This document shows positions 1 through 64,000 of a stretch of DNA of 64,000 nt, one piece after another (positions within the stretch are counted from its first letter, which is position 1; each line of letters begins with the position of its first letter). The position numbers and the translations under genes were made by a program. The stretch lies in IMG/VR virus record IMGVR_UViG_3300029705_000018, one strand, 5' to 3'. The notes beneath the pieces are model-generated. The model ran no database searches, was not told where the DNA came from, and saw nothing but the letters and a program-made list of their open reading frames with translations. Source of the stretch: a virus (taxonomy: Duplodnaviria; Heunggongvirae; Uroviricota; Caudoviricetes).

Positions 1-1155
1 GAAAATGCAATAATGGATTCTAAATTTAAAAACTTAGATGGTTTGGGTAAAGAAAATTTTCAAACTGTAATAGATTCATTTGAAGGAGACGAAGCAGATA
101 GAATCAATGAAATGATAGAGCACTTTGTCACGACAATGAATAGATTTTATTGGGCAAGTAAAGATGAATAGAAAAGTCAAAATGCATGGAAATATTTACA
201 AAATGCTTTAAAAGCCTTAGAAAAATCATTAACTGAATTAATGACTGAATTAAACATTTCTTCTGTAAATGAATTTGGAAATCAAACTGTAATGGGAGCA
301 ACTCTTGAAAAAGTTCAAACTGCATTAAATGCTTGCGGCATTACTTCATTTGATAGTGGTGTTGTAAATGAATTTTTAAAAAATGTAAATCAAATGAAGG
401 GTGATACATTAGAAGAATTAGGTGTTGCTTTTTTTAGAAAATTAAAGATCCCAAATATTGAAAGTATTCGTTTAGGTAGTGTTTATTTAAATACAGATGG
501 TAGAAAAGGTAGACATAGAGGTTAGTTAATTCAAGACTTAATTGCTTTTGATATTACTAGTCCAGATATTTTAAATGATATAGAGGTTGAATATCGTCCA
601 GTAGGATCTGATAAATATATAAAAGCTCCTTTGTCTAAATTATTTTAGGATATAGAAGCCGCCAATGGTCAAAATAAATAGATTTCAATCACAGATGAGA
701 CTTATGACGTACTTACTAATTTACAATCTATTAATATTCAGGCTAAGTCTGGTAAGAATCAGTTGCCATGGAACTAGAATGCTTCTACAAGTGTTTCTAT
801 TGGCGAATATGGTGAAGATAATTTAGATATATCAGTACGAAGAACTTTTTAGTTATTGAGTACTTTAAATGATGCTGAAAATGAAAAATAGCCTTGGGTT
901 GTAAAAGATAGCAGTCCTGACTACAATGCCTTAGCAAATTACGGTCTTGCTACTGTTATGCATAAAGTTTTACATTTATCAGAAGAGGGCAACCAGTATG
1001 TTTTAACTCCTTACGGCTTTATGACATTCTCTAAAAGAATGGAACAGCTATTAAAAACTGAAAATTATATTGCTTTAATTCAAGGTAATGTTGTTCTAGA
1101 AGGCGATAAGACTATGACTGATAAGCGTAAGGTTGGTATTACCAAAGGAAATTAA
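1..1155 (+). CDS. Phage structural protein, 5' partial. Frame 1 is continuous from position 1 to the TAA at 1153-1155 once TAG is read as sense. There are 7 in-frame TAGs at 169, 523, 646, 679, 775, 850 and 889.
   Basis: ORF-track fragments 241..525 and 958..1155 are both in frame 1. Manual translation of the gaps finds only TAG interruptions and no TAA or TGA. Position upstream of the tail genes. Confidence 0.6.
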
Positions 1156-1158
1156 AAT

Positions 1159-1187
1159 TTGACTCGCTCAAATTTTTTTGATATAAT
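1159..1187 (+). promoter_or_regulatory. Sigma-70/sigma-A consensus promoter TTGACT-N17-TATAAT with extended -10 TG
   Basis: TTGACT cgctcaaatttttttga TATAAT, read directly from the sequence. Lies upstream of gene 1218. Confidence 0.7.
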
Positions 1188-1217
1188 ATATAAAAAGAGA
1201 TAAAGGAGTGTTTATAA

Positions 1218-1757
1218 ATGGCAAAAATTCCATTTTCTAAACTTGATATGAAAATCAATTCTCGTGATTTTGTTATGTGTCACGAAAATTCAAAGGGAGA
1301 AGTTATCCAGTATGAAGTAAAAAACTATCTTCCTATTAAAGAAAAAATGGATTTAGTTTCTCGTATTATTAATCAGTCTACTGATGATAATGGTTTCTAT
1401 AATCCTATGAGAGTAAAGTTATATACTACTTTAGAAATGGTATATACTTATACTAATTTAACTTTCACTCCAAAGCAGAAAGAAGATCCTTTTAAATTGT
1501 ATGATTTATTAGTAAGTACCGGTTTATATAATGATATTACTAGTCATATTTGTACTGAAGATTTAGAGGAATTGGAAGGAAGTATTTGGGATACTATTAA
1601 AAGTATTTATAATTATCGTAATTCTGCTATGGGTATTTTAGAAAATATTACTGCAGATTATAGTAATTTAAATTTAGATGCAACTGAAATTCAGAGTAAG
1701 TTAGCTGATCCAAATAATATGGCTTTATTAAAGGATGTATTGGCTAAATTGGGCTAA
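1218..1757 (+). CDS. Hypothetical protein of 179 aa, possibly a tail assembly protein (it sits directly upstream of the tape-measure gene). No TAG; ends with TAA.
   Basis: Intact ORF. RBS AAAGGAG 8 nt upstream. A consensus promoter lies at 1159..1187. Confidence 0.7.
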   Translation: MAKIPFSKLDMKINSRDFVMCHENSKGEVIQYEVKNYLPIKEKMDLVSRIINQSTDDNGFYNPMRVKLYTTLEMVYTYTNLTFTPKQKEDPFKLYDLLVSTGLYNDITSHICTEDLEELEGSIWDTIKSIYNYRNSAMGILENITADYSNLNLDATEIQSKLADPNNMALLKDVLAKLG

Positions 1758-1804
1758 TTACATTTATTAACCTATCTAGATTTTCAATCTATTTAGGAAT
1801 AATC

Positions 1805-1847
1805 GCCGGTTAGATTATTTCAATCTAACCGGCTTATTTTTATTTTG
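1805..1847 (+). terminator. Rho-independent terminator
   Basis: Hairpin gccggttagattatttcaatctaaccggc followed by a T-run. Confidence 0.7.
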
Positions 1848-1881
1848 CAAAATAAAAATTGGAGAGAAAGGAGTATTTTAA

Positions 1882-4800
1882 ATGGCTAAACAGTTAAATG
1901 TAGATTTGCGATTTACGGCAAGTAATACACAAGCTAAACAGCAAATCCAAGATTTACAAAGTGCTTTAAATAATTTAATGACTACTGCAAGTAAAAATAC
2001 CACAGGCCTTGGTATTACTAAAGATATAGCTTAGGCAACTAATGAAGTCGCTAAATTATAGGCAATGTTAGAGTCTTCTAAAAATGCATCTGGTGGTTTA
2101 GATTTAGGTAAATTTAATCAGAGCTTAAGTTAGGGACAAACAAAAATTTCTGATTATGCCAGAACTCTAAGTTCTTTAGGTCCATAGGGAGATCAAGCTT
2201 TTGCTAAATTAGCAAAAGCAATTATTAACGCTGAAGTTCCTTTAAAAAGAACAAATAGTGTATTAAAAGAATTTAAAACTTCTCTTATGAATACTGCTAG
2301 ATGGCAATTGTCTTCTAGTATGTTACATGGTTTTATGGGAGCGGTACAATCTGCCTATGGTTACGCGCAAGATTTAAATGAATCTTTAAATAATATTCGT
2401 ATTGTTACTGGAGCAAATATTGATGAAATGTCACGATTTGCAAAAGAAGCTAATGCGGCAGCTTAGGCTTTAAGCACAACTACTACAGAATATACTAACG
2501 CTTCTTTGATTTTTTATCAATAGGGTTTAAGTGATGAAGAAGTTGCCAAGAGAACAGAAGTAACTGTAAAAATGGCAAATGCCGCAGGTGAAAGTGCTTA
2601 GAAAATTTCTGATCAATTAACTGCTGTTTGGAATAACTTCTATGACGGTTCCAAATCTTTGGAATATTATGCTGATGTTATGACTGCTCTTGGTGCAGCA
2701 ACTGCATCTAGTACTGATGAAATTGCAGGCGGTTTAGAAAAGTTTGCGGCAATTGGTTAGACTATTGGTTTAAGTTATGAATATGCTGCTTCTGCATTAG
2801 CAACTATTACTTCTAACACTCGTCAAAGTGAAGAAGTTGTTGGTACTGCATTAAAAACTATTTTTGCACGTATTCAAGGTTTAAATTTAGGTGAAACTCT
2901 TGAAGATGGAACTTCTTTAAATAAATATTCAGAAGCTTTATCAAAAATTGGAATTAGCATTTTTGAGTAGAATGGCGAAATCAAAAAGATGGATAACATT
3001 CTAAATGAAATGGCTGAAAAATGGGGAACTTTAGCGAAGGATCAACAAATTGCTTTAGCATAGACTGTTGCTGGCGTTCGTCAATATACTTAGCTAATTG
3101 CTTTAATGGATAACTGGAATGCTGGAGATTCTGATAGTATGACAGCTAACTTAAATACTGCTTATAATGCCACTGGCACTTTACAAGAACAAGCAGATAT
3201 TTATGCAGAATCTTGGGAAGCTGCAAAAGATAGAGTTACTGCAGCGGCAGAAGAAATTTATAACCAATTATTGAACGATGAATTTTTTATTGATTTAAAT
3301 AATGGTTTTGCAGGTTTCTTAAATATTATCTCTGATACTATCGACACTCTTGGTGGATTACCTGGAGTACTTACTGTTGCATCTAGCCTCATGATTAAAA
3401 TGTTTGGTAAAGATATGGCAAAAGCGATTGATGATTGGGGATATAATATTAAATTGCGCTCTAAAGAGGGCGTTTAGTCTTTAATGGAGCTTAGAGAGCA
3501 AGCAAAAAATTCTTTAAAAACAATGTATGCAGATAATGTAGACACTGGTCCTATAAATTCTGCATCTCAAATTGCTTTCAGTGAATATGCTTCTTTAACA
3601 GATGTAGTATTAGCAAAACAAAAAGAATTAACTGCTCAAGGTTAGATGCTTTCAGAAGAAAATCAAAAGCAAGTTCAATATTTATTACAAGCAAATGAAG
3701 CATATGGAGAGCAAGCAATTCTTGCTGCAAAATCTTTAGAGGCAGCTGAACAGTAGACTCGAGAAAATGAGATGCAATTAAGATATGCTGTTTAGAAGCA
3801 AAATACAAAAAATCCTGAAGACAAAAAAGTTGATTTTAAAACAACTTTAAAACCTCAGATTGATGAAGCTCAAAAAGCTTAGATGTAGTATTCTTCTTTG
3901 TATGATGTTTTTTTGAAATTAAAACAATTACAAAATAAAGGTTTAGATAGTGCAACAATAATTAAAGAACTGACTGAAATGAGTAATTAGGCTAAAGCGG
4001 CAGGCCTTGATATTTCACATTTTGATGCCATTTTACACTCTTTAAATAACGGAGATAGCGTAGTAGTTACTTTAAATGCAATTGAAAGCAATTTAGATGA
4101 TCTTGCATTGGAAGCTTTAAATACTGCAGAAACTGTTAAAAATTCTTTAACTGGAATGGGAATGGATGGCACTCAAGTTGATGCAATTCTTGATTAGTTA
4201 ATTGAATCTTGGAGACAGCAAGGTATTGTTACTGCGGATTTAGCAGAAAAATTAAAAAATATAAAAGTTAATGGAGATGCTGCGGCAGAAGCTATTAGTG
4301 GAATGCAAGGTCCTCCACCAACTGTCGGCCAGAAATTTATGGCAGTTGCAAATACAATTAGTAATATTGCTATGAGTATTAATGTAGTAAAAGGATTAAT
4401 TGATACTTGGAATAATGAAGATATGAGTTTTGGAGAGAAATTACTTTCCACTTTTACATCTCTTGGAATGGTTATTCCAATGGTTACAACTGCTTTTACT
4501 GGAAACAATCTTGCAATGTTAGGTAGTGTTTCTTCTTCTATTGTTGCAGCAGCAGGTTTTGATGGTGTTGCTATTTCTGCAAAAGTTGCTGCAGGTGGTG
4601 TTGGAGCATTGTGGGCAGCTTTATGGCCTATTGCATTAGTAGTTGCAGGCTTGACGTTAGTAATTACTGCATTAGCAGCTGGAGTAAAATATTTATCTGA
4701 TGAATATAATAAAGATGCTATTGCTGCTAACAAAGCTGCTGAAGCAGCAAATAATTTGAAAGAAGCATATGAAGAAACTAAGAAATCTTATGAAGATATG

Positions 4801-7800
4801 ATTTCTGCTATGGAAAATTATCAAAGTGCTAGAGACAGTCTTGATAATTTAACTAAGGGTACTGAAGCATATCGAGATGCCTTAAACGGAGCGAATGAAG
4901 CAGCTTTACAATTAATTAAAGCTGGTAATTTGATTCGTGGAGAAGATTACGATATTGTCGGTGGAGAAATCATTATTAAACAAGAATCAATTGATGCGGC
5001 TAAAGAAAATCAATATGGAAAAGTTCAAGAAGCATATGCTGCAAGTACAATGGCAAATGCAAATGCTAGTCGTTTAAAAGCTGAGGCAGATCAAACTAAA
5101 CTTACTCGAACTGATGATAAATCTATTTGGTAGGGCGTAGTTGAAGGTATGGTCACAGGAATGGCTGCAATGATGATTACTGGTAATGCTCCAGCAGTTT
5201 TAGCAGGTGCATTAACGGGTGGAGTTGTTGGAGCTATTGATACTGCTCTTATAAATAAAGCTAGTAATGAAGCACAACAAAAACAAATTGATGATTTAGT
5301 AGCTCTTTATGATGAAATGGGAGAAGCTGCTTTTGATTCTGTAGAACTTCAAAAATTAGGCATTGATACTGCTAATGAAGAATATATTAATTCTTTAAAA
5401 GAAATTGTTCGTGCTACCCATCAGGCTGCAGAAGAAATGGAAGTCGCCGCTGAGTTAGCCGCAACCTCTATTTTGAGTCAAGATGAGCGTTTTGCAAAGT
5501 CTCAAGATAGTGAAGAATTATATGCAGCAAGTGGAGAAATATATAATAAATTATATCAAGATAATTTAAAAAAATATCAAGAAGTTGATATTGCCAATTG
5601 GGTAGGAGCTGGAACTGAAGATGCTAAAGATTTATGGAATAAATATTTAGAGGCTTCTGGCTTAGACGAACTAAGAGGAATTAAAGCCACCAATTTTAGA
5701 AAAGATAATACTGTTGACTATGAGTATTATGATGAAGAGGGTAAGAAGCAAGAAGCTAATGTTGATTTGGCTACAATGGCTGCGGCAGTTGCAGCTGCAG
5801 AAGCAAATAATTTATTAGCTGATTCAGCAAATGTATTACTAGGAATATTTAATGAATTAAATAATTCTGGTAATGAAGCTGCTTAGGCATTAAAAAATAT
5901 TATCGCTTATGAAAATGTTGAAAAATCAACTAGAGCTGAGTTTGATGATTTAAAAAATGAATATGAATCAGCAGAAGATAAAACTGCTTATTTAAATGAA
6001 GCTTTTGGTGGTGCTGATGGTGTTATTGATGAAGCTGAATTAAAGGCTTTGGGGTATGATTCCATAGAAGCTTTATAGGCAGGAATTGAATAGGCCATTG
6101 AAGATGGTGAAGATGCTTGGGATGATGTTGGTAAACATTTAACTAGCACTGCAAAAAAAGCATTTAAAAATTCTATGGATTCTGGTATTTTTGATGATTT
6201 GACTTTAGAACAAACTAATCAAATGGCAGATCTCTTCCAAGATGCTTTCGCCAAGGGTGGAGTTGAAGGTTTAGATTCTCTATAGAATAGTTTAAATGTA
6301 ATGTTTGAGAAGTCTGGTCAAGATGCTGGAAAAATGGCTGCAATCTTAGCAAATGTTGATTGGCAAACTACTAATATTGAAGATTTAACTGCAATTTTAG
6401 AAGACGCAGGCATTGAAACTGATGGTTTTGCTAATGAGCTAGAAAACTTAATAGACTTAATGCAAGAGGGTCAAAACATTGGTTTTGACGGTGCGGCCGA
6501 TATTTATAAAACTGCTCATGAGATTATTGATGATCTTAAAACTGGAGATACTATTTCTAGTGAAGATTATGATAATCTTAAAACTATGGGCATTAATATG
6601 TCTGACTATTTTGTTCAAATGGCAGATGGGTCTTATAAATTAACTGCTGATGCAAAAGAATTCTATGATGTTGTTAATGCTAAAACTTTAGAACAATTCC
6701 AAAATAATATTGACGCTTTACGCGGTCAAAAAGCAGATGTAAATAATTTACAAAATAGTACCTATGATAAGGATTCTATTGCTACAATGGATACTAATAT
6801 GATAGGTATGATTAAACAAGATAATGATAAATTAGGAGATCAATTAACTTTCTTAAAAGCAATTGGTTCTGATTTAGAAAATCTTGATAGCTATATTCAA
6901 GAGATTGAAGCTGGTAGACAATTAACCCAACGTCAATTAAGAGAAATTCGCAACGAACTTGAAGAAAATGCTTGGCAATGGGATAATTTATCTCAAGTAA
7001 CTGAAGGGTTTGATGCAGAAATCCAACGTAATATGGATGCATATGCTATGTCTGCAACTACAGTTGGAGATTTAAATGATATGCTTCGCGAAGGATTAAT
7101 TAATGCTGAAGCATATAATAAAGCAATTGAATCCGTAATGGATGTGGAATTTGAGGCTGAAGGGTTAGATGTAGAAGCCGCTAATGATGTAGCAGATGCT
7201 TTCCGTGAAATGGCAGATGCTGGTGAAGCAGGCACAGAAGCTTTAAAAGACAATGAAGAAGCTGTTAAAGATGCTACTGTTCGTTATATGGAACTTAACG
7301 AAGCTATTACTGATATTTATGATAATTATGATGATTATATAGATGTTTTAAAAGCAGCAAGAAAAGCTTCAACTCCTTTAGAAAAAGCTAACCTATTAAA
7401 TGAAAAATCTGCTAGATCTTTAAGAACTTCTTTGGCAGGTTTGCTTGGCACTACAGAAGATTTAATTGATGCAGATTTAATGGCAGCAATTAATCCAGCA
7501 GATTTCGAAGCAGCTGCAAACGGTAGTGTTGAAGCTATTGATAGAATTAGAGAGGCTTTTATAAAATTATAGATTGAAGGTATTGATGGAATTACACTTG
7601 ATGGCTTAATGGCTGAATTAAATGCATTTAATGATGGTGCTTATATTGATTTAGACAATATGCCAATGCTATGGTCTTTAATTGAAGCAAAGGTTGCCGC
7701 AGGTGCAACTGCAGCTGACATTGAAGCTTTGTTAAGTGGTTTGAACATCGATGCTGATGTTAGTGATTTCTATGGTACGATGGAAGAAATGGCAGCTATT

Positions 7801-10800
7801 GCAGAGCAAGCTGGTTCTCGTGTAGTACAAGCTACTTCTTTCTCTCAAACATCAACGACTGAAACTGAAGCTACTCCACGTACAGTTGATAATGTAAATT
7901 TCACTGAAACTGTTACAACTACTAATCATCCGTCTATTGCGGCAGTGCCTATGACAAATGGTTTTGGACCATTAATTTATGGTACTAATATGGTTAGTTA
8001 TTAGAAGTCTGTAAGTGTTGATCCAGTAAGTTATCAAACTCAAGATACTGCAACTGCTACTGAAGTTGTCACTGAGAACGCTGCGGGTGAAGAAGGTAAA
8101 GTTCGTGGTATTTAGATAAATGGTGCTCATAAAGCTCCAACTGCTTCTAGAACTCCAAGTCCAACTAATACAACCAGAAAACCTGTATCATCAGGCAGTG
8201 GCGGTGGTGGTAGTAGTGGTAGTAAAGCAAAAGAACCTTCTAAACCAAAATAGATGGATACCACTAAACAAACTGATGTAGTAAAAAGATATAAAGAAAT
8301 TGATGATGCGCTTGATGATTTATCTGATGAATATGATAGAGCTTCTAAATCTGCAGATAGATTATGGGGCGAACATCGTTTAGATGCTCTTCGTGAACAA
8401 AATGCTTTAATTGAAGAGTAGCAAGAATTGTTAGCTGAAAAATAGCGTCAAGCAGAACGCTATATGAAACAAGATCAAGTTGCTTTACAATAGGCTGCAG
8501 CTGCAGCGGGATTAGCCTTCTCATTTGATGATAAAGGTAATATTACTAATTACACTGACTAGATGACTGTCCTTTATAATCAGTTAGCTGCCGCAGAATC
8601 TCGTTACAATTCTCTTGCTACTGGTGAAGCTCAAGAGTCTTATGAAGAAACTATTCTTGACCCTCTAAAAAATAAGATCCAAAACATTGAAGATGCAATG
8701 GAGTTATACGAAGAGAGTAAAGAATTATTTGAAGAATTGGGTATTAACATTGAAGATCTTCAAGATTAGATTATGCAAAATAATTATGATATTATAATGG
8801 ACGGTTTAGAGCTTCATATTGGTTTTAATGAAGAAGATTTAGAAATAATTAATTATTATTTATCTAAGATTGAAGATGATTTTTATTCTATGGCTGAAGC
8901 TGCTGCTTTAATAGCAAATCCAAAAGGAAATAGTCAATTGACTGAGTATATTTCTAATTTAGAAGAATATGAATCTTCTCTTCAAGGATTAAATAAAGCT
9001 TATGTCGCAGGAGAAATTACTGAAGCAATGTATCAAGAAGGCTTAGAAGAAGTCCGTTCTGGTATTAGAGATAATTTAAGTTCTTTAGTTGAATTAGATA
9101 ATACTATGAAAGAGTATTATAGTAAAACTCTAAATATGGCCTAGGAAGAATTAGCGAAGTATACTGACCGTATGGAGCATCAAACTGAAGTTCTAGAACA
9201 TTATCAATCTTTAATGGAAATTCTTGGCAAAGAAACTGACTATAACGGTTTAGGAATTATTCTTGAAGGTCAAGCAAAAACTATTGAAAATCAAATGAAG
9301 GTTGCTAAAGAAGCATATGCTATGTATCAATCTGAAGCAGATGAAAAGAAGAAATTGCTTGATTAGGCTATTGCCACAGGAAATACTGAAGCTGCAGAAG
9401 TATATCAGAAAGAATGGGAAGCTGCTAATGCTGCTGCCATGGAAGCTCAACAAGATATGCTTGATAAAACTGAAGAGTGGGCTGATGCATTACGAGCAAT
9501 ACTGGAGAATAAACTATCTGGTTTCGCTCAAAATTTAGAGAACGCTCTGACCGGAGGCACATCTTTTGATACTTTAACTACTTCTATGGAGCGAGCAGCT
9601 AGTCTACAAGAAGAATATTTAACAACGACTAACCAAATTTATGAGACTAATAAGTTGATGCGCGTTGCACAGCAAGCTATTGATAATTCCACTAGTAGTA
9701 TTGCAAAGCAAAAACTAAAAGGATTTATTAATGAAACTAAGCAATTGCAAGATCAAACAAAGTTAAGTAAATACGAGTTAGAAATTCAGCAAGCAAAATA
9801 TAATTTATTATTGGCTGAGATGGCTCTAGAAGATGCTCGTGATGCGAAAACTGTTGTTAGATTAAAGCGTGATAATGAAGGCAATCTTGGTTATGTATAT
9901 ACCGCAGATCAAGATAAGTTGGCCGAAGCGCAACAAGAGTTAGAAGACGCACAAAATAGTTTATATAATATTGGATTGGAAGGCGCTAATGAATATAGTG
10001 AAAAGTATCAGCAAACCATGAGTGAAATGTATGATACATTTACTGAACTCCAAGAGCAGTATTTGAGTGGTGAATTCGAAACTGAAGCTGAATATCAAGA
10101 TGCTATGTTAAAAGCTAAGGAATATTATTATGAAAAATTGAAGAGTTATTCTTCTCTGCATCAAATAGCATTGACTACAGATAGTCGAGTCATTGCAGAT
10201 GCTTGGTCTTCTGATTATAGCGAAATGATTTTCAATACTGAAGATTGGATGCGCGCAGTTACTGAATATGTTGGTAATGTAAATCTTGCATTTGACGAAT
10301 GGGAAGAAAATGTTGATACTATTACTAATGAGACTCTTGGACCAAATCTTGATACTCTTGAAGATAACGTTAAAGATATTACAGATGCTAATGATGCTTT
10401 AACTGATTCTATCGTAAAAGATGGCGGCGTTATTGACGCTATTGAGTCTGAATTGGATCAAGTTAGTGAATTGACTGGTAAATACGCTAATTTAAGACAA
10501 TAGATTCAGGGACTGATTGCGGATCATGAAACTCTTATGGTACGTATTGGCAATGAACCTAATCCTTACACTCCTCCTGGAACTGGTACTTCTGGAAGTT
10601 CTTCTTCTAGCGGAGGTAGTAGTGGAAGTTCTAATTCTGGTAATTCTTCTAGTGGTAGTGGTCGAGGTTCTAGTACAGCAAGCACATCTTCTGGAACTAG
10701 TACTAAAGAAGCAAGTGCTCCAGAATATAGTGACACTACTAAGCAAGGAGTTGCTCTCGCAATTTGGAATGGTGGTTTTGGTTGGGGTAACGGTACTACC

Positions 10801-11271
10801 CGCCGCAACCGGTTGGATGAAAAAGGATTTGATCCCGAAGAAATCCAGCGTATTGTTGATATTACTAATCCTAATGGAGATTGGCGTACTCGTTATGGAA
10901 TTTCTGACTTAAGTAAGTATGCTTATTCTAGTTTTGATACTGGTGGTTATACTGGAGCTTGGGGTTCTTATGGTAAGTTCGCTATGTTACATGAAAAAGA
11001 ATTGATTTTGAATCCAGGTGAAACTGAAAACTTTTTAGCAAGTATGGAAGTATTGCGTAGTATTATCAAGATGATTGACTTACAAAGCACTGCTTCTCAG
11101 CTAGGTGGATTGTTACATAGTCCTGGATATTACGCTCCTCAAACTTCTGAGGTATTAGAGCAAAATGTTCATATTGAAGCTAGCTTCCCTGAAGTAACTG
11201 ATAGATATGAAATTGAAGCTGCTTTGACTTCTATCGTCAATCGTGCTTCTCAATACGCTAACCGTAAATAA
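1882..11271 (+). CDS. Tape-measure-like giant tail protein of about 3,129 aa with 36 in-frame TAG sense codons. Contains an internal hydrophobic transmembrane-like segment (GMVIPMVTTAFTGNNLAMLGSV...LVVAGLTLVITALAAG) and long coiled-coil-like regions. Ends with TAA.
   Basis: Ten ORF-track pieces (3106, 4303, 5149, 6301, 7609, 8563, 8773, 9172, 9439, 10537) are all in frame 1. Every gap was translated by hand and contains only TAG. RBS GAGAAAGGAG before ATG 1882. A terminator follows at 11278. Confidence 0.8.
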
Positions 11272-11277
11272 ATTTTT

Positions 11278-11314
11278 GGGTAGGTTGTAGAAATACAACC
11301 TACCCTTTTTCTTA
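11278..11314 (+). terminator. Rho-independent terminator after the tape-measure gene
   Basis: gggtaggttgtagaaatacaacctaccc followed by tttttc. Confidence 0.75.
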
Positions 11315-11333
11315 TTTGGTCTAATATAAAAAA

Positions 11334-11362
11334 TTGACTTTTCTAAATTTTTATGATATAAT
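11334..11362 (+). promoter_or_regulatory. Sigma-70/sigma-A consensus promoter TTGACT-N17-TATAAT
   Basis: TTGACT tttctaaatttttatga TATAAT. Sits between the terminator at 11278 and gene 11387. Confidence 0.7.
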
Positions 11363-11386
11363 AGATTATAAGAGAGAAAGGAGATA

Positions 11387-14300
11387 TTGGTTGTGGTAAT
11401 AGATTATGCTGAGGAACTGTTAAAAGCAGTTGATATAGTTGTAGAATAGCGTATTCGAAATATCCAAATGGATACTACAATTATTTGTACTGTTACTGAT
11501 AATACAGAAAAGAAAAGTGGCATATATCAGGTAACTGATGGTGCCGCAAAATTTACTGCCAAAACCGATGCCAATAGTAGATATTATAATGTCGGAGATA
11601 CTGTAAGAGTTCTTGCTATTAAAGGCGATTTGGGTAACTGTTATATTAGTGGTAAATATTCTTATAATGATGACAGTGATCCCTTAACTTATATTTCTCC
11701 ATCTGAAACTGTTGTTGATATGACTGATAATCTGATTCCAGGTAAAGTAGATGCTTGGGGCATTACCGCAAATGGCGATGAAACTCAACTTCCTCTTTGG
11801 AGTGTAAATTTATCTAATTCAGATTATAAAGATTTACAAACTAACAGTATTTATAATACTCTTAATCTAAAGGCAGATTTTAAATGTCTTTTATCTAATT
11901 ATAAAATGAAAACAGGTACTTATGGTTTAATTTTACGATTAGATGTTAGACCAACAAATGATAATAGCCAAACAATTAGTCAATGGGTATCATTAGATTC
12001 CACAGATATGTTTGGTAATCCATATGCATTTATGGTATATTCTACACAAGAAGCCACATTCGATATTTCTGGATTGGGCACAATTGAAAGTCTTCAATTA
12101 TTTTTATATCAAAATGATGATTTTGAATTTTATAATGATAAAGGTTTCCCTGAGCGGTTACCTGCGGTTGATTTCAGTAATATTCTTGTGAAGAATATTT
12201 ATTTGAGTTTTGGCTCAGATTTAACTAAAGTAGAAGATAATACTTTACAAATTTATACTGGCGATAGTGCTATTTATAATATTAGCGACGATGGTAGTAA
12301 TTCTCGTGACATCGGATTGCTATGGTATAATAAAGACGAAGATAATACTTATATTGGTTTTAGTGATGGTATTTATGACCCCGGTTATGATGAAATTACT
12401 TATTTAGAAATAAGTGAAGTTGATAGTCGTTTGGTCGCTCAAATGGGCAAGGACGTTCCTAATGATGAAATTGCATTAGGGATTTCAGCTGATATTGAAG
12501 AGGCTCAACCGATTTTCAAAAATCTTCGTAATGCTTTAACAAGAGATTTAAGAAATAACTTAACTTCTTATCGAGATTAGATTCAATCAATTGAGACTTT
12601 TAAAGACGATTTTGAACTTCTGTTATCTGAAATTTCAATTGTCGGTTAGCAAATTGAAGAAGATCAAAAAACTATGACAGAAGAATATGCTACAATTTTA
12701 TCTGCGGCAAAAAAAATTCAAGATGGTATTGTTGTAGCTAAACCAAATCAAACTGTTACAATTGATAAGATAAAAGAAAAAGTAAATTCTGTTATTGGGG
12801 ATACAGATGCTTTATTGTCAGCAACAGAGACTGAAATAAAAGATAAATATACTGGTTTTGTAAGTATATATGATACTTATGAGGCTCGTATTGAAAAAGT
12901 CAAAAAGTCAATTACTGGTTATATCGATCAGCTGAATGCATTATTAGCTGATGATGCCAATAAGATGGATGCTTTCTTCCTGCCAGGTTATAATTTTGAG
13001 CCTTATGGAAGAACTGATTTTAGTGAATATGATAATAAATACTGTATTTACTGGTATCGGTATGAACCTGGTTATGCTAACTTAGAAGAAAGATTCCTTG
13101 AAACAGGATGGCATAGATTATCAAAAAAATTAAATGTTGGATTGCCTTCTGCAAAACTAAGTGAAGATAGTATTTATAATGCTAAAAAAACATTAAATCC
13201 AGAAGGAATTTTAGAAGTAGAATTAGATACTCAATACGTAGAAGAAAAATATATGGCAGTATTATTCTTTAATCATAATATGTATAAGAGTAATATTCTA
13301 ACTTTTACAAATGCAAATCCTCCTGTAGATGAGAAGATTGTAGACTAGGCTGATGCTTGTCGCATTGAGCATGGAGATAACTCTCAACCTTCTTATCAAG
13401 TTTATGGATTAAATAACTTATTAGTAAATGCGGCCGATGGTTATCGTAAACGCGAACTGTTATTGCGCTATGAGGGCTTGACCGCAGGTGATGAAGCATT
13501 ATACGGAGCGCAGATTTTCTGGTACATTCCTAAAAATTCAACTATGTTGAAATATGAACTTGAAGATTTTGACAGTTCTTGGTCTAATGATGAAAAGGCT
13601 ATGCCTGGAGTAACTTCTCCTTATTCTAAGACTGGTTATGTATGCTTCTATAAAACAATCGGTGGTACAGAAAGCACTGACGAAGATGGAAAAGTTCATT
13701 ATGAAATTGCAAATCGAGACAGATATTTTACATACCGCATAAAAGATTATTATTCTCAAAGTTTTACAAATAATACAATTTATTGTAGAGTTGTAAAACC
13801 TAATTATTATGACTGCAATGCAGAGATTTCTTTAATATTTAGTAGCTTTGGTACTTCTGGAACAGATTATACTTTAGTAATTTCTCCTAATACCGCAAAA
13901 GCTGCGGCAGATGGTGTATTAGAAGATGGAGCTAATCTTCCTCTTGGTCTGGCATTATATGATTATGATAATAATCGAATTAAGATTTTGGATAGTGCTC
14001 CGGCAGTTGATAATCCAGATCCATACTTAGCAAGTTTAGAATGGATTGGTCCTACTGGATATTATGCCGCACCAGTCTACAATAGTGATCCTAAAGGATA
14101 TGGTGTTGAAAGAATTAATATCACCTTAAAAGAGAGCGAAGGTCCATTGCAAAAATACTATAATGGTATTTTGAAAGCGACAGTCCCTTACCCTATTGAT
14201 GAATTAGGTGAAATTATCAATTTAATTTCTATTTATACTGTTCCTTATACAGCTGGAAATTATTATATTGAAGGTCCTGGTATTGTAGTTTATAACTCTG

Positions 14301-16972
14301 ATGGAGTTAATCCTACTTATTATAAAAATCCATATAAGATTTTTAGACGTAAGGAAGAAACTGATGCTGATGGTAATGTAATCCATGAAGCTGATTCTGA
14401 AGTTACTGGTGTAACTTGGAAGATTATGTATTATAAAGAAAATGGCGATATTATGACTGCCACAGATTGGGGTCAATCACAATATGCTGTTTTACAAAGT
14501 TATATGCCTAAATTGAATGAGCGAAATTGCTTGATTCCTTGTCATATTTTCTTAGAAAATAATGGTGGTACAATGGTTTATCCAGTTGTTACTTGTGAAG
14601 ATGAGGATGCAGTAGTAATTTGGGCTCAGCCAATTTATTGTATGAAAAATAGATACGCTTCTGCTATGATCAATAAATGGGACGGTAGTCTAGTTATTGA
14701 TGAAGAGAATGGAACTATTATGTCTACTATGGTAGGTGCGGGCCGCAAGAACTCAGAAAACCAATTTGAAGGTGTTTTACTGGGCGATGTAAATACCGCC
14801 TCTGAAGATAATGCTACTGGCGTAGGCTTATATGGTTTCCACAAAGGAGCGCAAAGCTTTAATTTCAATGTTGATGGTACTGCTTTTATCGGTAAATCTG
14901 GTAGAGGTAGAATCAAGTTTGATGGAAATACAGGTACTATTACAAGTGCTTCGTATGAACAAGCAAAAGATTCTTCTGGAATGAAAATTGATTTAGATGA
15001 TGGTATCATTGACATGAAGGGAGCTAAAATTGATGCTACTACTGGTAAGTATGTAGCAGATACTGCAAGTCATATTCATATTGATGTAAAAAGTCCTTAT
15101 TTCAAGATTGATAGTGTTAAAGGTAAAACTTTAATGTTTATCGGCGGAGAGAAAGAAGGATATTATTTACAATCTGACGAATATAATGAAACAAAATTTA
15201 CTTTGAATGAGACTGAATCTAATGGCTTAACTACACCAACTACTGATACTACTGGTACCGGTATGCGATTGGATTTAAAAAATGGTACATTAGATGCATT
15301 TGATTTTTATTTAACTTCAAAGAATGTAATGTTAAATTCAAAAGATTCAAGTAAACCTTATTTTGTTATTAAAGATAATTGTAACAATATGCTTATGCAT
15401 ATTGGTGGTACTAAGTTCTGGCTAAAATCTGCTGATTATAGTGAGACTGCAGCTGGTGAACCTGAATCTGGTATGAAAATTGATTTATCTACTGGTAAAA
15501 TTGATGCTTTTAATTTTTCATTAGTTTCTAGTAGAGTTAAATTGAGTACTAGCGGAACAGTAACAAAACCTTATTTAGAAATTGTTGGTAATGATATAAC
15601 TTTAATGCATATTTCTGAAGCGGGACAATATATTCGTTCTAATACTTTTATTCGAGAGGCTGCTGGTACTCCTGGAACAGGTATGGAAATTAATCTTGGT
15701 ACTGGAGAATTTACAGCTTATACATTTAATTTAAAAGCTGGTAATGCTTCTACTGGTCAATTAAGAATTGATAGTAGTGCCGCACAATATCCTTTGTGGA
15801 TAGGTACAATTGATAAAACCTATGATCCTGAAAATGATGATCCAGAAGATATAATTCCTAATTTTAAAGTTGATTGGGCCGGCAATTTTTATTCACAAGG
15901 TGGTAAATTTACCGGAGCAATTCATGCAACTAGCGGTACTCTTGGTAGTTTAACTGTTAGTGGTGTTTTGACAGGTGGTACTATTTCAGGTGCTACTATT
16001 GAAGGTGGCGTGTTAAAAGTAGGTCCAACCTCAGGAGAAACTGGTTATCAGTTATATGCTGATAACAAAGAGGTTGTAATTAAAAATGCAAAAATTATAA
16101 ATTGTGATATTTAGAGCGGCGATGGAGCTCCCACAGGTACTGGTGGATTTAGTGTCACTCCAGCGGGTATTATGAAAGGTTTTGGTTGTAGTTTAACAAA
16201 TGGATCTTTTACCACTTGTACTGTAATTGATTCTTTATATATCGGAGGAACTGTGGATGGAAAGACCGTTTCTGGCAATATTTATTTAAATGGTAATAAT
16301 AAAATATATTTTGGTTCTGGTACTGGTAATTATTTATATTTTTCAGATGATGGTCGTGTTTCAGTAAGTGCTTTAACGGCTTTTTATGCTAATAAAATAA
16401 ATGCTTCAAAAATAACTGCTTATCAAATTGTTGGTGCGCTAGAATCGAATGGCATGGAAGACTATAATACTCAAGTGTTATTTACTTCAGGAGCAAAAGT
16501 AAAAGGTCATTATTTATCAGCAGAAAATTCTTCTGGAGCTTTACTATTTTCAGCAGGTGATAATACCGCTGGTTTATATGCTAGTAGCGTTTATTTAGGT
16601 GGTACTAAGACCGCTTCTGTTAATGTAGCAGATGGTAATGGTAGTGTTGTAAGCTTAGAGGCATATATAAAATCAATAATAAAAGATAGCGTTACAGTAT
16701 CTGTGACTTCTGGAGCTAGTGATACAACAGTAACTGGTGGAACAGATGGGGTTTATACAGTAACAACAACAGATAATAAAACTGTTACAGCATCTTAGAC
16801 AATTTGTTGTTATACATATACACAACCTTCTGGAGGTTATTTTTCTACTACTGAAACAGCTGGTAGTCCGCCATCAGGTTCTTACTATACTTATTGTACT
16901 AAAGATAAATCTCAAACAAAAGATGTTTCAACTTCTGGTACAATTCAAGTAGCTGTTACTATTAAAGATTAA
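11387..16972 (+). CDS. Giant tail fibre or tail spike-like protein of about 1,860 aa with 6 in-frame TAGs at 11447, 12578, 12647, 13346, 16112 and 16796. Carries internal ~70-aa tandem repeats (GMKIDL.../GMRLDL.../GMEINL...).
   Basis: ORF pieces 11468, 12674, 13463 and 16172 are all in frame 2. TAA at 16970-72. Start assigned to TTG 11387 or GTG 11393 after RBS AAGGAG. A consensus promoter lies at 11334..11362. Confidence 0.7.
14968..15790 (+). repeat. Four ~70-aa tandem protein repeats inside tail-fibre gene 11387..16972
   Basis: Repeated G-M-x-[IL]-[DN]-L...G.[IL]DAF.F...KPY[FL] units in the translation. Confidence 0.5.
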
Positions 16973-16997
16973 AAAGGAGAAAAAGGAGATATACGTT

Positions 16998-17363
16998 ATG
17001 AAAATGACAAATTTAGAAATTTATAATACTGCAAGTCACCTTATGGAGGCTTTCAGTGATGGTAATCAAAAATTACCTGTTAAATTGAATTTCTTCTTAC
17101 AGAAGAATAAAAAGACTTTATTGGGTTTAGCTCAAGAAATTGAAGAGGCTCGTTTGAATGTTGCTAAAGAACTCGGCGTTCAAAATGAAAATGGTGGATA
17201 TACCGTCGAACCTGAAAATGTTGATAAGGCCCAAGCTGAATTAACTCAGTTGTTTAATATTGAGCAAGAGGTTGACATTGCTATGATTAGTTATGATGAT
17301 CTCGATCCTGGTATGACAATGACTGCTGCCCAGATGGAAGCATTATTGTTCATGATTAAGTAA
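16998..17363 (+). CDS. Hypothetical protein, 121 aa
   Basis: Intact ORF with RBS AAAAGGAG. A rho-independent terminator follows at 17370. Confidence 0.7.
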   Translation: MKMTNLEIYNTASHLMEAFSDGNQKLPVKLNFFLQKNKKTLLGLAQEIEEARLNVAKELGVQNENGGYTVEPENVDKAQAELTQLFNIEQEVDIAMISYDDLDPGMTMTAAQMEALLFMIK

Positions 17364-17369
17364 TTATAT

Positions 17370-17406
17370 GGGCTACTGGAAATTTTCCAGTAGCCCAATT
17401 TTTTAG
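17370..17406 (+). terminator. Rho-independent terminator
   Basis: gggctactggaaattttccagtagccc followed by aatttttt. Confidence 0.75.
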
Positions 17407-17425
17407 AGAGAAAGGAGTTAGAGTT

Positions 17426-20272
17426 ATGAAATTACATCCACCTGTTATAGATGGTAAATTACCTGCTTTTGCGGGAACCTCAATGAATATTCCTTTTATG
17501 TTGAATCGTGCAGTTGCTCTATCTGATTTGAATGAAGCCACTCCACTAAAATTGAAAATTAAAACTGTAAAAACCAACAGAGAGATTGGTACTTTTAGTG
17601 GTCAATATATATACAATAAAGCTACGGGTAATTATCATGCTAACTTTATTTTATCTGAAAAGAAAAATGAAATAAAATTTGGTACTTTTTATAAAGTTCA
17701 AATTGCTTTTGTTTCTAAGGATAATACTGTGGGTTATTATTCTACCGTAGGAATTATTAAATGTACTACATACCCCATCGTAAAAGTTTAGGGACAAAGT
17801 GATAATTTATCTAATAGTTATGAATATGTTGGTGTTTATCAACAGCCAAGCGAAGGTAATAAGTATGATACAACAGAAAAAGCTTACTCTTATTGTTTTG
17901 AATTAAGGGACATTGATGGAAATATTGTTTCTACAAGCGGAACTCAAATTCATAATAGCTCTTATGATACGGAGCCAGAAGAGATGCATGACCACTGGGT
18001 TTTGCGAAAGAATTTGAAAGAAGGAGTTCCTTATTATCTTACTTATAAAGTAACTACTACCAATGGATTAGAATGTGAAAGTCAAAGTTATCCAATTGTT
18101 ACTCAAGAAAGCGTAGACTCTTCTCTTCAAGAGAAATGTGATTTAATTGCCACTTCTAATTTTGAAGATGGTTTTATTCGTTTAAGTTTACGTCCAAAAG
18201 TGAAGCATGGTGTTATTGATGGTAGCTTTGTTTTGTCTCGTTCTTCTAGCGAAGATAATTTTGATAGCTGGAATGAGATTTACCGATTCTCTTATAAAAA
18301 TCTTCATGTATATGGAGATATTGGAGAATCTGCGGACTTATTAACAACTCACCCAGATTTTTGGGATAAGAATGATTTAATCCTTTGGGAAGATTTTACT
18401 GTGCAACAAGGTGTTCAATATGTTTATTCTATTCAAGCATTCAATGCTCAAGGATTATTTTCTAATCGAATGATAAATCATAAATGGACACTAGCTTATC
18501 GTGACAATGATATGAATGCCGCAGGCGACTATGAAGAGCCTGATGGTTATGATGAATACCGCAGAGGATATTATTTTGACAGCACTCCAGAAACTATTAC
18601 AGTTGATTTTGAAGATATGTTCTTATTTGATGGCTCTCGTCAATTAAAGATTAGATTTAATCCAAAGGTTACTTCTTTTAAGTCTACTGTTTTGGAATCT
18701 AAAATTGATACTTTAGGCGGTAAATATCCATTCGTATTTAGAAATGGTAATGTAGAATATAAAGAATTCCCTGTATCTGGATTATTATCTCTCATTAGTG
18801 ATCCAAATGAGTTCTTCTTAAAAGGTATTTAGACTGAGAAGTTATTATATCGTTCTTAGGCTAATGGCGATGAAATTATCGGTCCAGGAGATACTCATGT
18901 AACTATGGATAATTTACGCAGAGAACGCGAATTTAAAATGGAGGCTTTGTCTTGGCTAACAAATGGCAAGCCTAAGTTGTTCCGCTCTCCTAGCGAGGGT
19001 AATTTTATTGTTCGTATTATGAATGTATCCATGTCTCCACTTGATGTAGTGGGACGTATGCTTCATAGCTTTAGCGGAACTGCTTACGAGATTGCGGAAT
19101 GCACTTTTGATAATCTAAATACATATGGATTTATTTCTGCTCCTGATAGAGATAATCGCGATCTGAAAATCGGTTAGATTAGACTTGCGGACGCCGCAGA
19201 TCCCAAAAAAGATGTACAAGGATTTAGTGCAGAAGGTAATAAAATTACCACTCCCGCAATTTATCGAGCTAGCTTTACTGGTGTCGCTCCTGGAACAATT
19301 TTTGCATTAAACTTTGAAGATGGATATGGTAATGTTGAAATTGAAATTGGCTATACGGGTACTTATTATGTACAAGTACAGGATAAACCAATTACTTCAA
19401 TTACTTTATTAAAATCCGCAGATATTGATAAATTAGATTATACTAAGAAACCTGAGACCGATGATTGGAGAGACGCATATTTAACTTTCTGTTATTATGA
19501 TAGTAATCCTACTGATAATTTTAGTAAGATTACAAGCATCGCAGTACAAGACGAATTTAGACAATTTATTGGCACTGGCTTTAATGCTAATCTTATTTCT
19601 TTTTTGGAAGATATTCGTCGATAGACTGGTAGATTCCATTATTTGCGAATTAGCGAAAGACCAATTCGTCAGATTTATAAAGATAGTAACGGAGTTTGGT
19701 TCTTTAATCCACAGTTCACCGATCGTATATATGATACTGAATGGGATGCTAGTGTAATTTATCAAGTCGGAAATTCAGGAACTTATTATAGCGGTAAACC
19801 TCGTTCTCCCATGGGTAAGCCTGATTATCGTCTAAAGATTGTAAATGGTGATGGCGAGTATGAGGATGAAATCAAATTCGATGGTAGAAAATCACCTGGC
19901 ATCGAATTAGATAAATGGTGGCCTACTAATTCTTATAATAATGGTCGTATCAATAAATCTTCTGGTACTCACAGTAGAATTGATGCGATTACTGGTGTTG
20001 ATAAAATTGATGGAATTTATATTGGCACTGGTTTAATGGTTGAGATGGCTTATCGTGTTAAATTCTTAGGATATGATGTTGAGACTAGTAGTAGTGCAGT
20101 TAGAAATGCTAAAGCAACTTGGCAGGCTGCAATTGAGAATTGGGAAGCTGTCACTGGTGATGCAGAATCTACCAGAGAACAAATTGATGCTAGTTTACAA
20201 CAAATTGAATCTGCTTATGCAAAATATATAGAAGCACTTGAATATGCTTTGGCACAGGAGGTTGAAGATTAA
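17426..20272 (+). CDS. Large structural (baseplate or tail-associated) protein of about 948 aa with 5 in-frame TAGs at 17789, 18830, 18848, 19175 and 19622.
   Basis: ORF pieces 17426, 17984, 18905 and 19643 are all in frame 2. Gaps contain only TAG. TAA at 20270-72. RBS AGAGAGAAAGGAG. Confidence 0.7.
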
Positions 20273-23169
20273 TGGTTTATGATAAAAATTTTTTATTAGA
20301 GTTAGATAGAGATAAAAACAAAACCATTTATGCTCGTATCACAGCTTTGCGCTTTGATGAATCTCCTATTGAATTTATTGAAGGTCGTGTAACGCAGGGT
20401 TCCATCAATATCGATGGAACCTCTGCCATCAGACGCTCTTGTTCTTTAACCATGGTCGCCGCAGATTTTGATTATCGAAATTATTATTGGGGACTGAATA
20501 CTAAATTCAAGTTAGAAATTGGATTGGAAAATTATATCAATCCTGCCTACCCAAAAGTATGCTGGTTTGATTAGGGTGTCTTTTTAATTACTCAATTTAA
20601 TACAAGTCGTAATGCCTCAAGTTTTAATATTTCTGTATCTGGTAAAGATAAGATGTGTTAGCTAAATGGTGAAATTGGTGGTAATTTTGAATCTTCTGTT
20701 GATTTCGGTCAAATTGAAGAACAAAATCCTGATGGCTCTTGGAAAATTACTAAACTTCCAATTCATCGTATTATTCGCGAAATGATTCACCAATACGCCG
20801 GAGAGCCTTTTCACAATATTATTATCAATGATTTAGAAGAATATGGTTTAGAGCTTTTAGAGTATCAATACGATGTTCCAATGTTTTTATACAGACATAT
20901 TGATTCTCCAATTTATACAAACGCTTTATTAAAAGGTGAAGTCGAATGTAAGGTAGACAGAGTTAATCCAGAAACAAAAGAAGTAGAGCGAGTATCCATT
21001 CAAGTAAAAGATTTAACTAATACAGAATTAGAAATGTTAGTTGATCCATTGACTGGAACACCTAATCCCTCTGAAGTATGGATTTGGGACAGTGAAGAAA
21101 AGCAAGATATTCCTTATTATTTTGCTAAGATTGAAACTAATTAGACTGCAGGTTATCGAACTACTGAGTTAACTTACCCAGGTGATTTGATTGCGGCCGC
21201 AGGTGAAACAGTTACTTCTGTTTTAGATAAGATCGTAAATATGCTTGGTGAATTCGAGTATTTTTATGATTTATAGGGACAATTCATTTTCTAGAAAAAG
21301 CGTTCTTTTGTCAATACTTTATGGTCTCCATTGGTTGATAGTAGTTCCGATGATGAGGATGGTTCTTATGATGAACAATATGTAGAAAGCTTGGCGATTG
21401 CTTCCTCTCAAAGTTATGTATTCCATGAAGGAGAGCTAATTACTGCTTTCAATAATAATCCTAATTTGACTAATATGAAAAATGATTATTCAATTTGGGG
21501 TACTCGTGCTTCCGTTCAAAATACTGAAATTCCAATTCATATGCGCTATGCAATTGATAAGAAACCAACCTTCTACCGCACATATGACGGAAGTAAATTC
21601 TTTACAACTGAGAAAAAAACTGATGAAGATTTATATAATGAAATCTTTAGCGAGCTATATGAAGAATTTACTAAAAAGCCAAATCCAAATGGATTACCGG
21701 AAGATTGGTGGGATATTATGGATTGGGCTGAAAGATATAAAATGCTAAAAGGTTTTTATCCTCCTGGACGTATTGGCCAATACTGTTCTGAAGCAGTAAG
21801 TAAAAGAATTGATTTAAATTCTTATTTCCCTGCTCCTCCTGAGGATTAGAATTTGAATGATAGTAGAGGTAAATGGAATCATTATCGTGACATTTATATC
21901 TTTGATGTAGAAAGTGATGGAACTCTTGGATATTATGGACATTATAATGGATGTACTCATTATTATGAATATTTCTTAGAAAGAGCGTTAGAAGGATTAG
22001 GAACTTCTTACATTTATAAGCCAGAAATTCCCGAATCTGAAGGCGGCGATGTAAGTAATATTGTTGTTGATATTATGAAAAATCGTGTTTATAATCAAGA
22101 TTGGCGAGAAATTATTTATCAAATGGCTTTAGACTATTATCAGCATGGTCAAGAAGAAGATTTTGAGCAACGGATTATTGAAAATAATTATCCTTATTAT
22201 CCTACTGGATTGACTGGATATGAATCTTATTATATTGATTTACAAGGCTTTTGGAGACAGTTATATTATCCCATTGAAAGAACTGTGCAAGAATACCAAG
22301 ATGAAAAAGCAAAATTAATGGAAGAGAAAGGGTTCATTGGAAATTTTATTTATACTCCTGAATATATTGAAGAGAACAAAGAAGCATTATCTAACCTAGA
22401 TAAGAAATTTGATTATTTCTTCTATGTAAGAAAAGAAAAGGACGAAGAAGGCGTAGTGCATGAGCTAGATCGATTTGGACCTGAGCAAGAAGAAGATGAA
22501 ACAGATGACGCTTATGCGGAAAGAATAGACGCATTGTTATTACAATTCCAAGATGCTTTATACGTCACTTTAACTGAAATTGAAGAGCTTATTGCGAAGT
22601 GCGATACAAAAATTGAAGCAGTTGAAGAAGAAAGCTCTTATTATTATACCAAAGATGAACTTTATCCTCATTGGCGTAAAGATGTTTATGAATCTCCTTA
22701 GAGCTTGAATTTCTGGTTTGACTTTTTAGATACAGATGGAGAACTGGCACAATTCAATGTGTAGAATGTCGGTCGTAGGCCAAAAGTTGTAAATGATTCA
22801 AGTGTAAAATCCATTTATTTTAGAGATACACCGGACATTATTTTTAGAACTGCTGATGAGGGAGAAATAATGACTGGTTATAGATACATTTAGGCTCCAA
22901 TGATTGAGACCATGTTTAAGATTAGTACTCAAGGCAAATCCGCAAAAGATAAGTTAGATGAACTAATTTATACTCATGGATATTGCATTGAAAATGCTAC
23001 AATTACAACTATTCCAATCTATTATTTGGAACCTAATATTCGTGTGCATTTATATGACAACGAAACCAATCTATGCGGAGATTATATTATTAGCAAATAT
23101 ACTATTCCATTAGCATATAATGGAACAATGAGTATTACTGCTACTAAAGCCGCAGAAAATATTGTTTAA
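20272..23169 (+). CDS. Large structural protein of about 965 aa with 8 in-frame TAGs at 20572, 20656, 21142, 21265, 21283, 21847, 22699 and 22750. Its start overlaps the upstream stop (TAATG).
   Basis: ORF pieces 20272, 20782, 21331, 21853 and 22900 are all in frame 1. TAA at 23167-69. Confidence 0.65.
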
Positions 23170-23184
23170 AAGGAGGACGGACGA

Positions 23185-23554
23185 ATTGAAAGCTATTAGA
23201 CAATTTAGATATTATGGATCTGATTTGATTAATAATGAATTTGCCAAAATAAATAATTATCCAAATGATCCTTCTTTCCCAGAAAGATTGATCGGTGGTA
23301 ATATTTTTAATGAATATAGCGCAATCACAAAGCTTGGTATTCAAGGTCGTCCAGGTACAATGTTCTATTTGAATGATAGTAATTACCCAATCGTCATTGG
23401 CGAGACAGGTATTTATGAGATTGATTTAGAAGGTTATGGACAGATTTTCCGTATCAAATTTGACGGTCCTTCATTGAAGTGGTACGATGAAGATGGCAAA
23501 GGCGACCGTCTTCTAATTGACATTGTATTTGAAGGGTCAGGTGGAAGCGCATGA
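23185..23554 (+). CDS. Hypothetical protein of about 122 aa. TTG start after RBS AAAGGAGG. TGA stop.
   Basis: ORF 23162..23554. TTG 23185 is the start best spaced from the SD sequence. Confidence 0.55.
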
Positions 23555-25707
23555 GTTTTTATGGTAGCATATATTACCAATTAGTTGATGCTTTCAATCG
23601 ACTATGGTTTAGTAACTAGGGAAAAGACAGCATTATTTTCCCCGGTGAAGATAAATTAGTAAATCCAAATCCTGCTGAGGGTGTTCCAGAAGATACTTTT
23701 GAATATCATTCTCCTGGACGCCAAGGTGTTATCGACTTAAAGTCTGGTAACAGATGGATTGTTTTTACTTAGAATGAAGAAGATAAATCTTTCAAGATTT
23801 GGCATAGAGAAGCAGATGCCGAGAGTAATGTTCCTGGTAATGGTTTTTATCATGTTCCAAATATGTATTTGGTTGTTTAGCAAGATGGAGAAAAAATCGA
23901 ATAGGTTATTGATAGATGTATTCAAGAAACTTCTGACAGAATTGCAGAAGAGGGCGGAACTTTTACTTTAGAAGAGGGCTGTAGAGTAGTTGTTGAAATT
24001 CCAAGCAAAGAAGATAATGTTGATCCTTCTCATGCAATCTATAAATATACTATTGATGGTGAATGGGAAGAGGAATTAGAAGCAACTCAAGGAATGGTAA
24101 CCATTCTAAATCCCGATGATTTCTTTGTAACTACTGAATCTTATGCTGTAGATGGAGCAGGACATATGATTCCTGGTACTCGTCATTTATACAAGATGCC
24201 AAAGTCTGATGTTCAAGAAGAAATTGATGCTCTAAAGGCTCGTATGACGAAGAATGAAGAGCACGATGGAGAGCAAGACGACGATATTGATCTATTGGAA
24301 GAATATGTCGGTGATTGGAATCTATACAGAGGCGCAACCAATGATAAAGGATTTAATTATTGGATGCCGGGTGTCTCTGATGCCATTGGCGATATGTGTG
24401 AATTAATCGCAGGTCACCAAAATACTTTTAATGAAGATGGAAGCGTCAAAGATGTTTGGTCTGACTGGGAAGACCATCGTGATGTTAATATTGCTCGTGT
24501 TATCGGTAACTTAACACTATTAAGAGAAAGCTTAAAATCTTTTGATAATGCTCATTTTAGAGTTGATGATACTAAAATGAGTGATATTAGCTTGATTGAT
24601 GTTATTTTGTATATTAAAGATAATTTAGTTGCGACAAATACAACAACTCTTACTGGTCATAAAGGAAGACTTGATAACTTAACTGACGATATTAATAGAT
24701 TAACTTCAGATACTTTAGCTTTGACAAAACGTGCAGATGACTTAGAAGCAAAAGATATTGAAATTGAAGCTGATATTGATGCAATTAACGATCCTGCTAC
24801 TGGCATTTTGATTACTGCTAAAAATTATACTGATAGTTTAGCCAATGGCGCTGTAAAAGCAAATACTGATGCCATTGCCGCGATTAATGATCCTACTACA
24901 GGTATTTTAGCAAATGCTAAGTCTTATACTGATAATTTAGCAAATGGAGCAGTAAAAGATAATACTAATGCTATTACCGCAATTAATGATAGTGAAACTG
25001 GTATTTTAGCAAAGGCTAATAAGTATACAGATGAATTAGCCAATGGTGCAGTAACAGATAATGCTAATGCTATTATTGCAATTAATGATGGCGAAACTGG
25101 TATTTTAAAATCTGCAAATAATTACACTGATGATGAAATTGATAAATTAGATTATACTGACAGTGCTGCCGATGGACAATATGTCTATTCTGTAAATGAA
25201 ACTGATGGTATTATTGCAGTTGAGCATAAAGCTCTTCCTACTTATACTTTAACTTCTGGTAGTACCAATGGTACAGTCGCTTTCAATGGATCTGATGTAA
25301 TTGTAAAAGGATTAGGTACTGCTGCTTATTCTAATACAGACGCTTTTGATGCGGCTGGTGCGGCCGCAACTGCCAAGAACGAGGCAATTGCTGCAGCTAA
25401 AACCGAAACTGAAAATCAGATATAGGCATTAACTGAAGGCGCTATTGCAACTGCCAAGAGTGAAGCAATTGCTGAAGCCAAAACTGAAACTGAAAACCAA
25501 GTAAAAGCATTGGCTGAAGGTGCTGTTGCAGACAACAGTGCAGCAATTGAAGATTTAGAATTATTGCTTCAAAATTACAATGAACTGGTTGCGAAGGTAG
25601 CTGAGCTAGAAGGCAGAATTGCTGCCCTAGAACCCGCACCCGAAGAACCAGATCCAGAAGAACCAGATCCCACTCCAGGAGATGAAGGTTCTGAACCCAC
25701 TACATAA
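23551..25707 (+). CDS. Tail fibre-like protein of about 718 aa with 5 in-frame TAGs at 23617, 23770, 23878, 23902 and 25423. Carries five ~41-aa tandem repeats (AINDPxTGILxxAKxYTDxLANGAVKxNT) and a C-terminal coiled coil followed by a Pro/Glu-rich tail.
   Basis: ATG at 23551 overlaps the upstream TGA (ATGA). ORF pieces 24094 and 25510 are both in frame 1. TAA at 25705-07. Confidence 0.7.
24770..25150 (+). repeat. Five ~41-aa tandem repeats in fibre gene 23551..25707
   Basis: AINDPATGILITAKNYTDSLANGAVKANT repeated with small variations. Confidence 0.6.
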
Positions 25708-25770
25708 TTTCTTTCTATTGAGAAATTAATATATATAAGTAAATAATTTTTAGGAAGGAGAGAGATTATA

Positions 25771-27258
25771 TTGGCAAGATACGTTAAGTTTATGCGAGGT
25801 ACTCCTACACAGTACGCCGCTTTGGTTGAAAAAGATATTGATACCCTGTATTTTATTGCTGAACCTACTGCTAGTGAAGGTTGCTTGTACTTAGGTAATA
25901 AGTTAATTGCTGGTAATGGCGAAAGCAATAGCGGAGATCTATCTGAATTACTAAGTTTAAACGACTTATCTGATGTCATTGTAAATTCCTTAGACTTATC
26001 TGATGCTTCCTTTCTAATCTACAATCAATCTCAAGGTGCTTGGGTAAATTGTAGTAAAGAAGCATTAGTATTTGTTGGCTCTTCTTCTTTGTCCGACGGT
26101 AAGGCTGGCCTAGTGCCAGCCCCCGCAAAGGGCGAAGAAAATATGTTCTTGCGTGCGGACGGCACTTGGGCCGTTCCTGAAGGCGCAGGAGCTGCTTCTA
26201 ATGCTGTTGTTTATCAAGTAACCGCAGAAGCAGATGAGAGCAAGGAGGCCGCAATCGTTCGCATCGTAAATGGTGCTGAATTGCATAAAAATGATGTAGC
26301 AATCGTAAGAGTCTTAATTGCTAATGATATGTATGAGCATACTGCTTATGTATATGACGGTACAAATTGGGCCGCCATGGATGGCAATTATAACGCTGAA
26401 AATGTTTACTTCAAAAGCGATTTTGTATTTACTGAAAATGTAGGTACAGTAAAAATTCCAGAGTCTGGTAATATTGAAGTTCAGGCCGCAGGTTTGAATG
26501 TTGCTGAGTTCTTTAATAAGTTGTTCTCTGAGGTAAAAGATCCAACAATTACCGATGTAGAGTTCACTGTCTCCTGGGATGGAACTAAGACTTCTTATGA
26601 AGTTGGCACTTCTGTAATTCCTAAGTATACTTCTACTTTCACTCCTGGTAGTTATGAATTTGGCCCTGAAAGTACTGGCGTAACTGTTAGTAGTTATAGT
26701 GTTGTTGATACCAATAACAATACTGCTAATACAGCTTCTGGCTCCATGCCAGAAATTACCATTACTGATGATACTAAGTATTCTGTAGCAATTACTGCTA
26801 CTTATACTGATGGTGTTAAAGCCTATAATAACTTACAGCAAGAAAGCGCAGAATATATCAAGGGTGGTTCCGTAACTAAGGCTACTAGTTCTATTATTGG
26901 TTATCGCGCTTCTTTTGTTGGTGTTGATAATGGTACTGGAGCTATTGACTCTGCTGTAATTAGAGGTTTAGCTACTTCTTGGAATTATAATGCCGGTAAG
27001 GTTATTACTGTTGACGCAGAAACTATTAATAATCCTACTCGTATTATTATTGCTATTCCTGCTTCTAATACTCGTAATGGTATTAAAGAAATTATTATGC
27101 CTGAATCTATGAATTATAATTGCACTGCTGACTATGTACAGCAAGATAATGTTATGGTTGAAGGTGCTAATGGTGCTACCGCTGCTGAGTATGAAGTTTG
27201 GGTTTATGCTCCAAGTAAAATGGGTGTTGATGAAGTCCATAAAATTACTTTGAACTAA
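25771..27258 (+). CDS. Tail fibre protein of 495 aa with the conserved phage tail-fibre N-terminus (MARYVKFMRGT...YAAL...TLYF). No TAG.
   Basis: Intact ORF. TTG start after RBS GGAAGGAGAG. Confidence 0.7.
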   Translation: MARYVKFMRGTPTQYAALVEKDIDTLYFIAEPTASEGCLYLGNKLIAGNGESNSGDLSELLSLNDLSDVIVNSLDLSDASFLIYNQSQGAWVNCSKEALVFVGSSSLSDGKAGLVPAPAKGEENMFLRADGTWAVPEGAGAASNAVVYQVTAEADESKEAAIVRIVNGAELHKNDVAIVRVLIANDMYEHTAYVYDGTNWAAMDGNYNAENVYFKSDFVFTENVGTVKIPESGNIEVQAAGLNVAEFFNKLFSEVKDPTITDVEFTVSWDGTKTSYEVGTSVIPKYTSTFTPGSYEFGPESTGVTVSSYSVVDTNNNTANTASGSMPEITITDDTKYSVAITATYTDGVKAYNNLQQESAEYIKGGSVTKATSSIIGYRASFVGVDNGTGAIDSAVIRGLATSWNYNAGKVITVDAETINNPTRIIIAIPASNTRNGIKEIIMPESMNYNCTADYVQQDNVMVEGANGATAAEYEVWVYAPSKMGVDEVHKITLN

Positions 27259-27272
27259 GGAGGAATTGAAGA

Positions 27273-28694
27273 ATGGCTGTAATTAGACAAGATTTTAATG
27301 TCATGTACTTGCCTGCTGCTATTCAGAGAAATAATCCAATTCCTCTGGATAGTACTGCCTTATGGTATGACTATGATTTGATGGCTGCTTATGCAGCTAG
27401 TGATCCTACTGCCTATGTAGGTCAGATTTTAAGCTTGGTTGTTGATGATGTAGCTAATGCTTATATTATTACTAACTTAGCTGGAGATTTAGAAAAAGTT
27501 GGCTCTGCTGTTGTTGCTGATAACAAAACTATTGTTTTGGATAATGGCGCAGTAGCTTTCAAAGATTTTGGTAAGCGTTATTATAAATATGACGCAGAAA
27601 CCGAAGAATATACTTTACAGGAAGTTGATGAAAACCATCCTTGGATTGCTGGTCTAGAACCAAAAGTAACTAGTGAAGCCGGTCAATTGGTATTAGGTTG
27701 GTTTGAGCCAAATTCAACTACATTGGAAGGTGTAAATAGTTCTTTAAGCACTTTACAGACTTCTGTAAGTGATTTACAGGGTACTGTTGAGAGCTTGGGT
27801 ATCCAGGTTTCTTTGAATGAGAAGGCTTTAGAGAATGTTTATACTAAAGAAGAGACCTTAGCTGAAATTGCTAAGGCTGGACATCTAGTATATAAAAAAG
27901 TTGATAGTTTAGATGACATTCAGGCGGATATTGATAATGAAGATGCTAATGTTTCTAATACTATTTACTTAGTTCCTGTTTTAGAAGGCTTAGTAAATGA
28001 CGTATATGATGAATATATGGTTATTGATGGTGGGATTGAAAGATTAGGTTCTTGGGAAGTTAATCTTGATAATTATGCCACCAAGGATGATCTTGATGGA
28101 AAAGTTGATAAAGTTGATGGCTATGGACTAATGTCTACAGCTCAGACTGCTAAATTAGCTACCATTGAAGAAGGCGCTCAAAAGAACGTTATCAATGAAG
28201 TTAGTGATGAGTTTGAAATTACTGATGGTAAGTTAAAACTTATCAGCTTACCTGATACTGCTAATATTGCAAATCATACAACTATTTTATCTTTACAGTC
28301 TGGTATTGACTCTAAAGTCACTATTGTCCCAGGCAAGAGCTTAGTTGATGATACTCTAATTGCAAAGTTAGAGGCAATGAATGCAGAGGGCGAGAAAAAT
28401 GTTATCAATGCGGTTGATGAAAATGAATTAGCAATTGATGAAAACCGCACTTTATCTATTGTTTCCGTAAGTGGTTCTAAGATTGCTGAATTGGATTTAA
28501 ATGAAGATTTTAAGAATTTGTCTAATAATGTAGATAGTTTATCTACTGACTTAGCTGCTTTAAATGCTTCTTTACAATCTTTGGATACAACTTTAACTGC
28601 TTATAAGATTGAAGTTTCTCAAACTTATTTAACTAAGTCTGAGTTTGAGGATCGTTTTGCTTGGCATGAGTTATCTGACTTTGTCACTACTTAA
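27273..28694 (+). CDS. Tail fibre or coiled-coil structural protein, 473 aa. No TAG.
   Basis: Intact ORF. RBS AAGGAGG. Confidence 0.7.
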   Translation: MAVIRQDFNVMYLPAAIQRNNPIPLDSTALWYDYDLMAAYAASDPTAYVGQILSLVVDDVANAYIITNLAGDLEKVGSAVVADNKTIVLDNGAVAFKDFGKRYYKYDAETEEYTLQEVDENHPWIAGLEPKVTSEAGQLVLGWFEPNSTTLEGVNSSLSTLQTSVSDLQGTVESLGIQVSLNEKALENVYTKEETLAEIAKAGHLVYKKVDSLDDIQADIDNEDANVSNTIYLVPVLEGLVNDVYDEYMVIDGGIERLGSWEVNLDNYATKDDLDGKVDKVDGYGLMSTAQTAKLATIEEGAQKNVINEVSDEFEITDGKLKLISLPDTANIANHTTILSLQSGIDSKVTIVPGKSLVDDTLIAKLEAMNAEGEKNVINAVDENELAIDENRTLSIVSVSGSKIAELDLNEDFKNLSNNVDSLSTDLAALNASLQSLDTTLTAYKIEVSQTYLTKSEFEDRFAWHELSDFVTT

Positions 28695-28714
28695 TATAAG
28701 GAGGATTACTAATA

Positions 28715-30844
28715 ATGGCTGATGAAAAATTAAGTTTATTATTTAGAAGAGGTACAATCGACCAGATTTTAGCTGGCGATAATATTGTTCCTGGTGCCGT
28801 TTCTTTCTGTACTGATGAGCCTGGTATTTATCTAGATTTAACTACTGATGAAGGCGGCGGTGTTGCTAAGAGAGTCCGTGTCGGTGATTTCATCTCTGTT
28901 GCTAGCTTTGACGATATCAAGGCTGCTGCCGCAGCTGCTACAGATCCTGACAAAGCTTTCTCTGAGCATTGCTTATACTACTCTATCCAAGAGAATGCTT
29001 TGATGAAGTACAAGAAGAGCGAAAAGACTTTTGTACTTATCAATGATTTAAGTGATGTAAATGCTGATATTGCGGCCCTTGATGTTAGAATTACTACTAA
29101 TGAGGGCTATATTAAGACCTTGCAAACTAATTTAGCTACTGAGACTACTCGTGCTACTAACGCTGAAGCCGCCCTAAGAAATCGTATTGATGCTTTAACT
29201 GGCGGTGGAGATGGCTCTACTGATTCTTTAACCCAATTAAGAGCAGATTTAAATGCTGAAATTGAGGCTAGAGAAGATGGCGATGAGGCTTTACAAGGCA
29301 GTATTACCACTCTAAGTGGACGTGTTAGTACCAATGAGGGTGATATCTCTAACTTAAAGACTTTGTTTGGTCAATTACCAGATGGAGTTGCTACTAACAT
29401 TGTTGATTATGTAAATGCTAAGGTTCTTGCAGAGCAGGAACGTGCAACTGGTATTGAAAATGGCTTACGTACCGATGTAGATAAGAATACTGGTAATATC
29501 AGTACCTTAACAACTGGTTTGACTGATGAAGCTGCTCGTGCTAAGGCTGCTGAGCAAGCTAATGCGACTGCTGCTGCTAATGCTCAGTCTAAGGCTGATG
29601 AAGCTGCCACAGCTGCCGCCAATGAAGCTTCTCGTGCTATTGGAGTTGAAGGCAAGTTAAGAACACTTATTACTAACCTAACTAATACTCACACTACTGA
29701 TAAGAATGCTTTAGAGCAGTCTATTACTGGTTTAACTAGTAGCTTAGCTGCCACTACTGGTATTGCTAACGATGCTAAGACTCAGTCTGACACTAATAAA
29801 GCTGGTTTAGCTCAAGAATTGGTAGACCGTGCCACTGGCGATCAAGCTAATGCTGATGCTATTGAAGCCTTGGATGGCGAATTGGCCGAAGAAGTCGAAA
29901 GACTGGAAGGTTTGATTGGTGAGGCTGGCTCTAGTGCTGATGCTGTTCGGTTGAATTTGAATAAAGAAATTGCAGACCGTCAAGCAGCTGATCAGGCTAA
30001 TGCTCAAGCTATCGCTAATGTCGATACTGCTTTAGAACAGGAAAAGACAGCTCGTACTAATGCCGATACTGAGTTAGACGGAAAGATTACTACTGTTTCT
30101 AATGGTTTGGCTGCAACTGATGGTAAAGTTTCTACTTTAGAAAATTGGAAGACAACTGCTTCAAAACAAATTAAAGATTTAGAGGATTGGGCAACTGATA
30201 CTGATGACACAATTCAGCAGGAAGCTCAAGCCCGTCAGACTGCTATCAATAATTTAAACAATGCTTTGACTTCTGAAACTGAGGCTCGTGAGAAGAGAGA
30301 CGAAGAGTTAACTAATTTAATTAGTGCTGAAACCAAGGATCGTGAAGATGCTATTGCCGATGCTTTAACTCAGGCTGCTAATACTGCTGACGAAAAAGAC
30401 CAGGCTTTGCTAGATCTGATTAATGAGAATATGGCTGCCGCAAACTCCATGTCCTTCAAGGGTAGCGTAACCGGTTATGACAGCTTACCTGCTTCTGGAA
30501 TCCAGGCTGGTGACACTTACGTTGTAACTACTGCTTTTAGTAACGCTGAAACTGAGCCTCAGATTGGTGACTTATTGGTTGCTAGAGATGATCAGGCAGA
30601 CGGTGCTACTTTAGCTGATGCTAATGCTAAGAAGGATTTCTTCATCTGGGTTAAGACTGGTTATTCTACTTTCAATGATCCTGAATTGGTTGTTGAAGAT
30701 GCCAAGATCAAGATGAAGAGCCATTTAGGTGAAGTTTTAGGAACTGTTTCTGTTATTTCTGCTAGCGAGAATATTGTAACTAATATTTCTGGCGAAGGAA
30801 AAGACTGCACCGTAAATGTTAGCTTCGTATGGGGAACATTCTAA
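28715..30844 (+). CDS. Ala-rich coiled-coil fibre protein (fibritin or tail-fibre shaft-like), 709 aa. No TAG.
   Basis: Intact ORF. RBS AAGGAGG. A terminator follows at 30908. Confidence 0.7.
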   Translation: MADEKLSLLFRRGTIDQILAGDNIVPGAVSFCTDEPGIYLDLTTDEGGGVAKRVRVGDFISVASFDDIKAAAAAATDPDKAFSEHCLYYSIQENALMKYKKSEKTFVLINDLSDVNADIAALDVRITTNEGYIKTLQTNLATETTRATNAEAALRNRIDALTGGGDGSTDSLTQLRADLNAEIEAREDGDEALQGSITTLSGRVSTNEGDISNLKTLFGQLPDGVATNIVDYVNAKVLAEQERATGIENGLRTDVDKNTGNISTLTTGLTDEAARAKAAEQANATAAANAQSKADEAATAAANEASRAIGVEGKLRTLITNLTNTHTTDKNALEQSITGLTSSLAATTGIANDAKTQSDTNKAGLAQELVDRATGDQANADAIEALDGELAEEVERLEGLIGEAGSSADAVRLNLNKEIADRQAADQANAQAIANVDTALEQEKTARTNADTELDGKITTVSNGLAATDGKVSTLENWKTTASKQIKDLEDWATDTDDTIQQEAQARQTAINNLNNALTSETEAREKRDEELTNLISAETKDREDAIADALTQAANTADEKDQALLDLINENMAAANSMSFKGSVTGYDSLPASGIQAGDTYVVTTAFSNAETEPQIGDLLVARDDQADGATLADANAKKDFFIWVKTGYSTFNDPELVVEDAKIKMKSHLGEVLGTVSVISASENIVTNISGEGKDCTVNVSFVWGTF

Positions 30845-30907
30845 TTCGGACAGAAAAGGACAATAAATAAGTTGTTATTTTCAAATCCTTATGAAGGATG
30901 ATTATAT

Positions 30908-30946
30908 GGAGAGGATAATATAATTATCCTCTCCATTTTTTTTATA
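30908..30946 (+). terminator. Rho-independent terminator
   Basis: ggagaggataatataattatcctctcc followed by attttttttat. Confidence 0.75.
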
Positions 30947-30969
30947 TTTGGATAGAAAGGAGAGCAACA

Positions 30970-33900
30970 ATGGTAGATCAAAAAAATGTTTTACAATCTA
31001 TTGGCGCCCGTGAGACCGGCAATGTTTTTAGACCTGTAAATTGTACTGAGCAAGACATGAAGAGAAAACGTGCTATTCCAGGCTACTTATACTTCACACA
31101 AGATTCTCATAAGATTTATCAAGGCTTAGGCTCTGGTGAATACCAGATGGTCGGCGGCAGTTCTAGTATTTTCTACGGCAAATATCCTATGACCGATGAT
31201 GAAAAATACGGAACTAATGTTTTCTTTACTTTCTCTATGACTGAACATATTGAAGGAGAAAATGTTCCTGCCTTAGATTCTTTGATTTTGAATATACCTG
31301 ATGGCGGTTTTTACAGAGTATTAAATGTTGATGGTGACGCCATTGCTGTAGAAAGACTGGCTATGTCTGGCGGCGGTGGAGATAACACTGGTCCTGGCTC
31401 TAATCAAAAAGGTAATATTACTATTGAATATTACAATGGCGCTGACGTTGATACTAATATCACTATCTTAAATGGTGTTGAGCATTGGATTGAGTTTACT
31501 ATTACTGCAACTGATGAAGTTGGAGATATCTTAACTGAAACTGGTACCGCAAGTTGGGCTATTAATGGTAAGACTTATACTCAATCTGTAACTACTGGCT
31601 ATAATAAATTCAGAGTTGATGAACTTTTACCCATGGCAAAAGATGGTAACTATACTCGTATTAACTTGATGGTCTATATGAATACTGGCGGTATCACTGA
31701 TAACTATGCTAGTAAGCAATGGAATATCCAAAAAGTTGATTTGCGTTTAGAGTGGCCTTTCACTTATTCTGAAGATGAATATCGTAAAGATTCAACCTTT
31801 ACTTTAGTATTCAAACCTTTTGGTGGTATTAATTGTACCGCTCATATTACTTTTGACAATGGTTCTACTCTAGGACAAGATTACTTCGAGGAAGATATTC
31901 CTGCTAATCGCGCAAACGGTAATGAATTTACTACTCAAGCAATGAAGAGTCTGTCTTATGGTGAGCATACTTGTTCTATTTATTTGGATGCCACTATCAA
32001 TGAAGATACTGGAAAGCCAATTACTGTTAGAACACAAGAAATTGTTCATAGAATCACTTTCACCGAAGGTGGTACTTCTACAATTTTAACCGTCCCATTT
32101 GATCAAAAGACTGCTACTCAATATGACACTATTGAGATTCCATTCTTAGTTTATGACCCAGATACAACTGAATGTAGTGTTACTTTCTCTGTTAATGATA
32201 ACGTAATTTCTACTCGTAGCTACAACAGAGATAAGCAATCTATTCCTTACACAATTACCACTCATGGTACTATTAAGTTAGCTTTAGAGTCTACTAATGG
32301 TGATACTAAGAGAGAATTCAATATCACTGTTGAACCTTTGGATTTGAACAGAGAAGAAGTTAGTGGTGCAGCTTTTAGCTTAAAAGCAATTAATTTCTCT
32401 GGTAATGATGAAGTTATTAACTGGGTTGGCGGTAGTGAAACTAAGCCTGTAAGATTGAACTTCTCTGATAATTTTGACTGGCGTAATGGCGGTCTAAAAT
32501 ATGAAGTTCTTGCAGATGGAAGCATTGAAAAGTTTATCTGTGTGCGCCAGGGTACTTGGATGGAAATTGACTATAAGTTATTTGAAAATTTCAAAACTGG
32601 TACTACCGGTGGTAAGAACTTTAAGTTCTGCTTCAAGGCAGCCAACTGTTATGATTATGAAGCTCCAGTTTTAAGCTGTATCCATTATAATTATAACGAA
32701 ATTGAATTGACTGAAGATACTTATAGAACTAATAAGTATTATATCCTTTCTGGCTCTGATTATATTATTTCTAGAAATCCATTTGATGAAACTGCTACTT
32801 ATTTTGAGAAAGTAAGAGTCGCTGAAATTGGTCTAGAATTTGATGCTCAGAAAGCAACTTTCTCTTCTGCTACTTATCCTAATTTCGCAACTCAGTATTG
32901 TGAAAACTCTTATATTGAAGTTGAAACTGAAATTTGGCCCAATGTAGGAGATAGACAGCAAGGTAGTAAAACCGTTTATGGTGATCGCTACTTAATGATT
33001 TGGGTTGATGGTGTTCCTGCAGGTGCTAAGCCTTACAGCCAAAACATGGCTTTACAGCAAAATGATGCTCAAACCATTCGCATTGGTTCTGATTCTTGTG
33101 ACGTCTATGTATATACCGCAAAAGCATATGAACGTAGATTAACAAATGATGAACATTTAAATAACTTCGTTATGGATGCTCCTAGCGTTAATAAGATGCT
33201 AGAGCGCCATCGCCGCAATGATATTATTGACTCCAGTACCGGCGAAATTTCTTATGAGCTTTTGGTGCAGAAAAATCCTGGATGCCATGCTTATTTGTAT
33301 GATATTCCAGAATTAACTACTAATAAAGAAGATAAGATTGATGGCTGTACTTATTATGAGTTGATTAATGAATATGATAATTTAGGTAAGCCATTTATGA
33401 GAGCAGATAAAGTTAGAACTTATGTTCAGGGCACTTCTTCTGCCGCTTATGGTGTTGCCGCATTTAACTTACGTTCTGATTTTACTAAAAAAGGTAAAAT
33501 TTATGATAAGAATGGTAATGAAATCCCTGGATGGAGACCTTCTGATGAAGATGAATATATTGACATTGCTTGTACTAAAGTTAATGTTGCTTCTTGTGAA
33601 AATGCCAATAACGTTGTAAACGCAGAATGGTATAACAGATTCCAGCCTTACTGGGATGCTCACAGAAGAAAAGGTACTCGTTATGACAGTGATGGTAATT
33701 TATTATACAATCCTATGCGTGACTGTATGAAATTCCACTCTGGCGTTGTCTTCTTGAGAGACCACAATACACAATTCAAATATTTAGATGACAATGGAGA
33801 TCCTAAGAGTGAAATCTATTTGGAGTCCAATGCATTTATCAACCCAACTAACCCTGATTGGGAAGCAAAATATGCCGCAGAACCTTATTTTAAGATGTAT

Positions 33901-36900
33901 TCTATCGGCAATATGGGTAATGATAAGAAGAATTTGAATGTTTTCCATGATACTACCAATCCACGTGCGGCCTGTGTCGAAGTTCTAGATAACCAGAACG
34001 CAGAACACTGGATGACTATTTTCAATGAAAAAGCTTTTGAAAAAGAAGTTGTAGGTCAGGACGAAGAAGGTAAAGATATTACCAAGGGTCCATACTATGA
34101 GTTCCGTTATGGTCTTGTAGAAAATGAAGACTTGTTAGAAAATGAGCAGGGCATTACCGTAGAACAACAAGAACAAGATTTCTTGAGACTGGCTGAATGG
34201 TTCGCAATGAATGATCCAAGTCCATATGATGAGTTGTCTCACCCCAATGGATATACTGGTGAAGAATTGCCTGAACCTGTAACCTTTACTGATGATTTTG
34301 TGTTTGAAGGCTTCGATCCTCCTGGATACGAAGGCCAGCCAAATCCAACTGAAATTAGTCTAAAGGGTCAGAAAATTAGTCGTTACAAAGGTACTTATAC
34401 CCACGACACTAAAGATTATCGTATCGCTAAAATGTTGTATGAATGTGAAGATTACTTGGTTATGGATTCTGTTGTATTCCATTATTTGTATATCTCTCGT
34501 CACACCATGGTTGATAACGTTGCTAAGAACACTTTCTGGAGCACCGAAGATGGATTCCACTGGGATCTAACTAAAAACTACGATAATGATACTTCTGATG
34601 GTAATGATAATACTGGTAACTTGACTTATACATATGGTCTAGAAGTCGGTGATATTAACCCCAATGGTAAAGATGTTTTCAATGCTTCTCCTTCCGTATG
34701 GTTGAATTTCATTCATGAATTAAGAGAGGCTCAGCAATATCTATTCCAGGAGTTGAGTAAGAAGGGTGCTTGGGATGCTGATGATTATCTAGCTGAATTT
34801 AAGGCTCACCAAGATATTATTCCCGAAATTTGCTGGATTCAGGACTATGAAAGAAAATATATTCGTCCTAGACGCTTAGGTCTTGATGAAACTACTTTCT
34901 TAAGTCGTCTAGAGGGTGGTCGTAAGACTCACCAGAGAAAGCAATATGAAACTTATCAAGAGTTCTATCTGAACTCTAAATATGTTGCAAGTACTGCTTT
35001 CACAGACAGTGCTGGTATCGAATTCCGTTTCAATAAAGACGGTGATTTCGCATTGCAACCAACTGACGTTCTTCCCATGACTTTCTATATTGATTGTTAT
35101 GGCACTATCCACTTAGGTGGTCAGAAGAGAACTTCTACTCGTATTAAGAGAGGTAATTATTATAATGCCCCTGTCGGTGAATTGATTTCTGCCGCAAGCG
35201 ATGCTACTTGCTATATTTATGGTGCAAGTATGATTCAAACAATTAAAGACTTGTATAAGTTGTATCCTGGTTATGCCAAGATGACTAATGCAAGTAAATT
35301 GCGTGAATTTGAAATCGGTTCTGATATAGAAGGTTATTATAACCCTCGTTTGAGCGAAGTTAGCGTTGGTACTAACGCAATGTTACAAAAATTCCAGGCT
35401 AGAAATGTCGGTAACCCCGAGAATATTTCTATCCTAAGCTTAACTAACGCAACTCAGCTAGAAACTGTTCTAATGAGTGGTAGTGCTTTCAAAGAATTGT
35501 CTTTGGCTCCTAACGCAACTACCAAAGAACTTGAATTAAACCCATTAGCAATCTTCTCTGCAACAAATCTTCTTGATTTGGAAACTGTTAGATTGGATGA
35601 TGGAATTTATGATTCAATTCAGCAGGCTTACATTAATAACTGCCCTGGCTTAGATGTTTACACTTATCGCTTCGCAAAAGCTCCTTCTTTAACTAACTAT
35701 CAATTTACCGATGTAAATTGGGTTATTAATGATGAGACTGAAGATGATTTCGTCTTAGATGCCGATAATAATGTTGTAGCCTTTGCCGCTCTTGAAAACT
35801 TAACTGATAATAATACTGGTCCTAGACTTGGTACTACTACTGTTACTGCTTTAAGCGGTACATTAACAGTTGATAAGGCTTGCGCTATTGATGAATATAA
35901 GATTTACAAAACTTATGCAAAAACTTATCCAAACTTGATTTTCAAGTACACTGATAAAGTTGGTGCTAATTTCAACCCCGCAGTTGAATTAATTTTCTTA
36001 ACCAATGAAAATTCTGAGGAACAATATTACAGAGTATTGGGTAGCGGTGATACCTCTGGAGAAAATGCTCACAGTATTGCTTATCTAACTTCCGCACAAG
36101 GTCCTTTAGGTTTTGCTATTGGTACTCCTCACAAGGAATCTACTTCTTCTCATGATTTTGCATTTACTGGCTATTGGATTCATAAAAAGGATAATGTAAT
36201 TACTAAGTATTACAATACAAAAGATTTGCCAGATGGAGCAGTTCCAGAAGCATCTGCAATCTCCTTTGAAGATATTACTCCAACTGAAAGTATGACATTC
36301 TATCCAGAGTATATTACTACTGATAGAGAGTACAAAGTTCGCTTCTGCGACTGGGCTGGTAATATTATCTTACAGAATGGTGAAGAGTATTGGCCTGTTC
36401 CTTATGGTAAGACTTACGTCGAGGCCGCAGGTCCAATGACTAATTTCCACTATCGTGATAATACAGGTCTACAAGATCATATGAGATGGGCATTCCAAGG
36501 TTGGTCTAAGAACCAATACAAGGATAAGGAAATTAAGAATCCTGTTTATGAAGATTTGGCAACAATGGTAGTTACTAATGATGTGACTTTACATGGTCAC
36601 TATTTAACTGAAGACTGCCGTGATGTCGCTTCTAAATTGGAATATTTCAATTTCAGCGAGCGTGGTAAGATCTCAATCGCTGAGGAATATCGTGAAACTT
36701 TACAAGGTAAAATTACTTTACCTAGTGAATATGATGGTATCCCTCTAACTCAGGTAAAAGACTTTAAGAATATGGCTCGTGTTACTCACGTATTCTTCTT
36801 GAGAACCAATACTTCTTATACAAGTATTTTCCAACAAGCCTTCGAAGGAGCTTTAGCTTTGCAATATGTTGATTTGCCTATTGGAATTACTCATATCGGA

Positions 36901-37440
36901 ACATATGCTTTCAAGAGTATCAAGAGTTTAACTACTGTTGATATGAAATCTAATGTTGAAGAAATTGGTAGCCAGGCATTCTATGAAACCAACATTAACT
37001 TAACTTCTTTACCTGCTAAACTAAAACTTCTAAAGTCTGGTGCATTCATGGATTGTCGTGAATTGACTTTGTCTGCTTTACCAGCTTCTTTAGAGACTAT
37101 CGAAAGCCACGTATTTTTCTTATGTCCTAAGATTAGTATTAATCAATTGGGTGGCGGTGACGCTAAATTGAGTTATATCGGTATGCAAGCTTTTGGCGGC
37201 GGTTCTGGCGCTAATGGCACTGTTACTGATATTTACTTCGGCTCAACGGTTAACTTCATTGGTGAAAACGCCTTCAAGGGATATGGTAAAAATGGTCGTG
37301 TAAGTACTATTAGCTTTGCTAAACAAAGTGTTGAAGATTATCTAATGACTGATACAGCCTACCATACTAGTATTTCTACTATGGGATTTGATAATCCTCC
37401 TTACACTGAAGTTTGGGATTGGAAAGGAGAAGGTTCTTAA
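30970..37440 (+). CDS. Giant 2,156-aa tail-associated or adhesin protein with a C-terminal BspA-type leucine-rich-repeat region (...IGSQAFYETNINLTSLP...). No TAG.
   Basis: Single uninterrupted ORF. RBS GAAAGGAGAG. Confidence 0.8.
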   Translation: MVDQKNVLQSIGARETGNVFRPVNCTEQDMKRKRAIPGYLYFTQDSHKIYQGLGSGEYQMVGGSSSIFYGKYPMTDDEKYGTNVFFTFSMTEHIEGENVPALDSLILNIPDGGFYRVLNVDGDAIAVERLAMSGGGGDNTGPGSNQKGNITIEYYNGADVDTNITILNGVEHWIEFTITATDEVGDILTETGTASWAINGKTYTQSVTTGYNKFRVDELLPMAKDGNYTRINLMVYMNTGGITDNYASKQWNIQKVDLRLEWPFTYSEDEYRKDSTFTLVFKPFGGINCTAHITFDNGSTLGQDYFEEDIPANRANGNEFTTQAMKSLSYGEHTCSIYLDATINEDTGKPITVRTQEIVHRITFTEGGTSTILTVPFDQKTATQYDTIEIPFLVYDPDTTECSVTFSVNDNVISTRSYNRDKQSIPYTITTHGTIKLALESTNGDTKREFNITVEPLDLNREEVSGAAFSLKAINFSGNDEVINWVGGSETKPVRLNFSDNFDWRNGGLKYEVLADGSIEKFICVRQGTWMEIDYKLFENFKTGTTGGKNFKFCFKAANCYDYEAPVLSCIHYNYNEIELTEDTYRTNKYYILSGSDYIISRNPFDETATYFEKVRVAEIGLEFDAQKATFSSATYPNFATQYCENSYIEVETEIWPNVGDRQQGSKTVYGDRYLMIWVDGVPAGAKPYSQNMALQQNDAQTIRIGSDSCDVYVYTAKAYERRLTNDEHLNNFVMDAPSVNKMLERHRRNDIIDSSTGEISYELLVQKNPGCHAYLYDIPELTTNKEDKIDGCTYYELINEYDNLGKPFMRADKVRTYVQGTSSAAYGVAAFNLRSDFTKKGKIYDKNGNEIPGWRPSDEDEYIDIACTKVNVASCENANNVVNAEWYNRFQPYWDAHRRKGTRYDSDGNLLYNPMRDCMKFHSGVVFLRDHNTQFKYLDDNGDPKSEIYLESNAFINPTNPDWEAKYAAEPYFKMYSIGNMGNDKKNLNVFHDTTNPRAACVEVLDNQNAEHWMTIFNEKAFEKEVVGQDEEGKDITKGPYYEFRYGLVENEDLLENEQGITVEQQEQDFLRLAEWFAMNDPSPYDELSHPNGYTGEELPEPVTFTDDFVFEGFDPPGYEGQPNPTEISLKGQKISRYKGTYTHDTKDYRIAKMLYECEDYLVMDSVVFHYLYISRHTMVDNVAKNTFWSTEDGFHWDLTKNYDNDTSDGNDNTGNLTYTYGLEVGDINPNGKDVFNASPSVWLNFIHELREAQQYLFQELSKKGAWDADDYLAEFKAHQDIIPEICWIQDYERKYIRPRRLGLDETTFLSRLEGGRKTHQRKQYETYQEFYLNSKYVASTAFTDSAGIEFRFNKDGDFALQPTDVLPMTFYIDCYGTIHLGGQKRTSTRIKRGNYYNAPVGELISAASDATCYIYGASMIQTIKDLYKLYPGYAKMTNASKLREFEIGSDIEGYYNPRLSEVSVGTNAMLQKFQARNVGNPENISILSLTNATQLETVLMSGSAFKELSLAPNATTKELELNPLAIFSATNLLDLETVRLDDGIYDSIQQAYINNCPGLDVYTYRFAKAPSLTNYQFTDVNWVINDETEDDFVLDADNNVVAFAALENLTDNNTGPRLGTTTVTALSGTLTVDKACAIDEYKIYKTYAKTYPNLIFKYTDKVGANFNPAVELIFLTNENSEEQYYRVLGSGDTSGENAHSIAYLTSAQGPLGFAIGTPHKESTSSHDFAFTGYWIHKKDNVITKYYNTKDLPDGAVPEASAISFEDITPTESMTFYPEYITTDREYKVRFCDWAGNIILQNGEEYWPVPYGKTYVEAAGPMTNFHYRDNTGLQDHMRWAFQGWSKNQYKDKEIKNPVYEDLATMVVTNDVTLHGHYLTEDCRDVASKLEYFNFSERGKISIAEEYRETLQGKITLPSEYDGIPLTQVKDFKNMARVTHVFFLRTNTSYTSIFQQAFEGALALQYVDLPIGITHIGTYAFKSIKSLTTVDMKSNVEEIGSQAFYETNINLTSLPAKLKLLKSGAFMDCRELTLSALPASLETIESHVFFLCPKISINQLGGGDAKLSYIGMQAFGGGSGANGTVTDIYFGSTVNFIGENAFKGYGKNGRVSTISFAKQSVEDYLMTDTAYHTSISTMGFDNPPYTEVWDWKGEGS

Positions 37441-37652
37441 TGACTAAAGATAGAAAATACAGATACCTTGGCCGCAATGGTATTTTAGATACTAAGGTCC
37501 TTCTAGATGGTATCAATCATATCAATATCGTAACTATCAATGCTGATCCCGGCAAGATTTTAACTAATGGTGAGCGTACTCAGTACAGCGTCACTGTTGA
37601 AGAGGCCGAGGAACATAAGTGGAGAGAAATTACGGACAATACCAAAAAATAA
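37440..37652 (+). CDS. Small hypothetical protein of about 70 aa
   Basis: ATG overlaps the upstream TAA (TAATG). ORF-track entry 37413..37652. Confidence 0.45.
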   Translation: MTKDRKYRYLGRNGILDTKVLLDGINHINIVTINADPGKILTNGERTQYSVTVEEAEEHKWREITDNTKK

Positions 37653-37728
37653 GGTTATTTGATTTTTCAGTTCTAGGGAAGGGAAATTCCTTCCCTAGAA
37701 CAATATTATAAAGAAAGGAAGATATAAC

Positions 37729-39741
37729 GTGATTACAGTCTATAATAAAGATTATAAAGACCAATATACCGTTCTATTCCAAGACGCATATAACGTTTTA
37801 TTGGATATGCAGGCTAAAGATCCTCTTGGTGTAAAGATTAATCAGTCTGTTTTGGATAAAGGCAAAATCAGTTCTCTTGAAGAGTATTTTGCTCATATTG
37901 GTTATTTAGCAGATTATCACACTGAAAATATTAGAAATAATCCACCTTCTAATGTTGCATATCAAAACTCTGCTAAGTTCTTGATGCTTCCTATGGATGA
38001 AAAATACGATGTCAAGTCTGGCTGTTTTTACATTGACCTAAATACTAGAAATATTCAGGTTCCTGATATTTATAGTAAATATGGTGTTAGTGTTACTGGT
38101 GATCAGTTAGCCGAGACTTTGATGTTTAAGGTTCCTCGCTATTTCGATTATACTGACTTGGCTTCTACTGAAATTTATGTTCAGTGGACTAACCCAGCAG
38201 GAGACGAAGGTGCTTCTCGTATTGTCTTAGTTGACTTTGAAGCAGAAGAAGGTTATCTATTATTTGGTTGGCCTTTGACCAGTAAGGTTACTGTTGAAGG
38301 TAAAAATCCTTTGAAGTTCTCTGTTCGTTTCTTCGTAAGAAATGAAGAGAAAGAAATTCAGTACAGCTTAAATACTTTGGCTAGTTCTGTTATGATTAAG
38401 CAAGCTCTATATACTCATTTCAATGCTGACCTAGACATTGATGATCCATCTTTGTTGTTTGCGGCCGCAGTTGAAAATGGCGTTGACTCCAACATGACTC
38501 TACCTCAGATTCCTGTCTTCTTCTATGATTGGAAATTGGGTAATGACGAAGGAAAAGCTTTCTTAAAGAATGATGCAATTAAGCTATATGCTAGCGGTGC
38601 CACTGCTGATGCAGGTCAGTTGTGCTACAAGTGGTATTATACTCCTCGATTCATCGAAAATAATGTCGCTGTAACTAAAGATACTGAAGAAGTTTTCAAG
38701 GCTTACGCTGATGTAGATACTATCTTCAAGCCCACAAATGATACTGAAAAAGAAGCTGGCAAGACTTATTATGTTGAAGAAATCGAAGCTGAAACTGGCA
38801 ATCAGATTTATACTGTTTTCCTAGGCGATGCTTTTGAAGAGCCAGAAGAGGGAGAAGCTGCTCCTGTTTATTATGAGCAGGTAAGTGTTTATACCATTTT
38901 GGCTGTTGATGATGATGCTGAGGATTTGGGTGCTTCTACTGCGCTAGCACCTAATAAGAGATATTGGCCTCACGTCACCGGTGAATACAAGCTAACTTTG
39001 AACAATCAAGTTGGTAGTAGCAAATCTGCAGAGAGCGTTGATTCTTTGAAGTGCGTAATTCCTTGTGTTGAAAAAGTTGAGTTCACCGCAGATTTACCTA
39101 AGAACAAAGTTCTATCTACTATTGGCGAAGGCGAAGAGACTGTTAGCCAGGCTATTTTAACTGTTACTGTTGATGCAAATGACGGTGCTGAAAAGAGCTA
39201 TGTATGGTATGAAGCTGCTTCTTCTGACGCTGAATATGTTGAAGTTCCCAATGCTTCTAATGCTAGTATGACTGCTACTCAGCCAGGCTGGTATAAAGTT
39301 AAGGCTATCGGTACTTTGAACAGAGAGAGTATGTGGAAAGAAAGTTCTGAATGTAAGGTTACTTATCCTGCTGAAGCTCCTGAAATCGTCAAGTATCTAG
39401 TTGATGGTATCGAGTATCCTATTACAGATGATGACCCAACTTTAGAGAATGTTCCTGGCTTGAATACTCCTATTACCTTCAAGATTGAAATTGAAGAAAT
39501 GAATGAGTTCCAGACTGACGGTGTCACTTACAAGTGGTTCCGCAATACTCCTAACCAGAATGGTACTCCTATTAAGGATTCTGATCTAGATATTATTAGT
39601 GTAAATGGCAGTGAAATTACTGTTAAGCTATTAGCTAATAATGACTTGCCTGTTAATATTGCCTTCTATTACTGTGAAATCACTAATACTCTAGCAGGAG
39701 AAGAAAAGAAAACTACTTCTAAGGTATTCCAGATTTCTTAA
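37729..39741 (+). CDS. Structural or tail protein, 670 aa. GTG start. No TAG.
   Basis: Intact ORF. RBS AAAGGAAG. Confidence 0.7.
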   Translation: MITVYNKDYKDQYTVLFQDAYNVLLDMQAKDPLGVKINQSVLDKGKISSLEEYFAHIGYLADYHTENIRNNPPSNVAYQNSAKFLMLPMDEKYDVKSGCFYIDLNTRNIQVPDIYSKYGVSVTGDQLAETLMFKVPRYFDYTDLASTEIYVQWTNPAGDEGASRIVLVDFEAEEGYLLFGWPLTSKVTVEGKNPLKFSVRFFVRNEEKEIQYSLNTLASSVMIKQALYTHFNADLDIDDPSLLFAAAVENGVDSNMTLPQIPVFFYDWKLGNDEGKAFLKNDAIKLYASGATADAGQLCYKWYYTPRFIENNVAVTKDTEEVFKAYADVDTIFKPTNDTEKEAGKTYYVEEIEAETGNQIYTVFLGDAFEEPEEGEAAPVYYEQVSVYTILAVDDDAEDLGASTALAPNKRYWPHVTGEYKLTLNNQVGSSKSAESVDSLKCVIPCVEKVEFTADLPKNKVLSTIGEGEETVSQAILTVTVDANDGAEKSYVWYEAASSDAEYVEVPNASNASMTATQPGWYKVKAIGTLNRESMWKESSECKVTYPAEAPEIVKYLVDGIEYPITDDDPTLENVPGLNTPITFKIEIEEMNEFQTDGVTYKWFRNTPNQNGTPIKDSDLDIISVNGSEITVKLLANNDLPVNIAFYYCEITNTLAGEEKKTTSKVFQIS

Positions 39742-39759
39742 TAAAGGAGGTCAATAATT

Positions 39760-40407
39760 ATGTCACAGTTAAGTCAAACTGCTATTGACAAATTATATGA
39801 AATCCAAAGAAGTAATCCTCCAAAGATGGCTTCCATTCCATATGCGGAGGATTACATTGAAGTTGATTGGCGTACTCGCTCAATTGGAGAACGTGATATC
39901 CTAAGCACTGCTCGTGACCATAAATCCGAAAATTTATACTTTATCATGGATAGATATTGGGATTATATGGACTTGTCTACCACCACCTGTGTTATTTCTT
40001 ATAAGACTTATCCCGCAGACCCCCAGAAGCAAGGTGTGACTGGTTTATATGCCGTTCCATATTACGACATTTATACTCATAAAGCTACTCCTGGCACTTT
40101 GGAAAAGGATAAGATGGTTATTCCATGGTGTATTGATGGACGAGTAACTCAAGACGAAGCAGAAGTAGAATATGCCATTCGTTTTTATCGTGTTGATGCT
40201 GATGGAAAGAAAATCCTCTATAATATCAGCACCATGCCAAATGTTGGCAAAGTCCTATATGGACTAAACGTTCAGCCAAACGGCCTTGAAGACGCCGGAG
40301 ATCTAGCTGGTGATTATGATATTGCTAGTAGTATGTATGAACATTTTACTGACGAAATCAGAAAATTAAATCAGCAAGATATTTTTTGGATTGAATTTGT
40401 TTCATAA
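39760..40407 (+). CDS. Hypothetical structural protein, 215 aa
   Basis: Intact ORF with RBS AAGGAGG. A terminator follows at 40415. Confidence 0.7.
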   Translation: MSQLSQTAIDKLYEIQRSNPPKMASIPYAEDYIEVDWRTRSIGERDILSTARDHKSENLYFIMDRYWDYMDLSTTTCVISYKTYPADPQKQGVTGLYAVPYYDIYTHKATPGTLEKDKMVIPWCIDGRVTQDEAEVEYAIRFYRVDADGKKILYNISTMPNVGKVLYGLNVQPNGLEDAGDLAGDYDIASSMYEHFTDEIRKLNQQDIFWIEFVS

Positions 40408-40414
40408 CTTTTAT

Positions 40415-40452
40415 GGGTGGAAGTAATTTTTACTTCCACCCATTTTTTTTGT
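40415..40452 (+). terminator. Rho-independent terminator. A second weaker hairpin with a T-run follows at about 40479-40530.
   Basis: gggtggaagtaatttttacttccaccc followed by attttttttg. Confidence 0.75.
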
Positions 40453-40558
40453 TATTGGCCGAATAAAAATAATATACTAATCTCTTTTTTTATTTATATT
40501 AGAAAATAAAAAGAGATACTCTTTTTTTATAAAAATTTTTAGAAAAGGAGGAACATAT

Positions 40559-42664
40559 ATGGCAACTCTTCCACCCGATGGGATTTATAGTGGTTTTTAT
40601 ATTCGTTATTTTTTTGAAGGCGAAGAAATGACAGGCTACTATGGATCTAGTATGGGCATTTATAAAAGTGGAGATCCCGTCGAAGCGACAGTTACTTCAG
40701 ATTGGATTATTAATGGGCCTAATGGCGAAGCTGCTTTATGGTATTGGGATTCAAATTATTAGAATGAAATTCAAATTGGTAGTTCATTAAGTTTTCAAGC
40801 TCATATTTATTTAGATGATGGAATCTCCTTTGGAATTATCATATATGGAAAGAGAATGGATATCAAATTAAAGATGGGTGCGAAGACTGATCTTCCATCC
40901 AGTAAAAATAAAGGCACAGTATATTTTGCTAAAGATGGAGATAAAAACTTTGGTGAATTATATTATGATGATGAAAATGGCAATCGAGTAAAAATTGGCG
41001 GTAGCAATATTAGCAGCGCTAAATTTAAAATTTAGTATAATTCTAGCAATATTGATTTAGTTGATGGCCTTAGATTAGATTTAACTTTTGAAGATGGAAC
41101 TGTAATAGCTTCTAATTTTTTCCCTGAAGCAACAATATATAACCCTGGTTTAATGATGCCTGCCAAGAATAGTATTACAGAAATCCAATAGATGCCATTA
41201 GGATTGAAATCTTTTTATCCAGGCATTATAATTGGTACAATGCCTGCATTAGAATTAAATAACGGTTATGCCATTGGAATTGGAGATGCTGCAGTTTTAT
41301 TTGGAGATGATAGTACAGAATATAATAAAGTAGGAATAATTCAAAGTCCAGAAACTTTAATATTAGCTACAGAGGATTAGACCGCAGTGTTTAGTGTAAG
41401 CAATTAGGATAATACTCCAGGAATAGTGGCTATGGCTGGTGATGCAAGTTTTACGCTTGCAGAAGGTTATTTTTGGACAGGTTCCTTAGGAGCTGAATCT
41501 AATTATATTCCTACTGCTTATATTGAAGAACTTCATTCCACTTCAATCAATGCAGCCCAGTTTGAAGGAGCTTTTGCTGGAGATTTAGAAGGTACAGCTA
41601 GAGATGCAACTTCTTGGACCAATGCAATTCTTTTAAATGGCACTGAAGTTAAAGGCGGAGAAACTGAAGCAATTACTACTGCTAAATGGGGTGCTGAACG
41701 CAATATCTCTATTTCTGGCACTGCCGGCACAACTGGAACTATTGTTGATGGTTCTAATGAAGATGGTTATACTCTAATCATTCCCGCAACTATGATTGGT
41801 TTCACTAGCATCACTTCTACTAATTTATTGGCAACTAACTTAGGAGCTGCTGGAGCCCCAGTTGAAGTTGCTCATTTTAAAGAAACTTATTTCCATAATC
41901 CTAATAATAATAACTATAAGCATAAGCTAACAAGTAATGCTGGTTCTGCTGATTGTGAATTACAGCTACCTAATACTTCTGGCTTAATTGTTACTAAGGC
42001 TAGCACTACTGCGGCCGTTGGTGGTCTGAATGCACCAGTGTTTGTTGCTGCGAGCGGTGAAGTTACTGCTTGTTCTACTGTCTCTGTCGAGCATGGTGGT
42101 ACTGGCGCTAACTCTTTAAGTGCTTATTCTTTATTATATGGCAATGGAACTAATGCAGTAGGACAGGTTACTCCTATGGCCGCAGGCCGTATTTTAGTAT
42201 CTGGCGGTACTACTTCTGCTCCTCTATATGCTAGCCCAAGTTTAAGTTTCAGCACAGGCGCTTCTAATCCAACTATTAGTTTTGTCATTAATGGTGCTAC
42301 TTATACTTCTACTAATGGCATTCAATCTGCTACTGGCGAAAATCCTGGTCTAGTTTCTACTACTACTCAGACTTTTGCAGGAGCAAAGACTTTTACTGGA
42401 GCTGTTAATTTTAGCGCTGGTATCACAAGTACAACAGGTACATTCTCTGGACAAATCAATGCTACAAACATCAAGTTGAGTGGTCAATTGAAGAGTCATT
42501 CCGCAGGTACTTCTTATCTAACTTTGACTGATACTAAAGCAACTGTGACTTCTCCAACTGTTTATTTAAATGGTACAACTATCGTTCTAAATTCTAGTAA
42601 TTATGGTCCTACTTTACCAACTACTAATTTAGAAGAAGGTCGAATTTTCTTCTTATTGACTTAA
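40559..42664 (+). CDS. Tail fibre-like protein of about 701 aa with 5 in-frame TAGs at 40760, 41033, 41189, 41378 and 41405.
   Basis: ORF pieces 40559, 41192 and 41426 are all in frame 2. Gaps contain only TAG. TAA at 42662-64. Confidence 0.65.
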
Positions 42665-42696
42665 TAAAATCTAGGTGAGAAAGGAGAAAATATACA

Positions 42697-44871
42697 ATGG
42701 CAACTTATGATTGCACTATAAATGGTGTTCGTGCAAGAGTTGCTGCCACTGGAGTCTACTGGTTTGGACCCTCTGGCGGCAACCTAGGCACTTCTACAAC
42801 TGACGATGAAGGTTGGGGCGTTAATGATGGAGAAGATTTCTTCGGTGGAAATGTCAACCCCATGGCTTGTGATCCAAGCGGTAATAGTAAATTTACAGTT
42901 GCTATCAAAGTAACTACTCCAAATTTATCAAATGTTACTATTAGTGCTTTAACAATTACAGTTCAAGGTTTTGACCATACTTACAAAGGTCTTACTTCTA
43001 CTTATCCATTATATGCTAGTTTAAGAACTACTTCTACAAGTAGTAGTAGTGATACTTACAGCACTTTTAGAAATTACGCAATTGGAAGTGAGGCTAGTAC
43101 CAGTTCTCTTACTGGAAATTCTCTAAATCTTAATACTTGGTCTCCTACTTTCTACGGATCTTTTTCCCCAAATACTTCATATTATTTATTCTTATATACT
43201 AAATCTACAAGCCAAATTTATGGTTTTTATCACAGTGGCGCAATTTGCACTGATGCTTATGTTACTTATACTCAAAATGCAGCATCTTATACTGTAAGTT
43301 TGAGTAAAGGTACTGGTATCAGTTCTGTAAGTGGCGGTGGCACTTATACAGAAGGCGATTTAGTAACCATTAGAGCTACTCCATCTTCTGGATATAGCTT
43401 TGTAAACTGGACAGGTTCAGAAACTTCAACCGCAAACCCTTATAGTTTTTATATTTATGGTAATAAGTCTTATACTGCTAACGCAAGTTCTGCGACTTAT
43501 TTAGTTCAATATAAAGCTGGTACTTATGGTTCTGGTACAGAGAGTTCTGTTTATAAAACTCATGGTACAAATTTAACCTTAAAAGGAGTGCAATTCACTC
43601 GTTCTGGTTATACTCAAACTGATTGGGCTTCTGACGCCGCAGGTACGGTATGGGTAAATACCTTAAATGGAACTTATCAGACAGATGCTCCTGCAACTTT
43701 TTATCCATATTGGACACCCAATGTATATACATTAACCATTAATCCAAATGGTGGTACAATGTATAACGGTGACAATACTACTTCAAGTCCTTTTACCACA
43801 GAATTCTCTTATGGTACTCTAACTTATATTGGTAATTTAGATAGTTACGAAGGATACTAGCCAGACAATAAGCCAACAAAACCTGGTTATACTTGTACTG
43901 GATTTACTTTCTCTGGAGGCTCAGGTCAATAGAATACTAGTGGTGCTACTTTCTATTTTATGGGCGATAATCCAGCCGCCGCAATGGTTACTGCTTCTGA
44001 TACTCGCTCTTGGGTTTTCAATGGTAATTATGCTGGCAATGTAACTGCGACTGCAGAATGGGTTGGAAATACTTATACTGTTGTTTATAATGCTAATGGT
44101 GGTACTGGTTCTATGGCTAATACATCTCATACTTATGGTGAAGGCTCTAGTTTAAGAACTAATAGTTTTACCCATTCTGGTTATACCTTTACCGGATGGA
44201 ATACCAAAGAAGATGGAACAGGAACTACATATGCTAATAATGCTGTAGTAACTGATTTAACAACTACTGCCGGAGGAACTGTTACTTTATACGCTCAATG
44301 GGGTGAAGCCACTTATACAGTTATTTTCAATCTAAATGGTGGTAGTATTCAAAGTGGTGATTTTAGTAATATGACTTGTGCTCGTAATACTAATTATACC
44401 ATTCCTACTGGAACCATTGCAGCCAATGGCTTAATCTTCTTAGGATGGTCTACATCATCTTCTGCTACGACTGCGACTTATGAAGCTGGAGATACTTTCA
44501 ATAATATTGGAGCCGCAGGCGCAACAGTTATTTTATATGCAGTTTGGGATACAAAAGAGTTTACAATTAAATATCATGACAATAGCAATGGTAATACATT
44601 AAGTGTTAGTTGTATTCCTGCAGCTACCACCAATACTTTTAGAACTCTTCCTTCTGGATGGACGAAGGATGGCTATGAAGCTATTGGTTGGAGTAGATCT
44701 GCATCTGCCACTTCTCCTGACTATCGATTTGGTCAAGGATTTGTTGATGATTTAGGCGTAGCAGATGGAGCTACTTTAAATTTATATGTTGTTTGGACCC
44801 TGTAGCAACCATGGACTCTGACTCAATTATATATGTATATTGATTCTAGAGATTCATTTGTTCAATTCTAA
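42697..44871 (+). CDS. Tail fibre or adhesin of about 724 aa with about 5 Flg_new (Listeria-Bacteroides/InlB B-repeat) repeats. 3 in-frame TAGs at 43858, 43930 and 44803.
   Basis: ORF pieces 42697 and 43960 are both in frame 1. Repeated YTVxxNxNGG...GYTFxGW...TLYAxW motif. TAA at 44869-71. Confidence 0.65.
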
Positions 44872-44892
44872 TAAAAAAAAGGGGGATATAAT

Positions 44893-45300
44893 ATGGACTG
44901 GATGGTTATGTTATATCAAATTTTTGAACTTTGCGTTATTCCTCTCTTGGGTGTATTGACTATGTACTTAGTTCAATTCATTAAAATGAAGAGCCAAGAA
45001 ATCGCAGATAAGACTGATAGTGAATTAGCAGATAAGTACATTCAAATGCTTGCTGATACTATCACTACTTGCGTTATCGCAACTAATCAGACTTATGTTG
45101 AATCTTTGAAGAAGCAAGGTAAGTTTGATGCAGAAGCTCAGAAGGAAGCTTTCAATTTGACTTATAATGCAGTTATGTCTGTATTAACTGATGAAGCTAA
45201 GCATTATTTGGCTTCCATTTATGGCGACTTGACCGCCTACATTACTAGTCGTATTGAGGCTGAGGTTAATGTAAGTAAGATTGTTCCTGTTACTGAGTAA
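44893..45300 (+). CDS. Small membrane protein of 135 aa with an N-terminal transmembrane helix. Holin candidate.
   Basis: Intact ORF. Hydrophobic N-terminus MDWMVMLYQIFELCVIPLLGVLTMYLV. A strong terminator follows. Confidence 0.5.
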   Translation: MDWMVMLYQIFELCVIPLLGVLTMYLVQFIKMKSQEIADKTDSELADKYIQMLADTITTCVIATNQTYVESLKKQGKFDAEAQKEAFNLTYNAVMSVLTDEAKHYLASIYGDLTAYITSRIEAEVNVSKIVPVTE

Positions 45301-45310
45301 TTGCGGAGAT

Positions 45311-45353
45311 ACCCGAAAAATACCTAAAAAGTATTTTTCGGGTATTTTTTTTT
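45311..45353 (+). terminator. Rho-independent terminator after the holin-like gene
   Basis: acccgaaaaatacctaaaaagtatttttcgggt followed by a 9-T run. Confidence 0.75.
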
Positions 45354-45363
45354 GTCATTCGCA

Positions 45364-45496
45364 GGACCTCAAAAAGTTATGTCCCGGTATTCTTACGGTC
45401 CATTTTTGGTTATTTTTCATTCCAGTCGCGGTCCATTTTCGGTTAGGGTTCGGTCCTCGTTTGGACAAATTAGGGTAATTTTTCGGTCCTAATTTT
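45364..45496 (+). repeat. Array of four direct CGGTCC(A/T)...TTT 13-14-mers plus one inverted GGACC, in a non-coding stretch
   Basis: cggtccatttttgg at 45397, cggtccattttcgg at 45429, cggtcctcgtttgg at 45451, cggtcctaatttt at 45484 and ggacc at 45364. Confidence 0.6.
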
Positions 45497-45554
45497 CATA
45501 AAGCTATGAGGGGATTGGATAAAATATTTTTTGTATGGAGAGGAGACCTTACAT

Positions 45555-45989
45555 ATGTACTCAAACTATAATTATTATCCACAACAACCCTAGCAAGTCG
45601 CCCAATAGCAACCAGTGTACCAACCATTGTCTTACTTACGACAGGCGCCGCCGCAAGCAGGACTGAAAGGACGCTTGGTAGCATCATTGGAAGAGGCCCG
45701 TGCAACCTCTATTGACTTTGATGGTTCTGTATTCTACTTCCCAGATTTAGCGAACAGACGAATCTACACAAAACAAATAAATATGGATGGCACCGCATCA
45801 CTGTGTGTGTATGAATTAAGGGAAATGCCCGTTTAGAGAGAAGAGAGCGGTTCTGTTCCATCCGTTGAGAAATTTGTAACGAGAGAAGAGTTTGAGCAGG
45901 TCCTGGCGCAACTACAAATGCTCCAGAAGCCAACCGAGCCGGCCGTATCTGCCCCCGCAAAAGAAAAAGTAGAATTAATGTCATTCTAA
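45555..45989 (+). CDS. Hypothetical protein of about 144 aa with a Q/Y-rich N-terminus (YNYYPQQP-Q-QVAQ-Q-QPVYQ) and 3 in-frame TAGs at 45591, 45606 and 45834.
   Basis: ATG at 45555 after GGAGAGGAG. Frame 0 is continuous to the TAA at 45987-89. ORF-track piece 45615..45836 is in the same frame. Confidence 0.55.
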
Positions 45990-45999
45990 GGAGGTATGA

Positions 46000-46254
46000 A
46001 TGATGTATCCAGTAAACCCAAATAAATTAATCCAAATGATTAAATCCGGGCAAAATCCTCAGCAATTGATGTTATCAATTTTGAAAGGACAAGCCTATGA
46101 TAATCCCCTCGGAAAAAATCTCCTAAATTTAGCTCAATCTGGTCGCACTGTCGAATTAGAGAAAGTAATTCGCAACCTTTACGCCCAGTAGGGCGGTCAA
46201 AATTTCGACCAGGAGTTCGAAGCCTTTAAACGTGCATTAGGCTACAACACTTAA
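46000..46254 (+). CDS. Hypothetical protein of about 84 aa with 1 in-frame TAG at 46189
   Basis: ORF 46000..46191 continues in frame to the TAA at 46252-54. Confidence 0.5.
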
Positions 46255-46275
46255 AATTTAAGGAGGAAAAAAATT

Positions 46276-46992
46276 ATGTTCAATGGAAAAGGTTATAATT
46301 TATCTGATATCGCTGCTGTAACCCGTGGAAGTGGTACTGGTTTCGGTGGAGATGGCGACGGCGCATGGTGGCTGTTACTGTTATTCCTGTTTGCGGGATG
46401 GGGTAATGGTGGCTATGGCGGCGGCCTTGGCGCAGGTAACGCTCGCGACGCTGTTTCTTATGGCTTTGATATCAACAATCTAGAAAATGGAATCCGTGGA
46501 CTAGAGCATGGTCTATGCGATGGTTTCTATGACATGAACACTTCTTTGCTAACTGGTTTTGGTAATGTTACTATGGGTAATATGCAGAACACTAACGCCA
46601 TTATGGGCCGTTTGTGTGATATGTCCGCAGAGCAAGCTGCTTGTTGCTGCGAAACTCAGCGCTTGATTGAGAGAGGTTTGTGCGAAGTCAACTATAATAT
46701 CTTGACTCAATCTAACGCAACTAATACTAATATTGCCAATGCCGCGAGAGATATTATTGAAAACAATAATAATGGTGTTCGCTCTATCTTAGACTTCTTG
46801 ACTCAGGATAAGATTGCTACTTTGCAGGCTGAAAATCAGGCTTTGCGCTTGACCGCTTCTCAGCAAGCTCAGAACGCTTTCTTGATCGACCAGTTAGGAA
46901 CTAAGGCTCCTATTCCTGCATACATGGTAGCTAATCCATATGCTAGCTATGGTTGTGGTATGAACTACTATGCTGGATGTGGCTGCAACTAA
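46276..46992 (+). CDS. Gly/Cys-rich hypothetical protein of 238 aa with one hydrophobic segment (WWLLLLFLFAGW)
   Basis: Intact ORF with RBS AAGGAGG. GC content is visibly higher than in the flanking DNA. Confidence 0.65.
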   Translation: MFNGKGYNLSDIAAVTRGSGTGFGGDGDGAWWLLLLFLFAGWGNGGYGGGLGAGNARDAVSYGFDINNLENGIRGLEHGLCDGFYDMNTSLLTGFGNVTMGNMQNTNAIMGRLCDMSAEQAACCCETQRLIERGLCEVNYNILTQSNATNTNIANAARDIIENNNNGVRSILDFLTQDKIATLQAENQALRLTASQQAQNAFLIDQLGTKAPIPAYMVANPYASYGCGMNYYAGCGCN

Positions 46993-47011
46993 TATCTAAG
47001 GAGGAAAGTAT

Positions 47012-47434
47012 ATGGAAATTATTGCTAATGCTGTTCAAACAGTTCCCGCAAATCAGAATGTTTATTTCACTGATTCTGTTACTTCTGGAAATTATTCTAT
47101 CGAGCATCGTGATGGTAGTGGATTGGTGACTCTTCGCGGAGTCACCAATACTCAGTGCCGCGCCCGTTTTAGAGTACATTTCGGCGCAAATGTCGCGATT
47201 GCAGAAGGTGGCACCGTCGGACCAATTTCCTTAGCTATCTCTTTGGATGGTGAAGCGGTTCCAGCTACAATTATGACTGTCACCCCTGCCGCAGTTGGAG
47301 ATTTCTTCAATGTGAGCGCATCTATCTTTATTGATATTCCAAAAGGATGCTGCTCTCATGTGGCCGTGAAGAATATTTCTACTCAGCCAATTGATGTACA
47401 AAATGCAAATCTAATTGCTGAACGTTCTGCGTAA
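47012..47434 (+). CDS. Small 140-aa protein resembling the BclA C-terminal (C1q/TNF-like jelly-roll) domain
   Basis: Intact ORF with RBS AAGGAGG. Pattern NQNVYFTD...GNYSIEH..GSG.VTL..G.Y...F is typical of exosporium BclA_C-like domains. The call rests on motif recall only. Confidence 0.6.
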   Translation: MEIIANAVQTVPANQNVYFTDSVTSGNYSIEHRDGSGLVTLRGVTNTQCRARFRVHFGANVAIAEGGTVGPISLAISLDGEAVPATIMTVTPAAVGDFFNVSASIFIDIPKGCCSHVAVKNISTQPIDVQNANLIAERSA

Positions 47435-47445
47435 GGAGGGATAGT

Positions 47446-48027
47446 ATGGACCACGAAAGATTAAAACACATGAAAGAAACTTTAATGTGTGCTGTTGAAG
47501 TACAATTATGTGATTTGGGTGAAGTAGATACTAAAGAGCTTGGAGAAGCTATTGATATGATTAAAGATTTAGAAGAGGCAATCTACTATTGCACCGTTAC
47601 AGAAGCTATGAACAACTCTTCACACGAAATGGAGTTTGAAATGAAAAAAGGCGGCCATCACCAGTAGGAAAATGGTGACAGCCGCATGTATTATGACAGA
47701 AATCGTAGAAGTGATGGTACATTCTATGCTGACAATGATAATTCTTCTTCTTCTGGAATGAATAGTTCTAATGGAAGAAATTATTACGATGACCCAGGTA
47801 TGTGGCGCGATGAGCGCGAAGGCCGCAGTTATAATAGTCGTAGAATGTATATGGAAGCCAAGGATATGAAACGAGATAAAGCTACTCAATTGCGTGAGTT
47901 AGAAAAGTATATGCAAGAGCTATCTCTGGATATTACCGAAATGATTGCGGATGCTTCTCCAGAAGAAAAAGCATATCTTGAAAAGAAGATAACCGCATTG
48001 GCTTCTAAAATTGGTCAAATGAAATGA
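47446..48027 (+). CDS. Hypothetical protein of about 193 aa with 1 in-frame TAG at 47665. TGA stop.
   Basis: ORF pieces 47446 and 47686 are both in frame 1 and joined by a TAG. RBS AAGGAGG. Confidence 0.55.
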
Positions 48028-48335
48028 TTATAAATGGCGTGCGCTGGCGGGTCCGGTTGGTCTCGCCAGCCCATCCAATGCTACTTACGCCTTGGAGAAC
48101 TCACGCTCTTGGAGTTTGTGATAAAGTCACATAGACTATATGTATAGACAAGACTCTTTCCCCTCAACAACTAAAAGAAGTCTTATGTCATGAATTAGTT
48201 CATGCTTTTATGTTTAGCTATGCTGTGGATTTATCATATGATGAAGAGGAAATGGTAGCAGAGCTTATGACTGAATATGGAGAAGATATATTAGAACGGA
48301 CAAACGCGATTTATAATGGTATAAAAATGAAATAA
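48024..48335 (+). CDS. HExxH zincin-like small protein of 103 aa (SprT/ImmA-IrrE-like motif ...ICIDKTLSPQQLKEVLCHELVHAF...) with 1 in-frame TAG at 48132. Not present in the ORF track.
   Basis: ATG 48024 overlaps the upstream TGA (ATGA). Frame 0 is continuous to the TAA at 48333-35 and was hand-translated codon by codon. Confidence 0.5.
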
Positions 48336-48380
48336 GGGTCGATTATGAATAATCATAATCGACCCCTTATTTTTTTTTGG
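48331..48380. terminator. Bidirectional terminator at the junction where the plus and minus modules converge
   Basis: aataagggtcgattatga...tcataatcgaccccttatt hairpin flanked by a T-run on plus and an A-run on minus. Confidence 0.65.
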
Positions 48381-48381
48381 T

Positions 48382-48840
48382 TTAATCAACAACGTCGTCA
48401 TTATCAACTTTTAAGTCTAAAGCCATAGCCTTATCATAATAGATTTTAGCTTGACCGTTGCCACCCAAACCAGTATATAATTTATAGAACTCGGTTAACT
48501 GTTCCATCTGTGCAGGAGTAATATATCCCTGAGCTAAGAATCCTTTGCATAATTGTACTAAGCGGAAACGATAAGAAGCAATAATCAGATTCATATGAGT
48601 CTTCTCGATGTTCTCAGTTTCTCTGATATATTTTCTTAGTTCCTCTAATTCCTGATATACTGGTTCTAAATGGATCTCAATGGTGTCCTCGACATGTTGT
48701 CTCTCTTGGGCGGCGGCTAATTCTCTAGCGTTTCTTAATTCACGATTCAATTCACGAGTTTTGAACTTAGCATAACCAATTACACCGGCACTGATAAGAG
48801 CAAACAAAATCTCCATACCCCACTCAGCTAATAATTCCAT
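48382..48840 (-). CDS. Hypothetical protein of 152 aa with an N-terminal transmembrane helix followed by coiled coil
   Basis: Intact ORF. TAA stop. RBS AAAGGGGG. Confidence 0.6.
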   Translation of the reverse strand: MELLAEWGMEILFALISAGVIGYAKFKTRELNRELRNARELAAAQERQHVEDTIEIHLEPVYQELEELRKYIRETENIEKTHMNLIIASYRFRLVQLCKGFLAQGYITPAQMEQLTEFYKLYTGLGGNGQAKIYYDKAMALDLKVDNDDVVD

Positions 48841-48904
48841 TTAAAGTATCCCCCTTTCTAACTTCTCTGACATTTATAAGAAGTTGGATAGGGGGATTTA
48901 TTAG

Positions 48905-49390
48905 TTAGGACCAATCGAATACTTCGACCTTATTTTTGGTATAATGAGCGCCAATACAAATAGCATCACATTCATCCTGTGTTGGTTTTACATTATAGGT
49001 TTTTACAACCCAATCTTGTGCGGCTTTCTTCTAGGCTGGACGATCTTTTCCCTTGATACCAAGAGAAGATTTCCAGACGGTAGAAAGAACGGCGGTTCGA
49101 GGCATTTTCATTTCAACAAATAATTCATGTAAAACGCCAAATACCTCAGCCAATGCTTTAAAGGTGGCTACATTATTGACAACATTATTTTGAAGTTGAA
49201 TATCTTCAAAGACGACTTCGTCAATATCAAACTTCTCAATTAAACCAATAACTTCCTTGCGAATAAAGTGAAGTCTATCTCCAACATCGGTTTGAGTTGC
49301 GGAGAACTTGCCATAATTGTAAAGTTCACCATCATCAAATACTGCCCAACCAGTCACGCGACTGGCCTGGTCCAATGCAAGAGTTCTCAC
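48905..49390 (-). CDS. ruvC: RuvC-like Holliday junction resolvase of 161 aa. The C-terminal catalytic motif (DECDAICIGAHY) is reached only by reading the TAG at 49031-33 as sense.
   Basis: N-terminus MRTLALDQASRVTGWAVFD matches RuvC motif I. After the TAG the frame runs 42 more codons to the TAA at 48905-07. Those codons resemble RuvC ...QADAADALAIAITH. GTG start overlaps the dUTPase TGA. Confidence 0.8.
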
Positions 49391-49926
49391 TTAGAAGTAG
49401 AACCGAATCCGCCAGTGCGTTCGCCCATTACCACATCATCAGAAGTGATACCATATGGAAGAATGGTTGCCTGACCGATTGCGTCACCTTTCTTAATTTG
49501 AATATTAAATGGAGATAGATTGTAAATCTGGAAGAAAATCTCACCTTCATTATCGGGGTTATTGTAGTAATCAGCATCGATAATACCAATGCCGTTACCC
49601 AACATCAACCAATATTTCAAGGGAGAGGAACTGCGGACACTTAGTTGTAACCAAGAGCCAGGATCTAACTTACACTTCATTCCAGTAGAAACAAGAGTTG
49701 GCTTGAAACCAATCTTCTTAGTAAAGTCAGCCATTTGTTCCAGACTTACATATTCATCGACCTCAACAGGCCATAATAATTTTGCTTCTTCACACATCAA
49801 AGGAAGAGAAGGAATTACATAATCCTCTGCGGCGACCATGTCATATCCTGCGGATTGACTGGTTTTACGGACCGGCATAGCTAAGTCCGCGTCCGCATAC
49901 TTAGAAACTTTTTCAAAATGTGCCAT
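49387..49926 (-). CDS. dut: dUTPase / dCTP deaminase family protein, 179 aa
   Basis: Motifs SAGYDM, RSS, GIIDADY and GERTGGFGST. TGA stop. Confidence 0.85.
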   Translation of the reverse strand: MAHFEKVSKYADADLAMPVRKTSQSAGYDMVAAEDYVIPSLPLMCEEAKLLWPVEVDEYVSLEQMADFTKKIGFKPTLVSTGMKCKLDPGSWLQLSVRSSSPLKYWLMLGNGIGIIDADYYNNPDNEGEIFFQIYNLSPFNIQIKKGDAIGQATILPYGITSDDVVMGERTGGFGSTSK

Positions 49927-49931
49927 GATGA

Positions 49932-50174
49932 TTAACCCCTTTCATAAGTGACGGTATAAACATCCTCGGGGTCTTTCTCATTAGTGAAAATCTTAGTAGC
50001 AGTAACTACTTGATATTCTTCAATAACTTCACCCTTAGCCTTAATTTGCTTAGTCTTATAACTAAAAGCAGTTAGGTCAAAAGTGGGATCATCTAGTAAT
50101 TGTTCATGAAGAGCCTCAACATCGGCAATGGTGGGAACTCTATAAGTATCAACAGCTTTTAATAAATATTTCAT
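49932..50174 (-). CDS. Hypothetical protein, 80 aa
   Basis: Intact ORF. ATGA overlap with the upstream gene. Confidence 0.55.
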   Translation of the reverse strand: MKYLLKAVDTYRVPTIADVEALHEQLLDDPTFDLTAFSYKTKQIKAKGEVIEEYQVVTATKIFTNEKDPEDVYTVTYERG

Positions 50175-50449
50175 CTTATTACCTCTACAACAATATTATT
50201 TCGACTATAATTCATTTTTGAGTAAGCAAGAATATCTTCGGAAACAGCATTACCGAAAACACTATTGCCACTCAAATATACATGATCAATTTTCTTTTCA
50301 TTACTGATTGTACTGATTACCTCTGGAAGTCCTTCCATGGTGGTAATTGCTACGCACTCTTTATCTCCAGTATCTGTATCAACGATATAGACTCTCTGGT
50401 GCAAATCGAACATATGTAATTCACAATAAATTCTTTTCATTTCATTCAC
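50171..50449 (-). CDS. Hypothetical protein, 92 aa
   Basis: Intact ORF. GTG start. TGA stop. Confidence 0.5.
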   Translation of the reverse strand: MNEMKRIYCELHMFDLHQRVYIVDTDTGDKECVAITTMEGLPEVISTISNEKKIDHVYLSGNSVFGNAVSEDILAYSKMNYSRNNIVVEVIR

Positions 50450-50939
50450 CTACCTGAACTAAGCCACTATCATAAGGGAACAGATATAGACAGGTTGGGC
50501 CGTCATCTGTTTCCACCCAAATCTCCACGGCAGTGCCAGGTTCGTCGGGGTCAATGGCTTTAATTTTTCCCACATTTCGCAGACAATCAAGAACCTCTTG
50601 TGCGAAATACTGAGGCTCAATTAGTTTGAATACAGTAAAATAAGAAATCTCTTTACCGTAAAGCATATAGTATTTATTACGATACATTTCATGTAATGCT
50701 TCAATGGTTTGGATTGCCTTATTTAAATCAGCCAACTCAGGAAGCTGGGCGATAATTTGTTTATTCAAATCATATAGACCTAAATTCAAGCCTGCGCCAT
50801 CAGTTCTCATTGTAACCCAATGACCGTCATGATATACGCGAATTTCACCTGAAATGGAATCTTGAATTACTTCTCCTTCCATTGGTTCAAAATTGACTTG
50901 TGAAAGGTCCATTTTCTTGACAGTGAGTTTACTTCCCAT
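50442..50939 (-). CDS. Hypothetical protein, 165 aa
   Basis: Intact ORF downstream of the consensus promoter at 50970..50998. Confidence 0.6.
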   Translation of the reverse strand: MGSKLTVKKMDLSQVNFEPMEGEVIQDSISGEIRVYHDGHWVTMRTDGAGLNLGLYDLNKQIIAQLPELADLNKAIQTIEALHEMYRNKYYMLYGKEISYFTVFKLIEPQYFAQEVLDCLRNVGKIKAIDPDEPGTAVEIWVETDDGPTCLYLFPYDSGLVQVGE

Positions 50940-50969
50940 ATCAAGACCTCCTTTTACTCTTTATACTAA

Positions 50970-50998
50970 ATTATATCAATTTTTTTTATGTAAGTCAA
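50970..50998 (-). promoter_or_regulatory. Consensus promoter TTGACT-N17-TATAAT (minus strand). Identical 30-mer to the copy at 58562.
   Basis: Reverse complement reads TTGACT tacataaaaaaaattga TATAAT. Overlaps the nrdG stop and precedes gene 50442..50939. Confidence 0.7.
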
Positions 50999-51458
50999 TT
51001 ATACGCTGGTTGCGAGAGCCTCTCATTTCTAGAGTCAAATCTCGCTCTGCTTCAATATATGGACCGTCGATTAGGACGTCCGCTAATTCCAGACATGATT
51101 TGACATGAGGGTCGCCAGACCGCAATAATTCTTCATAAGTGTAGCCGCTCCAAATATATATCTTCACTTCTGGAAGCTTATGTCTTACCTCTTGGAGAAT
51201 CAAATTTACCAGAAAAGCATTTGCTTCACACAAAGGTTCACCGCCCATAATACATAAATTACGCTTGATTCCTTGTGCGGTTAGTCCTTCTAAAATCTTA
51301 TGTAAAGTATTATTTGTAAACTCCTTACCTCCATCAAAGGCCCAGGTGCCAGGATTATGACACCCAGGACAATGATGAGGACAGCCTTGTGTAAAAAAGC
51401 TTACACATAAACCTGGAGCAGCGGTGATATCATTTAGTATCAATCCACTGTATCTCAT
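50976..51458 (-). CDS. nrdG: Anaerobic ribonucleotide reductase activating protein (radical SAM)
   Basis: CxxxCxxC cluster GCPHHCPGCHNP. Length 160 aa. Adjacent to nrdD. Confidence 0.9.
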   Translation of the reverse strand: MRYSGLILNDITAAPGLCVSFFTQGCPHHCPGCHNPGTWAFDGGKEFTNNTLHKILEGLTAQGIKRNLCIMGGEPLCEANAFLVNLILQEVRHKLPEVKIYIWSGYTYEELLRSGDPHVKSCLELADVLIDGPYIEAERDLTLEMRGSRNQRIIDLHKKN

Positions 51459-51505
51459 AGTTATCTCTCTTTCTTATAGCGTAGCTAAGTTGTAGTTAGC
51501 AACAG

Positions 51506-53725
51506 TTAGGAAAATTGAGAATGCTTGACGCGGTGTTCAACCTCTGCTTGTTTTCCGTTGTTGAAATGGCGATAGTCAGTAGTCAAATAACCAGTTACAC
51601 GACGAAGCTGTTGAATATTCTGGCTTCCGCACTCGGGACAAGCATCATTGAACTCGCCTTGATAACCACAATCTAAGCAAGAGTCGATTGGGAAGTTGAA
51701 AGCTAAATAAGGGATATCTAGCTCTTTGAAAGCATAATCAATAATCTGCTCGATAGCCTTAGTATTCTTTACGAAAGTAGAATCCAATTCTACATAAGTG
51801 ATACAACCACCAGTAGGATACTTACAGAAAGGAGCTTCAATAGCTAACTTCTCAAAGATACCAACTTCCTGCCAAACAGGAACATGGTGACTGTTAGTCA
51901 AGAACTCCTTATCAGTAACATTAGGAATGATTCCATATTGCTTACGTAAGCCCTTCAGCGCGGTATGGCATAGACCTTCCGCAGGAGTAGCATAACAAGA
52001 GAAATTCAAATCGTGACGCTCGGAAGCTTCCTTAGCGTATTCATTGATTCTCTTGACAACCTTCAAAGCGAAAGCATGAACTTCGGAGTCTTCTGCGTGA
52101 TTCTTACCAAACAGAGCCTGGCACATTTCAGCAATACCGATATAACCCATAGCTAAAGTGCCGTGCTTCAATGCTTCATAGTTAGACATTTTGCACTTCT
52201 GAGCATCCTTCATAGTACCATTTTGATACATAAATGGAGCGGCCTCAGGTGGCTGATTAACCATAATATCAAAGCGCTCTAATAAACCTTGTTCACATAG
52301 CATCAATAAATCCTCAAACGCAGACCAGAAGCCGTCTAAGTCTGGGGTCTCACGCTCACCAAGGCAGATACCATATTCGATACCGAGCTTTGGCAAAATC
52401 ATAGTATTAGGAACAAGGTTACCACGTCCGACGCGATTATAAGATTTGCTGTGTCTGTCATAACCCAACATTGTGCGGCAACCCATTGTTGCGAAATATG
52501 TGTCAATATTATTTGGGTCTTCATGTGCTTCGGAATAATCACAATTGACAAAGTTGGGATAAATGCGCTTACTTAAAGATTCGATAGCCAACTGCTTCAA
52601 ATCATAGTTAGGATCTTCGGGATTAGCATTACAACCCTGCTTATATTGGAAAATACTAATTGGGAAAATAGGAGTTAGATGATGCTTACCAATACCAGAC
52701 AAGGAAGCCTCTAACATCTTGCGAGATACGAAACGACCTTCAACAGATTCGTCTCTACCAAAATTAATAGAAGTGAAAGGAACCTGAGAACCTGCGCGAG
52801 ACTCTAATGTATTCAAGTTGTGATACATAGCTTCGGCAGCCTGGGTGCCTTCGCGCTCAACCTGGCGGACCGCAAACTTATGTGCAGGATCATCTGCATA
52901 TGCGGGATTACCCATATCCAAATCGGGGAACTTGGCATGAATAACTAATTCAGCATCCTCTTCACTCATCTCTTGGACGTCAGTATAATACTGCATTAGC
53001 TTCTTCTTATAACTCTTCTTTACGAAAGGAGCCAAGTCATAATCCAAGTGAACAGTACCAACACCACCGAACTGAACTTGAGACTGGCACTGGTCAATAA
53101 CAGCAGTTTGTTGACAAGCACTACTGAAATTAGAAGGTGGTCTTACATCACCATTACGGGTTATAAAGCCATCGGTAAATAGCTTCTTCATATCAACGAA
53201 CAAGCAGTTATGCTGGCCGATATTAGTCTTTTCCATATCATGTTGATATAACAACATATTCTTGTGAGCATTTGAGACTTCTGGAGACAAAGTATAATCG
53301 AGGGCAATAATCTTCTGAATATCTGCGGAAGCCTCTTTCTCTCTACCAGAGAAGCTCTTTTCGTCAACATTAGCATTAGCATTTTCTACTGCAGTAGCTT
53401 CAATGCGCTTCATTACTGCTTTGACTAACTTGCTGCGACGAGTGCGCTCTTTACTACGCTGGTCGCGATATAGGATATATTCTTTTGCTACTTCTGGATA
53501 CTCGCTCTTCATCAAGTATCCTTCAACTAAATCTTGGATTTGCTCAACGCTCATATCAACATTGCGCTGACCAATTAAATCGGCAATCTCTTCGGCAGTT
53601 TCAGTCTCATAGACTGCGCCGTAAGTGCTAATCATAGCTTTGTTGATAGCTTGAACAATCTTATCGGGATTGAATAGAACTCTTGTTCCATCTCGTTTAA
53701 TTACATACATATATATTACCTCCAA
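51506..53725 (-). CDS. nrdD: Class III anaerobic ribonucleoside-triphosphate reductase
   Basis: N-terminal ATP-cone (VIKRDGTRVLFNPDKIVQAINKA). C-terminal Zn ribbon CLDCGYQGEFNDACPECG. Glycine-radical motif RRVTGYL. 739 aa. Confidence 0.9.
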   Translation of the reverse strand: MEVIYMYVIKRDGTRVLFNPDKIVQAINKAMISTYGAVYETETAEEIADLIGQRNVDMSVEQIQDLVEGYLMKSEYPEVAKEYILYRDQRSKERTRRSKLVKAVMKRIEATAVENANANVDEKSFSGREKEASADIQKIIALDYTLSPEVSNAHKNMLLYQHDMEKTNIGQHNCLFVDMKKLFTDGFITRNGDVRPPSNFSSACQQTAVIDQCQSQVQFGGVGTVHLDYDLAPFVKKSYKKKLMQYYTDVQEMSEEDAELVIHAKFPDLDMGNPAYADDPAHKFAVRQVEREGTQAAEAMYHNLNTLESRAGSQVPFTSINFGRDESVEGRFVSRKMLEASLSGIGKHHLTPIFPISIFQYKQGCNANPEDPNYDLKQLAIESLSKRIYPNFVNCDYSEAHEDPNNIDTYFATMGCRTMLGYDRHSKSYNRVGRGNLVPNTMILPKLGIEYGICLGERETPDLDGFWSAFEDLLMLCEQGLLERFDIMVNQPPEAAPFMYQNGTMKDAQKCKMSNYEALKHGTLAMGYIGIAEMCQALFGKNHAEDSEVHAFALKVVKRINEYAKEASERHDLNFSCYATPAEGLCHTALKGLRKQYGIIPNVTDKEFLTNSHHVPVWQEVGIFEKLAIEAPFCKYPTGGCITYVELDSTFVKNTKAIEQIIDYAFKELDIPYLAFNFPIDSCLDCGYQGEFNDACPECGSQNIQQLRRVTGYLTTDYRHFNNGKQAEVEHRVKHSQFS

Positions 53726-53729
53726 TTAA

Positions 53730-53760
53730 AAACCCTACATCTTGTGTAGAGGGCAAAATT
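53730..53760 (-). terminator. Rho-independent terminator (minus strand) after the kinase gene
   Basis: Reverse complement reads gccctctacacaagatgtaggg followed by tttttaatt. Confidence 0.55.
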
Positions 53761-53797
53761 TCTCTACTAAATATGGGTTTATGGATTGATCACTTAA

Positions 53798-54364
53798 TCA
53801 ATCTCGTCCTTGGGCGAATGTGGTCTCGGTCTGGTACACAATCTCTTCAGGGCCAGTCCAACCGTCCAATTCAGTGGCGTTTCTAATTTCAAAAAATGGG
53901 AAATCAATCTCGCCAAAATCAGAATAGTCAGCTAAGAAGCGACGACAAACTTCCTTGACGTCAGGATCTTCTTCTCGATTCAACTGACGCATTAGACGCA
54001 ACTTATCGGGCGTCCGCAAACGAATAGCTAGAACTTCACAATCCCCACGAGCCAAGAGATCATGGATGCCTTGAGGATTGAAAACTCCAACATTGATATT
54101 ATCTTCAACCACAGACTCGGTACTTGTGCCGTAATACCAATTATTGAACATTACACATTCAAGCATTTGGTCATTGTTAATTTTTTCTTTGAACTCATCC
54201 ATTGTGTGATAAAAATAATTCACACCATGCTGTTCACCCTGTCTCATAGGACGAGTAGTACAGCTAATAATTTTATGCCAGTCAGGTCTCATAGCGAGGA
54301 CCTTATTCAACATAAAGTCCTTGCCGGAGCCTGCCTCGCCAAACAAAGCAACGATTTTATACAT
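53798..54364 (-). CDS. Guanylate-kinase-like (d)NMP kinase of about 188 aa. The start is assumed to be the internal Met just before the P-loop.
   Basis: P-loop GEAGSGKD. TTRPMRQGEQHGVNYFY matches the guanylate kinase TTRxxRxGExxGxxYxF motif. ORF-track entry 53798..54400. Confidence 0.65.
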   Translation of the reverse strand: MYKIVALFGEAGSGKDFMLNKVLAMRPDWHKIISCTTRPMRQGEQHGVNYFYHTMDEFKEKINNDQMLECVMFNNWYYGTSTESVVEDNINVGVFNPQGIHDLLARGDCEVLAIRLRTPDKLRLMRQLNREEDPDVKEVCRRFLADYSDFGEIDFPFFEIRNATELDGWTGPEEIVYQTETTFAQGRD

Positions 54365-54365
54365 T

Positions 54366-54560
54366 TTATTCATCCTCGAACTCATATTCAATACTGCCAT
54401 TTTTAGTAGTGCTTGTTGTAGTCGTTCCGCAATTCAAACACTCATAGCAGTGCTGTGCAGGATAAGTACAGAGTGTATGAGTGCAACGCATGGGCTTACC
54501 GCACTCTTCACAGACAATCTGCACAACATACATAGCTTTTACTTTTCTTTTTTGGATCAT
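54366..54560 (-). CDS. Small Zn-ribbon protein, 64 aa
   Basis: Two CxxC pairs (CEECG...CYECLNCG). Confidence 0.5.
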   Translation of the reverse strand: MIQKRKVKAMYVVQIVCEECGKPMRCTHTLCTYPAQHCYECLNCGTTTTSTTKNGSIEYEFEDE

Positions 54561-57500
54561 TTATTCGTCTCCTTGATAACGAGCATCTAATAGTTTCAAA
54601 TCACCATTAGGATAAATTTTATCAATTTTATATAACTGGTGTCCACCAGTTGAAGCATACTTCTTAGAAATGAAATCATCACCAGAACGAATACCAGTTA
54701 CCACAATCATATTACCTCGATTGAACCAGGACTTTTCCATGATCTTCTTAGTTCCATCGGGTTGACGAGCAGAAATCTGCTTATCAAATAATGTGAAATA
54801 TTCTTTTCTAAATTTCACATTTACAACACCTGTGTTAGTCAAAATAGTAACTGTACTCTTAGTTTTATTCTTCGCGATACAAGTTCCGCAAATACGATTC
54901 AAGTGAAAGATATGGATTTCTTTGTCACCCTTTTTAAAAGTCTTTTCAATTACGGGGTCTTCTGGCAAAGCAAAGAAATCAACAAAGCCATACTTGTCAT
55001 TATTTACATGAGCCAATTCGTGCTCATGATAATAGAAGCACAATACTTCCATCTCCCATGCGGAGATACTGCCCTGGGCATATTTCTCCCAGTCTTCCAT
55101 GAAGATTTTTGTATTCAATGCTTCAAGGATTTCTTCCTTATCAGTAGCAATCCAATTTCTGAAAATGTTCATATACTTCTGATATACATTATCCCAAGTC
55201 TTGACTTTGATAAACCAAGCGAGATTATCGCTTTCCATCAAGTCTTCACATTCAATTTCATGTAAGAATGAAATTGCTCGTGGATCAAGACTATACATAT
55301 CTTTGTAAGCACATTCATCAGCCTTTGTAATTGCTTTTAGATAACGATTGAACTCATAAACTCTACGAGCCATAATTTGCTCTTCTGTGGATTCAGGTAA
55401 TAAACCATGCTTGATAAGACCACCCATATTCTGTAAAGTCAAACGGCTCTTCTTATCACAAGTCTCCCACAGATACCATGCCATTACGAAACGACGATCT
55501 TCCATATCATCAAAGGCACCGCCCTTGATTAGAGAAATCATTGCTTGCTTACCGGGCTTTACTTTCTGTAAGAAATCCTTGGGAGAAGCATATGGTCTAT
55601 TTGCGATGATTGCGGCGATAACATCATCGCCGACATTTAGCATACCTTTCAAACCAAACAGAATACGATTATTTTCCACGTCGGGAGCAAATCCAAATTG
55701 AGATTTATTGATATCAACCAGACTCACCTTGATGCCAGCCGCACGAATATCTCCAATTGCCTTAGCAATCTTACCATAGTCAGTGCTTGCGGTCTTACGA
55801 ATCTTACCAGACCGATCGGGCAGATCCTGGAAAGTCACGCCTTCGCTTAGGTCTTGTCCTTCTGGCTCATAAATATCAACAATCTCTTCTTCACTATTAT
55901 CTTCCAAAGAACCACTATTGACAATCAGACAAGCTGTATTCCAGTAGATGGGATTGAAATTCATGGCAAGATAAATAGATTGCATACCAACGAATGAATA
56001 AGGTAATGAGTGATTCAAGCTAAATGCGTATCCTAACTGAGGGGCAACCGCATTTTCCCAGAAGTAATTCGCAGAATTGACATGGTCAAATCTACTATAT
56101 ACATCCTCGCGCAACTGCGGAATCTTACTCATTTGCTTTTTACCGACAATCTTTCTTGCGGTATTTGCTTCACCTAATGTGAAGCCAGCGACATCCATCA
56201 ACAGTTCCATCATTTGCTCCTGGATTGCACAACAACCCCAATATTGATCACAATGCTTATGCATCAACGCAATCATATTAGAATCAAGTCCTGCTTGAAC
56301 CATTTCTCGATGAAACTCAGTCAAACCTTTCCGTTGAATACGGACGTATCTGTCCTGCTGAGACTCTTTGCCTTTTTCGCTCATCAGTCTCATCATGGCG
56401 TTTGCCGCAGTCATCTCCATAGGATTTTGAGGCTTCAACTTTTTCGCAATGGCTAGACCGACACCTGTGCTGAACTGAAACACGTCCAGAACATCACCGG
56501 CCGCAAGGTGATCCCAAATGCGCTGGTCAGTTGTATCCATTACTTCTGGATGGATATATTTATTATATAATTCACGCAAACTCAAATCTGGAATTACTTT
56601 ATCTGCTACCAAAAGTTCAAAACATTTAATAATCTTATCAGAAATTTCAGTAACCAGGAAGTCGTACTTAGTATCACCTGCGGCCTCAGCTTTATGTAGG
56701 TCATAACAGGTAATCAAGTCACCACTAGGAGTTCTCATAAAAGCTGCTGTATCAAATGGATCATCACCATATAAGATAACACCAGATGCGTGAGAAGAAC
56801 ATTTATTTACAAGTCCATCAATGGACTTGATAATATTTAGCAAACCAGGATACTGATTTACTTCTCGAATGAAAGCAACAACAGGCTTTCTGTCTTTACT
56901 TTCATTACCATTAACAACATCATCAATAGACCACAAAAAACCACGTTCCTGTGGGATTAGAGATGACATATATTGGGCTTGGTCGACATCAATTCCATCA
57001 GGAAAATCTTCACTTCGGTATCCTCGGCAGGCGGTAAGGATGGCTGATTTAGTTCCTTCTGTGCCGAAGGTTCCAACTTGGATAAGTCCAAGTTCACCTC
57101 TTTCTTTCCGAATTCTTCGAAAGATTTCTGGTCGCTTTGAGGGAGCGAGGTCAATATCAATATCGGGCAACTCAGCTCTTTCTTTGTTAAGAAAGCGCCA
57201 ATATGGTAACTTCCATCGTACTGGATCAAGTTGGGTGATACCCAAGAGATAGTTAGAGAGGAATCCAGTCGCTGAACCTCGTCCTGGACCAACGATACTG
57301 CCGCACTCCCAGAAGAGGTCAATATAGTGTTTGAATGTGTTGAAATAAGCGAAGAGACAATCTTCAAGCTTTCTTCCAATGTCGTCAATTACGTCTGCCT
57401 CCGTTTCAAGTCTATCCCAATATTCTCTCTTATCAATGAAGCCTTTTTCGTGCATACTCTTCAAGCATTCACCCAACCAATATCTCTCTTGATCATTACC

Positions 57501-58526
57501 CGCACAAATAATGCGATCTAAAGTGGGCCACTGATAAGAATCCCATTGAATATCTTCTGGCAATAAATCCCAAAGATTATCATAAAATGGAACTTGAACT
57601 TTAGGAATAATCTGCTTACGCTCCAAAGAGTAATCTTCAATTTTACTCTGAGCTTCTAAGGTCGCCGCAAAAATATCATCAATATCAACATCACTAAATG
57701 ACTTTGACAATAATGTTCGACACTCTTCTGGACTCATTAAATATGCGAACTCATAGAAGTCATCAACTTCTCGTTCACCATCTTTTGAGTTCAAATAAGA
57801 TTTATGGACAAATCTATCTTCTTTTGTCAAATAATGAGAGTCAGTACCAACAACCATATTGATACCATATGCTTTCGCAATTCTCATTAGTTTGCGGTTG
57901 ACCTCACATTGTTGACTTGCGCTTGAGGGAGCGCACTCAATATAAAAATCATCACCAAACAAGCCTCGACAATAATCAATAAAATCGCAAATCTGGTCAT
58001 AATAAACCTTTGCGTTTACCATATCATTTACTCGTTCAGCCTGCGACATATTCCAGGCGGCGGTAGATAATTCACCACCAAGACAAGCAGAGGTCGCAAT
58101 TACATGGCCACGATATTTGCTAATGATTTTAGTCATTTCTTCTTTCGTGATTGGCACACGCTTCATACCTCTATCAGTATAAGCGTAATACCATGCAATA
58201 GAACTCAATTCACGAAGTGCCTTATGTCCGATGGCATCCTTCGCAACTAAAATAAAGTGATAATATTTTATACCACTTTCTCGTTTATCTACTAAATAAA
58301 CCTCATTGCCTAAAGCGATTTTGAAGTCGGGATGGTTCTTTTTAACTTCCTTCGCATATTGATTTACTTCCATATGACCACTAATACATTCATGGTCAGT
58401 AATCGCAATGCCAGAAAGACCCAACTCAATCGCTTTGTCAATGAGGTCTTTTGGTCTATTGATACAATCGAGCAAGCGGATATTAGAATACATAGTATGA
58501 TTGTGAATATTGAAGTAAGTTGTCAT
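54561..58526 (-). CDS. dnaE: DNA polymerase III alpha (DnaE-type, family C) with an N-terminal PHP domain, 1,321 aa
   Basis: PHP motifs HNHTMYS...ITDHE. Palm motif LPDIDIDL. Uninterrupted ORF. A consensus promoter lies upstream at 58562..58590. Confidence 0.8.
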   Translation of the reverse strand: MTTYFNIHNHTMYSNIRLLDCINRPKDLIDKAIELGLSGIAITDHECISGHMEVNQYAKEVKKNHPDFKIALGNEVYLVDKRESGIKYYHFILVAKDAIGHKALRELSSIAWYYAYTDRGMKRVPITKEEMTKIISKYRGHVIATSACLGGELSTAAWNMSQAERVNDMVNAKVYYDQICDFIDYCRGLFGDDFYIECAPSSASQQCEVNRKLMRIAKAYGINMVVGTDSHYLTKEDRFVHKSYLNSKDGEREVDDFYEFAYLMSPEECRTLLSKSFSDVDIDDIFAATLEAQSKIEDYSLERKQIIPKVQVPFYDNLWDLLPEDIQWDSYQWPTLDRIICAGNDQERYWLGECLKSMHEKGFIDKREYWDRLETEADVIDDIGRKLEDCLFAYFNTFKHYIDLFWECGSIVGPGRGSATGFLSNYLLGITQLDPVRWKLPYWRFLNKERAELPDIDIDLAPSKRPEIFRRIRKERGELGLIQVGTFGTEGTKSAILTACRGYRSEDFPDGIDVDQAQYMSSLIPQERGFLWSIDDVVNGNESKDRKPVVAFIREVNQYPGLLNIIKSIDGLVNKCSSHASGVILYGDDPFDTAAFMRTPSGDLITCYDLHKAEAAGDTKYDFLVTEISDKIIKCFELLVADKVIPDLSLRELYNKYIHPEVMDTTDQRIWDHLAAGDVLDVFQFSTGVGLAIAKKLKPQNPMEMTAANAMMRLMSEKGKESQQDRYVRIQRKGLTEFHREMVQAGLDSNMIALMHKHCDQYWGCCAIQEQMMELLMDVAGFTLGEANTARKIVGKKQMSKIPQLREDVYSRFDHVNSANYFWENAVAPQLGYAFSLNHSLPYSFVGMQSIYLAMNFNPIYWNTACLIVNSGSLEDNSEEEIVDIYEPEGQDLSEGVTFQDLPDRSGKIRKTASTDYGKIAKAIGDIRAAGIKVSLVDINKSQFGFAPDVENNRILFGLKGMLNVGDDVIAAIIANRPYASPKDFLQKVKPGKQAMISLIKGGAFDDMEDRRFVMAWYLWETCDKKSRLTLQNMGGLIKHGLLPESTEEQIMARRVYEFNRYLKAITKADECAYKDMYSLDPRAISFLHEIECEDLMESDNLAWFIKVKTWDNVYQKYMNIFRNWIATDKEEILEALNTKIFMEDWEKYAQGSISAWEMEVLCFYYHEHELAHVNNDKYGFVDFFALPEDPVIEKTFKKGDKEIHIFHLNRICGTCIAKNKTKSTVTILTNTGVVNVKFRKEYFTLFDKQISARQPDGTKKIMEKSWFNRGNMIVVTGIRSGDDFISKKYASTGGHQLYKIDKIYPNGDLKLLDARYQGDE

Positions 58527-58561
58527 TCTATTATCCTCTTTCTTTTTACTTATTATACTAT

Positions 58562-58590
58562 ATTATATCAATTTTTTTTATGTAAGTCAA
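58562..58590 (-). promoter_or_regulatory. Consensus promoter TTGACT-N17-TATAAT (minus strand) upstream of the polymerase gene
   Basis: Reverse complement reads TTGACT tacataaaaaaaattga TATAAT. RBS AAGAGGA before the pol ATG at 58526. Confidence 0.7.
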
Positions 58591-59779
58591 TCTTTGGTGA
58601 CAATCACCAATTTCTCTGCCGCACGAGTGGCCGCAGTGTATAACCAACGAGCATGATCAACGGGCTGGAAGGGGAACTTTTCTTCCAGAACCAAGACGTT
58701 ATCCCATTCAGAACCCTGCGCTTTATGACAGGTAATGGCATATCCATAAGTAAATTCCTTTGGCACAACATCGCCAATACGATTTTTTAGCTTATTCAGC
58801 TTATACTTATCACGCCATTCAAGCTCGCTTTCGCCGCCCTTCATAATGCGAGGGTCCATATTGATATGACCATAATTCTCACCTAAGTCAGATTCAAATA
58901 CACCAGTAAGGATATTGATCTTACCCTTCTCATAAGCGTAAAACGGGACATTGATATGACTATACTTGGGATCATGTAATGTTCCAATAGTGCCATTTAC
59001 CAATGGGTCGCCGTTAGTCAAATTACCCCAGTCCCAGTAATTCCGCAGACAAATAACTTTATCTCCTTCTTCTGGCTCAGGTCCAAAACCTCGTTGCTGA
59101 CGCATGAAATCATTCATACTGTGCCGTTGTAGATTAGTCGCAACAAGAACCTGGTCTGCCCAATCAAGCATTCCGGTATTGAGCGCGCTGGCTGGATAAA
59201 TTTGAACTTGGTCATTCTTTATATATTCCAAAGGCTTCTGGTCTCGAATATCCATAGTCAAACGGATAATACCAGATTCAGTAGCCTGTCTCATAATTTC
59301 ATCAAGGAAGATATGAGGATGGTCAAGCAAATGATTATCCTCGTCTTTCTCAATGGGTGGCAACTGGAACGGGTCGCCAAGACAAATTACATATACATTA
59401 TGGGAGAATAATTTATCCATAATACTCTTGGGCGCCATGGACACCTCATCAACCACAACGACTGTATATTCCAAAGATTTCTTTGGGATTCTAGTAAATC
59501 CACCGCCTGGACGAGGCACGCTATCATAAAGCAGACGATGTAGAGTCATTGCGTTCTTATTGCCCTTCTTAGCTAGAACCTGGGCGGCCTTGCCTGTAAA
59601 AGTAGCAAAGCAAACTTTATTATGTTCTACATCTAATGCTTCAATGATAAATTTTACCAGAGTGCTCTTTCCTGTACCTGCCTTTAGGCGTAGCCAGCAA
59701 TCACAGTGTACTTTTCATGTGCTCTGTGTCTGGCTACGGCAATTTTCAAACCTTCTTCTTGCTTTCTTGTAAGAATCAC
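58587..59779 (-). CDS. Dda/RecD-like SF1 DNA helicase, interrupted. A 31-aa N-terminal ORF (59684..59779, GTG start) ends at a TAA. The Walker A motif onward (AGTGKST...DEVSM...GDPFQLPP...HKAQGSEWD) continues in the -1 frame, which has no start codon of its own.
   Basis: Hand translation around 59680-59720. The frames are consistent with one missing nucleotide near 59684-59690. Confidence 0.55.
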
Positions 59780-60336
59780 AGTTCTACTTCCTCTCTTTCT
59801 TCAATATTCAAATCTTCAATATTCCATAGATTATCATGTAGTTCTTTATGACAATTAGAACAAATTAAAATACATTTTTTACTTTCTTCTACTGCTTCTA
59901 ATAAGTGAAAATGGTCATTGCTAATTGTAAAATCTTTTTTAGAGGGGTCAATGTGATGAAATTCTAATGCTTTTATACATCTATCATATCCACATCTTAT
60001 ACATTTTCCACCACGAGATTCTTTTATTTTAGCTAAAAACATTCCTCTCGTTAATTGAACTCCATTTGGCATACAGTTATAACAACAGGTTCTTTGATGA
60101 GCCGTAGAAGTTAAAGGATAAAATTCTTTTCCACAAATGGGACAAATTTTTGGTTTTCCTTTATAAGAAGTATCTTTTTGATTCTTTTCTTTATTGGCGT
60201 ATTTTTCTCTGCGCGAAGCGTTTTGACATTCTATACTACAGTATTTTTTAGTAGAACGGATTGCCTCAAATTCATTTCCACACATAACACATTTATTTAT
60301 CATATATTTTCTCCTTTTTTGAAATATTTCTTTCAT
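59776..60336 (-). CDS. HNH endonuclease with N-terminal Zn-ribbon repeats, 186 aa
   Basis: C-terminal CIRCGYDR...LEFHHIDP...N...CSNCHKELH HNH motif. Several CxxC pairs. Confidence 0.75.
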   Translation of the reverse strand: MKEIFQKRRKYMINKCVMCGNEFEAIRSTKKYCSIECQNASRREKYANKEKNQKDTSYKGKPKICPICGKEFYPLTSTAHQRTCCYNCMPNGVQLTRGMFLAKIKESRGGKCIRCGYDRCIKALEFHHIDPSKKDFTISNDHFHLLEAVEESKKCILICSNCHKELHDNLWNIEDLNIEEREEVEL

Positions 60337-60404
60337 TATATTTCAAAAATAAGACAAGTAAATTCGTCAGCTTTGTCCGGAGTTTTACACAACGAACTTA
60401 CCTA

Positions 60405-60422
60405 ACCAAAGTTGCACAAGCA
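60405..60422. promoter_or_regulatory. Perfect 18-bp palindrome AAGTTGC-ACAA-GCAACTT between the HNH gene and the upstream gene. Operator-like, or a short terminator stem.
   Basis: Read directly from the sequence. Coordinates are approximate to within 2 nt. Confidence 0.35.
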
Positions 60423-60427
60423 ACTTA

Positions 60428-60661
60428 TCAATCATGCTCTCCTATTGCTTCATCTAAAATCTGAATAAAACGCATCATATCTCGTTCATGCCTACGTATG
60501 ACAGCCTCATGTGCTTTTGGTTCAGAGAACCCTTTACACTTCATCAATTCAATTTTGTCGTGTTCAAAGGCTTTTGCCTGGTATTCCTTAAAACGGAATA
60601 CCAGACTATCAAACATATAACCCTTTAAATGCTTATTATCACTAAAATGTACTTTTTCCAT
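60428..60661 (-). CDS. Hypothetical protein of 77 aa. An internal Met start is used because a consensus promoter sits immediately upstream and the longer ORF overlaps the next gene.
   Basis: ORF track gives 60428..60757. Promoter at 60681..60709 with ATG 60659-61 downstream. Confidence 0.45.
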   Translation of the reverse strand: MEKVHFSDNKHLKGYMFDSLVFRFKEYQAKAFEHDKIELMKCKGFSEPKAHEAVIRRHERDMMRFIQILDEAIGEHD

Positions 60662-60680
60662 ACTAATACCTTTTATTTTT

Positions 60681-60709
60681 ATTATACCAAAATATTTCTT
60701 ATAAATCAA
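60681..60709 (-). promoter_or_regulatory. Near-consensus promoter TTGATT-N17-TATAAT (minus strand)
   Basis: Reverse complement reads TTGATT tataagaaatattttgg TATAAT. Confidence 0.55.
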
Positions 60710-61028
60710 TAAGGAACATATTGTTGTCCAATTTAAGAAAATCTTCATCCCACTCAATTTGGGGAAAAATTTCTAAATCGCTTTTTTGTTTTGGGTTTTC
60801 GGCTGGCGCGTCTGGCACCGGTCGGATGGCGTCTTGGAGAGCAATTATATTGGCAATAGCATTGCTTATCGCTCTTTCAAGTTCATCGACTCTACATTCA
60901 AGCACTCGAAAAGAATCACTCAATGTAGTTGCAGTACTAGCCATATCACAAGTTAGCATATCAACTCTATCTTGGATTAGATCAACCATGTACTTTGCGC
61001 CATCAGCAGTTAATACTTGTAATGCCAT
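60699..61028 (-). CDS. Hypothetical protein, 109 aa
   Basis: Intact ORF. TAA stop. Confidence 0.55.
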   Translation of the reverse strand: MALQVLTADGAKYMVDLIQDRVDMLTCDMASTATTLSDSFRVLECRVDELERAISNAIANIIALQDAIRPVPDAPAENPKQKSDLEIFPQIEWDEDFLKLDNNMFLIDL

Positions 61029-61037
61029 ATATCCTCC

Positions 61038-62831
61038 TTAGAAGTAATACTTCTGTTCACCAACAATTTCATAATCCTCAATAATAATTTGAGGAGAAAC
61101 ACTTCCGTTCCAGACATTGCGTTCACATTTGCCAACTACATTGATGGTGATACAACCCATCTCACTCTTCAACTTCTCATATTCTTCTTGAGAAGATTTG
61201 AATTTGATAAGACTTGTGCCATTTGGTAAAGTGATCTTCAAAGTAGGACTCTTATCGGGAGACATGAGCACAATATTACCGCTTGATACATTGATATGTT
61301 CAATAGCAACAAATGGTTCATCAACGCCTTGACCCCAAAGAGATTTCAAACCAGCAATCTCAATGATATCACTACCTCTGAAATCTGCTCCACTGAAAAT
61401 GAAATCAACTTTATAACAAGGAGTAAAATCAAACTCAGCCAAAGCCTTATTTGAATACTCCACAAATTCAGAAAATACTTTATCGTAAATGCCAACGCCG
61501 AGCGCATTAGCATGGCCTTCCGCATACATTACCAGGCCACTATTTTGTAGGAACTGGCGCAAATTATCAAACTTAGATTTATCATAACCACGACCAGAGC
61601 CTTCCCAGCTTTGCTCCTGTAAAGTCATAATCTTCTTACCATTGGTATCAAATATGTCTTGCTCAGTAATTGTCTTATTCAGTAGTAAAACTGGACGCTG
61701 GTATTTAGCCATAAGTTGGTTGGCGATAAGACCGGTTAGATTGCGATCCGCAGAAAAAGAATCCAGCTTGATTGCCAGAATTTTATTCTTCAATAAATCT
61801 TTTTGCTTGATAATAGCTTCAATAGTCTCAAGCGCAGCATCTCTTGCCTTAGTCTGACGATTTTTGATATTCGTACAATTTCGGCACGCCTGCTCTACGC
61901 GAGTTTCTTGCTGACCCTTACAGCCTCTCTTGGTTGAAGGAATTAGCTCATATCCACGATAATCTAACATCGATTCAAACATCAATAACTTTTCCTCTTG
62001 GCTACCCATTCGGATAGTAGCATTGACATATGGAGCAACATAGAACGCAATACCAATAGGAGTGATACCGTCCTTTAGCGAATACTGTTGCTTATCAACC
62101 ATGCCTTTGAAATAAGGATTTCTGATATTTTGTAAGCCACGATGAATTAAATGCTTGGTTTCAAAATCTCTCAAATCCATCATATCGGCAATCATGCCAA
62201 GAGCAACCAAATCAAGAAACTGATCGGCATAATCAACATTCATAAGTTCGTCAATATAAGAACAAAACTTATAAACCATGCCGACACCAGAAAGAGATTT
62301 AGTTGGATAATCACATAGCTGGTTATTGATAACGCAAGCATATTCGCTAACTTTTTCAGCTTCGTGGTGGTCAATAACCAGAACATCTACTCCACGCTCA
62401 TGGAGCTTTTTATGTTCTTCATAATCATTTGAACTTGAGTCTGGCGCAATTACCAACTTTACATCAGCTGGAATTGTATTGAGAATAATACCATGTTCTT
62501 TACCATTATGGATGCGGTAATAAACATTATTCTGAACATATCCAGGAAATAGGCAGTTCAAATAATTGATTAGTGTTGCCGCTGAAGTGTAACCATCACA
62601 GTCGCTATCAATTTGGATTAGGATCTTGTGTCCTTGCGAGATGTGATAAATCAACAGCTTTACACCCTACGCGATATTCGCAATAAGGGAGGGTGCTAAA
62701 ATGTCTTCATCAGTTGTATTTAGATAATGCTCAATTTTATCGGGTTCAATGCCACGATTTACGAGTACCTGTTCGACCGCAGATAAAACATCCTTGTGCG
62801 GGATGCGAGGTACTATTAGTTGATATTCCAA
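61038..62831 (-). CDS. recJ: RecJ-like DHH-family single-strand DNA exonuclease of about 597 aa. The N-terminal 54 aa are reached only by reading the TAG at 62667-69 as sense.
   Basis: Motifs DSDCDG, VIAPDSS and VIDHH. The extension LSAVEQVLVNRGIEPDKIEHYL...ILAPSLIANIA-Q-GVKLLIYH matches the RecJ N-terminus. TTG start after RBS AAAGGAGG. Confidence 0.75.
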
Positions 62832-62857
62832 AAGAAATCAACCTCCTTTCATAATCC

Positions 62858-63178
62858 TTACCACTCCTTAGGATAAAAAAATTCGTAGTGACGAGGACCA
62901 AAAGGACAGCAAAGGGTTCGTAAAATTACAAGATAACAAAATTCCTGAGATACACGAGCATCAATCAAAGCATAATTGGCACGAATACCTCTACCGCTTT
63001 CATTTGCGGGAGCTACTCTCCAATAATCTCCATTTTCAAATTCAATAAATGAATTACTACGGGAATATATTTCTCTAACTGGATTGATACCTTTCCAAAT
63101 ATATTCATCTCGGACGCATTTTAATTGTCTTACACCATCGCCTGCTCTATCACAGGACCAAATAACACCTTTTATCAT
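62858..63178 (-). CDS. Hypothetical protein of about 106 aa (ATG start with ATGA overlap; the ORF track extends to 63202)
   Basis: Intact ORF. SD-like GAGGAAAAAAGA before the ATG. Confidence 0.45.
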   Translation of the reverse strand: MIKGVIWSCDRAGDGVRQLKCVRDEYIWKGINPVREIYSRSNSFIEFENGDYWRVAPANESGRGIRANYALIDARVSQEFCYLVILRTLCCPFGPRHYEFFYPKEW

Positions 63179-63507
63179 TCTTTTTTCCTCGTTCCTGCCC
63201 AACGGCGCTTACCAATCTCATGTCCTTCTGGACACATGGTGGCCGCTTCAATATGTATTTCTTTCTCATACTCATAGGGTTCTAGGTAACCCATCAATGG
63301 ATTGATGCAAGTTGTCTTTTCTTCTTCAAAAAACTTTGTATTACAATCCTTTTTATAGTACCAGCGACCGCATCCACTACACCAGTTACCCTGCGCCTGA
63401 ACATCAGTTTGAAGTTGAAGTAGCGCATCAAATGAATTAGCAATTACATTCATTCGCTCTTGAATGTCGTCGGGACCATTTTTGAATACTTCTTCTAAAA
63501 TTAACAT
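63175..63507 (-). CDS. Hypothetical Cys-containing protein, 110 aa
   Basis: Intact ORF. ATG overlaps the upstream TAA. Confidence 0.5.
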   Translation of the reverse strand: MLILEEVFKNGPDDIQERMNVIANSFDALLQLQTDVQAQGNWCSGCGRWYYKKDCNTKFFEEEKTTCINPLMGYLEPYEYEKEIHIEAATMCPEGHEIGKRRWAGTRKKE

Positions 63508-64000
63508 TAGAGAATTATCCTTTCTTTGAATAATTGTAAAAATATCTGCGGGCCGCAGTCGATCGGTGAGTCCTTGTATCCTGTAACCATATTCTTATCA
63601 AAGATAAAAGAAATTGTAGTAAAGTTCTTATATCTATCTCTTAGTCTGATTAGATTAGTTTTTAGGCGCTTATATTCAGCATCGCCAATTTCCTTGAACT
63701 GACGGTCAAAGGCAATGATTACTTCTTCGGCGCCCACATCCAAAAGCATCTGCATCTGGTGCGAAGATACACTTGAACCGCAACACGCAACAGAAATATC
63801 ATTTTCCAAACCAAAATAAGATTTATATAATAAACAGGATTTCTCACCTTCAAAGATAATAGCCTTTTTCATAAGACTAATATTATCTTTACTAAAATTG
63901 AAATTATATAAGTTCATGCCAAGAGGATGATTATATAATACTTTATTGATTTTTAGAGGTCTATACTTACCATACAACTCGCCCTCTTCTGCGCATACAG
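63507..64000 (-). CDS. dnaG: DnaG-like primase, TOPRIM part. Partial: the N-terminus lies beyond the window edge.
   Basis: AIIFEGEKSCLLY...VACCGSS...IIAFDRQFKEIGDAE fits the TOPRIM EG...D.D pattern. The frame is open to position 64000. Confidence 0.55.
   Translation of the reverse strand, partial: VCAEEGELYGKYRPLKINKVLYNHPLGMNLYNFNFSKDNISLMKKAIIFEGEKSCLLYKSYFGLENDISVACCGSSVSSHQMQMLLDVGAEEVIIAFDRQFKEIGDAEYKRLKTNLIRLRDRYKNFTTISFIFDKNMVTGYKDSPIDCGPQIFLQLFKERIIL

What the first reader, a model, noticed from the sequence alone, without database searches (positions are those of the whole stretch)
48024..48335. Unannotated HExxH metallopeptidase-like gene revealed only with TAG as sense
This gene is absent from the ORF track. 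An ATG overlaps the upstream TGA (ATGA). A continuous 103-codon frame contains one TAG. The product has LCHELVHAF, preceded by an ICIDKTLSPQQLKEVL segment. This is the SprT/ImmA-IrrE-type zincin arrangement found in phage anti-repressor and derepression proteases and in SprT-like domains. It sits at the convergence point of the late and early modules.
Basis: partly seen in the sequence, partly recalled or inferred. Interest (0 to 1): 0.55.

Follow-up and report, generated by a model that had tools for sequence, protein, structure and literature searches.

The report
Small zinc-protease gene with recoded TAG
A real 103-codon phage gene for a very small zinc protease-like protein was missed by standard gene finding because this gut phage reads the stop codon TAG as glutamine. 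Both the recoding and this type of protein are already known, but the conserved gene cassette the gene closes has no known function.

Summary
Window 48024-48335 (+) is one 103-codon frame with a single in-frame TAG (48132-48134). Its ATG overlaps the upstream TGA, and it encodes LCHELVHAF.

It is a real gene, and the TAG is read as Gln:
- 119 of the 120 best homologs, all exactly 103 aa, have Q at that position.
- Related contigs carry CAA or CAG there. Two others, at 96% and 87% nt identity, keep the TAG, and some relatives have a TAG at codon 84 instead.
- dN/dS downstream of the TAG is 0.05-0.27.
- In-frame TAG makes up 14% of Gln-type codons on the + strand and 1% on the - strand.

The product is a minimal stand-alone gluzincin. 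H56, E57, H60, E75 and E76 are conserved in at least 90% of 112 divergent homologs, with E57 and H60 invariant. The AF2 model has pLDDT 97.5. Its nearest folds are CapP, IrrE, ArdC, SprT and the minigluzincins. Pfam M78 is only just above threshold, and phrog_1233 matches at 4e-14.

An ImmA-like derepression role is not supported, because no HTH partner appears in any genomic context examined. Instead the gene is always the last gene of a conserved, uncharacterised cassette and directly follows an acidic Tyr-rich protein. The cassette also encodes a BclA-CTD/C1q-like protein and a Cys-rich membrane protein.

Verdict: a new member of known kinds, of moderate-to-low interest.

The parts
48024..48335 (+). 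Gene G: a 103-codon stand-alone mini-zincin (HExxH) with a TAA stop at 48333-48335
   Evidence: Translation. phrog_1233 at E 4e-14 over residues 3-89, and Pfam M78 at 23.4 bits against a cut-off of 22. 232 homologs, of which the best 120 are all exactly 103 aa. AF2 model with pLDDT 97.5.
48132..48134 (+). In-frame TAG (codon 37), read as Gln
   Evidence: Q in 119 of 120 homologs. CAA or CAG in L001, L002-7, L020 and L026-29; TAG retained in L025 and L019. dN/dS of 0.05-0.27 downstream of it.
48189..48203 (+). H56-E57-L-V-H60, the zinc-binding and catalytic motif on helix 47-65
   Evidence: E57 and H60 are invariant and H56 is at least 90% conserved in 112 divergent homologs. HExxH is present in 110 of 111.
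48246..48251 (+). E75-E76 on helix 72-102, the candidate third zinc ligand (gluzincin type)
   Evidence: Both are at least 90% conserved. They lie on the helix that follows the HExxH helix in the model. Which of the two binds zinc is inferred, not shown.
48024..48027 (+). ATGA start/stop overlap with upstream gene F (translational coupling)
   Evidence: Sequence. The same ATGA is present in nine related loci.
48336..48365 (.). Terminator-like hairpin with T-runs on both strands, between the convergent + and - strand blocks
   Evidence: 13-15 pair stem, found on both strands.
47446..48027 (+). Gene F: a 193-aa acidic protein with a Tyr/Arg-rich centre and one in-frame TAG at 47665-47667. It is the constant upstream partner of G.
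   Evidence: An F homolog lies immediately upstream of G in all 27 loci that carry G. No Pfam, NCBIfam or PDB match.
47012..47434 (+). Gene E: a 140-aa BclA-CTD/C1q/TNF-like jelly-roll protein (phrog_20016)
46276..46992 (+). Gene C: a 238-aa protein with a Gly-rich region, one hydrophobic segment, a CCC motif, a coiled-coil-like stretch and a Cys-rich C-terminus (phrog_16490)
   Evidence: phrog_16490 at 7e-34. Homologs sit at the same cassette position.
46000..46254 (+). Gene B: an 84-aa protein whose in-frame TAG at 46189-46191 is conserved in six relatives
   Evidence: Called as 82-84 aa in relatives.
45555..45989 (+). Gene A: a 144-aa protein with a Pro/Gln-rich N-terminus and three in-frame TAGs (45591, 45606, 45834). 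It is the first gene of the cassette.
   Evidence: phrog_21718 at 3e-12. Relatives have CAA or CAG at the position of 45591. Homologs in Dulem virus 39, L016 and L017.
45305..45349 (+). Terminator-like hairpin after the holin gene (44893-45300), marking the upstream edge of the cassette
   Evidence: 19-pair stem plus T-run. Holin is phrog_13712 at 9e-35.

Best explanation
Window 48024-48335 is an intact protein-coding gene of a TAG-recoded (code 15, TAG = Gln) phage of gut Clostridia, probably with a genome of about 200 kb. Its single TAG is translated as glutamine. A phage suppressor tRNA is presumably responsible, but none is encoded in this window. The gene can therefore be fully translated only when the recoded (late) translation state is on, as for the other + strand genes. 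The product is a 103-aa cytoplasmic stand-alone minimal gluzincin: a small beta-sheet, an HExxH helix, and a long helix carrying the conserved Glu-Glu. It belongs to its own family (phrog_1233) within the zincin clan, nearest to ImmA/IrrE (M78), SprT-like and DUF6782. The gene is the last one in a conserved, terminator-bracketed cassette (A-B-C-E-F-G) and is translationally coupled to F. Shown: the gene is real, TAG is read as Gln, the fold and catalytic residues are conserved, and the F-G linkage and cassette synteny hold. Inferred: G is an active zinc peptidase that processes or regulates a co-expressed cassette protein, most likely its constant neighbour F. I do not think it is an ImmA-type repressor-cleaving switch.
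Against: No suppressor tRNA was found in the window or in ten related 10-20 kb loci, so the decoding agent was not seen. No biochemical evidence exists for peptidase activity, and small M78-only proteins can act by binding alone (Rir; PMC12828697). The substrate is inferred only from gene linkage. Butyrivibrio phage Ceridwen has the A-B-C-E part of the cassette without G, so G is dispensable for the cassette core. The cassette's function is unknown: no Pfam, NCBIfam, PADLOC or PDB sequence hits. The 'late' status of the + strand block rests on the holin, the fibre-like proteins and TAG usage, not on expression data.
Confidence: 0.72

Rival explanations
1. G is an ImmA/IrrE/Rir-type anti-repressor. 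It would cleave or sequester an XRE-family phage repressor and so control a lysis-lysogeny or early-late switch.
For: Pfam Peptidase_M78 is just above its cut-off. CapP and PprI/IrrE are among the top structural matches. Small M78-only phage proteins of this type exist, such as Rir (122 aa) and ImmA (169 aa) (PMC12828697). One cassette-bearing phage, Dulem virus 39, has an integrase and a Cro/C1-type gene about 2.5 kb downstream.
Against: No HTH gene is adjacent in the window or in any of about nine independent contexts. The constant neighbour is F, which has no HTH signature. No HTH/XRE hit was found among the 20 window proteins scanned with Pfam. The gene lies at the end of a TAG-containing operon next to lysis or tail genes (window, L015, L016), not in a lysogeny module. 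The family scores equally weakly for DUF6782 and SprT-like.
Confidence: 0.1
2. G targets a host protein rather than a phage protein. It would act as an anti-defence or host-takeover protease, with the F linkage reflecting a chaperone or inhibitor role for F.
For: The closest folds include ArdC (anti-restriction, SprT-like protease domain) and CapP (CBASS-associated). The cassette sits at moron-like positions bracketed by terminators, and its position relative to other modules varies.
Against: No PADLOC hit. G is strictly linked to F and the cassette rather than occurring as a free-standing accessory gene. There is no DNA-binding or sensor domain. The in-frame TAG argues for late rather than immediate-early expression, whereas anti-defence factors are usually needed early.
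Confidence: 0.13
3. The TAG is a true stop. The locus would then be a nonsense-mutated pseudogene, an assembly error, or two short ORFs.
For: Under the standard code the frame is interrupted. No suppressor tRNA is present in the window.
Against: The same TAG is present in two independent assemblies at 96% and 87% nt identity, each with an intact downstream frame. dN/dS downstream is 0.05-0.27. Orthologs have CAG or CAA there, and others have a TAG at a different Gln site. There are 84 further in-frame TAGs in + strand frames, including 36 in one 3129-codon frame.
Confidence: 0.02
4. G is a catalytically silent structural or binding subunit of whatever the cassette builds, with the HExxH kept only for metal-dependent folding.
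For: Rir keeps the active-site motif, yet cleavage could not be shown (PMC12828697). One homolog has lost the first His (P0229).
Against: E57, the general base and not a metal ligand, is invariant in 112 sequences down to about 30% identity, along with H60, H56 and E75/E76. That pattern is expected for catalysis, not for metal-dependent folding alone.
Confidence: 0.08

Closest known systems
ImmA/IrrE family (Peptidase M78, COG2856), including the small phage protein Rir of S. thermophilus phage TP-J34
   Different: It has no adjacent XRE/HTH substrate gene in any context and no GAF-like domain. At 103 aa it is shorter. It sits at the end of a TAG-containing late operon inside a conserved cassette. 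Family members score no better for M78 than for DUF6782 or SprT-like.
Minimal archaeal zincins: selecase (MJ1213) and the minigluzincins proabylysin and projannalysin
   Different: They are archaeal rather than phage proteins. From my memory of the selecase paper, its third ligand is a His seven residues after the motif. The phage family has no conserved His there (A, M, N or D at position 67) and conserves Glu-Glu instead. Sequence identity is only about 15-21%.
SprT-like, Spartan, Wss1 and ArdC metalloprotease domains
   Different: The window protein scores 17.7 bits against a cut-off of 25.6. It has no zinc-ribbon or DNA-binding region, and nothing links it to DNA-protein crosslink repair or conjugation.
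Stop-codon-recoded (code 15, TAG = Gln) gut phages: crAss-like, Lak, the 'gemstone' clades and the phAss-1 group
   Same: In-frame TAGs are concentrated in structural, lysis and late genes and are rare in replication genes. TAG aligns with Gln codons of relatives. The phAss-1 group also has DNA polymerase III alpha, NrdG, dUTPase and holin genes (bioRxiv 10.1101/2021.08.26.457843; PMC10607447; PMC9523058).
   Different: No near-identical record exists in the phage collection. Related contigs are about 200 kb, against 136 kb for phAss-1. The suppressor tRNA was not observed here.

Membership tests
Peptidase M78 (ImmA/IrrE, COG2856) | Significant match to the family profile (Pfam PF06114 at or above its gathering score) | tested here: inconclusive
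   The window protein scores 23.4 bits against a cut-off of 22. The 97%-identical P0001 scores 21.8 bits, below the cut-off. Only 53 of 112 family members match at E <= 0.01, fewer than the 68 that match DUF6782.
Peptidase M78 (ImmA/IrrE, COG2856) | HExxH plus a downstream Glu ligand on the next helix | tested here: met
   H56, E57 and H60 are conserved, and E75/E76 are at least 90% conserved on helix 72-102.
Peptidase M78 (ImmA/IrrE, COG2856) | Genetic pairing with an adjacent XRE/HTH-family repressor that is its substrate | tested here: not met
   Neighbours in the window and in the 27 related loci that carry G are F homologs (upstream) and a terminator or unrelated genes (downstream). No HTH Pfam hit in the neighbours or in the other window proteins scanned.
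Peptidase M78 (ImmA/IrrE, COG2856) | Cleavage or sequestration of the repressor | not testable with these tools
   This needs biochemistry.
SprT-like (PF10263) | Profile match at or above the gathering score | tested here: not met
   17.7 bits against a cut-off of 25.6, E 3e-3, covering only residues 45-66.
Gluzincin-type zincin fold (Peptidase MA clan) | Mixed beta-sheet, an active-site helix with HExxH, and a following helix carrying a Glu ligand | tested here: met
   [not shown]
Gluzincin-type zincin fold (Peptidase MA clan) | Zinc binding and peptidase activity | not testable with these tools
   Inferred from invariant E57 and H60 and from the precedent of selecase (PMC10808063).
PHROG 1233 (phage protein family of unknown function) | Significant profile match | tested here: met
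   E 4.2e-14, 53.4 bits, residues 3-89.
Genetic code 15 (TAG = Gln) phage gene | In-frame TAG aligned to Gln residues or CAR codons in orthologs, with the downstream frame conserved | tested here: met
Genetic code 15 (TAG = Gln) phage gene | Many in-frame TAGs across the genome, biased to late genes | tested here: met
   84 in-frame TAGs on the + strand against 2 on the - strand, including a 3129-codon frame with 36 TAGs.
Genetic code 15 (TAG = Gln) phage gene | Phage-encoded suppressor tRNA(CUA) | tested here: inconclusive
   No tRNA in the 64-kb window or in ten related loci. About two thirds of the presumed ~200-kb genome was not available.

The most novel reading that the evidence does not exclude
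The mini-zincin is the dedicated processing protease of a previously undescribed, very widespread cassette in phages of gut Clostridia. The cassette encodes a Pro/Gln-rich protein, a Cys-rich membrane protein, a BclA-CTD/C1q-like trimer, an acidic Tyr-rich protein and the zincin. It would build a cross-linked surface or fibre-like structure, on the virion or on the infected cell envelope, with assembly triggered late by TAG-dependent translation and proteolysis of F.
Probability: 0.2. Interest if true: 0.6.

Novelty: new member of a known kind. Interest (0 to 1): 0.33.

Why it matters
In practice, this shows that standard-code ORF calling hides whole genes in this phage, so the window should be re-annotated with code 15. 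In-frame TAGs are 14 times more frequent, relative to Gln codons, on the + strand than on the - strand.

Biologically, the gene adds a clean example in which the same Gln site is TAG, CAG or CAA in orthologs. That is direct comparative evidence for TAG = Gln.

The more interesting lead is the context. A minimal zincin of about 100 aa is invariably coupled to an acidic Tyr-rich protein, inside a cassette whose most conserved member is a BclA/C1q-like protein. That protein has thousands of homologs and no assigned function. Working out this cassette would annotate a large block of gut-phage dark matter.

Tried and rejected
- Megablast of 46-50 kb against the phage collection found no match.
- The search for related loci with the zincin alignments A1 and A3 failed because no stretch was conserved enough. 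I used the E-protein alignment A2 instead.
- tRNA scans of the window and ten related loci found nothing, so the suppressor tRNA remains unseen.
- Pfam, NCBIfam, PADLOC and PDB sequence searches of cassette proteins A, B, C, E and F gave no meaningful hits.
- PHROG scans of ten large + strand proteins gave only unknown-function families.
- I considered a spore-coat or exosporium-related role for the cassette. The reasons were the BclA/ExsFA-like fold of E and the Cys- and Tyr-rich partners. I downgraded it because the cassette core occurs in a cultured phage of Butyrivibrio fibrisolvens, which to my knowledge does not form spores, and because C1q/TNF-like domains are also common phage fibre tips.
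- The pseudogene or assembly-error reading is rejected.
- Literature searches for stand-alone M78 phage proteins and for phage BclA-like cassettes found nothing specific.

Full report
**Observation**

Window 48024-48335 (+) reads as 103 sense codons plus TAA, with one in-frame TAG at codon 37 (48132-48134). The product is MIINGVRWRVRLVSPAHPMLLTPWRTHALGVCDKVT*TICIDKTLSPQQLKEVLCHELVHAFMFSYAVDLSYDEEEMVAELMTEYGEDILERTNAIYNGIKMK.

The ATG overlaps the TGA of the upstream ORF (ATGA, 48024-48027). Under the standard code the frame falls into a 36-aa and a 41-aa ORF, which explains its absence from an ORF track.

The gene is the last + strand gene. A hairpin at 48336-48365, with T-runs on both strands, separates it from the convergent - strand block.

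HExxH by itself is weak evidence. It occurs 7 times in the six frames, against 2.0 +/- 1.6 in shuffles.

**The gene is real and TAG is read as Gln**

- phrog_1233 matches residues 3-89 at E 4e-14, straight across the TAG.
- The large protein database holds 232 homologs. The best 120 are all exactly 103 aa and 81-97% identical, and position 37 is Q in 119 of them.
- In the DNA of relatives, codon 37 is CAA (L001, L020) or CAG (L002-7, L026-29). Two independent assemblies, at 95.8% and 87.2% nt identity, keep the TAG (L025, L019).
- L002-7 instead carry a TAG at codon 84. There the window has GAA, and most homologs have Q.
- dN/dS against relatives is 0.05-0.27 downstream of the TAG, including comparisons between TAG-bearing copies.

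A pseudogene or assembly error is therefore excluded.

The recoding extends across the window. With TAG as sense, 1882-11271 becomes a single 3129-codon frame with 36 TAGs. In-frame TAG makes up 84 of 598 (14%) of TAG+CAA+CAG codons in + strand frames, but only 2 of 192 (1%) in the - strand block.

The - strand block is a replication block. It encodes a RuvC-like resolvase, dUTPase, NrdG/NrdD, guanylate kinase, DnaE, a UvrD-like helicase and a RecJ-like protein.

This is the published pattern for code-15 gut phages, in which late structural and lysis genes are recoded (bioRxiv 10.1101/2021.08.26.457843; PMC10607447; PMC9523058).

No tRNA is present in the window or in ten related loci, so the suppressor itself was not seen. 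Related contigs cluster at about 197-211 kb.

MAG hits are to Acutalibacteraceae, Oscillospiraceae, Eubacterium sp. and Clostridia. The DnaE is closest (38.7%) to SPbeta-like YorL.

**What the protein is**

Pfam gives Peptidase_M78 at 23.4 bits (cut-off 22), DUF6782 at 23.1 bits (cut-off 27) and SprT-like at 17.7 bits (cut-off 25.6).

An exhaustive search of 50%-identity cluster representatives finds 390 clusters at E <= 1e-3. Nearly all are stand-alone proteins of about 100-110 aa.

HExxH is present in 110 of 111 of them. In a 112-sequence alignment, E57 and H60 are invariant, and W8, H56, E75 and E76 are at least 90% conserved.

Across the family, weak hits split between DUF6782 (68 of 112), M78 (53) and SprT-like (51). 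It is therefore a family of its own within the zincin clan.

A PDB profile search ranks selecase MJ1213 first (E 3.7e-5), then IrrE (4e-3), Wss1 and Spartan.

The AF2 model is very confident (pLDDT 97.5, pTM 0.86). It shows a small sheet, the HExxH helix at 47-65 and a long helix at 72-102 carrying E75/E76.

BFVD contains many phage proteins of about 100 aa labelled 'IrrE N-terminal-like', 'SprT-like' or 'peptidase'.

The product is therefore a minimal gluzincin core without any sensor, DNA-binding or membrane domain. Selecase shows that such a small zincin can be an active and tightly regulated peptidase (PMC10808063).

**Context**

Upstream lie a holin (44893-45300, phrog_13712 at 9e-35) and a terminator-like hairpin (45305-45349). 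Six genes then run to the terminal hairpin:

| Gene | Coordinates | Size | Features |
|---|---|---|---|
| A | 45555-45989 | 144 aa | Pro/Gln-rich, 3 in-frame TAGs |
| B | 46000-46254 | 84 aa | 1 conserved in-frame TAG |
| C | 46276-46992 | 238 aa | Gly-rich, hydrophobic segment, CCC motif, Cys-rich end |
| E | 47012-47434 | 140 aa | BclA-CTD/C1q-like (see below) |
| F | 47446-48027 | 193 aa | acidic, Tyr/Arg-rich centre, 1 in-frame TAG |
| G | 48024-48335 | 103 aa | the mini-zincin |

The same order recurs in several kinds of sequence:
- the contigs of about 200 kb (L001-7, L026-29);
- short contigs whose G is only 30-44% identical (L009-L018);
- MAG contigs (L019-L023);
- Dulem virus 39, a 59.7-kb circular genome with an integrase. 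There the cassette lies between the integrase and a DUF4417/Cro region.

The cassette's position relative to other modules varies. It sits after the holin in the window, before holin and endolysin in L015, before a tape-measure gene in L016, and after a small sigma-70 region-4 protein in L017/18.

F lies immediately upstream of G in all 27 loci with G, and the ATGA overlap is conserved in the window's clade.

The cultured Butyrivibrio phage Ceridwen has A, B, C and E after its endolysin, but no HExxH gene. G is therefore an accessory member of the cassette.

**Mechanism**

Shown:
- the gene is intact and under purifying selection;
- it needs TAG = Gln decoding;
- the catalytic residues of a gluzincin are conserved;
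- it is co-transcribed, and probably translationally coupled, with F inside a conserved cassette.

Inferred:
- G is a cytoplasmic zinc peptidase, since it has no signal peptide or hydrophobic segment;
- it is made only once suppression is active;
- it processes or regulates a cassette protein, most plausibly F.

The ImmA/Rir-type anti-repressor reading is disfavoured. No HTH partner is adjacent in any context, and none turned up among the 20 window proteins scanned with Pfam. It cannot be excluded without the full genome.

Host-targeting (anti-defence) and non-catalytic roles remain possible. PADLOC gives nothing. The invariance of the general-base residue E57 argues for catalysis.

**Novelty and verdict**

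Both components are known kinds: code-15 recoding of late genes, and small stand-alone M78/SprT-like phage zincins. Homologs are already present as full-length predictions in public databases, and the family is a PHROG of unknown function.

This is a new member of known kinds.

The part that is not understood, and worth following, is the cassette.

Noticed in passing
window 45555-48335 (+); also L001-L029 and PP511791.1 44.9-48.3 kb: There is a conserved, terminator-bracketed cassette, A-B-C-(D)-E-F-G, of unknown function. It is found in very different phages: recoded contigs of about 200 kb, the 59.7-kb temperate-looking Dulem virus 39, and many short contigs. Its position relative to lysis, tail and integrase modules varies.
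   Followed up: partly
[not shown]
   Followed up: partly
window 1882-11271 (+): With TAG as sense this is one 3129-codon frame containing 36 in-frame TAGs. Under the standard code it is broken into at least eight same-frame ORFs. It is probably a giant virion protein. I did not characterise it, and PHROG gave no hit for one fragment.
   Followed up: no
window 11372-16972, 17360-20272, 20266-23169 (+): Several consecutive standard-code ORFs lie in one frame and are separated only by TAG. Either they are larger fused genes under code 15, or TAG still terminates in some contexts. This was not resolved.
   Followed up: no
window, whole: In-frame TAG usage is strongly asymmetric between strands: 84 of 598 (14%) Gln-type codons on the + strand against 2 of 192 (1%) on the - strand. 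The large + strand genes at 25.7-37.4 kb, including the 2156-aa LRR_5 protein, have none.
   Followed up: yes
window 46189-46191 (+): The in-frame TAG in the small gene B is conserved as TAG in all six related loci compared. The TAG at 45606 in gene A is conserved in the same way.
   Followed up: partly
window 48189-48204, both strands: The DNA encoding HELVH (CATGAATTAGTTCATG) is nearly palindromic, so the antisense frame also reads HELIH. This is a coincidence of the codons CAT/GAA and ATG/TTC, not a second gene.
   Followed up: yes
L006 16283-17227; L001 13453-13725; L026 13645-13917: In some relatives the NrdG (radical-SAM activase) gene is called as only 90 aa. In L006 a GIY-YIG endonuclease gene sits beside it, which suggests a homing-endonuclease or intron insertion. 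In the window NrdG (50976-51458) is an intact 160 aa.
   Followed up: no
L024 (Butyrivibrio virus Ceridwen MN882553.2) 7512-8306: A 264-aa protein that looks like an HNH/AP2-type endonuclease is inserted in the cassette between E and a short F-like Tyr/Arg-rich protein. This phage has no HExxH gene.
   Followed up: partly
window 54561-58526 (-): The DnaE-type polymerase (PHP + Pol III alpha) is closest in the phage collection to YorL of SPbeta-like Bacillus phages (38.7% identity over 99% of its length).
   Followed up: no
window 48382-48840 (-); L016 849-1157: The 152-aa protein just across the terminator (phrog_4105/4257, unknown function, with an N-terminal hydrophobic segment) has a look-alike next to the cassette in L016. 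This similarity was judged by eye only. The gene may be linked to the cassette or to lysis.
   Followed up: no

What the first reader, a model, noticed from the sequence alone, without database searches (positions are those of the whole stretch)
48905..49390. RuvC resolvase needs amber read-through to include its catalytic C-terminus
The 119-aa ORF stops at TAG 49031-33. The same frame continues 42 codons to a TAA (QKKAAQDWVVKTYNVKPTQDECDAICIGAHYTKNKVEVFDWS). This region reproduces the conserved RuvC C-terminal acidic and His segment (DAADALAIAITH-like). Most replication genes are TAG-free (pol, nrdD, nrdG, dut). A single TAG placed before essential residues would make resolvase activity conditional on suppressor availability. 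This is a possible timing switch for junction resolution and packaging.
Basis: partly seen in the sequence, partly recalled or inferred. Interest (0 to 1): 0.7.

Follow-up and report, generated by a model that had tools for sequence, protein, structure and literature searches.

The report
RuvC resolvase with recoded TAG (Gln) codon
The "stop" inside this phage's RuvC resolvase gene is a glutamine codon, because the phage reads TAG as sense; across related phages RuvC is recoded as heavily as late genes, although it sits in an otherwise standard-code replication operon.

Summary
A minus-strand RuvC gene (49390→48905) has one in-frame TAG at codon 120, and two of its four catalytic acids (D139, D142) lie after that TAG.

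It is not an isolated read-through. The whole window is TAG-recoded in the manner of genetic code 15. There are 80 in-frame TAGs in the late genes, including 36 in a 3129-aa tape measure.

TAG120 aligns with a Gln that is conserved in 40 of 43 other relatives. It is polymorphic with CAG among same-species strains whose RuvC proteins are otherwise identical.

The position is not special. Relatives carry TAG at 22 different RuvC codons, including codon 8.

The gene as a whole does stand out. In 24 TAG-recoded relatives, 32% of RuvC Gln codons are TAG, against 4.6% in the neighbouring replication genes. In 10 TGA-recoded relatives, 73% of RuvC Trp codons are TGA, against 0.8%.

By codon usage RuvC therefore belongs to the late, alternative-code compartment, even though its start overlaps the stop of the TAG-free dUTPase gene. 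That fits the published code-switch timing model. This is a new member of a known kind.

No suppressor tRNA was found in the sequence I could reach.

The parts
48905..49390 (-). Full RuvC-like Holliday junction resolvase gene, 161 codons plus TAA. It starts at GTG and codon 120 is TAG, read as Gln.
   Evidence: The model of a 94%-identical homolog has TM 0.82 to E. coli RuvC 1hjr, and the top 14 PDB hits are all RuvC.
49031..49033 (-). In-frame TAG (codon 120), which aligns with a conserved Gln.
   Evidence: Among the other unique relatives the column is Q in 40 of 43. Standard-code Enterococcus phage VRE9_3 has Q here. Same-species strains L311, L313, L314 and L316 have CAG; L312 and L315 have TAG.
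48908..49030 (-). Post-TAG segment (codons 121-161). It carries the catalytic D139 (48974-48976) and D142 (48965-48967) and the last two helices of the fold.
   Evidence: It is under purifying selection: against L003 (TAG retained) there are 14 synonymous and 2 non-synonymous differences.
49205..49372 (-). Pre-TAG catalytic residues D7 (49370-49372) and E62 (49205-49207).
   Evidence: These columns are invariant in A2 and align with E. coli RuvC D7 and E66.
49387..49926 (-). dUTPase gene with no TAG. Its TGA stop overlaps the RuvC GTG start (GTGA), so the two genes lie in one operon and are probably translationally coupled.
   Evidence: No terminator-like site lies between the two genes.
48382..48840 (-). 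152-aa gene of unknown function, the last gene of the minus-strand operon. It is TAG-free here but carries TAG in 7 of 9 TAG-recoded relatives.
48334..48367 (.). Bidirectional terminator-like hairpin between the convergent replication (-) and late (+) modules.
49932..63977 (-). Rest of the replication and nucleotide-metabolism module: NrdG, NrdD, GK-like kinase, Pol III alpha, helicase, RecJ-like and others. No unambiguous in-frame TAG. The two TAGs found lie in doubtful N-terminal extensions at 60428-60844 and 61038-62831.
   Evidence: The module has 183 CAA/CAG codons, and RuvC holds its only clear TAG.
1882..11271 (+). Tape measure gene, 3129 codons with 36 in-frame TAGs. This is the clearest proof that the phage reads TAG as sense.
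   Evidence: The public collection lists the same-species copy as a 3129-aa product with a PhageMin_Tail hit.

Best explanation
The window comes from a large (about 183 kb) SPbeta-like gut phage in which TAG is reassigned from stop to glutamine, in the manner of genetic code 15.

Shown:
- Codon 120 of RuvC is one of these sense TAGs.
- The gene encodes a normal 161-residue RuvC-fold resolvase with catalytic residues D7, E62, D139 and D142.

Inferred:
- While the infected cell still terminates at UAG, ribosomes stop after residue 119. That product lacks two catalytic acids and the last two helices, so it should be inactive.
- Once UAG is decoded as Gln, full-length resolvase is made and can resolve branched replication and recombination intermediates before packaging.

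Shown across relatives:
- In both TAG-recoded and TGA-recoded relatives, RuvC uses recoded stop codons as often as late genes do.
- The genes upstream on the same strand almost never use them.
- The code boundary therefore falls inside the operon, between dUTPase and RuvC.

Whether this gating is an adaptation is also inferred. The alternative is that TAG is simply tolerated in a gene needed only late.

The specific position, codon 120, has no special role.
For: Genome-wide recoding:
- Treating TAG as sense fuses same-frame ORF fragments into a 3129-codon gene with 36 TAGs and an 1861-codon gene with 6.
- The public collection lists the same genes as products of 3129 and 1834 aa.
- Plus-strand genes hold 80 TAG against 493 CAA/CAG. 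Minus-strand genes hold at most 3 against 183.

TAG means Gln:
- Most RuvC TAGs among relatives fall in conserved Gln columns: codon 8 (34 of 34 others are Q), 65, 67, 120 (40 of 43 Q) and 125. The background Q frequency is 4.9%.
- Codon 120 is CAG or TAG among same-species strains that are otherwise identical at the protein level.

The post-TAG region is translated:
- Synonymous and non-synonymous differences there are 14 and 2 against L003.
- D139 and D142 are invariant.

RuvC identity.

Preferential recoding:
- TAG lineages: RuvC 68 of 215 Gln codons are TAG (0.316), and 22 of 24 loci carry at least one. The pooled replication genes have 80 of 1747 (0.046).
- Distinct recoded sites per 100 codons: RuvC 13.7 and holin 14.1, against dUTPase 3.4 and Pol III alpha 0.3.
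- TGA lineages: RuvC 35 of 48 Trp codons are TGA (0.73), against 2 of 238 in the neighbours.
- Late-gene backgrounds are 0.277 (TAG) and 0.457 (TGA).

Operon context: the dUTPase stop and RuvC start overlap as GTGA, and the only terminator-like sites lie downstream at 48334-48367.

Published model: late and lysis genes are recoded, replication genes variably so, and a nuclease embedded in an early gene is preferentially recoded in Agate phages.
Against: - No tRNA(CUA) or any other tRNA was found. I searched the window, about 10 kb beyond each end in same-species contigs, and 92.5 kb of a 132-kb relative. The decoder is therefore not identified.
- Four same-species strains have CAG at codon 120 and no TAG in RuvC. 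Relatives L008 and L013 also have none. Gating of RuvC is thus dispensable at short evolutionary range.
- The Fisher tests are not corrected for phylogeny.
- No expression or proteomic data are available, so the timing is inferred only.
- In TAG lineages the GK-like gene and p152 are also fairly TAG-rich, so RuvC is not unique there.
Confidence: 0.8

Rival explanations
1. Neutral synonymous drift. TAG120 is just one more Gln codon, and RuvC tolerates TAG or TGA because it is needed only when the suppressor is already active, or only in small amounts. On this view the recoding has no regulatory purpose. The decoding mechanism is the same as in the best explanation; only the claim of adaptive value differs.
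For: Codon 120 is polymorphic, CAG or TAG, within one species. TAG positions are scattered over 22 codons. Two TAG-recoded relatives have no TAG in RuvC. RuvC's TAG fraction (0.316) is close to the late-gene background (0.277).
Against: The contrast with genes in the same operon is sharp in two independently recoded lineages. In TGA lineages RuvC (0.73) exceeds the late-gene background (0.457).
Confidence: 0.4
2. Dosage limiter rather than timer. Incomplete suppression at TAG or TGA keeps full-length resolvase, a potentially toxic nuclease, at low levels throughout the period in which it is translated.
For: RuvC carries up to 6 TAGs or 4 TGAs in relatives, which would compound any inefficiency of suppression. 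That resolvases act catalytically and are harmful in excess is general knowledge and was not tested here.
Against: Abundant structural proteins such as the tape measure (36 TAGs) use the same codons, so suppression must be efficient once it is active.
Confidence: 0.15
3. Nonsense mutation. RuvC is a pseudogene in this strain, and the open frame downstream of the TAG is residual.
For: Closely related strains have CAG at this codon.
Against: - The same TAG persists in relatives with 93% and 77% protein identity, with purifying selection downstream of it.
- The genome uses TAG as sense in essential genes.
- Identical TAG alleles occur in independent assemblies.
Confidence: 0.03
4. Classical programmed read-through of a leaky stop, of the Q-beta A1 or MuLV gag-pol type, giving two functional isoforms of 119 and 161 aa.
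For: A single TAG in this gene separates an N-terminal part from a C-terminal part.
Against: - The position is not conserved. Fifteen unique relative sequences have TAG at codon 8, which leaves no meaningful short product.
- Some strains have CAG.
- TAG is sense genome-wide.
- The 119-aa product lacks two helices of the fold.
Confidence: 0.02

Closest known systems
TAG-to-Gln (genetic code 15) alternatively coded gut phages: crAss-like, Lak, the Agate/Jade/Sapphire clades and phAss-1 (10.1101/2021.08.26.457843; PMC9523058; PMC10607447)
   Same: In-frame TAG is concentrated in structural and lysis genes and aligns with Gln in homologs, while replication genes are mostly standard-code. Close relatives use standard, TAG-recoded or TGA-recoded codes. 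The published model is a code switch that delays late proteins.
   Different: No suppressor tRNA was found in the sequence I could reach. The structural and replication genes are SPbeta-like. The gene that is preferentially recoded inside the replication operon is a RuvC resolvase. The recoding papers I read do not mention this: searches found no occurrence of 'RuvC', 'resolvase' or 'Holliday'.
Group I intron homing endonuclease embedded in an early gene of Agate phages, reported as preferentially TGA-recoded (10.1101/2021.08.26.457843)
   Same: A nuclease gene lying within an otherwise standard-code early region carries an excess of recoded stops, which was interpreted as postponing nuclease production.
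   Different: That case is a selfish homing endonuclease. RuvC is a core DNA-processing enzyme of the phage. Here the pattern recurs in both TAG-recoded and TGA-recoded sublineages.
Bacterial RuvC (E. coli 1hjr; T. thermophilus 4ld0) and Lactococcus phage bIL67 RuvC (4ktw)
   Same: Same length (about 160 aa) and the same RNase H-like fold (TM 0.82 to 1hjr). All four catalytic acids are conserved.
   Different: Sequence identity is only 15-20%. The single sequence scores just below the Pfam gathering threshold (20.7 against 22.2 bits). No RuvA or RuvB partner genes were seen in the window.
T4 endonuclease VII (gp49) and T7 endonuclease I (gp3), from general knowledge
   Same: These phage junction-resolving enzymes debranch DNA before packaging. 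This is the functional role proposed for RuvC here.
   Different: The folds are unrelated, and their timing is set by transcription rather than by codon reassignment. Nothing about them was tested here.

Membership tests
RuvC Holliday junction resolvase (PF02075) | RNase H-like RuvC fold | tested here: met
   The AlphaFold2 model of P0001 (94% identical to the window protein) has pLDDT 89. Foldseek against the PDB puts RuvC structures in the top 14 hits, with 1hjr at TM 0.82-0.83 and rmsd 2.6. The window protein itself, with Q at position 120, could not be submitted.
RuvC Holliday junction resolvase (PF02075) | Four catalytic acidic residues (E. coli D7, E66, D138, D141) | tested here: met
   D7, E62, D139 and D142 are invariant in alignment A2 and align with the E. 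coli residues.
RuvC Holliday junction resolvase (PF02075) | Significant sequence match to the family model | tested here: inconclusive
   The single sequence scores 20.7 bits against a Pfam cut-off of 22.2. However, PHROG RuvC and resolvase families match at E=2.6e-19 and 2.5e-18, the family profile matches 1hjr at E=4.5e-11, and many close homologs carry precomputed PF02075 hits.
RuvC Holliday junction resolvase (PF02075) | Dimeric, structure-specific cleavage of four-way junctions | not testable with these tools
   This needs biochemistry.
Code-15 (TAG to Gln) alternatively coded phage | Many in-frame TAGs in conserved genes, which become intact when TAG is read as sense | tested here: met
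   The tape measure (3129 aa, 36 TAGs) matches the product length listed for the same gene in the public collection.
Code-15 (TAG to Gln) alternatively coded phage | TAG positions correspond to Gln in homologs | tested here: met
   Shown for RuvC columns 8, 65, 67, 120 and 125, by the within-species CAG/TAG polymorphism, and by Q in standard-code Enterococcus phage VRE9_3. This was tested on RuvC only.
Code-15 (TAG to Gln) alternatively coded phage | Phage-encoded suppressor tRNA(CUA) or other code-change machinery | tested here: inconclusive
   None was found in the window or in the reachable flanks and relatives. More distant relatives do carry tRNA(CUA), and TGA-recoded relatives carry tRNA(UCA) beside RuvC.
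Code-15 (TAG to Gln) alternatively coded phage | Recoding biased towards late, structural and lysis genes | tested here: met
   Plus-strand genes have 80 TAG against 493 CAA/CAG. The replication module has at most 3 against 183.
Code-15 (TAG to Gln) alternatively coded phage | Direct detection of Gln at UAG in peptides | not testable with these tools
   Metaproteomics in the manner of PMC9523058 would be required.
Programmed stop-codon read-through (two-isoform type) | A conserved leaky stop at a fixed position, yielding a functional short product and an extended product | tested here: not met
   The position varies over 22 codons, including codon 8, and the TAG is absent in some strains. The short product lacks two helices of the fold and two catalytic acids.

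The most novel reading that the evidence does not exclude
In this clade of SPbeta-like gut phages, the RuvC resolvase is specifically gated by the genetic-code switch. It sits as a single late-coded gene at the end of a standard-code replication operon, and it was recoded independently with TAG in some lineages and TGA in others. Junction resolution would then be blocked until the code changes, protecting replication and recombination intermediates. Control would act gene by gene at the level of translation, not module by module at the level of transcription.
Probability: 0.35. Interest if true: 0.6.

Novelty: new member of a known kind. Interest (0 to 1): 0.4.

Why it matters
For annotation, a standard-code gene caller truncates this resolvase to an inactive 119-aa stub or drops it. 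The public collection holds both 119-aa and 68-aa calls for it.

For biology, the published discussion of recoded phages centres on lysis and structural genes. A DNA-processing nuclease that is co-transcribed with standard-code genes, yet carries late-type recoding in two independent code lineages, would be a clean natural test of the idea that stop-codon reassignment times protein production. It is easy to test: swap TAG and CAG in a 161-codon gene.

The missing suppressor tRNA also leaves open how this lineage decodes TAG.

Tried and rejected
- Suppressor tRNA search. ARAGORN and Rfam on the window found nothing. I then walked a 132-kb relative, IMGVR_UViG_3300045988_079139, using six of the eight viral-contig scans. 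This covered positions 1-17,271 and 51,671-126,912 and found no tRNA or Rfam hit. Same-species flanks beyond both window ends also had none. Only distant relatives showed tRNA(CUA).
- A scan with the window's first, TAG-containing protein found no relatives.
- The exact 156-aa product at the window's 3' end is not on record.
- The 'Q' at position 120 in database homologs first looked like independent evidence for Gln. I rejected it because those proteins had been translated with TAG read as Gln. I used DNA-level codons and standard-code homologs instead.
- My first codon lookup was wrong for the TGA-recoded loci, because internal TGAs were dropped from the alignment. I redid it.
- The sigma-70 promoter scan around RuvC gave matches at chance level, so nothing can be said about a separate RuvC promoter.
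- I considered pyrrolysine. ARAGORN labels any CUA tRNA 'Pyl', but the TAG columns are Gln, so I rejected it. I did not look for pyl genes.

Full report
**Observation**

On the minus strand an ORF starts at GTG 49390 and meets TAG at codon 120 (+ strand 49031-49033). It then continues in frame for 41 codons to TAA at 48905-48907.

The extension is homologous to the C-termini of RuvC proteins:
- PHROG resolvase scores rise from 45.2 to 67.8 bits and from 54.2 to 70.4 bits when it is added. The phrog_827 alignment then spans 2-158 of 161 profile positions.
- Standard-code phage resolvases, such as that of Enterococcus phage VRE9_3, align across the TAG in one piece.
- A profile of the family matches E. 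coli RuvC (1hjr) at E=4.5e-11 over residues 2-155. It also matches the P. aeruginosa, D. radiodurans and Lactococcus phage bIL67 RuvC structures.
- D7, E62, D139 and D142 are invariant. They align with the E. coli catalytic residues D7, E66, D138 and D141.
- An AlphaFold2 model of a 94%-identical homolog (pLDDT 89) superposes on 1hjr with TM 0.82, and the top 14 PDB hits are all RuvC.
- Helices 117-132 and 138-153 lie after the TAG. The 119-aa product would therefore lack two helices and two of the four catalytic acids.

**Context: the whole phage reads TAG as sense**

- Reading TAG as sense joins runs of same-frame ORF fragments into a 3129-codon gene with 36 TAGs (1882-11271), an 1861-codon gene with 6, and others.
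- The public collection lists the same-species copies as products of 3129 aa (with a PhageMin_Tail hit, so a tape measure) and 1834 aa.
- In the window, plus-strand (late) genes hold 80 TAG against 493 CAA/CAG.
- The 17 minus-strand genes hold 183 CAA/CAG. RuvC has their only unambiguous TAG. Two other TAGs sit in doubtful N-terminal extensions.
- The minus-strand genes include a RecJ-like protein, a helicase, Pol III alpha, a GK-like kinase, NrdD, NrdG and dUTPase.
- Genes flanking the window are SPbeta-like (YonD, YonB, YomW, YomV, YomU, YorF, YorH).
- The window spans the ends of a 183,267-bp contig, which suggests a circularly permuted genome of about 183 kb.

**TAG means Gln**

The 161-aa database homologs show Q at position 120. 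Many of them were translated with TAG read as Gln, so this is circular. For example, a 77%-identical relative has TAG at codons 120 and 125. I used DNA instead.
- Among 49 unique RuvC sequences from 77 loci, TAG occurs mostly in conserved Gln columns: codon 8 (34 of 34 others are Q), 65, 67, 120 (40 of 43 Q) and 125. The background Q frequency is 4.9%.
- The closest standard-code homolog has Q at column 120.
- Same-species contigs give the strongest evidence. L311, L313, L314 and L316 have CAG at codon 120. The window, L312 and L315 have TAG. All other nucleotide differences in the gene are synonymous.
- Against a 93%-identical relative that retains the TAG, the post-TAG segment shows 14 synonymous and 2 non-synonymous differences. 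It is therefore translated and under selection.
- This excludes a pseudogene. It also excludes a fixed, designed read-through site.

**Is RuvC special?**

The position is not. Relatives carry TAG at 22 different RuvC codons, including codon 8.

The gene is. The RuvC-bearing clade contains standard-code, TAG-recoded and TGA-recoded members.

| Measure | RuvC | Neighbouring replication genes | Late genes |
|---|---|---|---|
| TAG lineages (24 loci): TAG share of Gln codons | 68/215 = 0.316 (22 of 24 loci have at least one) | 80/1747 = 0.046 pooled (Pol III alpha 0.007, NrdD 0.075, dUTPase 0.083, NrdG 0.106) | 0.277 |
| TAG lineages: distinct recoded sites per 100 codons | 13.7 | dUTPase 3.4, NrdG 3.8, NrdD 4.5, Pol III alpha 0.3 | holin 14.1 |
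| TGA lineages (10 loci): TGA share of Trp codons | 35/48 = 0.73 | 2/238 = 0.008 | 0.457 |

- The count of distinct sites is a rough lower bound on independent events.
- In the TGA lineages RuvC carries 2-4 in-frame TGAs, at conserved Trp positions such as W15 and W106.
- By codon usage RuvC therefore belongs to the late, alternative-code compartment in two different recodings.
- Physically it is in the replication operon. Its GTG start overlaps the dUTPase TGA stop (GTGA). The only terminator-like sites are a bidirectional hairpin downstream at 48334-48367.

**Mechanism**

Shown: TAG120 is a sense (Gln) codon, the active enzyme requires decoding of it, and RuvC's recoding matches that of late genes.

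Inferred: early in infection termination at UAG yields an inactive stub. After the code switch, full-length resolvase is made and debranches DNA before packaging. This is the published general model for recoded phages. The same paper reports a nuclease embedded in an early gene as preferentially recoded in Agate phages. The recoding papers I read do not mention RuvC or resolvases.

Caveats:
- Some strains and relatives have no recoded codon in RuvC, so gating is not obligatory.
- The statistics are not phylogenetically corrected.
- Neutral tolerance, or dosage limitation, would explain the data nearly as well.

**Open problem**

No suppressor tRNA was found:
- in the window;
- within about 10 kb beyond either end in same-species contigs;
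- in 92.5 kb of a 132-kb TAG-recoded relative.

TGA-recoded relatives carry tRNA(UCA) 1.4-1.9 kb downstream of RuvC. More distant relatives carry tRNA(CUA). About 100 kb of this phage's genome could not be reached.

**Verdict**

The TAG is ordinary code-15 usage, not a bespoke read-through switch. The family-level result is the part worth following up: RuvC is a late-coded gene embedded in a standard-code operon, in both the TAG and the TGA lineages. This is a new member of a known kind, of moderate interest.

Noticed in passing
window 25771-40407 (+): Six consecutive large plus-strand genes (495, 473, 709, 2156 [LRR_5-like], 670 and 215 aa) contain no TAG against 148 CAA/CAG, although TAG-rich late genes flank them. 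The same stretch differs in gene content between same-species contigs L311, L312 and L313. It may be an exchangeable receptor-binding cassette acquired from standard-code phages.
   Followed up: partly
window 58587-60427 (-): The helicase looks disrupted in this strain. L321 encodes an intact 394-aa Pif1-like helicase. In the window, residues 31-394 map to 59681-58590 at 100% identity, but residues 1-31 lie in another frame (59779-59687). A 650-bp strain-specific insert (59779-60427) carries a Cys-rich 186-aa ORF (59776-60336) with no Pfam hit.
   Followed up: partly
L058 11863-11934; L060 and L061 11879-11950; L072 11608-11702: TGA-recoded relatives encode a tRNA with anticodon UCA on the opposite strand, 1.4-1.9 kb downstream of RuvC, at the junction of the replication and late modules. 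TAG-recoded relatives have no tRNA at the equivalent place.
   Followed up: partly
whole window; L298, L008, L089, L162, L242, L267, L305; L311-L321: No tRNA gene or Rfam family of any kind was found in 64 kb of this TAG-recoded phage, in its near flanks, or in 92.5 kb of a 132-kb relative. How TAG is decoded in this lineage is unexplained.
   Followed up: yes
window 48334-48367: A 13-15-bp perfect hairpin with T-runs on both strands looks like a bidirectional terminator between the convergent late and replication modules.
   Followed up: no
window 53798-54400 (-) and its homologs in L001-L069: The guanylate-kinase-like gene is TAG-free in the window. In TAG-recoded relatives it is TAG-rich (20 of 86 Gln codons, up to 4 of 4 in L069), yet it has 0 of 11 TGA in TGA-recoded relatives. 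Unlike RuvC, it is not consistently recoded.
   Followed up: partly
L317 1-10000; L320 1-10000; window 1882-11271: The phage is SPbeta-like. YonD, YonB, YomW, YomV and YomU-tube homologs lie upstream of the window, and YorF, YorH, DnaB, ThyA, DHFR and LigA lie beyond its 3' end. The window bridges the two ends of the 183,267-bp contig ERZ27248436:k141_1895590, which implies a circularly permuted genome.
   Followed up: partly
window 48024-48335 (+): The last gene of the late strand (103 aa, one TAG) contains an HExxH-like motif (CHELVHA), which suggests a small metallopeptidase. This was not examined further.
   Followed up: no

What the first reader, a model, noticed from the sequence alone, without database searches (positions are those of the whole stretch)
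59661..59779. SF1 helicase gene disrupted at the Walker A motif: frameshift, pseudogene or assembly indel
A 31-aa ORF (GTG 59779 to TAA 59684; MILTRKQEEGLKIAVARHRAHEKYTVIAGYA) is in one frame. The Walker A motif and the rest of a Dda/RecD-like helicase continue in the -1 frame, which opens only after a TGA at 59715 and has no start codon. There is no canonical X_XXY_YYZ slippery heptamer. One added T near 59684-59686 would fuse the frames into ...VIAGYALKAGTGKSTLVKF.... The helicase is otherwise intact with motifs I to VI.
Basis: seen in the sequence. Interest (0 to 1): 0.5.

Follow-up and report, generated by a model that had tools for sequence, protein, structure and literature searches.

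The report
Natural ribosome hop in phage helicase
The apparent break in this phage helicase gene is an 8-base stop-containing insert, delivered with a neighbouring homing-endonuclease gene and shared in 5-8 base versions by about 70 related phages, that ribosomes most likely hop over; natural hops of this kind have not been described.

Summary
Intact relatives (394 aa) read YTVIAGYA-GTGKST, so the window carries 8 extra bases (TAAAGGCA, 59679-59686) between Ala31 (GCC) and Gly32 (GGT). About 70 related phage contigs from more than 30 metagenomes carry a 5-, 6-, 7- or 8-nt insert at exactly this codon boundary. It always follows GCC or GCT and begins with a stop codon (or an unused CGG). It always ends in GCN, GTN or ACY just before the resuming Gly codon. 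The downstream frame stays intact and under purifying selection, even in a clade where insert length changed between 5 and 6 nt. Insert-bearing alleles alone have a selected 8-bp mRNA stem ending at the take-off codon. An HNH endonuclease gene lies directly upstream in 25/53 insert-bearing loci and 0/64 intact loci, and near-identical phage pairs differ only by HNH gene + replaced helicase 5' end + insert. Best reading: a mobile cassette like T4 MobA/gene 60, with a short translational "stop-hop" (GCC to GCA, +8 nt) restoring the helicase. This rests on comparative inference; no protein data exist. I found no prior report.

The parts
59776..60336 (-). HNH homing-endonuclease gene (186 aa). Its TGA stop overlaps the helicase GTG start (GTGA).
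   Evidence: PHROG HNH endonuclease families, best phrog_2255 at E=3e-23. The motif C-x2-C...EFHHI...LICSNCHKELH is visible in the sequence. About 70% nt identity to annotated HNH genes of other phages. No Pfam hit at E<=0.01. Homologues (54-73% aa) lie directly upstream of the helicase in 27 other insert-bearing loci and in no intact locus.
59687..59779 (-). Helicase ORF1: GTG start through Ala31, 31 codons, ending at the take-off codon.
   Evidence: It aligns with residues 1-31 of 394-aa intact relatives. A start codon about 31 codons upstream is present in 66/66 insert-bearing alleles.
59730..59737 (-). 5' arm of the conserved mRNA stem (GUAGCCAG, codons -17 to -15). It can extend to 59740.
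59690..59697 (-). 3' arm of the stem (CUGGCUAC, codons -4 to -2), directly 5' of the take-off codon. It can extend imperfectly over 59687-59689.
   Evidence: All 8 pairs form in 41/66 insert-bearing alleles and 0/75 intact alleles. Exceptions have compensated or shifted stems. Best duplex median -16.8 vs -7.0 kcal/mol, p=2e-17. Synonymous-randomisation z -3.7 vs -0.14. Window fold -22.2 kcal/mol, z -2.6. 84.5% of cells paired vs 24-60% when slid.
59687..59689 (-). Proposed take-off codon GCC (Ala31).
   Evidence: The Ala codon is GCC or GCT in 66/66 insert-bearing alleles vs 39/76 intact alleles, p=4e-13. GCC is a minor Ala codon in the window, 159/1268.
59679..59686 (-). 8-nt coding gap TAAAGGCA. 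The stop TAA is at 59684-59686 and the proposed landing triplet GCA at 59679-59681.
   Evidence: Exactly these 8 bases are extra relative to the closest intact relative L254/P0001. The same rule holds in 34 distinct inserts: stop or unused CGG first, GCN/GTN/ACY last.
59661..59678 (-). Resume codon GGT (59676-59678) and the Walker A motif GTGKST.
   Evidence: Skipping the gap gives G-Y-A-G-T-G-K-S-T, as in all intact relatives. It aligns without a gap to RecD2 GGPGTGKST.
58587..59678 (-). Helicase ORF2: 363 codons plus a TGA stop, SF1B RecD/Dda-like helicase core.
   Evidence: 95% identical to P0001.
59630..59779 (-). Approximate tract of elevated divergence from the closest intact allele, taken as the cassette-derived or co-converted helicase 5' end.
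   Evidence: Window vs L254: about 60-75% identity from the start codon to about 60 nt past the insert, then about 85-93%. The same pattern with sharper edges appears in L091/L211 and L086/L197. The boundary given here is approximate.

Best explanation
The helicase gene is interrupted by an 8-nt coding gap (TAAAGGCA) inside the Walker A coding sequence.

The gap is the right-hand end of a mobile cassette with three parts:
(i) a free-standing HNH homing-endonuclease gene inserted just upstream of the helicase;
(ii) a replaced, recoded version of the first 31 helicase codons, which carries an mRNA stem-loop;
(iii) the mini-insert.

By analogy with T4 MobA/gene 60, the insert most likely breaks up the endonuclease's target in the conserved Walker A DNA. 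That would make cassette-bearing genomes immune while intact alleles are cut and converted (inferred).

The helicase is still made because ribosomes hop the gap, as follows:
1. Peptidyl-tRNA-Ala sits on GCC in the P site and the slow-to-decode UAA sits in the A site.
2. The anticodon lets go.
3. The mRNA slips forward 8 nt, possibly helped by the upstream stem re-forming behind the ribosome.
4. The tRNA re-pairs with GCA.
5. Decoding resumes at GGU.
The product is the normal 394-aa protein with GYAGTGKST.

Shown here:
- the 8-nt difference from the family;
- the recurrence and grammar of the inserts;
- the integrity of the downstream frame and selection on it;
- the allele-specific stem;
- HNH linkage and cassette boundaries.

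Inferred:
- the hop itself and its efficiency;
- the role of the stem;
- endonuclease activity and immunity.
For: 1. Intact relatives (78-95% aa identity) are 394 aa and read YTVIAGYA-GTGKSTLV. The skip-8 join gives 394 aa.

2. There are 67 non-redundant insert-bearing alleles plus 5 MAG contigs, with 34 distinct inserts, all 5-8 nt (26, 15, 13 and 13 alleles). First triplet: TAA 46, TGA 15, TAG 4, CGG 2. Last triplet: ACT 24, GCT 11, GTA 10, GCA 9, GTT 6, ACC 3, GCG 2, GTG 2.

3. A scan allowing any 1-30 nt insert found only these classes in the helicase context. It found no sense 3- or 6-nt insert.

4. CGG is essentially unused in the two stop-less loci: 1/126 and 0/66 Arg codons. This parallels the 'stop or hungry codon' reported at gene 60-type gaps.

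5. Three different frame relationships occur at one site. A clade in which all 7 members carry an insert and none has HNH changed between TAACT, TGACT, TAAGTT and TAAGCT while dN/dS stayed 0.015-0.2 at dS up to about 1.

6. ORF2 is intact everywhere. Every premature stop is TAG, mostly aligned to Gln. ORF1 has a start codon in 66/66 alleles.

7. The take-off codon is GCY in 66/66 insert-bearing vs 39/76 intact alleles. The Gly codon at -3 is GGC in 64/66 vs 11/76.

8. The GGC belongs to an 8-bp stem specific to insert-bearing alleles, with compensatory and G·U changes.

9. An HNH gene lies upstream in 25/53 insert-bearing vs 0/64 intact loci, p=4e-11.

10. Near-identical pairs differ only by the HNH gene, a diverged ORF1 and the insert.

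11. Insert-bearing and intact alleles are interleaved on the helicase tree.

12. Literature: MobA plus the 50-nt bypass is a mobile cassette and the bypass protects against MobA. Landing tolerates wobble and larger deviations. Pairing of exiting mRNA is proposed to drive forward bypassing. Synthetic stop-hops exist.
Against: - There is no protein, transcript or read-level evidence. The hop is inferred only from comparative genomics.
- The commonest landing triplet, ACT, mismatches tRNA-Ala at the first position.
- Synthetic stop-hops are described as low efficiency, so the yield may be small.
- Much of the between-allele divergence in ORF2 predates cassette acquisition, because the cassette is mobile.
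- Covariation in the stem is modest in the fixed register. Three alleles have only a weak stem.
- The 3' arm lies inside the ribosome at take-off, so its mechanistic role is speculative.
- About half of insert-bearing loci have no HNH gene. Cleavage and immunity are untested.
- The statistics are not corrected for phylogeny.
Confidence: 0.7

Rival explanations
1. Knock-out by a selfish element. The HNH cassette brings in a stop-containing insert that simply inactivates a dispensable helicase, and nothing decodes across it.
For: The cassette is clearly mobile and often recently acquired. T4 Dda is non-essential (own knowledge). There are no protein data.
Against: - ORF1 and ORF2 are intact in all alleles, about 70 in number.
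- dN/dS is 0.015-0.2 in an HNH-less clade in which every member has an insert, with dS up to about 1.
- The insert obeys a tight grammar in 34 variants: true stop or unused codon first, Ala-like triplet last, 5-8 nt only.
- A selected stem-loop is maintained only in insert-bearing alleles.
None of this is expected for a dead gene.
Confidence: 0.1
2. A different decoding route. In this reading the last triplet of the insert is itself decoded, or ORF2 is made separately. The options are stop readthrough for 6-nt inserts, +1 or -1 frameshifts for 7-nt and 5/8-nt inserts, sliding with A-site decoding of the last triplet as Ala/Val/Thr, or termination followed by reinitiation.
For: GCN, GTN and ACY all encode small residues (Ala, Val, Thr). 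The 6-nt class is in frame. The window's geometry is formally a -1 frame change.
Against: - No single such mechanism covers 5, 6, 7 and 8 nt at one site.
- No slippery sequence is present.
- Any of these would add 1-3 residues inside the P-loop. No intact family member has any extra residue there, and the unbiased scan found no sense insert.
- Thr-type triplets are only ACY, although ACA is the commonest Thr codon in these genes.
- No start codon follows the stop, and GUG occurs only in the CGGTG type.
Confidence: 0.1
3. RNA-level repair. The 5-8 nt are removed from the transcript by editing or by cleavage and ligation guided by the stem-loop, so translation is conventional.
For: A conserved RNA structure abuts the insert. 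This cannot be excluded without transcript data.
Against: - No known system excises 5-8 nt from bacterial or phage mRNA.
- There is no Rfam match.
- The requirement for a stop or rare codon first and an Ala-like triplet last is a translational signature, not a splicing one.
Confidence: 0.04
4. Sequencing or assembly artefact, or a private recent mutation in this contig.
For: Single-contig observations of frameshifts are often errors.
Against: Same-site inserts occur in about 70 alleles from IMG/VR, ENA, Logan, JGI and GTDB MAG assemblies made with different assemblers. They show lineage-specific variants and linked features. The lesion is 8 non-homopolymeric bases.
Confidence: 0.01

Closest known systems
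Phage T4 gene 60 translational bypass with the MobA homing-endonuclease cassette
   Same: - An HNH-type free-standing endonuclease gene lies next to an essential-motif gene.
- A replaced 5' coding segment is followed, after a few dozen codons (46 in gene 60, 31 here), by a non-coding insert that begins with a stop or hungry codon.
- Take-off and landing triplets are matched.
- The endonuclease is always found with the insert, while the insert often survives loss of the endonuclease.
- Related phages show presence/absence polymorphism.
[quoted passage not shown]
   Different: - The target gene is different (SF1B helicase Walker A, not the topoisomerase II large subunit). No homology of the elements was shown.
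- The gap is 5-8 nt instead of 50 nt, and its length varies between relatives.
- There is no take-off (A-site) stem-loop and no room for an internal SD-like element.
- The host gene is not split in two by the endonuclease gene.
- Landing triplets are often only near-cognate.
- Nothing here has been tested experimentally.
Synthetic or adventitious 'stop-hops' in E. coli (matched codons flanking a stop, 9 nt specifying one amino acid; cited as B54 in PMC5009743)
   Same: The 6-nt class (for example GCT TAA GCT, GCT TAG GCT) has exactly this configuration. The hop is frame-independent, and a slow A-site codon is the trigger.
   Different: Those were engineered or overexpression cases of low efficiency, and the review states that no natural occurrences are known. 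Here the hop would be a conserved natural feature of an enzyme gene, with an associated stem-loop and hop lengths of +5 to +8.
Mitochondrial 'byps' of Magnusiomyces capitatus
   Same: These are short mobile inserts inside essential coding sequences that are bypassed in translation. The take-off is next to an undecodable codon, and deviations between take-off and landing triplets are tolerated.
   Different: Byps are 27-55 nt GC-cluster-like elements. There are 81 per mitochondrial genome, in a eukaryotic organelle, with no endonuclease gene.
prfB (RF2) +1 programmed frameshift
   Same: The P-site tRNA slips forward when a stop codon occupies the A site, and an upstream mRNA element lies 3 nt before the shift codon (own knowledge).
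   Different: prfB re-pairs on an overlapping codon (+1), uses a Shine-Dalgarno:rRNA interaction, and is autoregulatory. Here the re-pairing triplet does not overlap (+5 to +8), and the upstream element is an intramolecular stem.
SF1B helicases RecD2 (PDB 3e1s/3gp8), T4 Dda (3upu) and Bacteroides Pif1 (5fhd)
   Same: The hop-joined protein matches RecD2 at E=2e-17 and Dda at E=4e-9. The beta1 strand and Walker A align without a gap. Pfam AAA_30, AAA_19 and UvrD_C_2 all match.
   Different: The match covers only the motor core (394 aa) and is below 40% identical to any cultured-phage helicase.

Membership tests
Programmed translational bypassing / hopping | A non-coding gap interrupts a conserved ORF, and skipping it restores the family sequence and length. 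| tested here: met
   Skipping 8 nt gives 394 aa with GYAGTGKST, the same as 394-aa relatives.
Programmed translational bypassing / hopping | The take-off codon is followed by a slow-to-decode A-site codon (stop or rare codon). | tested here: met
   TAA, TGA or TAG in 65/67 alleles. The other two have CGG, which is essentially unused in those loci.
Programmed translational bypassing / hopping | The landing triplet lies 5'-adjacent to the resume codon and can pair with the same peptidyl-tRNA. | tested here: inconclusive
   Window: GCC to GCA (both Ala). Family-wide: GCN in 22 alleles, GTN in 18, ACY in 27. All are within one transition of an Ala codon, but only GCN is cognate. tRNA identity cannot be tested here.
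Programmed translational bypassing / hopping | Frame independence of coding resumption. | tested here: met
   5-, 6-, 7- and 8-nt gaps occur at one site. A 5-to-6 nt change happened within one clade under purifying selection.
Programmed translational bypassing / hopping | A single polypeptide spanning the gap is produced. | not testable with these tools
   This needs mass spectrometry or reporter assays.
T4 gene 60-type bypass specifically | A take-off (A-site) stem-loop containing the take-off codon, a gap-internal SD-like element, and a gap of about 50 nt. | tested here: not met
   The gap is only 5-8 nt. No conserved structure lies 3' of the take-off codon. Only a 5' stem is conserved.
MobA/gene 60-type mobile cassette (homing endonuclease plus protective bypass insert) | The endonuclease gene is adjacent and strictly co-occurs with the insert, and the cassette is present or absent between near-identical genomes. 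| tested here: met
   HNH gene in 25/53 insert-bearing vs 0/64 intact loci. Pairs L091/L211, L086/L197 and L068/L223.
MobA/gene 60-type mobile cassette (homing endonuclease plus protective bypass insert) | The endonuclease cuts insert-less alleles and the insert confers immunity. | not testable with these tools
   Inferred only from the boundary of the converted tract at or just after the insert.
MobA/gene 60-type mobile cassette (homing endonuclease plus protective bypass insert) | Homology to MobA and insertion in the topoisomerase II large-subunit gene. | tested here: not met
   The target here is an SF1B helicase. Homology of the HNH protein to MobA itself was not tested.
HNH endonuclease | A beta-beta-alpha-metal HNH motif and a match to HNH family models. 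| tested here: met
   Several PHROG HNH families, best E=3e-23. The motif EFHHI...LICSNCHKELH is present. Pfam models gave no hit at E<=0.01.
SF1B RecD/Dda-like helicase | Walker A GxxxxGK[ST] after the beta1 strand, plus AAA_30 and UvrD_C_2 domains. | tested here: met
   Met only for the hop-joined sequence. The +1-nt repair would put Leu at the first Walker A position.
-1 programmed ribosomal frameshift | An X_XXY_YYZ slippery heptamer in the overlap, and a product collinear with homologues. | tested here: not met
   No heptamer is present. Any -1 shift product would replace or extend the conserved YTVIAGYA-GTGKST.

The most novel reading that the evidence does not exclude
This is the first natural, evolutionarily maintained family of short-range translational 'stop-hops'. 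Ribosomes skip 5-8 nt with only three signals: a stop or hungry codon, a near-cognate landing triplet, and a 5' stem-loop abutting the take-off codon. It is also a second, independent case in which a homing-endonuclease cassette protects its own genome by placing an untranslated insert inside the DNA encoding an invariant protein motif. The 34 natural insert variants amount to a ready-made mutational series for the rules of take-off and landing.
Probability: 0.6. Interest if true: 0.9.

Novelty: new variant of a known kind. Interest (0 to 1): 0.8.

Why it matters
Programmed bypassing has essentially one well-studied bacterial or phage example, T4 gene 60 and its homologues, plus yeast mitochondrial byps. 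Reviews say shorter counterparts were long presumed but that no natural stop-hop is known.

If the hop is real, it matters in four ways:
1. It would show that a very small signal set suffices for productive bypassing.
2. It offers dozens of natural variants, differing in hop length (+5 to +8), in cognate versus near-cognate landing triplet and in stop versus rare codon, for direct testing.
3. It would generalise the link between homing endonucleases and bypass inserts from a single curiosity to a strategy.
4. It warns that gene callers systematically truncate or split such genes. Here they reported products of 320, 347 or 356 aa, so similar cases may be hidden as 'pseudogenes' in phage and metagenome annotations.

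Tried and rejected
- **Nucleotide search against cultured phages:** the megablast search found nothing. The blastn (distant) search matched only the HNH core. The best protein match among cultured phages is 38% identical, so there is no isolate to work with.
- **Pfam on the upstream ORF:** no hit. PHROGs was needed.
- **First structure search:** RNAalifold on -60..+60 and MFE z-scores found nothing but a 3-bp hairpin. I had concluded there was no structure. The long-range stem was seen only later, from the synonymous-site pattern, and needed a register-free test.
- **Stop choice versus genetic code:** TAG-recoded lineages never use TAG as the insert's stop. This is not significant (0/13 against a background of 4/52, p about 0.35). 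I report it only as consistent.
- **dN/dS between alleles sharing an insert type:** partly confounded once the tree showed the cassette is mobile. I replaced it with clades in which every member has an insert.
- **Phage-encoded tRNA-Ala that might promote hopping:** none in the window or in 34 loci. Whole genomes were not available.
- **Other endonuclease genes in HNH-less loci:** the upstream ORFs show no nuclease motifs on reading the sequences; they were not run against family models.
- **Rfam:** no match.
- **Two-piece helicase matches in cultured phages:** unrelated. BpSp is split at a different site, and the Rhizobium phage gene is a single CDS.
- **GTDB genomes:** only MAG-binned phage contigs, no isolates.
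- **Literature:** searches found no description of this system. Subscription-only papers are not covered.
Full report
**1. The observation**

On the minus strand, a GTG at 59779-59777 opens a 31-codon ORF (MILTRKQEEGLKIAVARHRAHEKYTVIAGYA) that ends at TAA 59686-59684. GTGKST and 357 further codons follow in the -1 frame, down to TGA 58589-58587. That frame is closed upstream by TGA 59717-59715 and has no start codon before Met75. No X_XXY_YYZ heptamer lies in the overlap.

**2. What the lesion really is**

A search of 5.8 billion proteins with a joined sequence returned many relatives of exactly 394 aa (78-95% identity). All read YTVIAGYA-GTGKSTLV.

A one-base repair would give 397 aa with GYALKAGTGKST. 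Skipping 8 nt gives 394 aa with the family sequence.

Alignment with the DNA of the closest intact relative (L254, encoding P0001, 95% aa) shows exactly TAAAGGCA (59686-59679) as extra bases between GCC and GGT. The joined protein matches AAA_30, AAA_19 and UvrD_C_2. It aligns without a gap through beta1 and Walker A with RecD2 (3e1s, E=2e-17) and also matches T4 Dda.

**3. It recurs**

Some database hits were 320-356 aa, and 320 aa is exactly the ATG-started remnant called in this window. Their contigs carry inserts at the same codon boundary:

| Contig | Junction |
|---|---|
| L002 | GCC TAA GTT GGT |
| L003 | GCC TGA GTT GGT |
| L033, L034 | GCC TAA CT GGA |
| L035 | GCC TAA GTA GGA |
| L028 (146-kb IMG/VR contig, helicase only 56% identical) | GCC TAA GTA GGA |

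Pattern scans of IMG/VR found 22, 11, 12 and 10 contigs with stop-initiated inserts of 5, 6, 7 and 8 nt. A JGI scan added four contigs, and GTDB MAGs added five.

Those patterns forced a stop, so I repeated the scan allowing any insert of 1-30 nt. In the helicase context only 5-8 nt inserts appeared. The scan added TAG-initiated inserts and one stop-less type, GCC CGG TG GGT. All other hits were unrelated proteins. No sense insert of 3 or 6 nt exists in the family.

**4. The grammar of the inserts**

Among 67 non-redundant insert-bearing alleles, with 31 distinct inserts (34 with the MAGs):

| Feature | Counts |
|---|---|
| Length | 5 nt: 26; 6 nt: 15; 7 nt: 13; 8 nt: 13 |
| First triplet | TAA 46, TGA 15, TAG 4, CGG 2 |
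| Last triplet (5' of the resuming GGN) | ACT 24, GCT 11, GTA 10, GCA 9, GTT 6, ACC 3, GCG 2, GTG 2 |

Every last triplet is an Ala codon or one transition away from one.

CGG is essentially unused in the two stop-less loci, at 1/126 and 0/66 Arg codons. This matches the 'stop or rare hungry codon' reported at the start of gene 60-type gaps.

The preceding Ala codon is GCC or GCT in 66/66 insert-bearing alleles against 39/76 intact alleles (p=4e-13). GCC is a minor codon in these phages.

Thr-type last triplets are only ACY, although ACA is the commonest Thr codon in these genes. This fits two-out-of-three pairing with a GGC anticodon better than it fits decoding of the triplet. That is suggestive, not proof.

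**5. Is the interrupted gene still used?**

ORF1 has a start codon about 31 codons upstream in 66/66 insert-bearing alleles. ORF2 is open to its normal end in all of them. The only premature in-frame stops are TAG, mostly aligned with Gln, so those lineages are TAG-recoded phages.

My first dN/dS figures, for alleles sharing an insert type (0.015-0.12 at unsaturated dS), turned out to be partly confounded. A tree shows insert-bearing and intact alleles interleaved, including near-identical pairs.

The cleaner test is a TAG-recoded clade of seven sampled alleles. All carry an insert and none has an HNH gene. The insert itself changed among TAACT, TGACT, TAAGTT and TAAGCT. dN/dS is 0.015-0.2 with dS up to about 1.

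A change from 5 to 6 nt alters the frame relationship, yet the gene stays under purifying selection. Frame-independent hopping predicts this. A fixed frameshift, readthrough or a dead gene does not.

**6. A mobile cassette**

The ORF directly upstream (59776-60336) overlaps the helicase start at GTGA. It is an HNH endonuclease by PHROG models (E=3e-23) and by motif, though Pfam found nothing.

Homologues sit in the same position in 25 of 53 insert-bearing loci with enough flank, and in 0 of 64 intact loci (p=4e-11, uncorrected for phylogeny).

In L091/L211 and L086/L197:

| Segment | Identity between the pair |
|---|---|
| Upstream flank | 95-100% |
| About 650-nt HNH gene | present only in the insert-bearing partner |
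| The 93 nt of ORF1 | about 70-85% |
| Mini-insert | present only in the insert-bearing partner |
| Directly 3' of the insert | 93-100% |

In the window the diverged tract runs from the start codon to about 60 nt beyond the insert. HNH-less insert-bearing loci have ordinary small ORFs upstream, with no nuclease motifs on reading the sequences.

This is the pattern described for T4 MobA/gene 60. There, the endonuclease plus the bypass forms a mobile cassette, the bypass protects the DNA from MobA, and the bypass is retained in several phages that have lost the endonuclease. Cleavage of intact alleles and immunity of insert-bearing alleles are inferred here, not tested.

**7. An allele-specific mRNA stem-loop**

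Codon entropy is the same in both allele classes downstream of the insert. Upstream, insert-bearing alleles are almost fixed for GCT GGC TAY GCY: the Gly codon is GGC in 64/66 against 11/76. They are also nearly fixed for GTA GCC AGA at codons -17 to -15.

ORF1 is much less diverged at synonymous sites than ORF2, even in the HNH-less clade (dS 0.17 against about 1.0).

The two blocks are reverse complements: GUAGCCAG (59737-59730) and CUGGCUAC (59697-59690).

| Measure | Insert-bearing | Intact |
|---|---|---|
| All 8 pairs form | 41/66 | 0/75 |
| At least 7 pairs form | 55/66 | 3/75 |
| Median best-duplex energy, register-free (kcal/mol) | -16.8 | -7.0 (p=2e-17) |
| Mean z against synonymous-codon randomisation | -3.7 | -0.14 |
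| Fraction with p<=0.05 in that test | 88% | 9% |

The apparent exceptions have shifted or compensated stems. Examples are GUAGCUUGCAA/UUGCAGGCUAC and AUAGCCGUUGA/UCAGCGGCUAU.

In the fixed register, 84.5% of cells pair against 24-60% when the partner is slid. Compensatory G-C to A-U changes occur. The two GGT exceptions are either compensated (L094) or form a G·U pair (L040). The G·U pairs fit only sense-strand RNA.

The window folds accordingly (-22.2 kcal/mol, z=-2.6). The helix can extend imperfectly over the take-off codon: G(-54) pairs with the third base of GCY in 39/40 alleles. That is a second possible reason for the GCY rule.

My first structure search missed this stem. There is no take-off stem-loop of the gene 60 kind, and no Rfam match.

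In gene 60, pairing of mRNA as it leaves the ribosome has been proposed to drive forward bypassing. A similar pusher or backstop role here is a hypothesis. The 3' arm lies inside the ribosome at take-off.

**8. Mechanism proposed**

1. Peptidyl-tRNA-Ala sits on GCC (59689-59687) with UAA in the A site.
2. The anticodon dissociates.
3. The mRNA moves forward 8 nt.
4. The tRNA re-pairs with GCA (59681-59679).
5. Decoding resumes at GGU (59678-59676).

Eleven nucleotides thus specify one Ala, and the normal 394-aa helicase results.

- **Shown:** sections 1-7.
- **Inferred:** the hop, its efficiency, the role of the stem, and the activity of the endonuclease.
- A low yield could suffice, by the 'savior indel plus low-level compensatory recoding' logic described in the review.

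**9. Comparison with what is known, and novelty**

The closest system is T4 gene 60/MobA. The architecture and evolutionary behaviour are the same. The differences are the target gene, a gap of 5-8 nt instead of 50, the absence of an A-site stem-loop and of an internal SD-like element, and frequent near-cognate landing.

The 6-nt class has exactly the 'stop-hop' configuration known from synthetic constructs. The 2016 review states that no natural occurrences of such hops are known, and that shorter counterparts of gene 60 had long been presumed. A 2022 preprint states that no similar bypassing had been reported in other phages, apart from the gene 60 homologues it describes.

Four full-text searches found no description of this helicase system. 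The library does not cover most subscription journals.

I class it as a new variant of a known kind.

**10. Limits**

- All evidence is comparative. There are no read, transcript or protein data.
- The statistics treat related alleles as independent.
- The host is unknown. Contigs come from human-gut and ruminant metagenomes, and some are binned with Mollicutes, Clostridia or Bacilli MAGs.
- No cultured relative exists.

Noticed in passing
L003, L042, L044, L051, L052, L055, L057, L060, L063, L072, L083, L085, L092, L258, L262 (helicase ORF2); L002 positions ~130-140: Many relatives read TAG as a sense codon. In-frame TAGs in the helicase align mostly with Gln, and a small upstream ORF in L002 has TAG where L001 has CAA. 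The window's helicase has no internal TAG, and its long ORFs are intact under the standard code.
   Followed up: partly
window 59776-59800 (-) and L001 2667-2795, L002 61-176: The window's HNH ORF ends ...EEREEVEL*. That is the same tail as the ~42-aa small ORF preceding the helicase in HNH-less relatives. The HNH gene appears to sit inside or replace that small ORF while keeping its last codons, which overlap the helicase start.
   Followed up: partly
L103 and L117 (IMG/VR 3300032038_004034, 3300031993_003143): This is the stop-less variant of the insert: GCC CGG TG GGT. CGG is practically unused in these loci (0/66 and 1/126 Arg codons). Both loci have the HNH gene and a shifted but complementary upstream stem.
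   Followed up: yes
L060, L062, L066 (TGACT inserts, no HNH): These alleles have only a weak upstream duplex (about -7 kcal/mol), yet ORF2 is intact and constrained (dN/dS 0.03 between L062 and L066). The stem may not be indispensable, or another pairing may substitute for it.
   Followed up: no
window 59679-59689 (-): In the window the take-off codon GCC can also pair with a GGC inside the gap (GCC-UAAA-GGC, a 3-bp hairpin in the MFE fold). GGC precedes the last base in several 7-8 nt inserts (TAAGGCA, TAAAGGCG, TGAAGGCA, TAACGGCA) but not in all.
   Followed up: no
L256 (Bacillus phage vB_BpuM-BpSp, KT895374.1 49545-51084): A Dda-like helicase is annotated as two CDS (155 and 252 aa) separated by about 320 nt, at a different position from the Walker A site. 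It may be an intron or another mobile insertion.
   Followed up: no
window ~59830-60010 (-): The HNH core shares about 70% nucleotide identity with HNH genes in Lak megaphages (Prevotella), Yersinia phage fHe-Yen9-04, Klebsiella jumbo phages and a crAss-like phage. This HNH lineage is therefore widely spread among large phages.
   Followed up: no
proteins P0045, P0046, P0067, P0074, P0087; P0042, P0065 not checked: Gene callers report the interrupted helicases as 320- or 356-aa products that start at internal Met or Val codons. The database clusters hold up to 52 members, so such interrupted genes are common and are systematically mis-annotated. The 347-aa entries P0042 and P0065 may be the same, but their DNA was not examined.
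   Followed up: partly

What the first reader, a model, noticed from the sequence alone, without database searches (positions are those of the whole stretch)
61038..62831. RecJ-like DHH nuclease N-terminus hidden behind an in-frame TAG
The ORF track starts this gene at TTG 62654, immediately after TAG 62667-69. Upstream in the same frame are 54 more codons back to a TGA. There is a TTG start at 62829 preceded by RBS AAAGGAGG. The extension (…LSAVEQVLVNRGIEPDKIEHYL…ILAPSLIANIA) resembles the RecJ N-terminal region that precedes the DxDxDG motif. This is a second early gene carrying a single recoded TAG.
Basis: partly seen in the sequence, partly recalled or inferred. Interest (0 to 1): 0.6.

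Follow-up and report, generated by a model that had tools for sequence, protein, structure and literature searches.

The report
RecJ gene read through amber codon
This is an ordinary full-length RecJ-like DNA exonuclease gene of a large gut phage that reads the TAG stop codon as glutamine, so its "hidden" N-terminus is the first 59 residues of the protein, which standard-code gene callers cut off.

Summary
On the minus strand, a TTG at 62831-62829 follows a very strong ribosome-binding site. It opens 54 codons that run into TAG 62669-62667 and continue in frame into the 538-codon ORF ending at 61038.

The joined 597-aa protein matches RecJ models end to end. These are TIGR00644 (profile 5-546), PHROG 2484 and SPbeta YorK (residues 1-590 in one piece). 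The 69 N-terminal residues alone hit only RecJ models.

All related phage contigs encode this N-terminus as one uninterrupted piece starting at the same codon. Their RecJ genes carry 0-14 TAGs of their own, often at invariant glutamine columns.

The window belongs to a roughly 183-kb SPbeta-like phage. Its late genes are full of sense TAGs: 78, including 36 in the tape-measure gene. The same TAG is present in five independent assemblies.

This is a correct gene-model repair inside a known phenomenon, TAG-to-Gln (code 15) phages with variably recoded replication genes. No suppressor tRNA was found in the window or in nearest relatives, only in more distant family members.

A nearby helicase gene has a recurrent, homing-endonuclease-linked coding gap that looks more interesting than the finding itself.

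The parts
62842..62849 (-). Shine-Dalgarno AAAGGAGG. The complementarity to the 16S 3' end extends further (GAAAGGAGGTTGAT).
   Evidence: Sequence read. Duplex energy is -19.4 kcal/mol, top 0.07% of TTG contexts on this strand.
62829..62831 (-). True start codon TTG of the RecJ-like gene.
   Evidence: It aligns with the ATG (MEYQL...) or TTG start of all orthologues. It lies 26 nt after the stop of the upstream gene at 62858.
62670..62831 (-). N-terminal 54 codons (residues 1-54) that standard-code ORF finding separates from the gene.
   Evidence: This stretch aligns to TIGR00644 positions 5-48 and PHROG 2484 positions 14-56. It also aligns to the YorK N-terminus. dN/dS against relatives is about 0.2.
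62667..62669 (-). In-frame TAG, codon 55, read as sense and most likely as Gln.
   Evidence: The column holds E/N/Q/D/A/K in orthologues. Across the family, TAG columns are 8.9-fold enriched for Gln. The TAG is seen directly in L018, and the same 54-aa plus 538-aa split is called in four further assemblies.
62652..62654 (-). TTG (codon 60) that a mechanical ORF finder takes as the start. It is an internal Leu codon.
   Evidence: It has only a weak SD of -6.5 kcal/mol. It lies inside the helix that precedes DHH motif I in RecJ alignments.
62193..62627 (-). DHH catalytic domain, residues 69-213. It contains motifs DSDCDG (75-80), D131, DHH (154-156) and GMIAD (212-216).
   Evidence: Pfam PF01368 hits at E 1.4e-16 over residues 69-213. 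The motifs were read from the translation and the alignment.
61074..61343 (-). RecJ OB-fold domain, residues 497-586.
   Evidence: Pfam PF17768 hits at E 2.4e-6 with 28.0 bits against a cut-off of 27.
61038..61040 (-). TAA stop of the 597-codon gene.
48905..49390 (-). RuvC-like resolvase gene, the only other gene of the minus-strand block with an in-frame TAG (49033-49031).
   Evidence: The Pfam RuvC profile (positions 2-142 of 148) aligns in one stretch through the TAG, at E 4e-4, which is below the gathering score. Sequence read.

Best explanation
The gene at 61038..62831 (minus strand) encodes one 597-residue YorK/RecJ-like single-strand DNA exonuclease with a DHH catalytic domain and a RecJ OB fold. 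Translation starts at TTG 62831, next to a very strong Shine-Dalgarno site. The ribosome decodes TAG 62669-62667 as an amino acid, most likely glutamine, because the phage uses code 15 (TAG to Gln).

The phage is a roughly 183-kb SPbeta-like siphovirus from an animal gut. TAG is a sense codon throughout its structural genes.

Shown here: the gene model, the homology of the N-terminus, the sense use of TAG in this genome, and the TAG-to-Gln correspondence in the family.

Inferred: full-length RecJ can only be made once amber suppression is active in the infected cell. The decoder is a tRNA-Gln-like tRNA(CUA), as seen in more distant family members.
For: - Continuous homology through the TAG. 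TIGR00644 recJ scores E 1.1e-86 over residues 19-587, profile 5-546 of 546. PHROG 2484 scores E 4.6e-153 over residues 17-594. SPbeta YorK shows 37% identity over residues 1-590 in a single tblastn piece. PDB 8y30 RecJ aligns to residues 19-589.
- The truncated form loses profile positions 1-48 and 27-34 bits. The N-terminal 69 aa alone hit only RecJ models.
- The 26 orthologous loci first examined, and later 55 distinct RecJ sequences, have the N-terminus fused and start at the same codon.
- The N-terminal codons show dN/dS of about 0.2.
- The SD at 62831 is far stronger than the one at 62654.
- The genome uses TAG as sense. There are 78 TAGs in 10 of 22 plus-strand ORFs, including 36 in the 3130-codon tape-measure ORF. 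Coding coverage rises from 85% to 97% when TAG is read through.
- Orthologous RecJ genes carry 0-14 TAGs at 41 alignment columns. Several of these are invariant-Gln columns, and Gln is enriched 8.9-fold at TAG columns.
- The TAG is seen directly in L018, and the same 54-aa plus 538-aa split is called in four further assemblies.
- tRNA(CUA) genes with U1 and G73, which are tRNA-Gln-like features, occur in family members such as L214, which lies on the same contig as L043.
Against: - No tRNA of any kind was found in the 64-kb window, by ARAGORN or by Rfam.
- None was found in the 10 kb to its left in the same genome.
- None was found in about 81 kb fetched from the nearest-clade contig. The decoder for this particular phage is therefore not identified.
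- The residue aligned to this TAG is variable (E/N/Q/D/A/K), so this site alone does not fix the amino acid.
- There is no expression or peptide evidence.
Confidence: 0.9

Rival explanations
1. The TAG works as a translational gate. This is compatible with the best explanation but adds a function. Early in infection, under the host's standard code, ribosomes stop after 54 codons. Full-length RecJ, and likewise the RuvC-like resolvase, would then appear only after the switch to code 15. That would delay the recombination nucleases to the replication and packaging phase.
For: - RecJ and RuvC-like are the only two real genes with TAG among about 4,500 codons of the minus-strand block. TAG makes up about 1% of Gln-type codons there, against 14% in the late block.
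- Both genes encode DNA-processing nucleases.
- The published model for recoded phages proposes exactly this kind of timing control and notes variable recoding of replication genes (preprint 10.1101/2021.08.26.457843).
Against: - The position and number of TAGs in RecJ are not conserved. They range from 0 to 14 per orthologue, and 24 of 55 sequences have none. This looks like neutral drift of CAG/CAA to TAG in a genome where TAG is already sense.
- An N-terminal bias of TAGs, seen in the first few relatives, disappeared in the larger set.
- There are no timing data.
Confidence: 0.3
2. The real gene is the 538-aa ORF starting at TTG 62654, perhaps by reinitiation 12 nt after termination at the TAG. 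The upstream 54 codons would be a separate small ORF or a decaying remnant.
For: - TTG 62654 lies 12 nt downstream of the TAG in the same frame. All four DHH motifs lie downstream of it.
- A T. thermophilus RecJ core lacking the extreme N-terminus has been crystallised. PDB 1ir6 aligns from query residue 51.
Against: - The SD at 62654 is weak, at -6.5 kcal/mol.
- A start there would cut into the conserved helix before motif I and lose profile positions 1-48.
- Every orthologue has the N-terminus fused.
- The N-terminal codons are under purifying selection.
- It would leave a 203-nt gap in a tightly packed operon.
Confidence: 0.05
3. The TAG is a nonsense mutation that makes the gene a pseudogene, or it is an assembly error.
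For: A single in-frame stop in a block that is otherwise nearly free of TAG.
Against: - The same split gene occurs in five independent assemblies.
- TAG is demonstrably sense in the same genome.
- Orthologues carry many TAGs at Gln columns yet keep intact 570-600-codon frames.
Confidence: 0.02
4. TAG is decoded as an amino acid other than glutamine, for example Glu, Lys, Tyr or pyrrolysine.
For: - At this particular column the relatives mostly have E or N.
- Glu is the second most enriched residue at TAG columns, at 2.2-fold.
- ARAGORN labels the CUA tRNAs 'Pyl' by default.
Against: - Gln is enriched 8.9-fold at TAG columns. Several TAG columns are otherwise invariant Gln, for example Q73 in IQIDSD and the Gln at reference position 581.
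- The CUA tRNAs have U1 and G73 like tRNA-Gln.
- Published metaproteomics shows TAG read as Gln in other phages (PMC9523058, abstract seen).
Confidence: 0.05

Closest known systems
YorK of Bacillus phage SPbeta (RecJ-like ssDNA exonuclease; PHROG 2484)
   Same: - It shows 37% identity over residues 1-590 in one alignment.
- It has the same DHH plus RecJ-OB architecture.
- The neighbourhood is the same: a DnaE-like polymerase, an SF1 helicase, a primase and a DnaB-like helicase.
- The structural genes of the same genome hit the SPbeta families YonD, YonB, YomW, YomV and YomU.
   Different: - SPbeta uses the standard code and its yorK has no in-frame stop.
- This phage is larger, about 183 kb. 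It comes from an animal-gut metagenome and has an unknown host. One binning hint points to Acutalibacteraceae.
Bacterial RecJ (TIGR00644; structures 8y30, 1ir6/2zxo, 5f54)
   Same: The whole length aligns, including the N-terminal helices, DHH motifs I-IV, the GH motif of the second domain and the OB fold.
   Different: - The score of 291 bits is below the equivalog cut-off of 396.9.
- No separate Pfam DHHA1 hit was obtained.
- It is a phage paralogue, not the cellular enzyme.
TAG-to-Gln (code 15) recoded phages: Lak, crAss-like, the Sapphire/Agate clades and the phAss-1 group
   Same: - There are dense sense TAGs in structural genes and sparse, variable TAGs in replication and DNA-processing genes. 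Orthologues differ in which genes are recoded (preprint 10.1101/2021.08.26.457843 and PMC10607447).
- The phAss-1 group is also SPbeta-related and has a tape-measure protein of about 3150 aa, against 3130 codons here.
   Different: - No suppressor tRNA was detected in the window or in most of the genome of the nearest relatives. The phAss-1 genomes have 2-3.
- The genome is larger: 183 kb against 136 kb.

Membership tests
RecJ / DHH phosphoesterase superfamily | DHH motifs I-IV (DxD, D, DHH, D) in an N-terminal catalytic domain | tested here: met
   Pfam DHH hits at E 1.4e-16 over residues 69-213. DSDCDG at 75-80, D131, DHH at 154-156 and GMIAD at 212-216 were read.
RecJ / DHH phosphoesterase superfamily | Second (DHHA1-type) domain with a GGH-like motif | tested here: inconclusive
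   There is no separate Pfam DHHA1 hit. TIGR00644 and the 8y30 alignment do cover the region, and AEGHANALG aligns with GGHHMAAG.
RecJ proper (TIGR00644 equivalog) | Score above the curated cut-off of 396.9 bits | tested here: not met
   The score is 291.2 bits. The protein is therefore called RecJ-like (YorK type), not the bacterial RecJ equivalog.
RecJ proper (TIGR00644 equivalog) | RecJ OB-fold after the catalytic core | tested here: met
   PF17768 scores 28.0 bits against a cut-off of 27, over residues 497-586.
RecJ proper (TIGR00644 equivalog) | N-terminal helical segment preceding motif I | tested here: met
   It is present only in the extended model. The alignment starts at profile position 5 with the extension and at 49 without it. 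The segment alone hits recJ at E 0.0031 and PHROG 2484 at E 1.8e-5.
RecJ proper (TIGR00644 equivalog) | 5'-to-3' ssDNA exonuclease activity | not testable with these tools
   This needs a biochemical assay.
Code 15 (TAG-to-Gln) phage | In-frame TAGs in conserved, essential genes that keep long open frames | tested here: met
   There are 78 TAGs in 10 of 22 late ORFs, including 36 in the tape-measure ORF. Coding coverage rises from 85% to 97% when TAG is read through.
Code 15 (TAG-to-Gln) phage | TAG positions align with Gln in homologues | tested here: met
   Gln makes up 31% of residues at TAG columns against a 3.5% background. Several invariant-Gln columns are replaced by TAG.
Code 15 (TAG-to-Gln) phage | Phage-encoded suppressor tRNA(CUA) | tested here: inconclusive
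   None was found in the window, in L159 or in about 81 kb of the nearest-clade contig. It is present in more distant family members. About 25 kb of the nearest-clade genome, and most of this phage's own genome outside the window, could not be fetched.
Code 15 (TAG-to-Gln) phage | TAG not used as a terminator | tested here: inconclusive
   With TAG read as sense, all long ORFs end in TAA (28) or TGA (8), but this follows partly from how the ORFs were built. In L014/L015 a TAG sits where L016/L017 have the stop, adding 9 codons.

The most novel reading that the evidence does not exclude
In this clade no suppressor tRNA is encoded at all, and TAG is decoded by some other route. Possibilities include a phage factor that disables RF1 so that host tRNA-Gln reads UAG, or an undetectable non-canonical tRNA. 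The single TAGs in recJ and the ruvC-like gene would then be selected gates. They would tie the production of recombination nucleases to that switch.
Probability: 0.12. Interest if true: 0.6.

Novelty: new member of a known kind. Interest (0 to 1): 0.22.

Why it matters
Mainly for annotation. Read with the standard code, this phage's RecJ-like exonuclease is split into a 54-aa orphan ORF and an N-terminally truncated enzyme. The public protein collection queried here holds only such truncated calls. They form an unnamed cluster of 262 members; the 15 listed are 413-545 aa long. The exact 597-aa product is absent.

The case also adds one well-documented example to a known pattern. In TAG-to-Gln phages the replication and recombination genes are recoded sporadically and differently in each lineage, with 0-14 TAGs in one orthologous gene. 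This bears on whether recoding of such genes is regulatory or simply drift.

It does not change any concept.

Tried and rejected
- N-terminal clustering of TAGs in RecJ orthologues as a sign of selection. This was suggested by the first 13 sequences: six TAG columns within the gene, all within the first 102 columns. It was rejected with 55 sequences, where 41 columns are spread over the whole protein.
- Search for the suppressor tRNA by walking along related contigs. Six of the eight IMG/VR scans went on this walk, plus the metagenome scan. The genome scan, made to look for the host, was also checked for tRNAs.
  - The scan leftwards with the first window ORF found no relatives.
  - The metagenome scan hit a widespread mobile-endonuclease-like family and was uninformative.
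  - tRNA clusters, including tRNA(CUA), appeared only in more distant family members.
- Rfam at gathering threshold on the window and on seven relatives' loci found nothing.
The sequence is absent from the protein collection.
- In-frame TAGs at 60775 and at 50461/50452 lie upstream of the real starts and are not within genes.
- My first idea that the HNH ORF sits inside an intron of the helicase gene was wrong. The helicase N-terminal coding part lies immediately after the HNH ORF.
- I ran no structure prediction and no homologous-protein search. The sequence evidence was already decisive.

Full report
**Observation.** On the minus strand, the ORF listing reports a 538-aa ORF at 61038..62654 with a TTG start. 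In the same frame it reports a 54-aa ORF at 62667..62831, also with a TTG start. The two are separated only by TAG 62669-62667. The next upstream in-frame stop is TGA 62840-62838. AAAGGAGG lies at 62849-62842, 10 nt before the upstream TTG.

**Is the extension part of the gene?**
- With the TAG read as Gln, the 597-aa protein matches TIGR00644 (recJ) at E 1.1e-86. This is one stretch over residues 19-587 and profile positions 5-546 of 546.
- It matches PHROG 2484 (RecJ-like ssDNA exonuclease) at E 4.6e-153 over residues 17-594.
- Pfam finds DHH at residues 69-213 and RecJ_OB at residues 497-586.
- tblastn aligns residues 1-590 to SPbeta YorK in one piece at 37% identity.
- phmmer aligns residues 19-589 to the solved RecJ 8y30.
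- The truncated 538-aa form starts only at profile position 49 (TIGR00644) or 57 (PHROG 2484), and loses 27 and 34 bits respectively.
- The first 69 residues alone hit only these two RecJ models, at their N-termini (E 0.0031 and 1.8e-5).
- The SD duplex for TTG 62831 is -19.4 kcal/mol, top 0.07% of TTGs on that strand. For TTG 62654 it is -6.5 kcal/mol, top 7.5%.
- The upstream gene ends at 62858. The long model therefore gives a 26-nt intergenic spacer, while the short one would leave a 203-nt gap.

**Relatives.**
- A scan of IMG/VR found 26 loci with this protein at 40-99% identity, on contigs of up to about 195 kb, plus one 402-kb contig that holds two related genomes.
- In every locus that covers the N-terminus, it is fused to the rest of the protein and begins at the same codon. 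The start is ATG in most and TTG in some.
- The N-terminal 54 codons show dN/dS of about 0.2 against relatives.
- The TAG is seen directly in L018. The same 54-aa plus 538-aa gene calls occur in four independent ENA/Logan assemblies. This excludes a sequencing error.

**Genetic code.**
- When TAG is treated as sense, long-ORF coverage of the window rises from 85% to 97%.
- The plus-strand block (1 to about 48,000) carries 78 in-frame TAGs in 10 of 22 ORFs. Thirty-six of them are in the 3130-codon tape-measure ORF 1882..11271.
- The minus-strand block has only two TAGs inside real genes: this one, and TAG 49033-49031 in a RuvC-like gene.
- From all fetched loci I extracted 55 distinct RecJ orthologues. 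They carry 0-14 TAGs each, at 41 alignment columns spread over the whole protein.
- Gln makes up 31% of the other residues in those columns, against a 3.5% background, which is 8.9-fold enrichment.
- Several of the columns are otherwise invariant Gln. One is Q73 of IQIDSDCDG, replaced by TAG in 21 sequences. A 77%-identical copy in an Acutalibacteraceae MAG contig also has TAG there.
- TAG therefore stands for Gln in this family. The window's TAG column itself is variable (E/N/Q/D/A/K).

**What the phage is.**
- A 183,267-bp ENA contig carries identical window proteins. Its structural genes hit the SPbeta families YonD, YonB, YomW, YomV and YomU.
- The replication block has a YorK-like RecJ, a DnaE-like polymerase, an SF1 helicase, a primase and a DnaB-like helicase.
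- This is an SPbeta-like siphovirus that uses code 15.
- Published work describes the same pattern. Structural and lysis genes are recoded, and replication genes are "variably" recoded. Suppressor tRNAs are detectable in only 40% of TAG-recoded genomes (preprint 10.1101/2021.08.26.457843).
- An SPbeta-related phAss-1 group has tape-measure proteins of about 3150 aa and TAGs in several DNA-processing genes, differing between orthologues (PMC10607447).

**Who decodes TAG here?**
- No tRNA was found in the window by ARAGORN or by Rfam.
- None was found in the 10 kb to the left in the same genome.
- None was found in about 81 kb fetched from the nearest-clade contig 3300024272_000018 or in its close relatives.
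- More distant members have tRNA clusters near an RNA-ligase gene. One is L214, on the same contig as L043, whose DnaB-like helicase is 79% identical. The clusters include tRNA(CUA) with U1 and G73, which are tRNA-Gln-like features.
- About 25 kb of the nearest-clade genome, and most of this phage's own genome outside the window, could not be reached. The decoder for this phage therefore remains unidentified.

**Mechanism and rivals.**
- Best supported, at 0.9: one 597-aa RecJ-like exonuclease, started at TTG 62831 and read through TAG as Gln.
- A regulatory gate role for the TAG is possible, at about 0.3. That would mean recJ and the ruvC-like gene are expressed only after the code switch. 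The non-conserved number and position of TAGs among orthologues fits drift equally well.
- An apparent N-terminal bias of TAGs in the first few relatives disappeared in the larger set.
- An internal start at 62654, a pseudogene, or a different amino acid at TAG are each unlikely, at 0.05 or less.

**Known or new.** The protein is a RecJ-like (YorK-type) enzyme, below the bacterial equivalog cut-off. The recoding is the known code 15 phenomenon. The finding is a correct gene-model repair, and a new member of a known kind. Its practical value lies in annotation. The public protein collection holds only truncated versions of this gene. They form an unnamed cluster of 262 members; the 15 listed are 413-545 aa long. 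The exact 597-aa product is absent.

**Side observation that may deserve its own follow-up.**
- The SF1 helicase gene downstream of recJ starts at GTG 59779 and continues in another frame to 58587. It is interrupted exactly between ...AGYA and GTGKST, the Walker A motif. The sequence reads GCC TAA AG GCA GGT, with an 8-nt spacer at 59686-59679.
- Five distinct lineages have spacers of 5, 7 or 8 nt at this same codon boundary.
- Each spacer follows an Ala codon and begins with TAA or TGA.
- The codon just before the resumed frame is GCA, GCA, GUA, ACU or ACC. Each is cognate to Ala or one mismatch away.
- A homologous HNH endonuclease ORF lies directly upstream in 6 of 9 distinct interrupted genes and in 0 of 41 intact ones.
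- Within interrupted clades the downstream helicase part shows dN/dS of 0.05-0.07, the same as intact genes.
- This resembles a miniature version of the T4 mobA/gene 60 cassette of homing endonuclease plus bypass. That system I know partly from memory and partly from the abstract of preprint 10.1101/2022.08.31.505936 listed.
- Whether the ribosome hops, frameshifts or fails here is untested.

Noticed in passing
window 58587-59779 (minus strand); junction at 59689-59676; HNH ORF 59776-60336; also L062-L065, L023/L026, L072, L109/L110, L039/L040: The SF1/RecD-like helicase gene is interrupted exactly between ...AGYA and GTGKST (Walker A). The interruption is a spacer whose length is not a multiple of three and which begins with an in-frame TAA or TGA.

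- In the window the sequence is GCC|TAAAGGCA|GGT. Four other lineages have 7-, 7-, 5- and 5-nt spacers at the same boundary.
- The codon before the resumed frame is an Ala codon or one mismatch from one. This fits a 5-8-nt hop by peptidyl-tRNA-Ala, and a +1/+2 frameshift is also possible.
- A homologous HNH endonuclease ORF lies directly upstream in 6 of 9 distinct interrupted genes and in 0 of 41 intact ones.
- The downstream helicase part stays under dN/dS of 0.05-0.07.

The arrangement resembles a miniature T4 mobA/gene 60 cassette.
   Followed up: partly
window 48905-49390 (minus strand), TAG 49031-49033: A RuvC-like resolvase gene has one in-frame TAG before its C-terminal catalytic region. 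It is the only other TAG-bearing gene of the minus-strand block. The Pfam RuvC profile aligns through the TAG at E 4e-4, which is below the gathering score.
   Followed up: partly
window 25747-40407 (plus strand): There is a TAG-free island of six consecutive ORFs inside the otherwise TAG-rich late strand, with slightly higher G+C (0.36-0.39). Its ORFs include one with a weak tail-tip domain hit and a 2173-aa protein with BspA-type leucine-rich repeats. It may be a host-recognition module acquired from a standard-code source.
   Followed up: partly
whole window; L159; loci of the nearest-clade contig IMGVR_UViG_3300024272_000018: No tRNA gene of any kind was found in the window, in its left flank or in about 81 kb of the nearest relative. 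More distant family members carry clusters of up to 12 tRNAs, including tRNA(CUA), next to an RNA-ligase gene. The nearest clade may lack tRNAs altogether.
   Followed up: partly
L201 5964-6500 and neighbours (relative of the window phage, contig 3300024272_000018): A free-standing ORF reads like a GatB/YqeY-type domain protein. I judged this by eye from the N-terminal sequence and ran no profile search. It sits among apparent NAD-salvage genes (NadE, nicotinamidase, Nampt, Sir2, macro domain) and an RNA-ligase-like gene. YqeY domains assist tRNA-Gln handling in some bacteria, so it could be relevant to TAG-to-Gln decoding.
   Followed up: no
L014/L015 versus L016/L017, C-terminus of RecJ: In two relatives a TAG occupies the position where near-identical relatives have the TAA stop. 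If read through, it extends the protein by 9 codons. This could show whether TAG still terminates at some frequency.
   Followed up: no
IMGVR_UViG_3300032167_000002 (402,311 bp; L003/L009, L083, L114/L117): This contig holds two diverged copies of the whole replication region about 192 kb apart. It is probably a chimeric concatenation of two related phage genomes, not one 402-kb phage.
   Followed up: no
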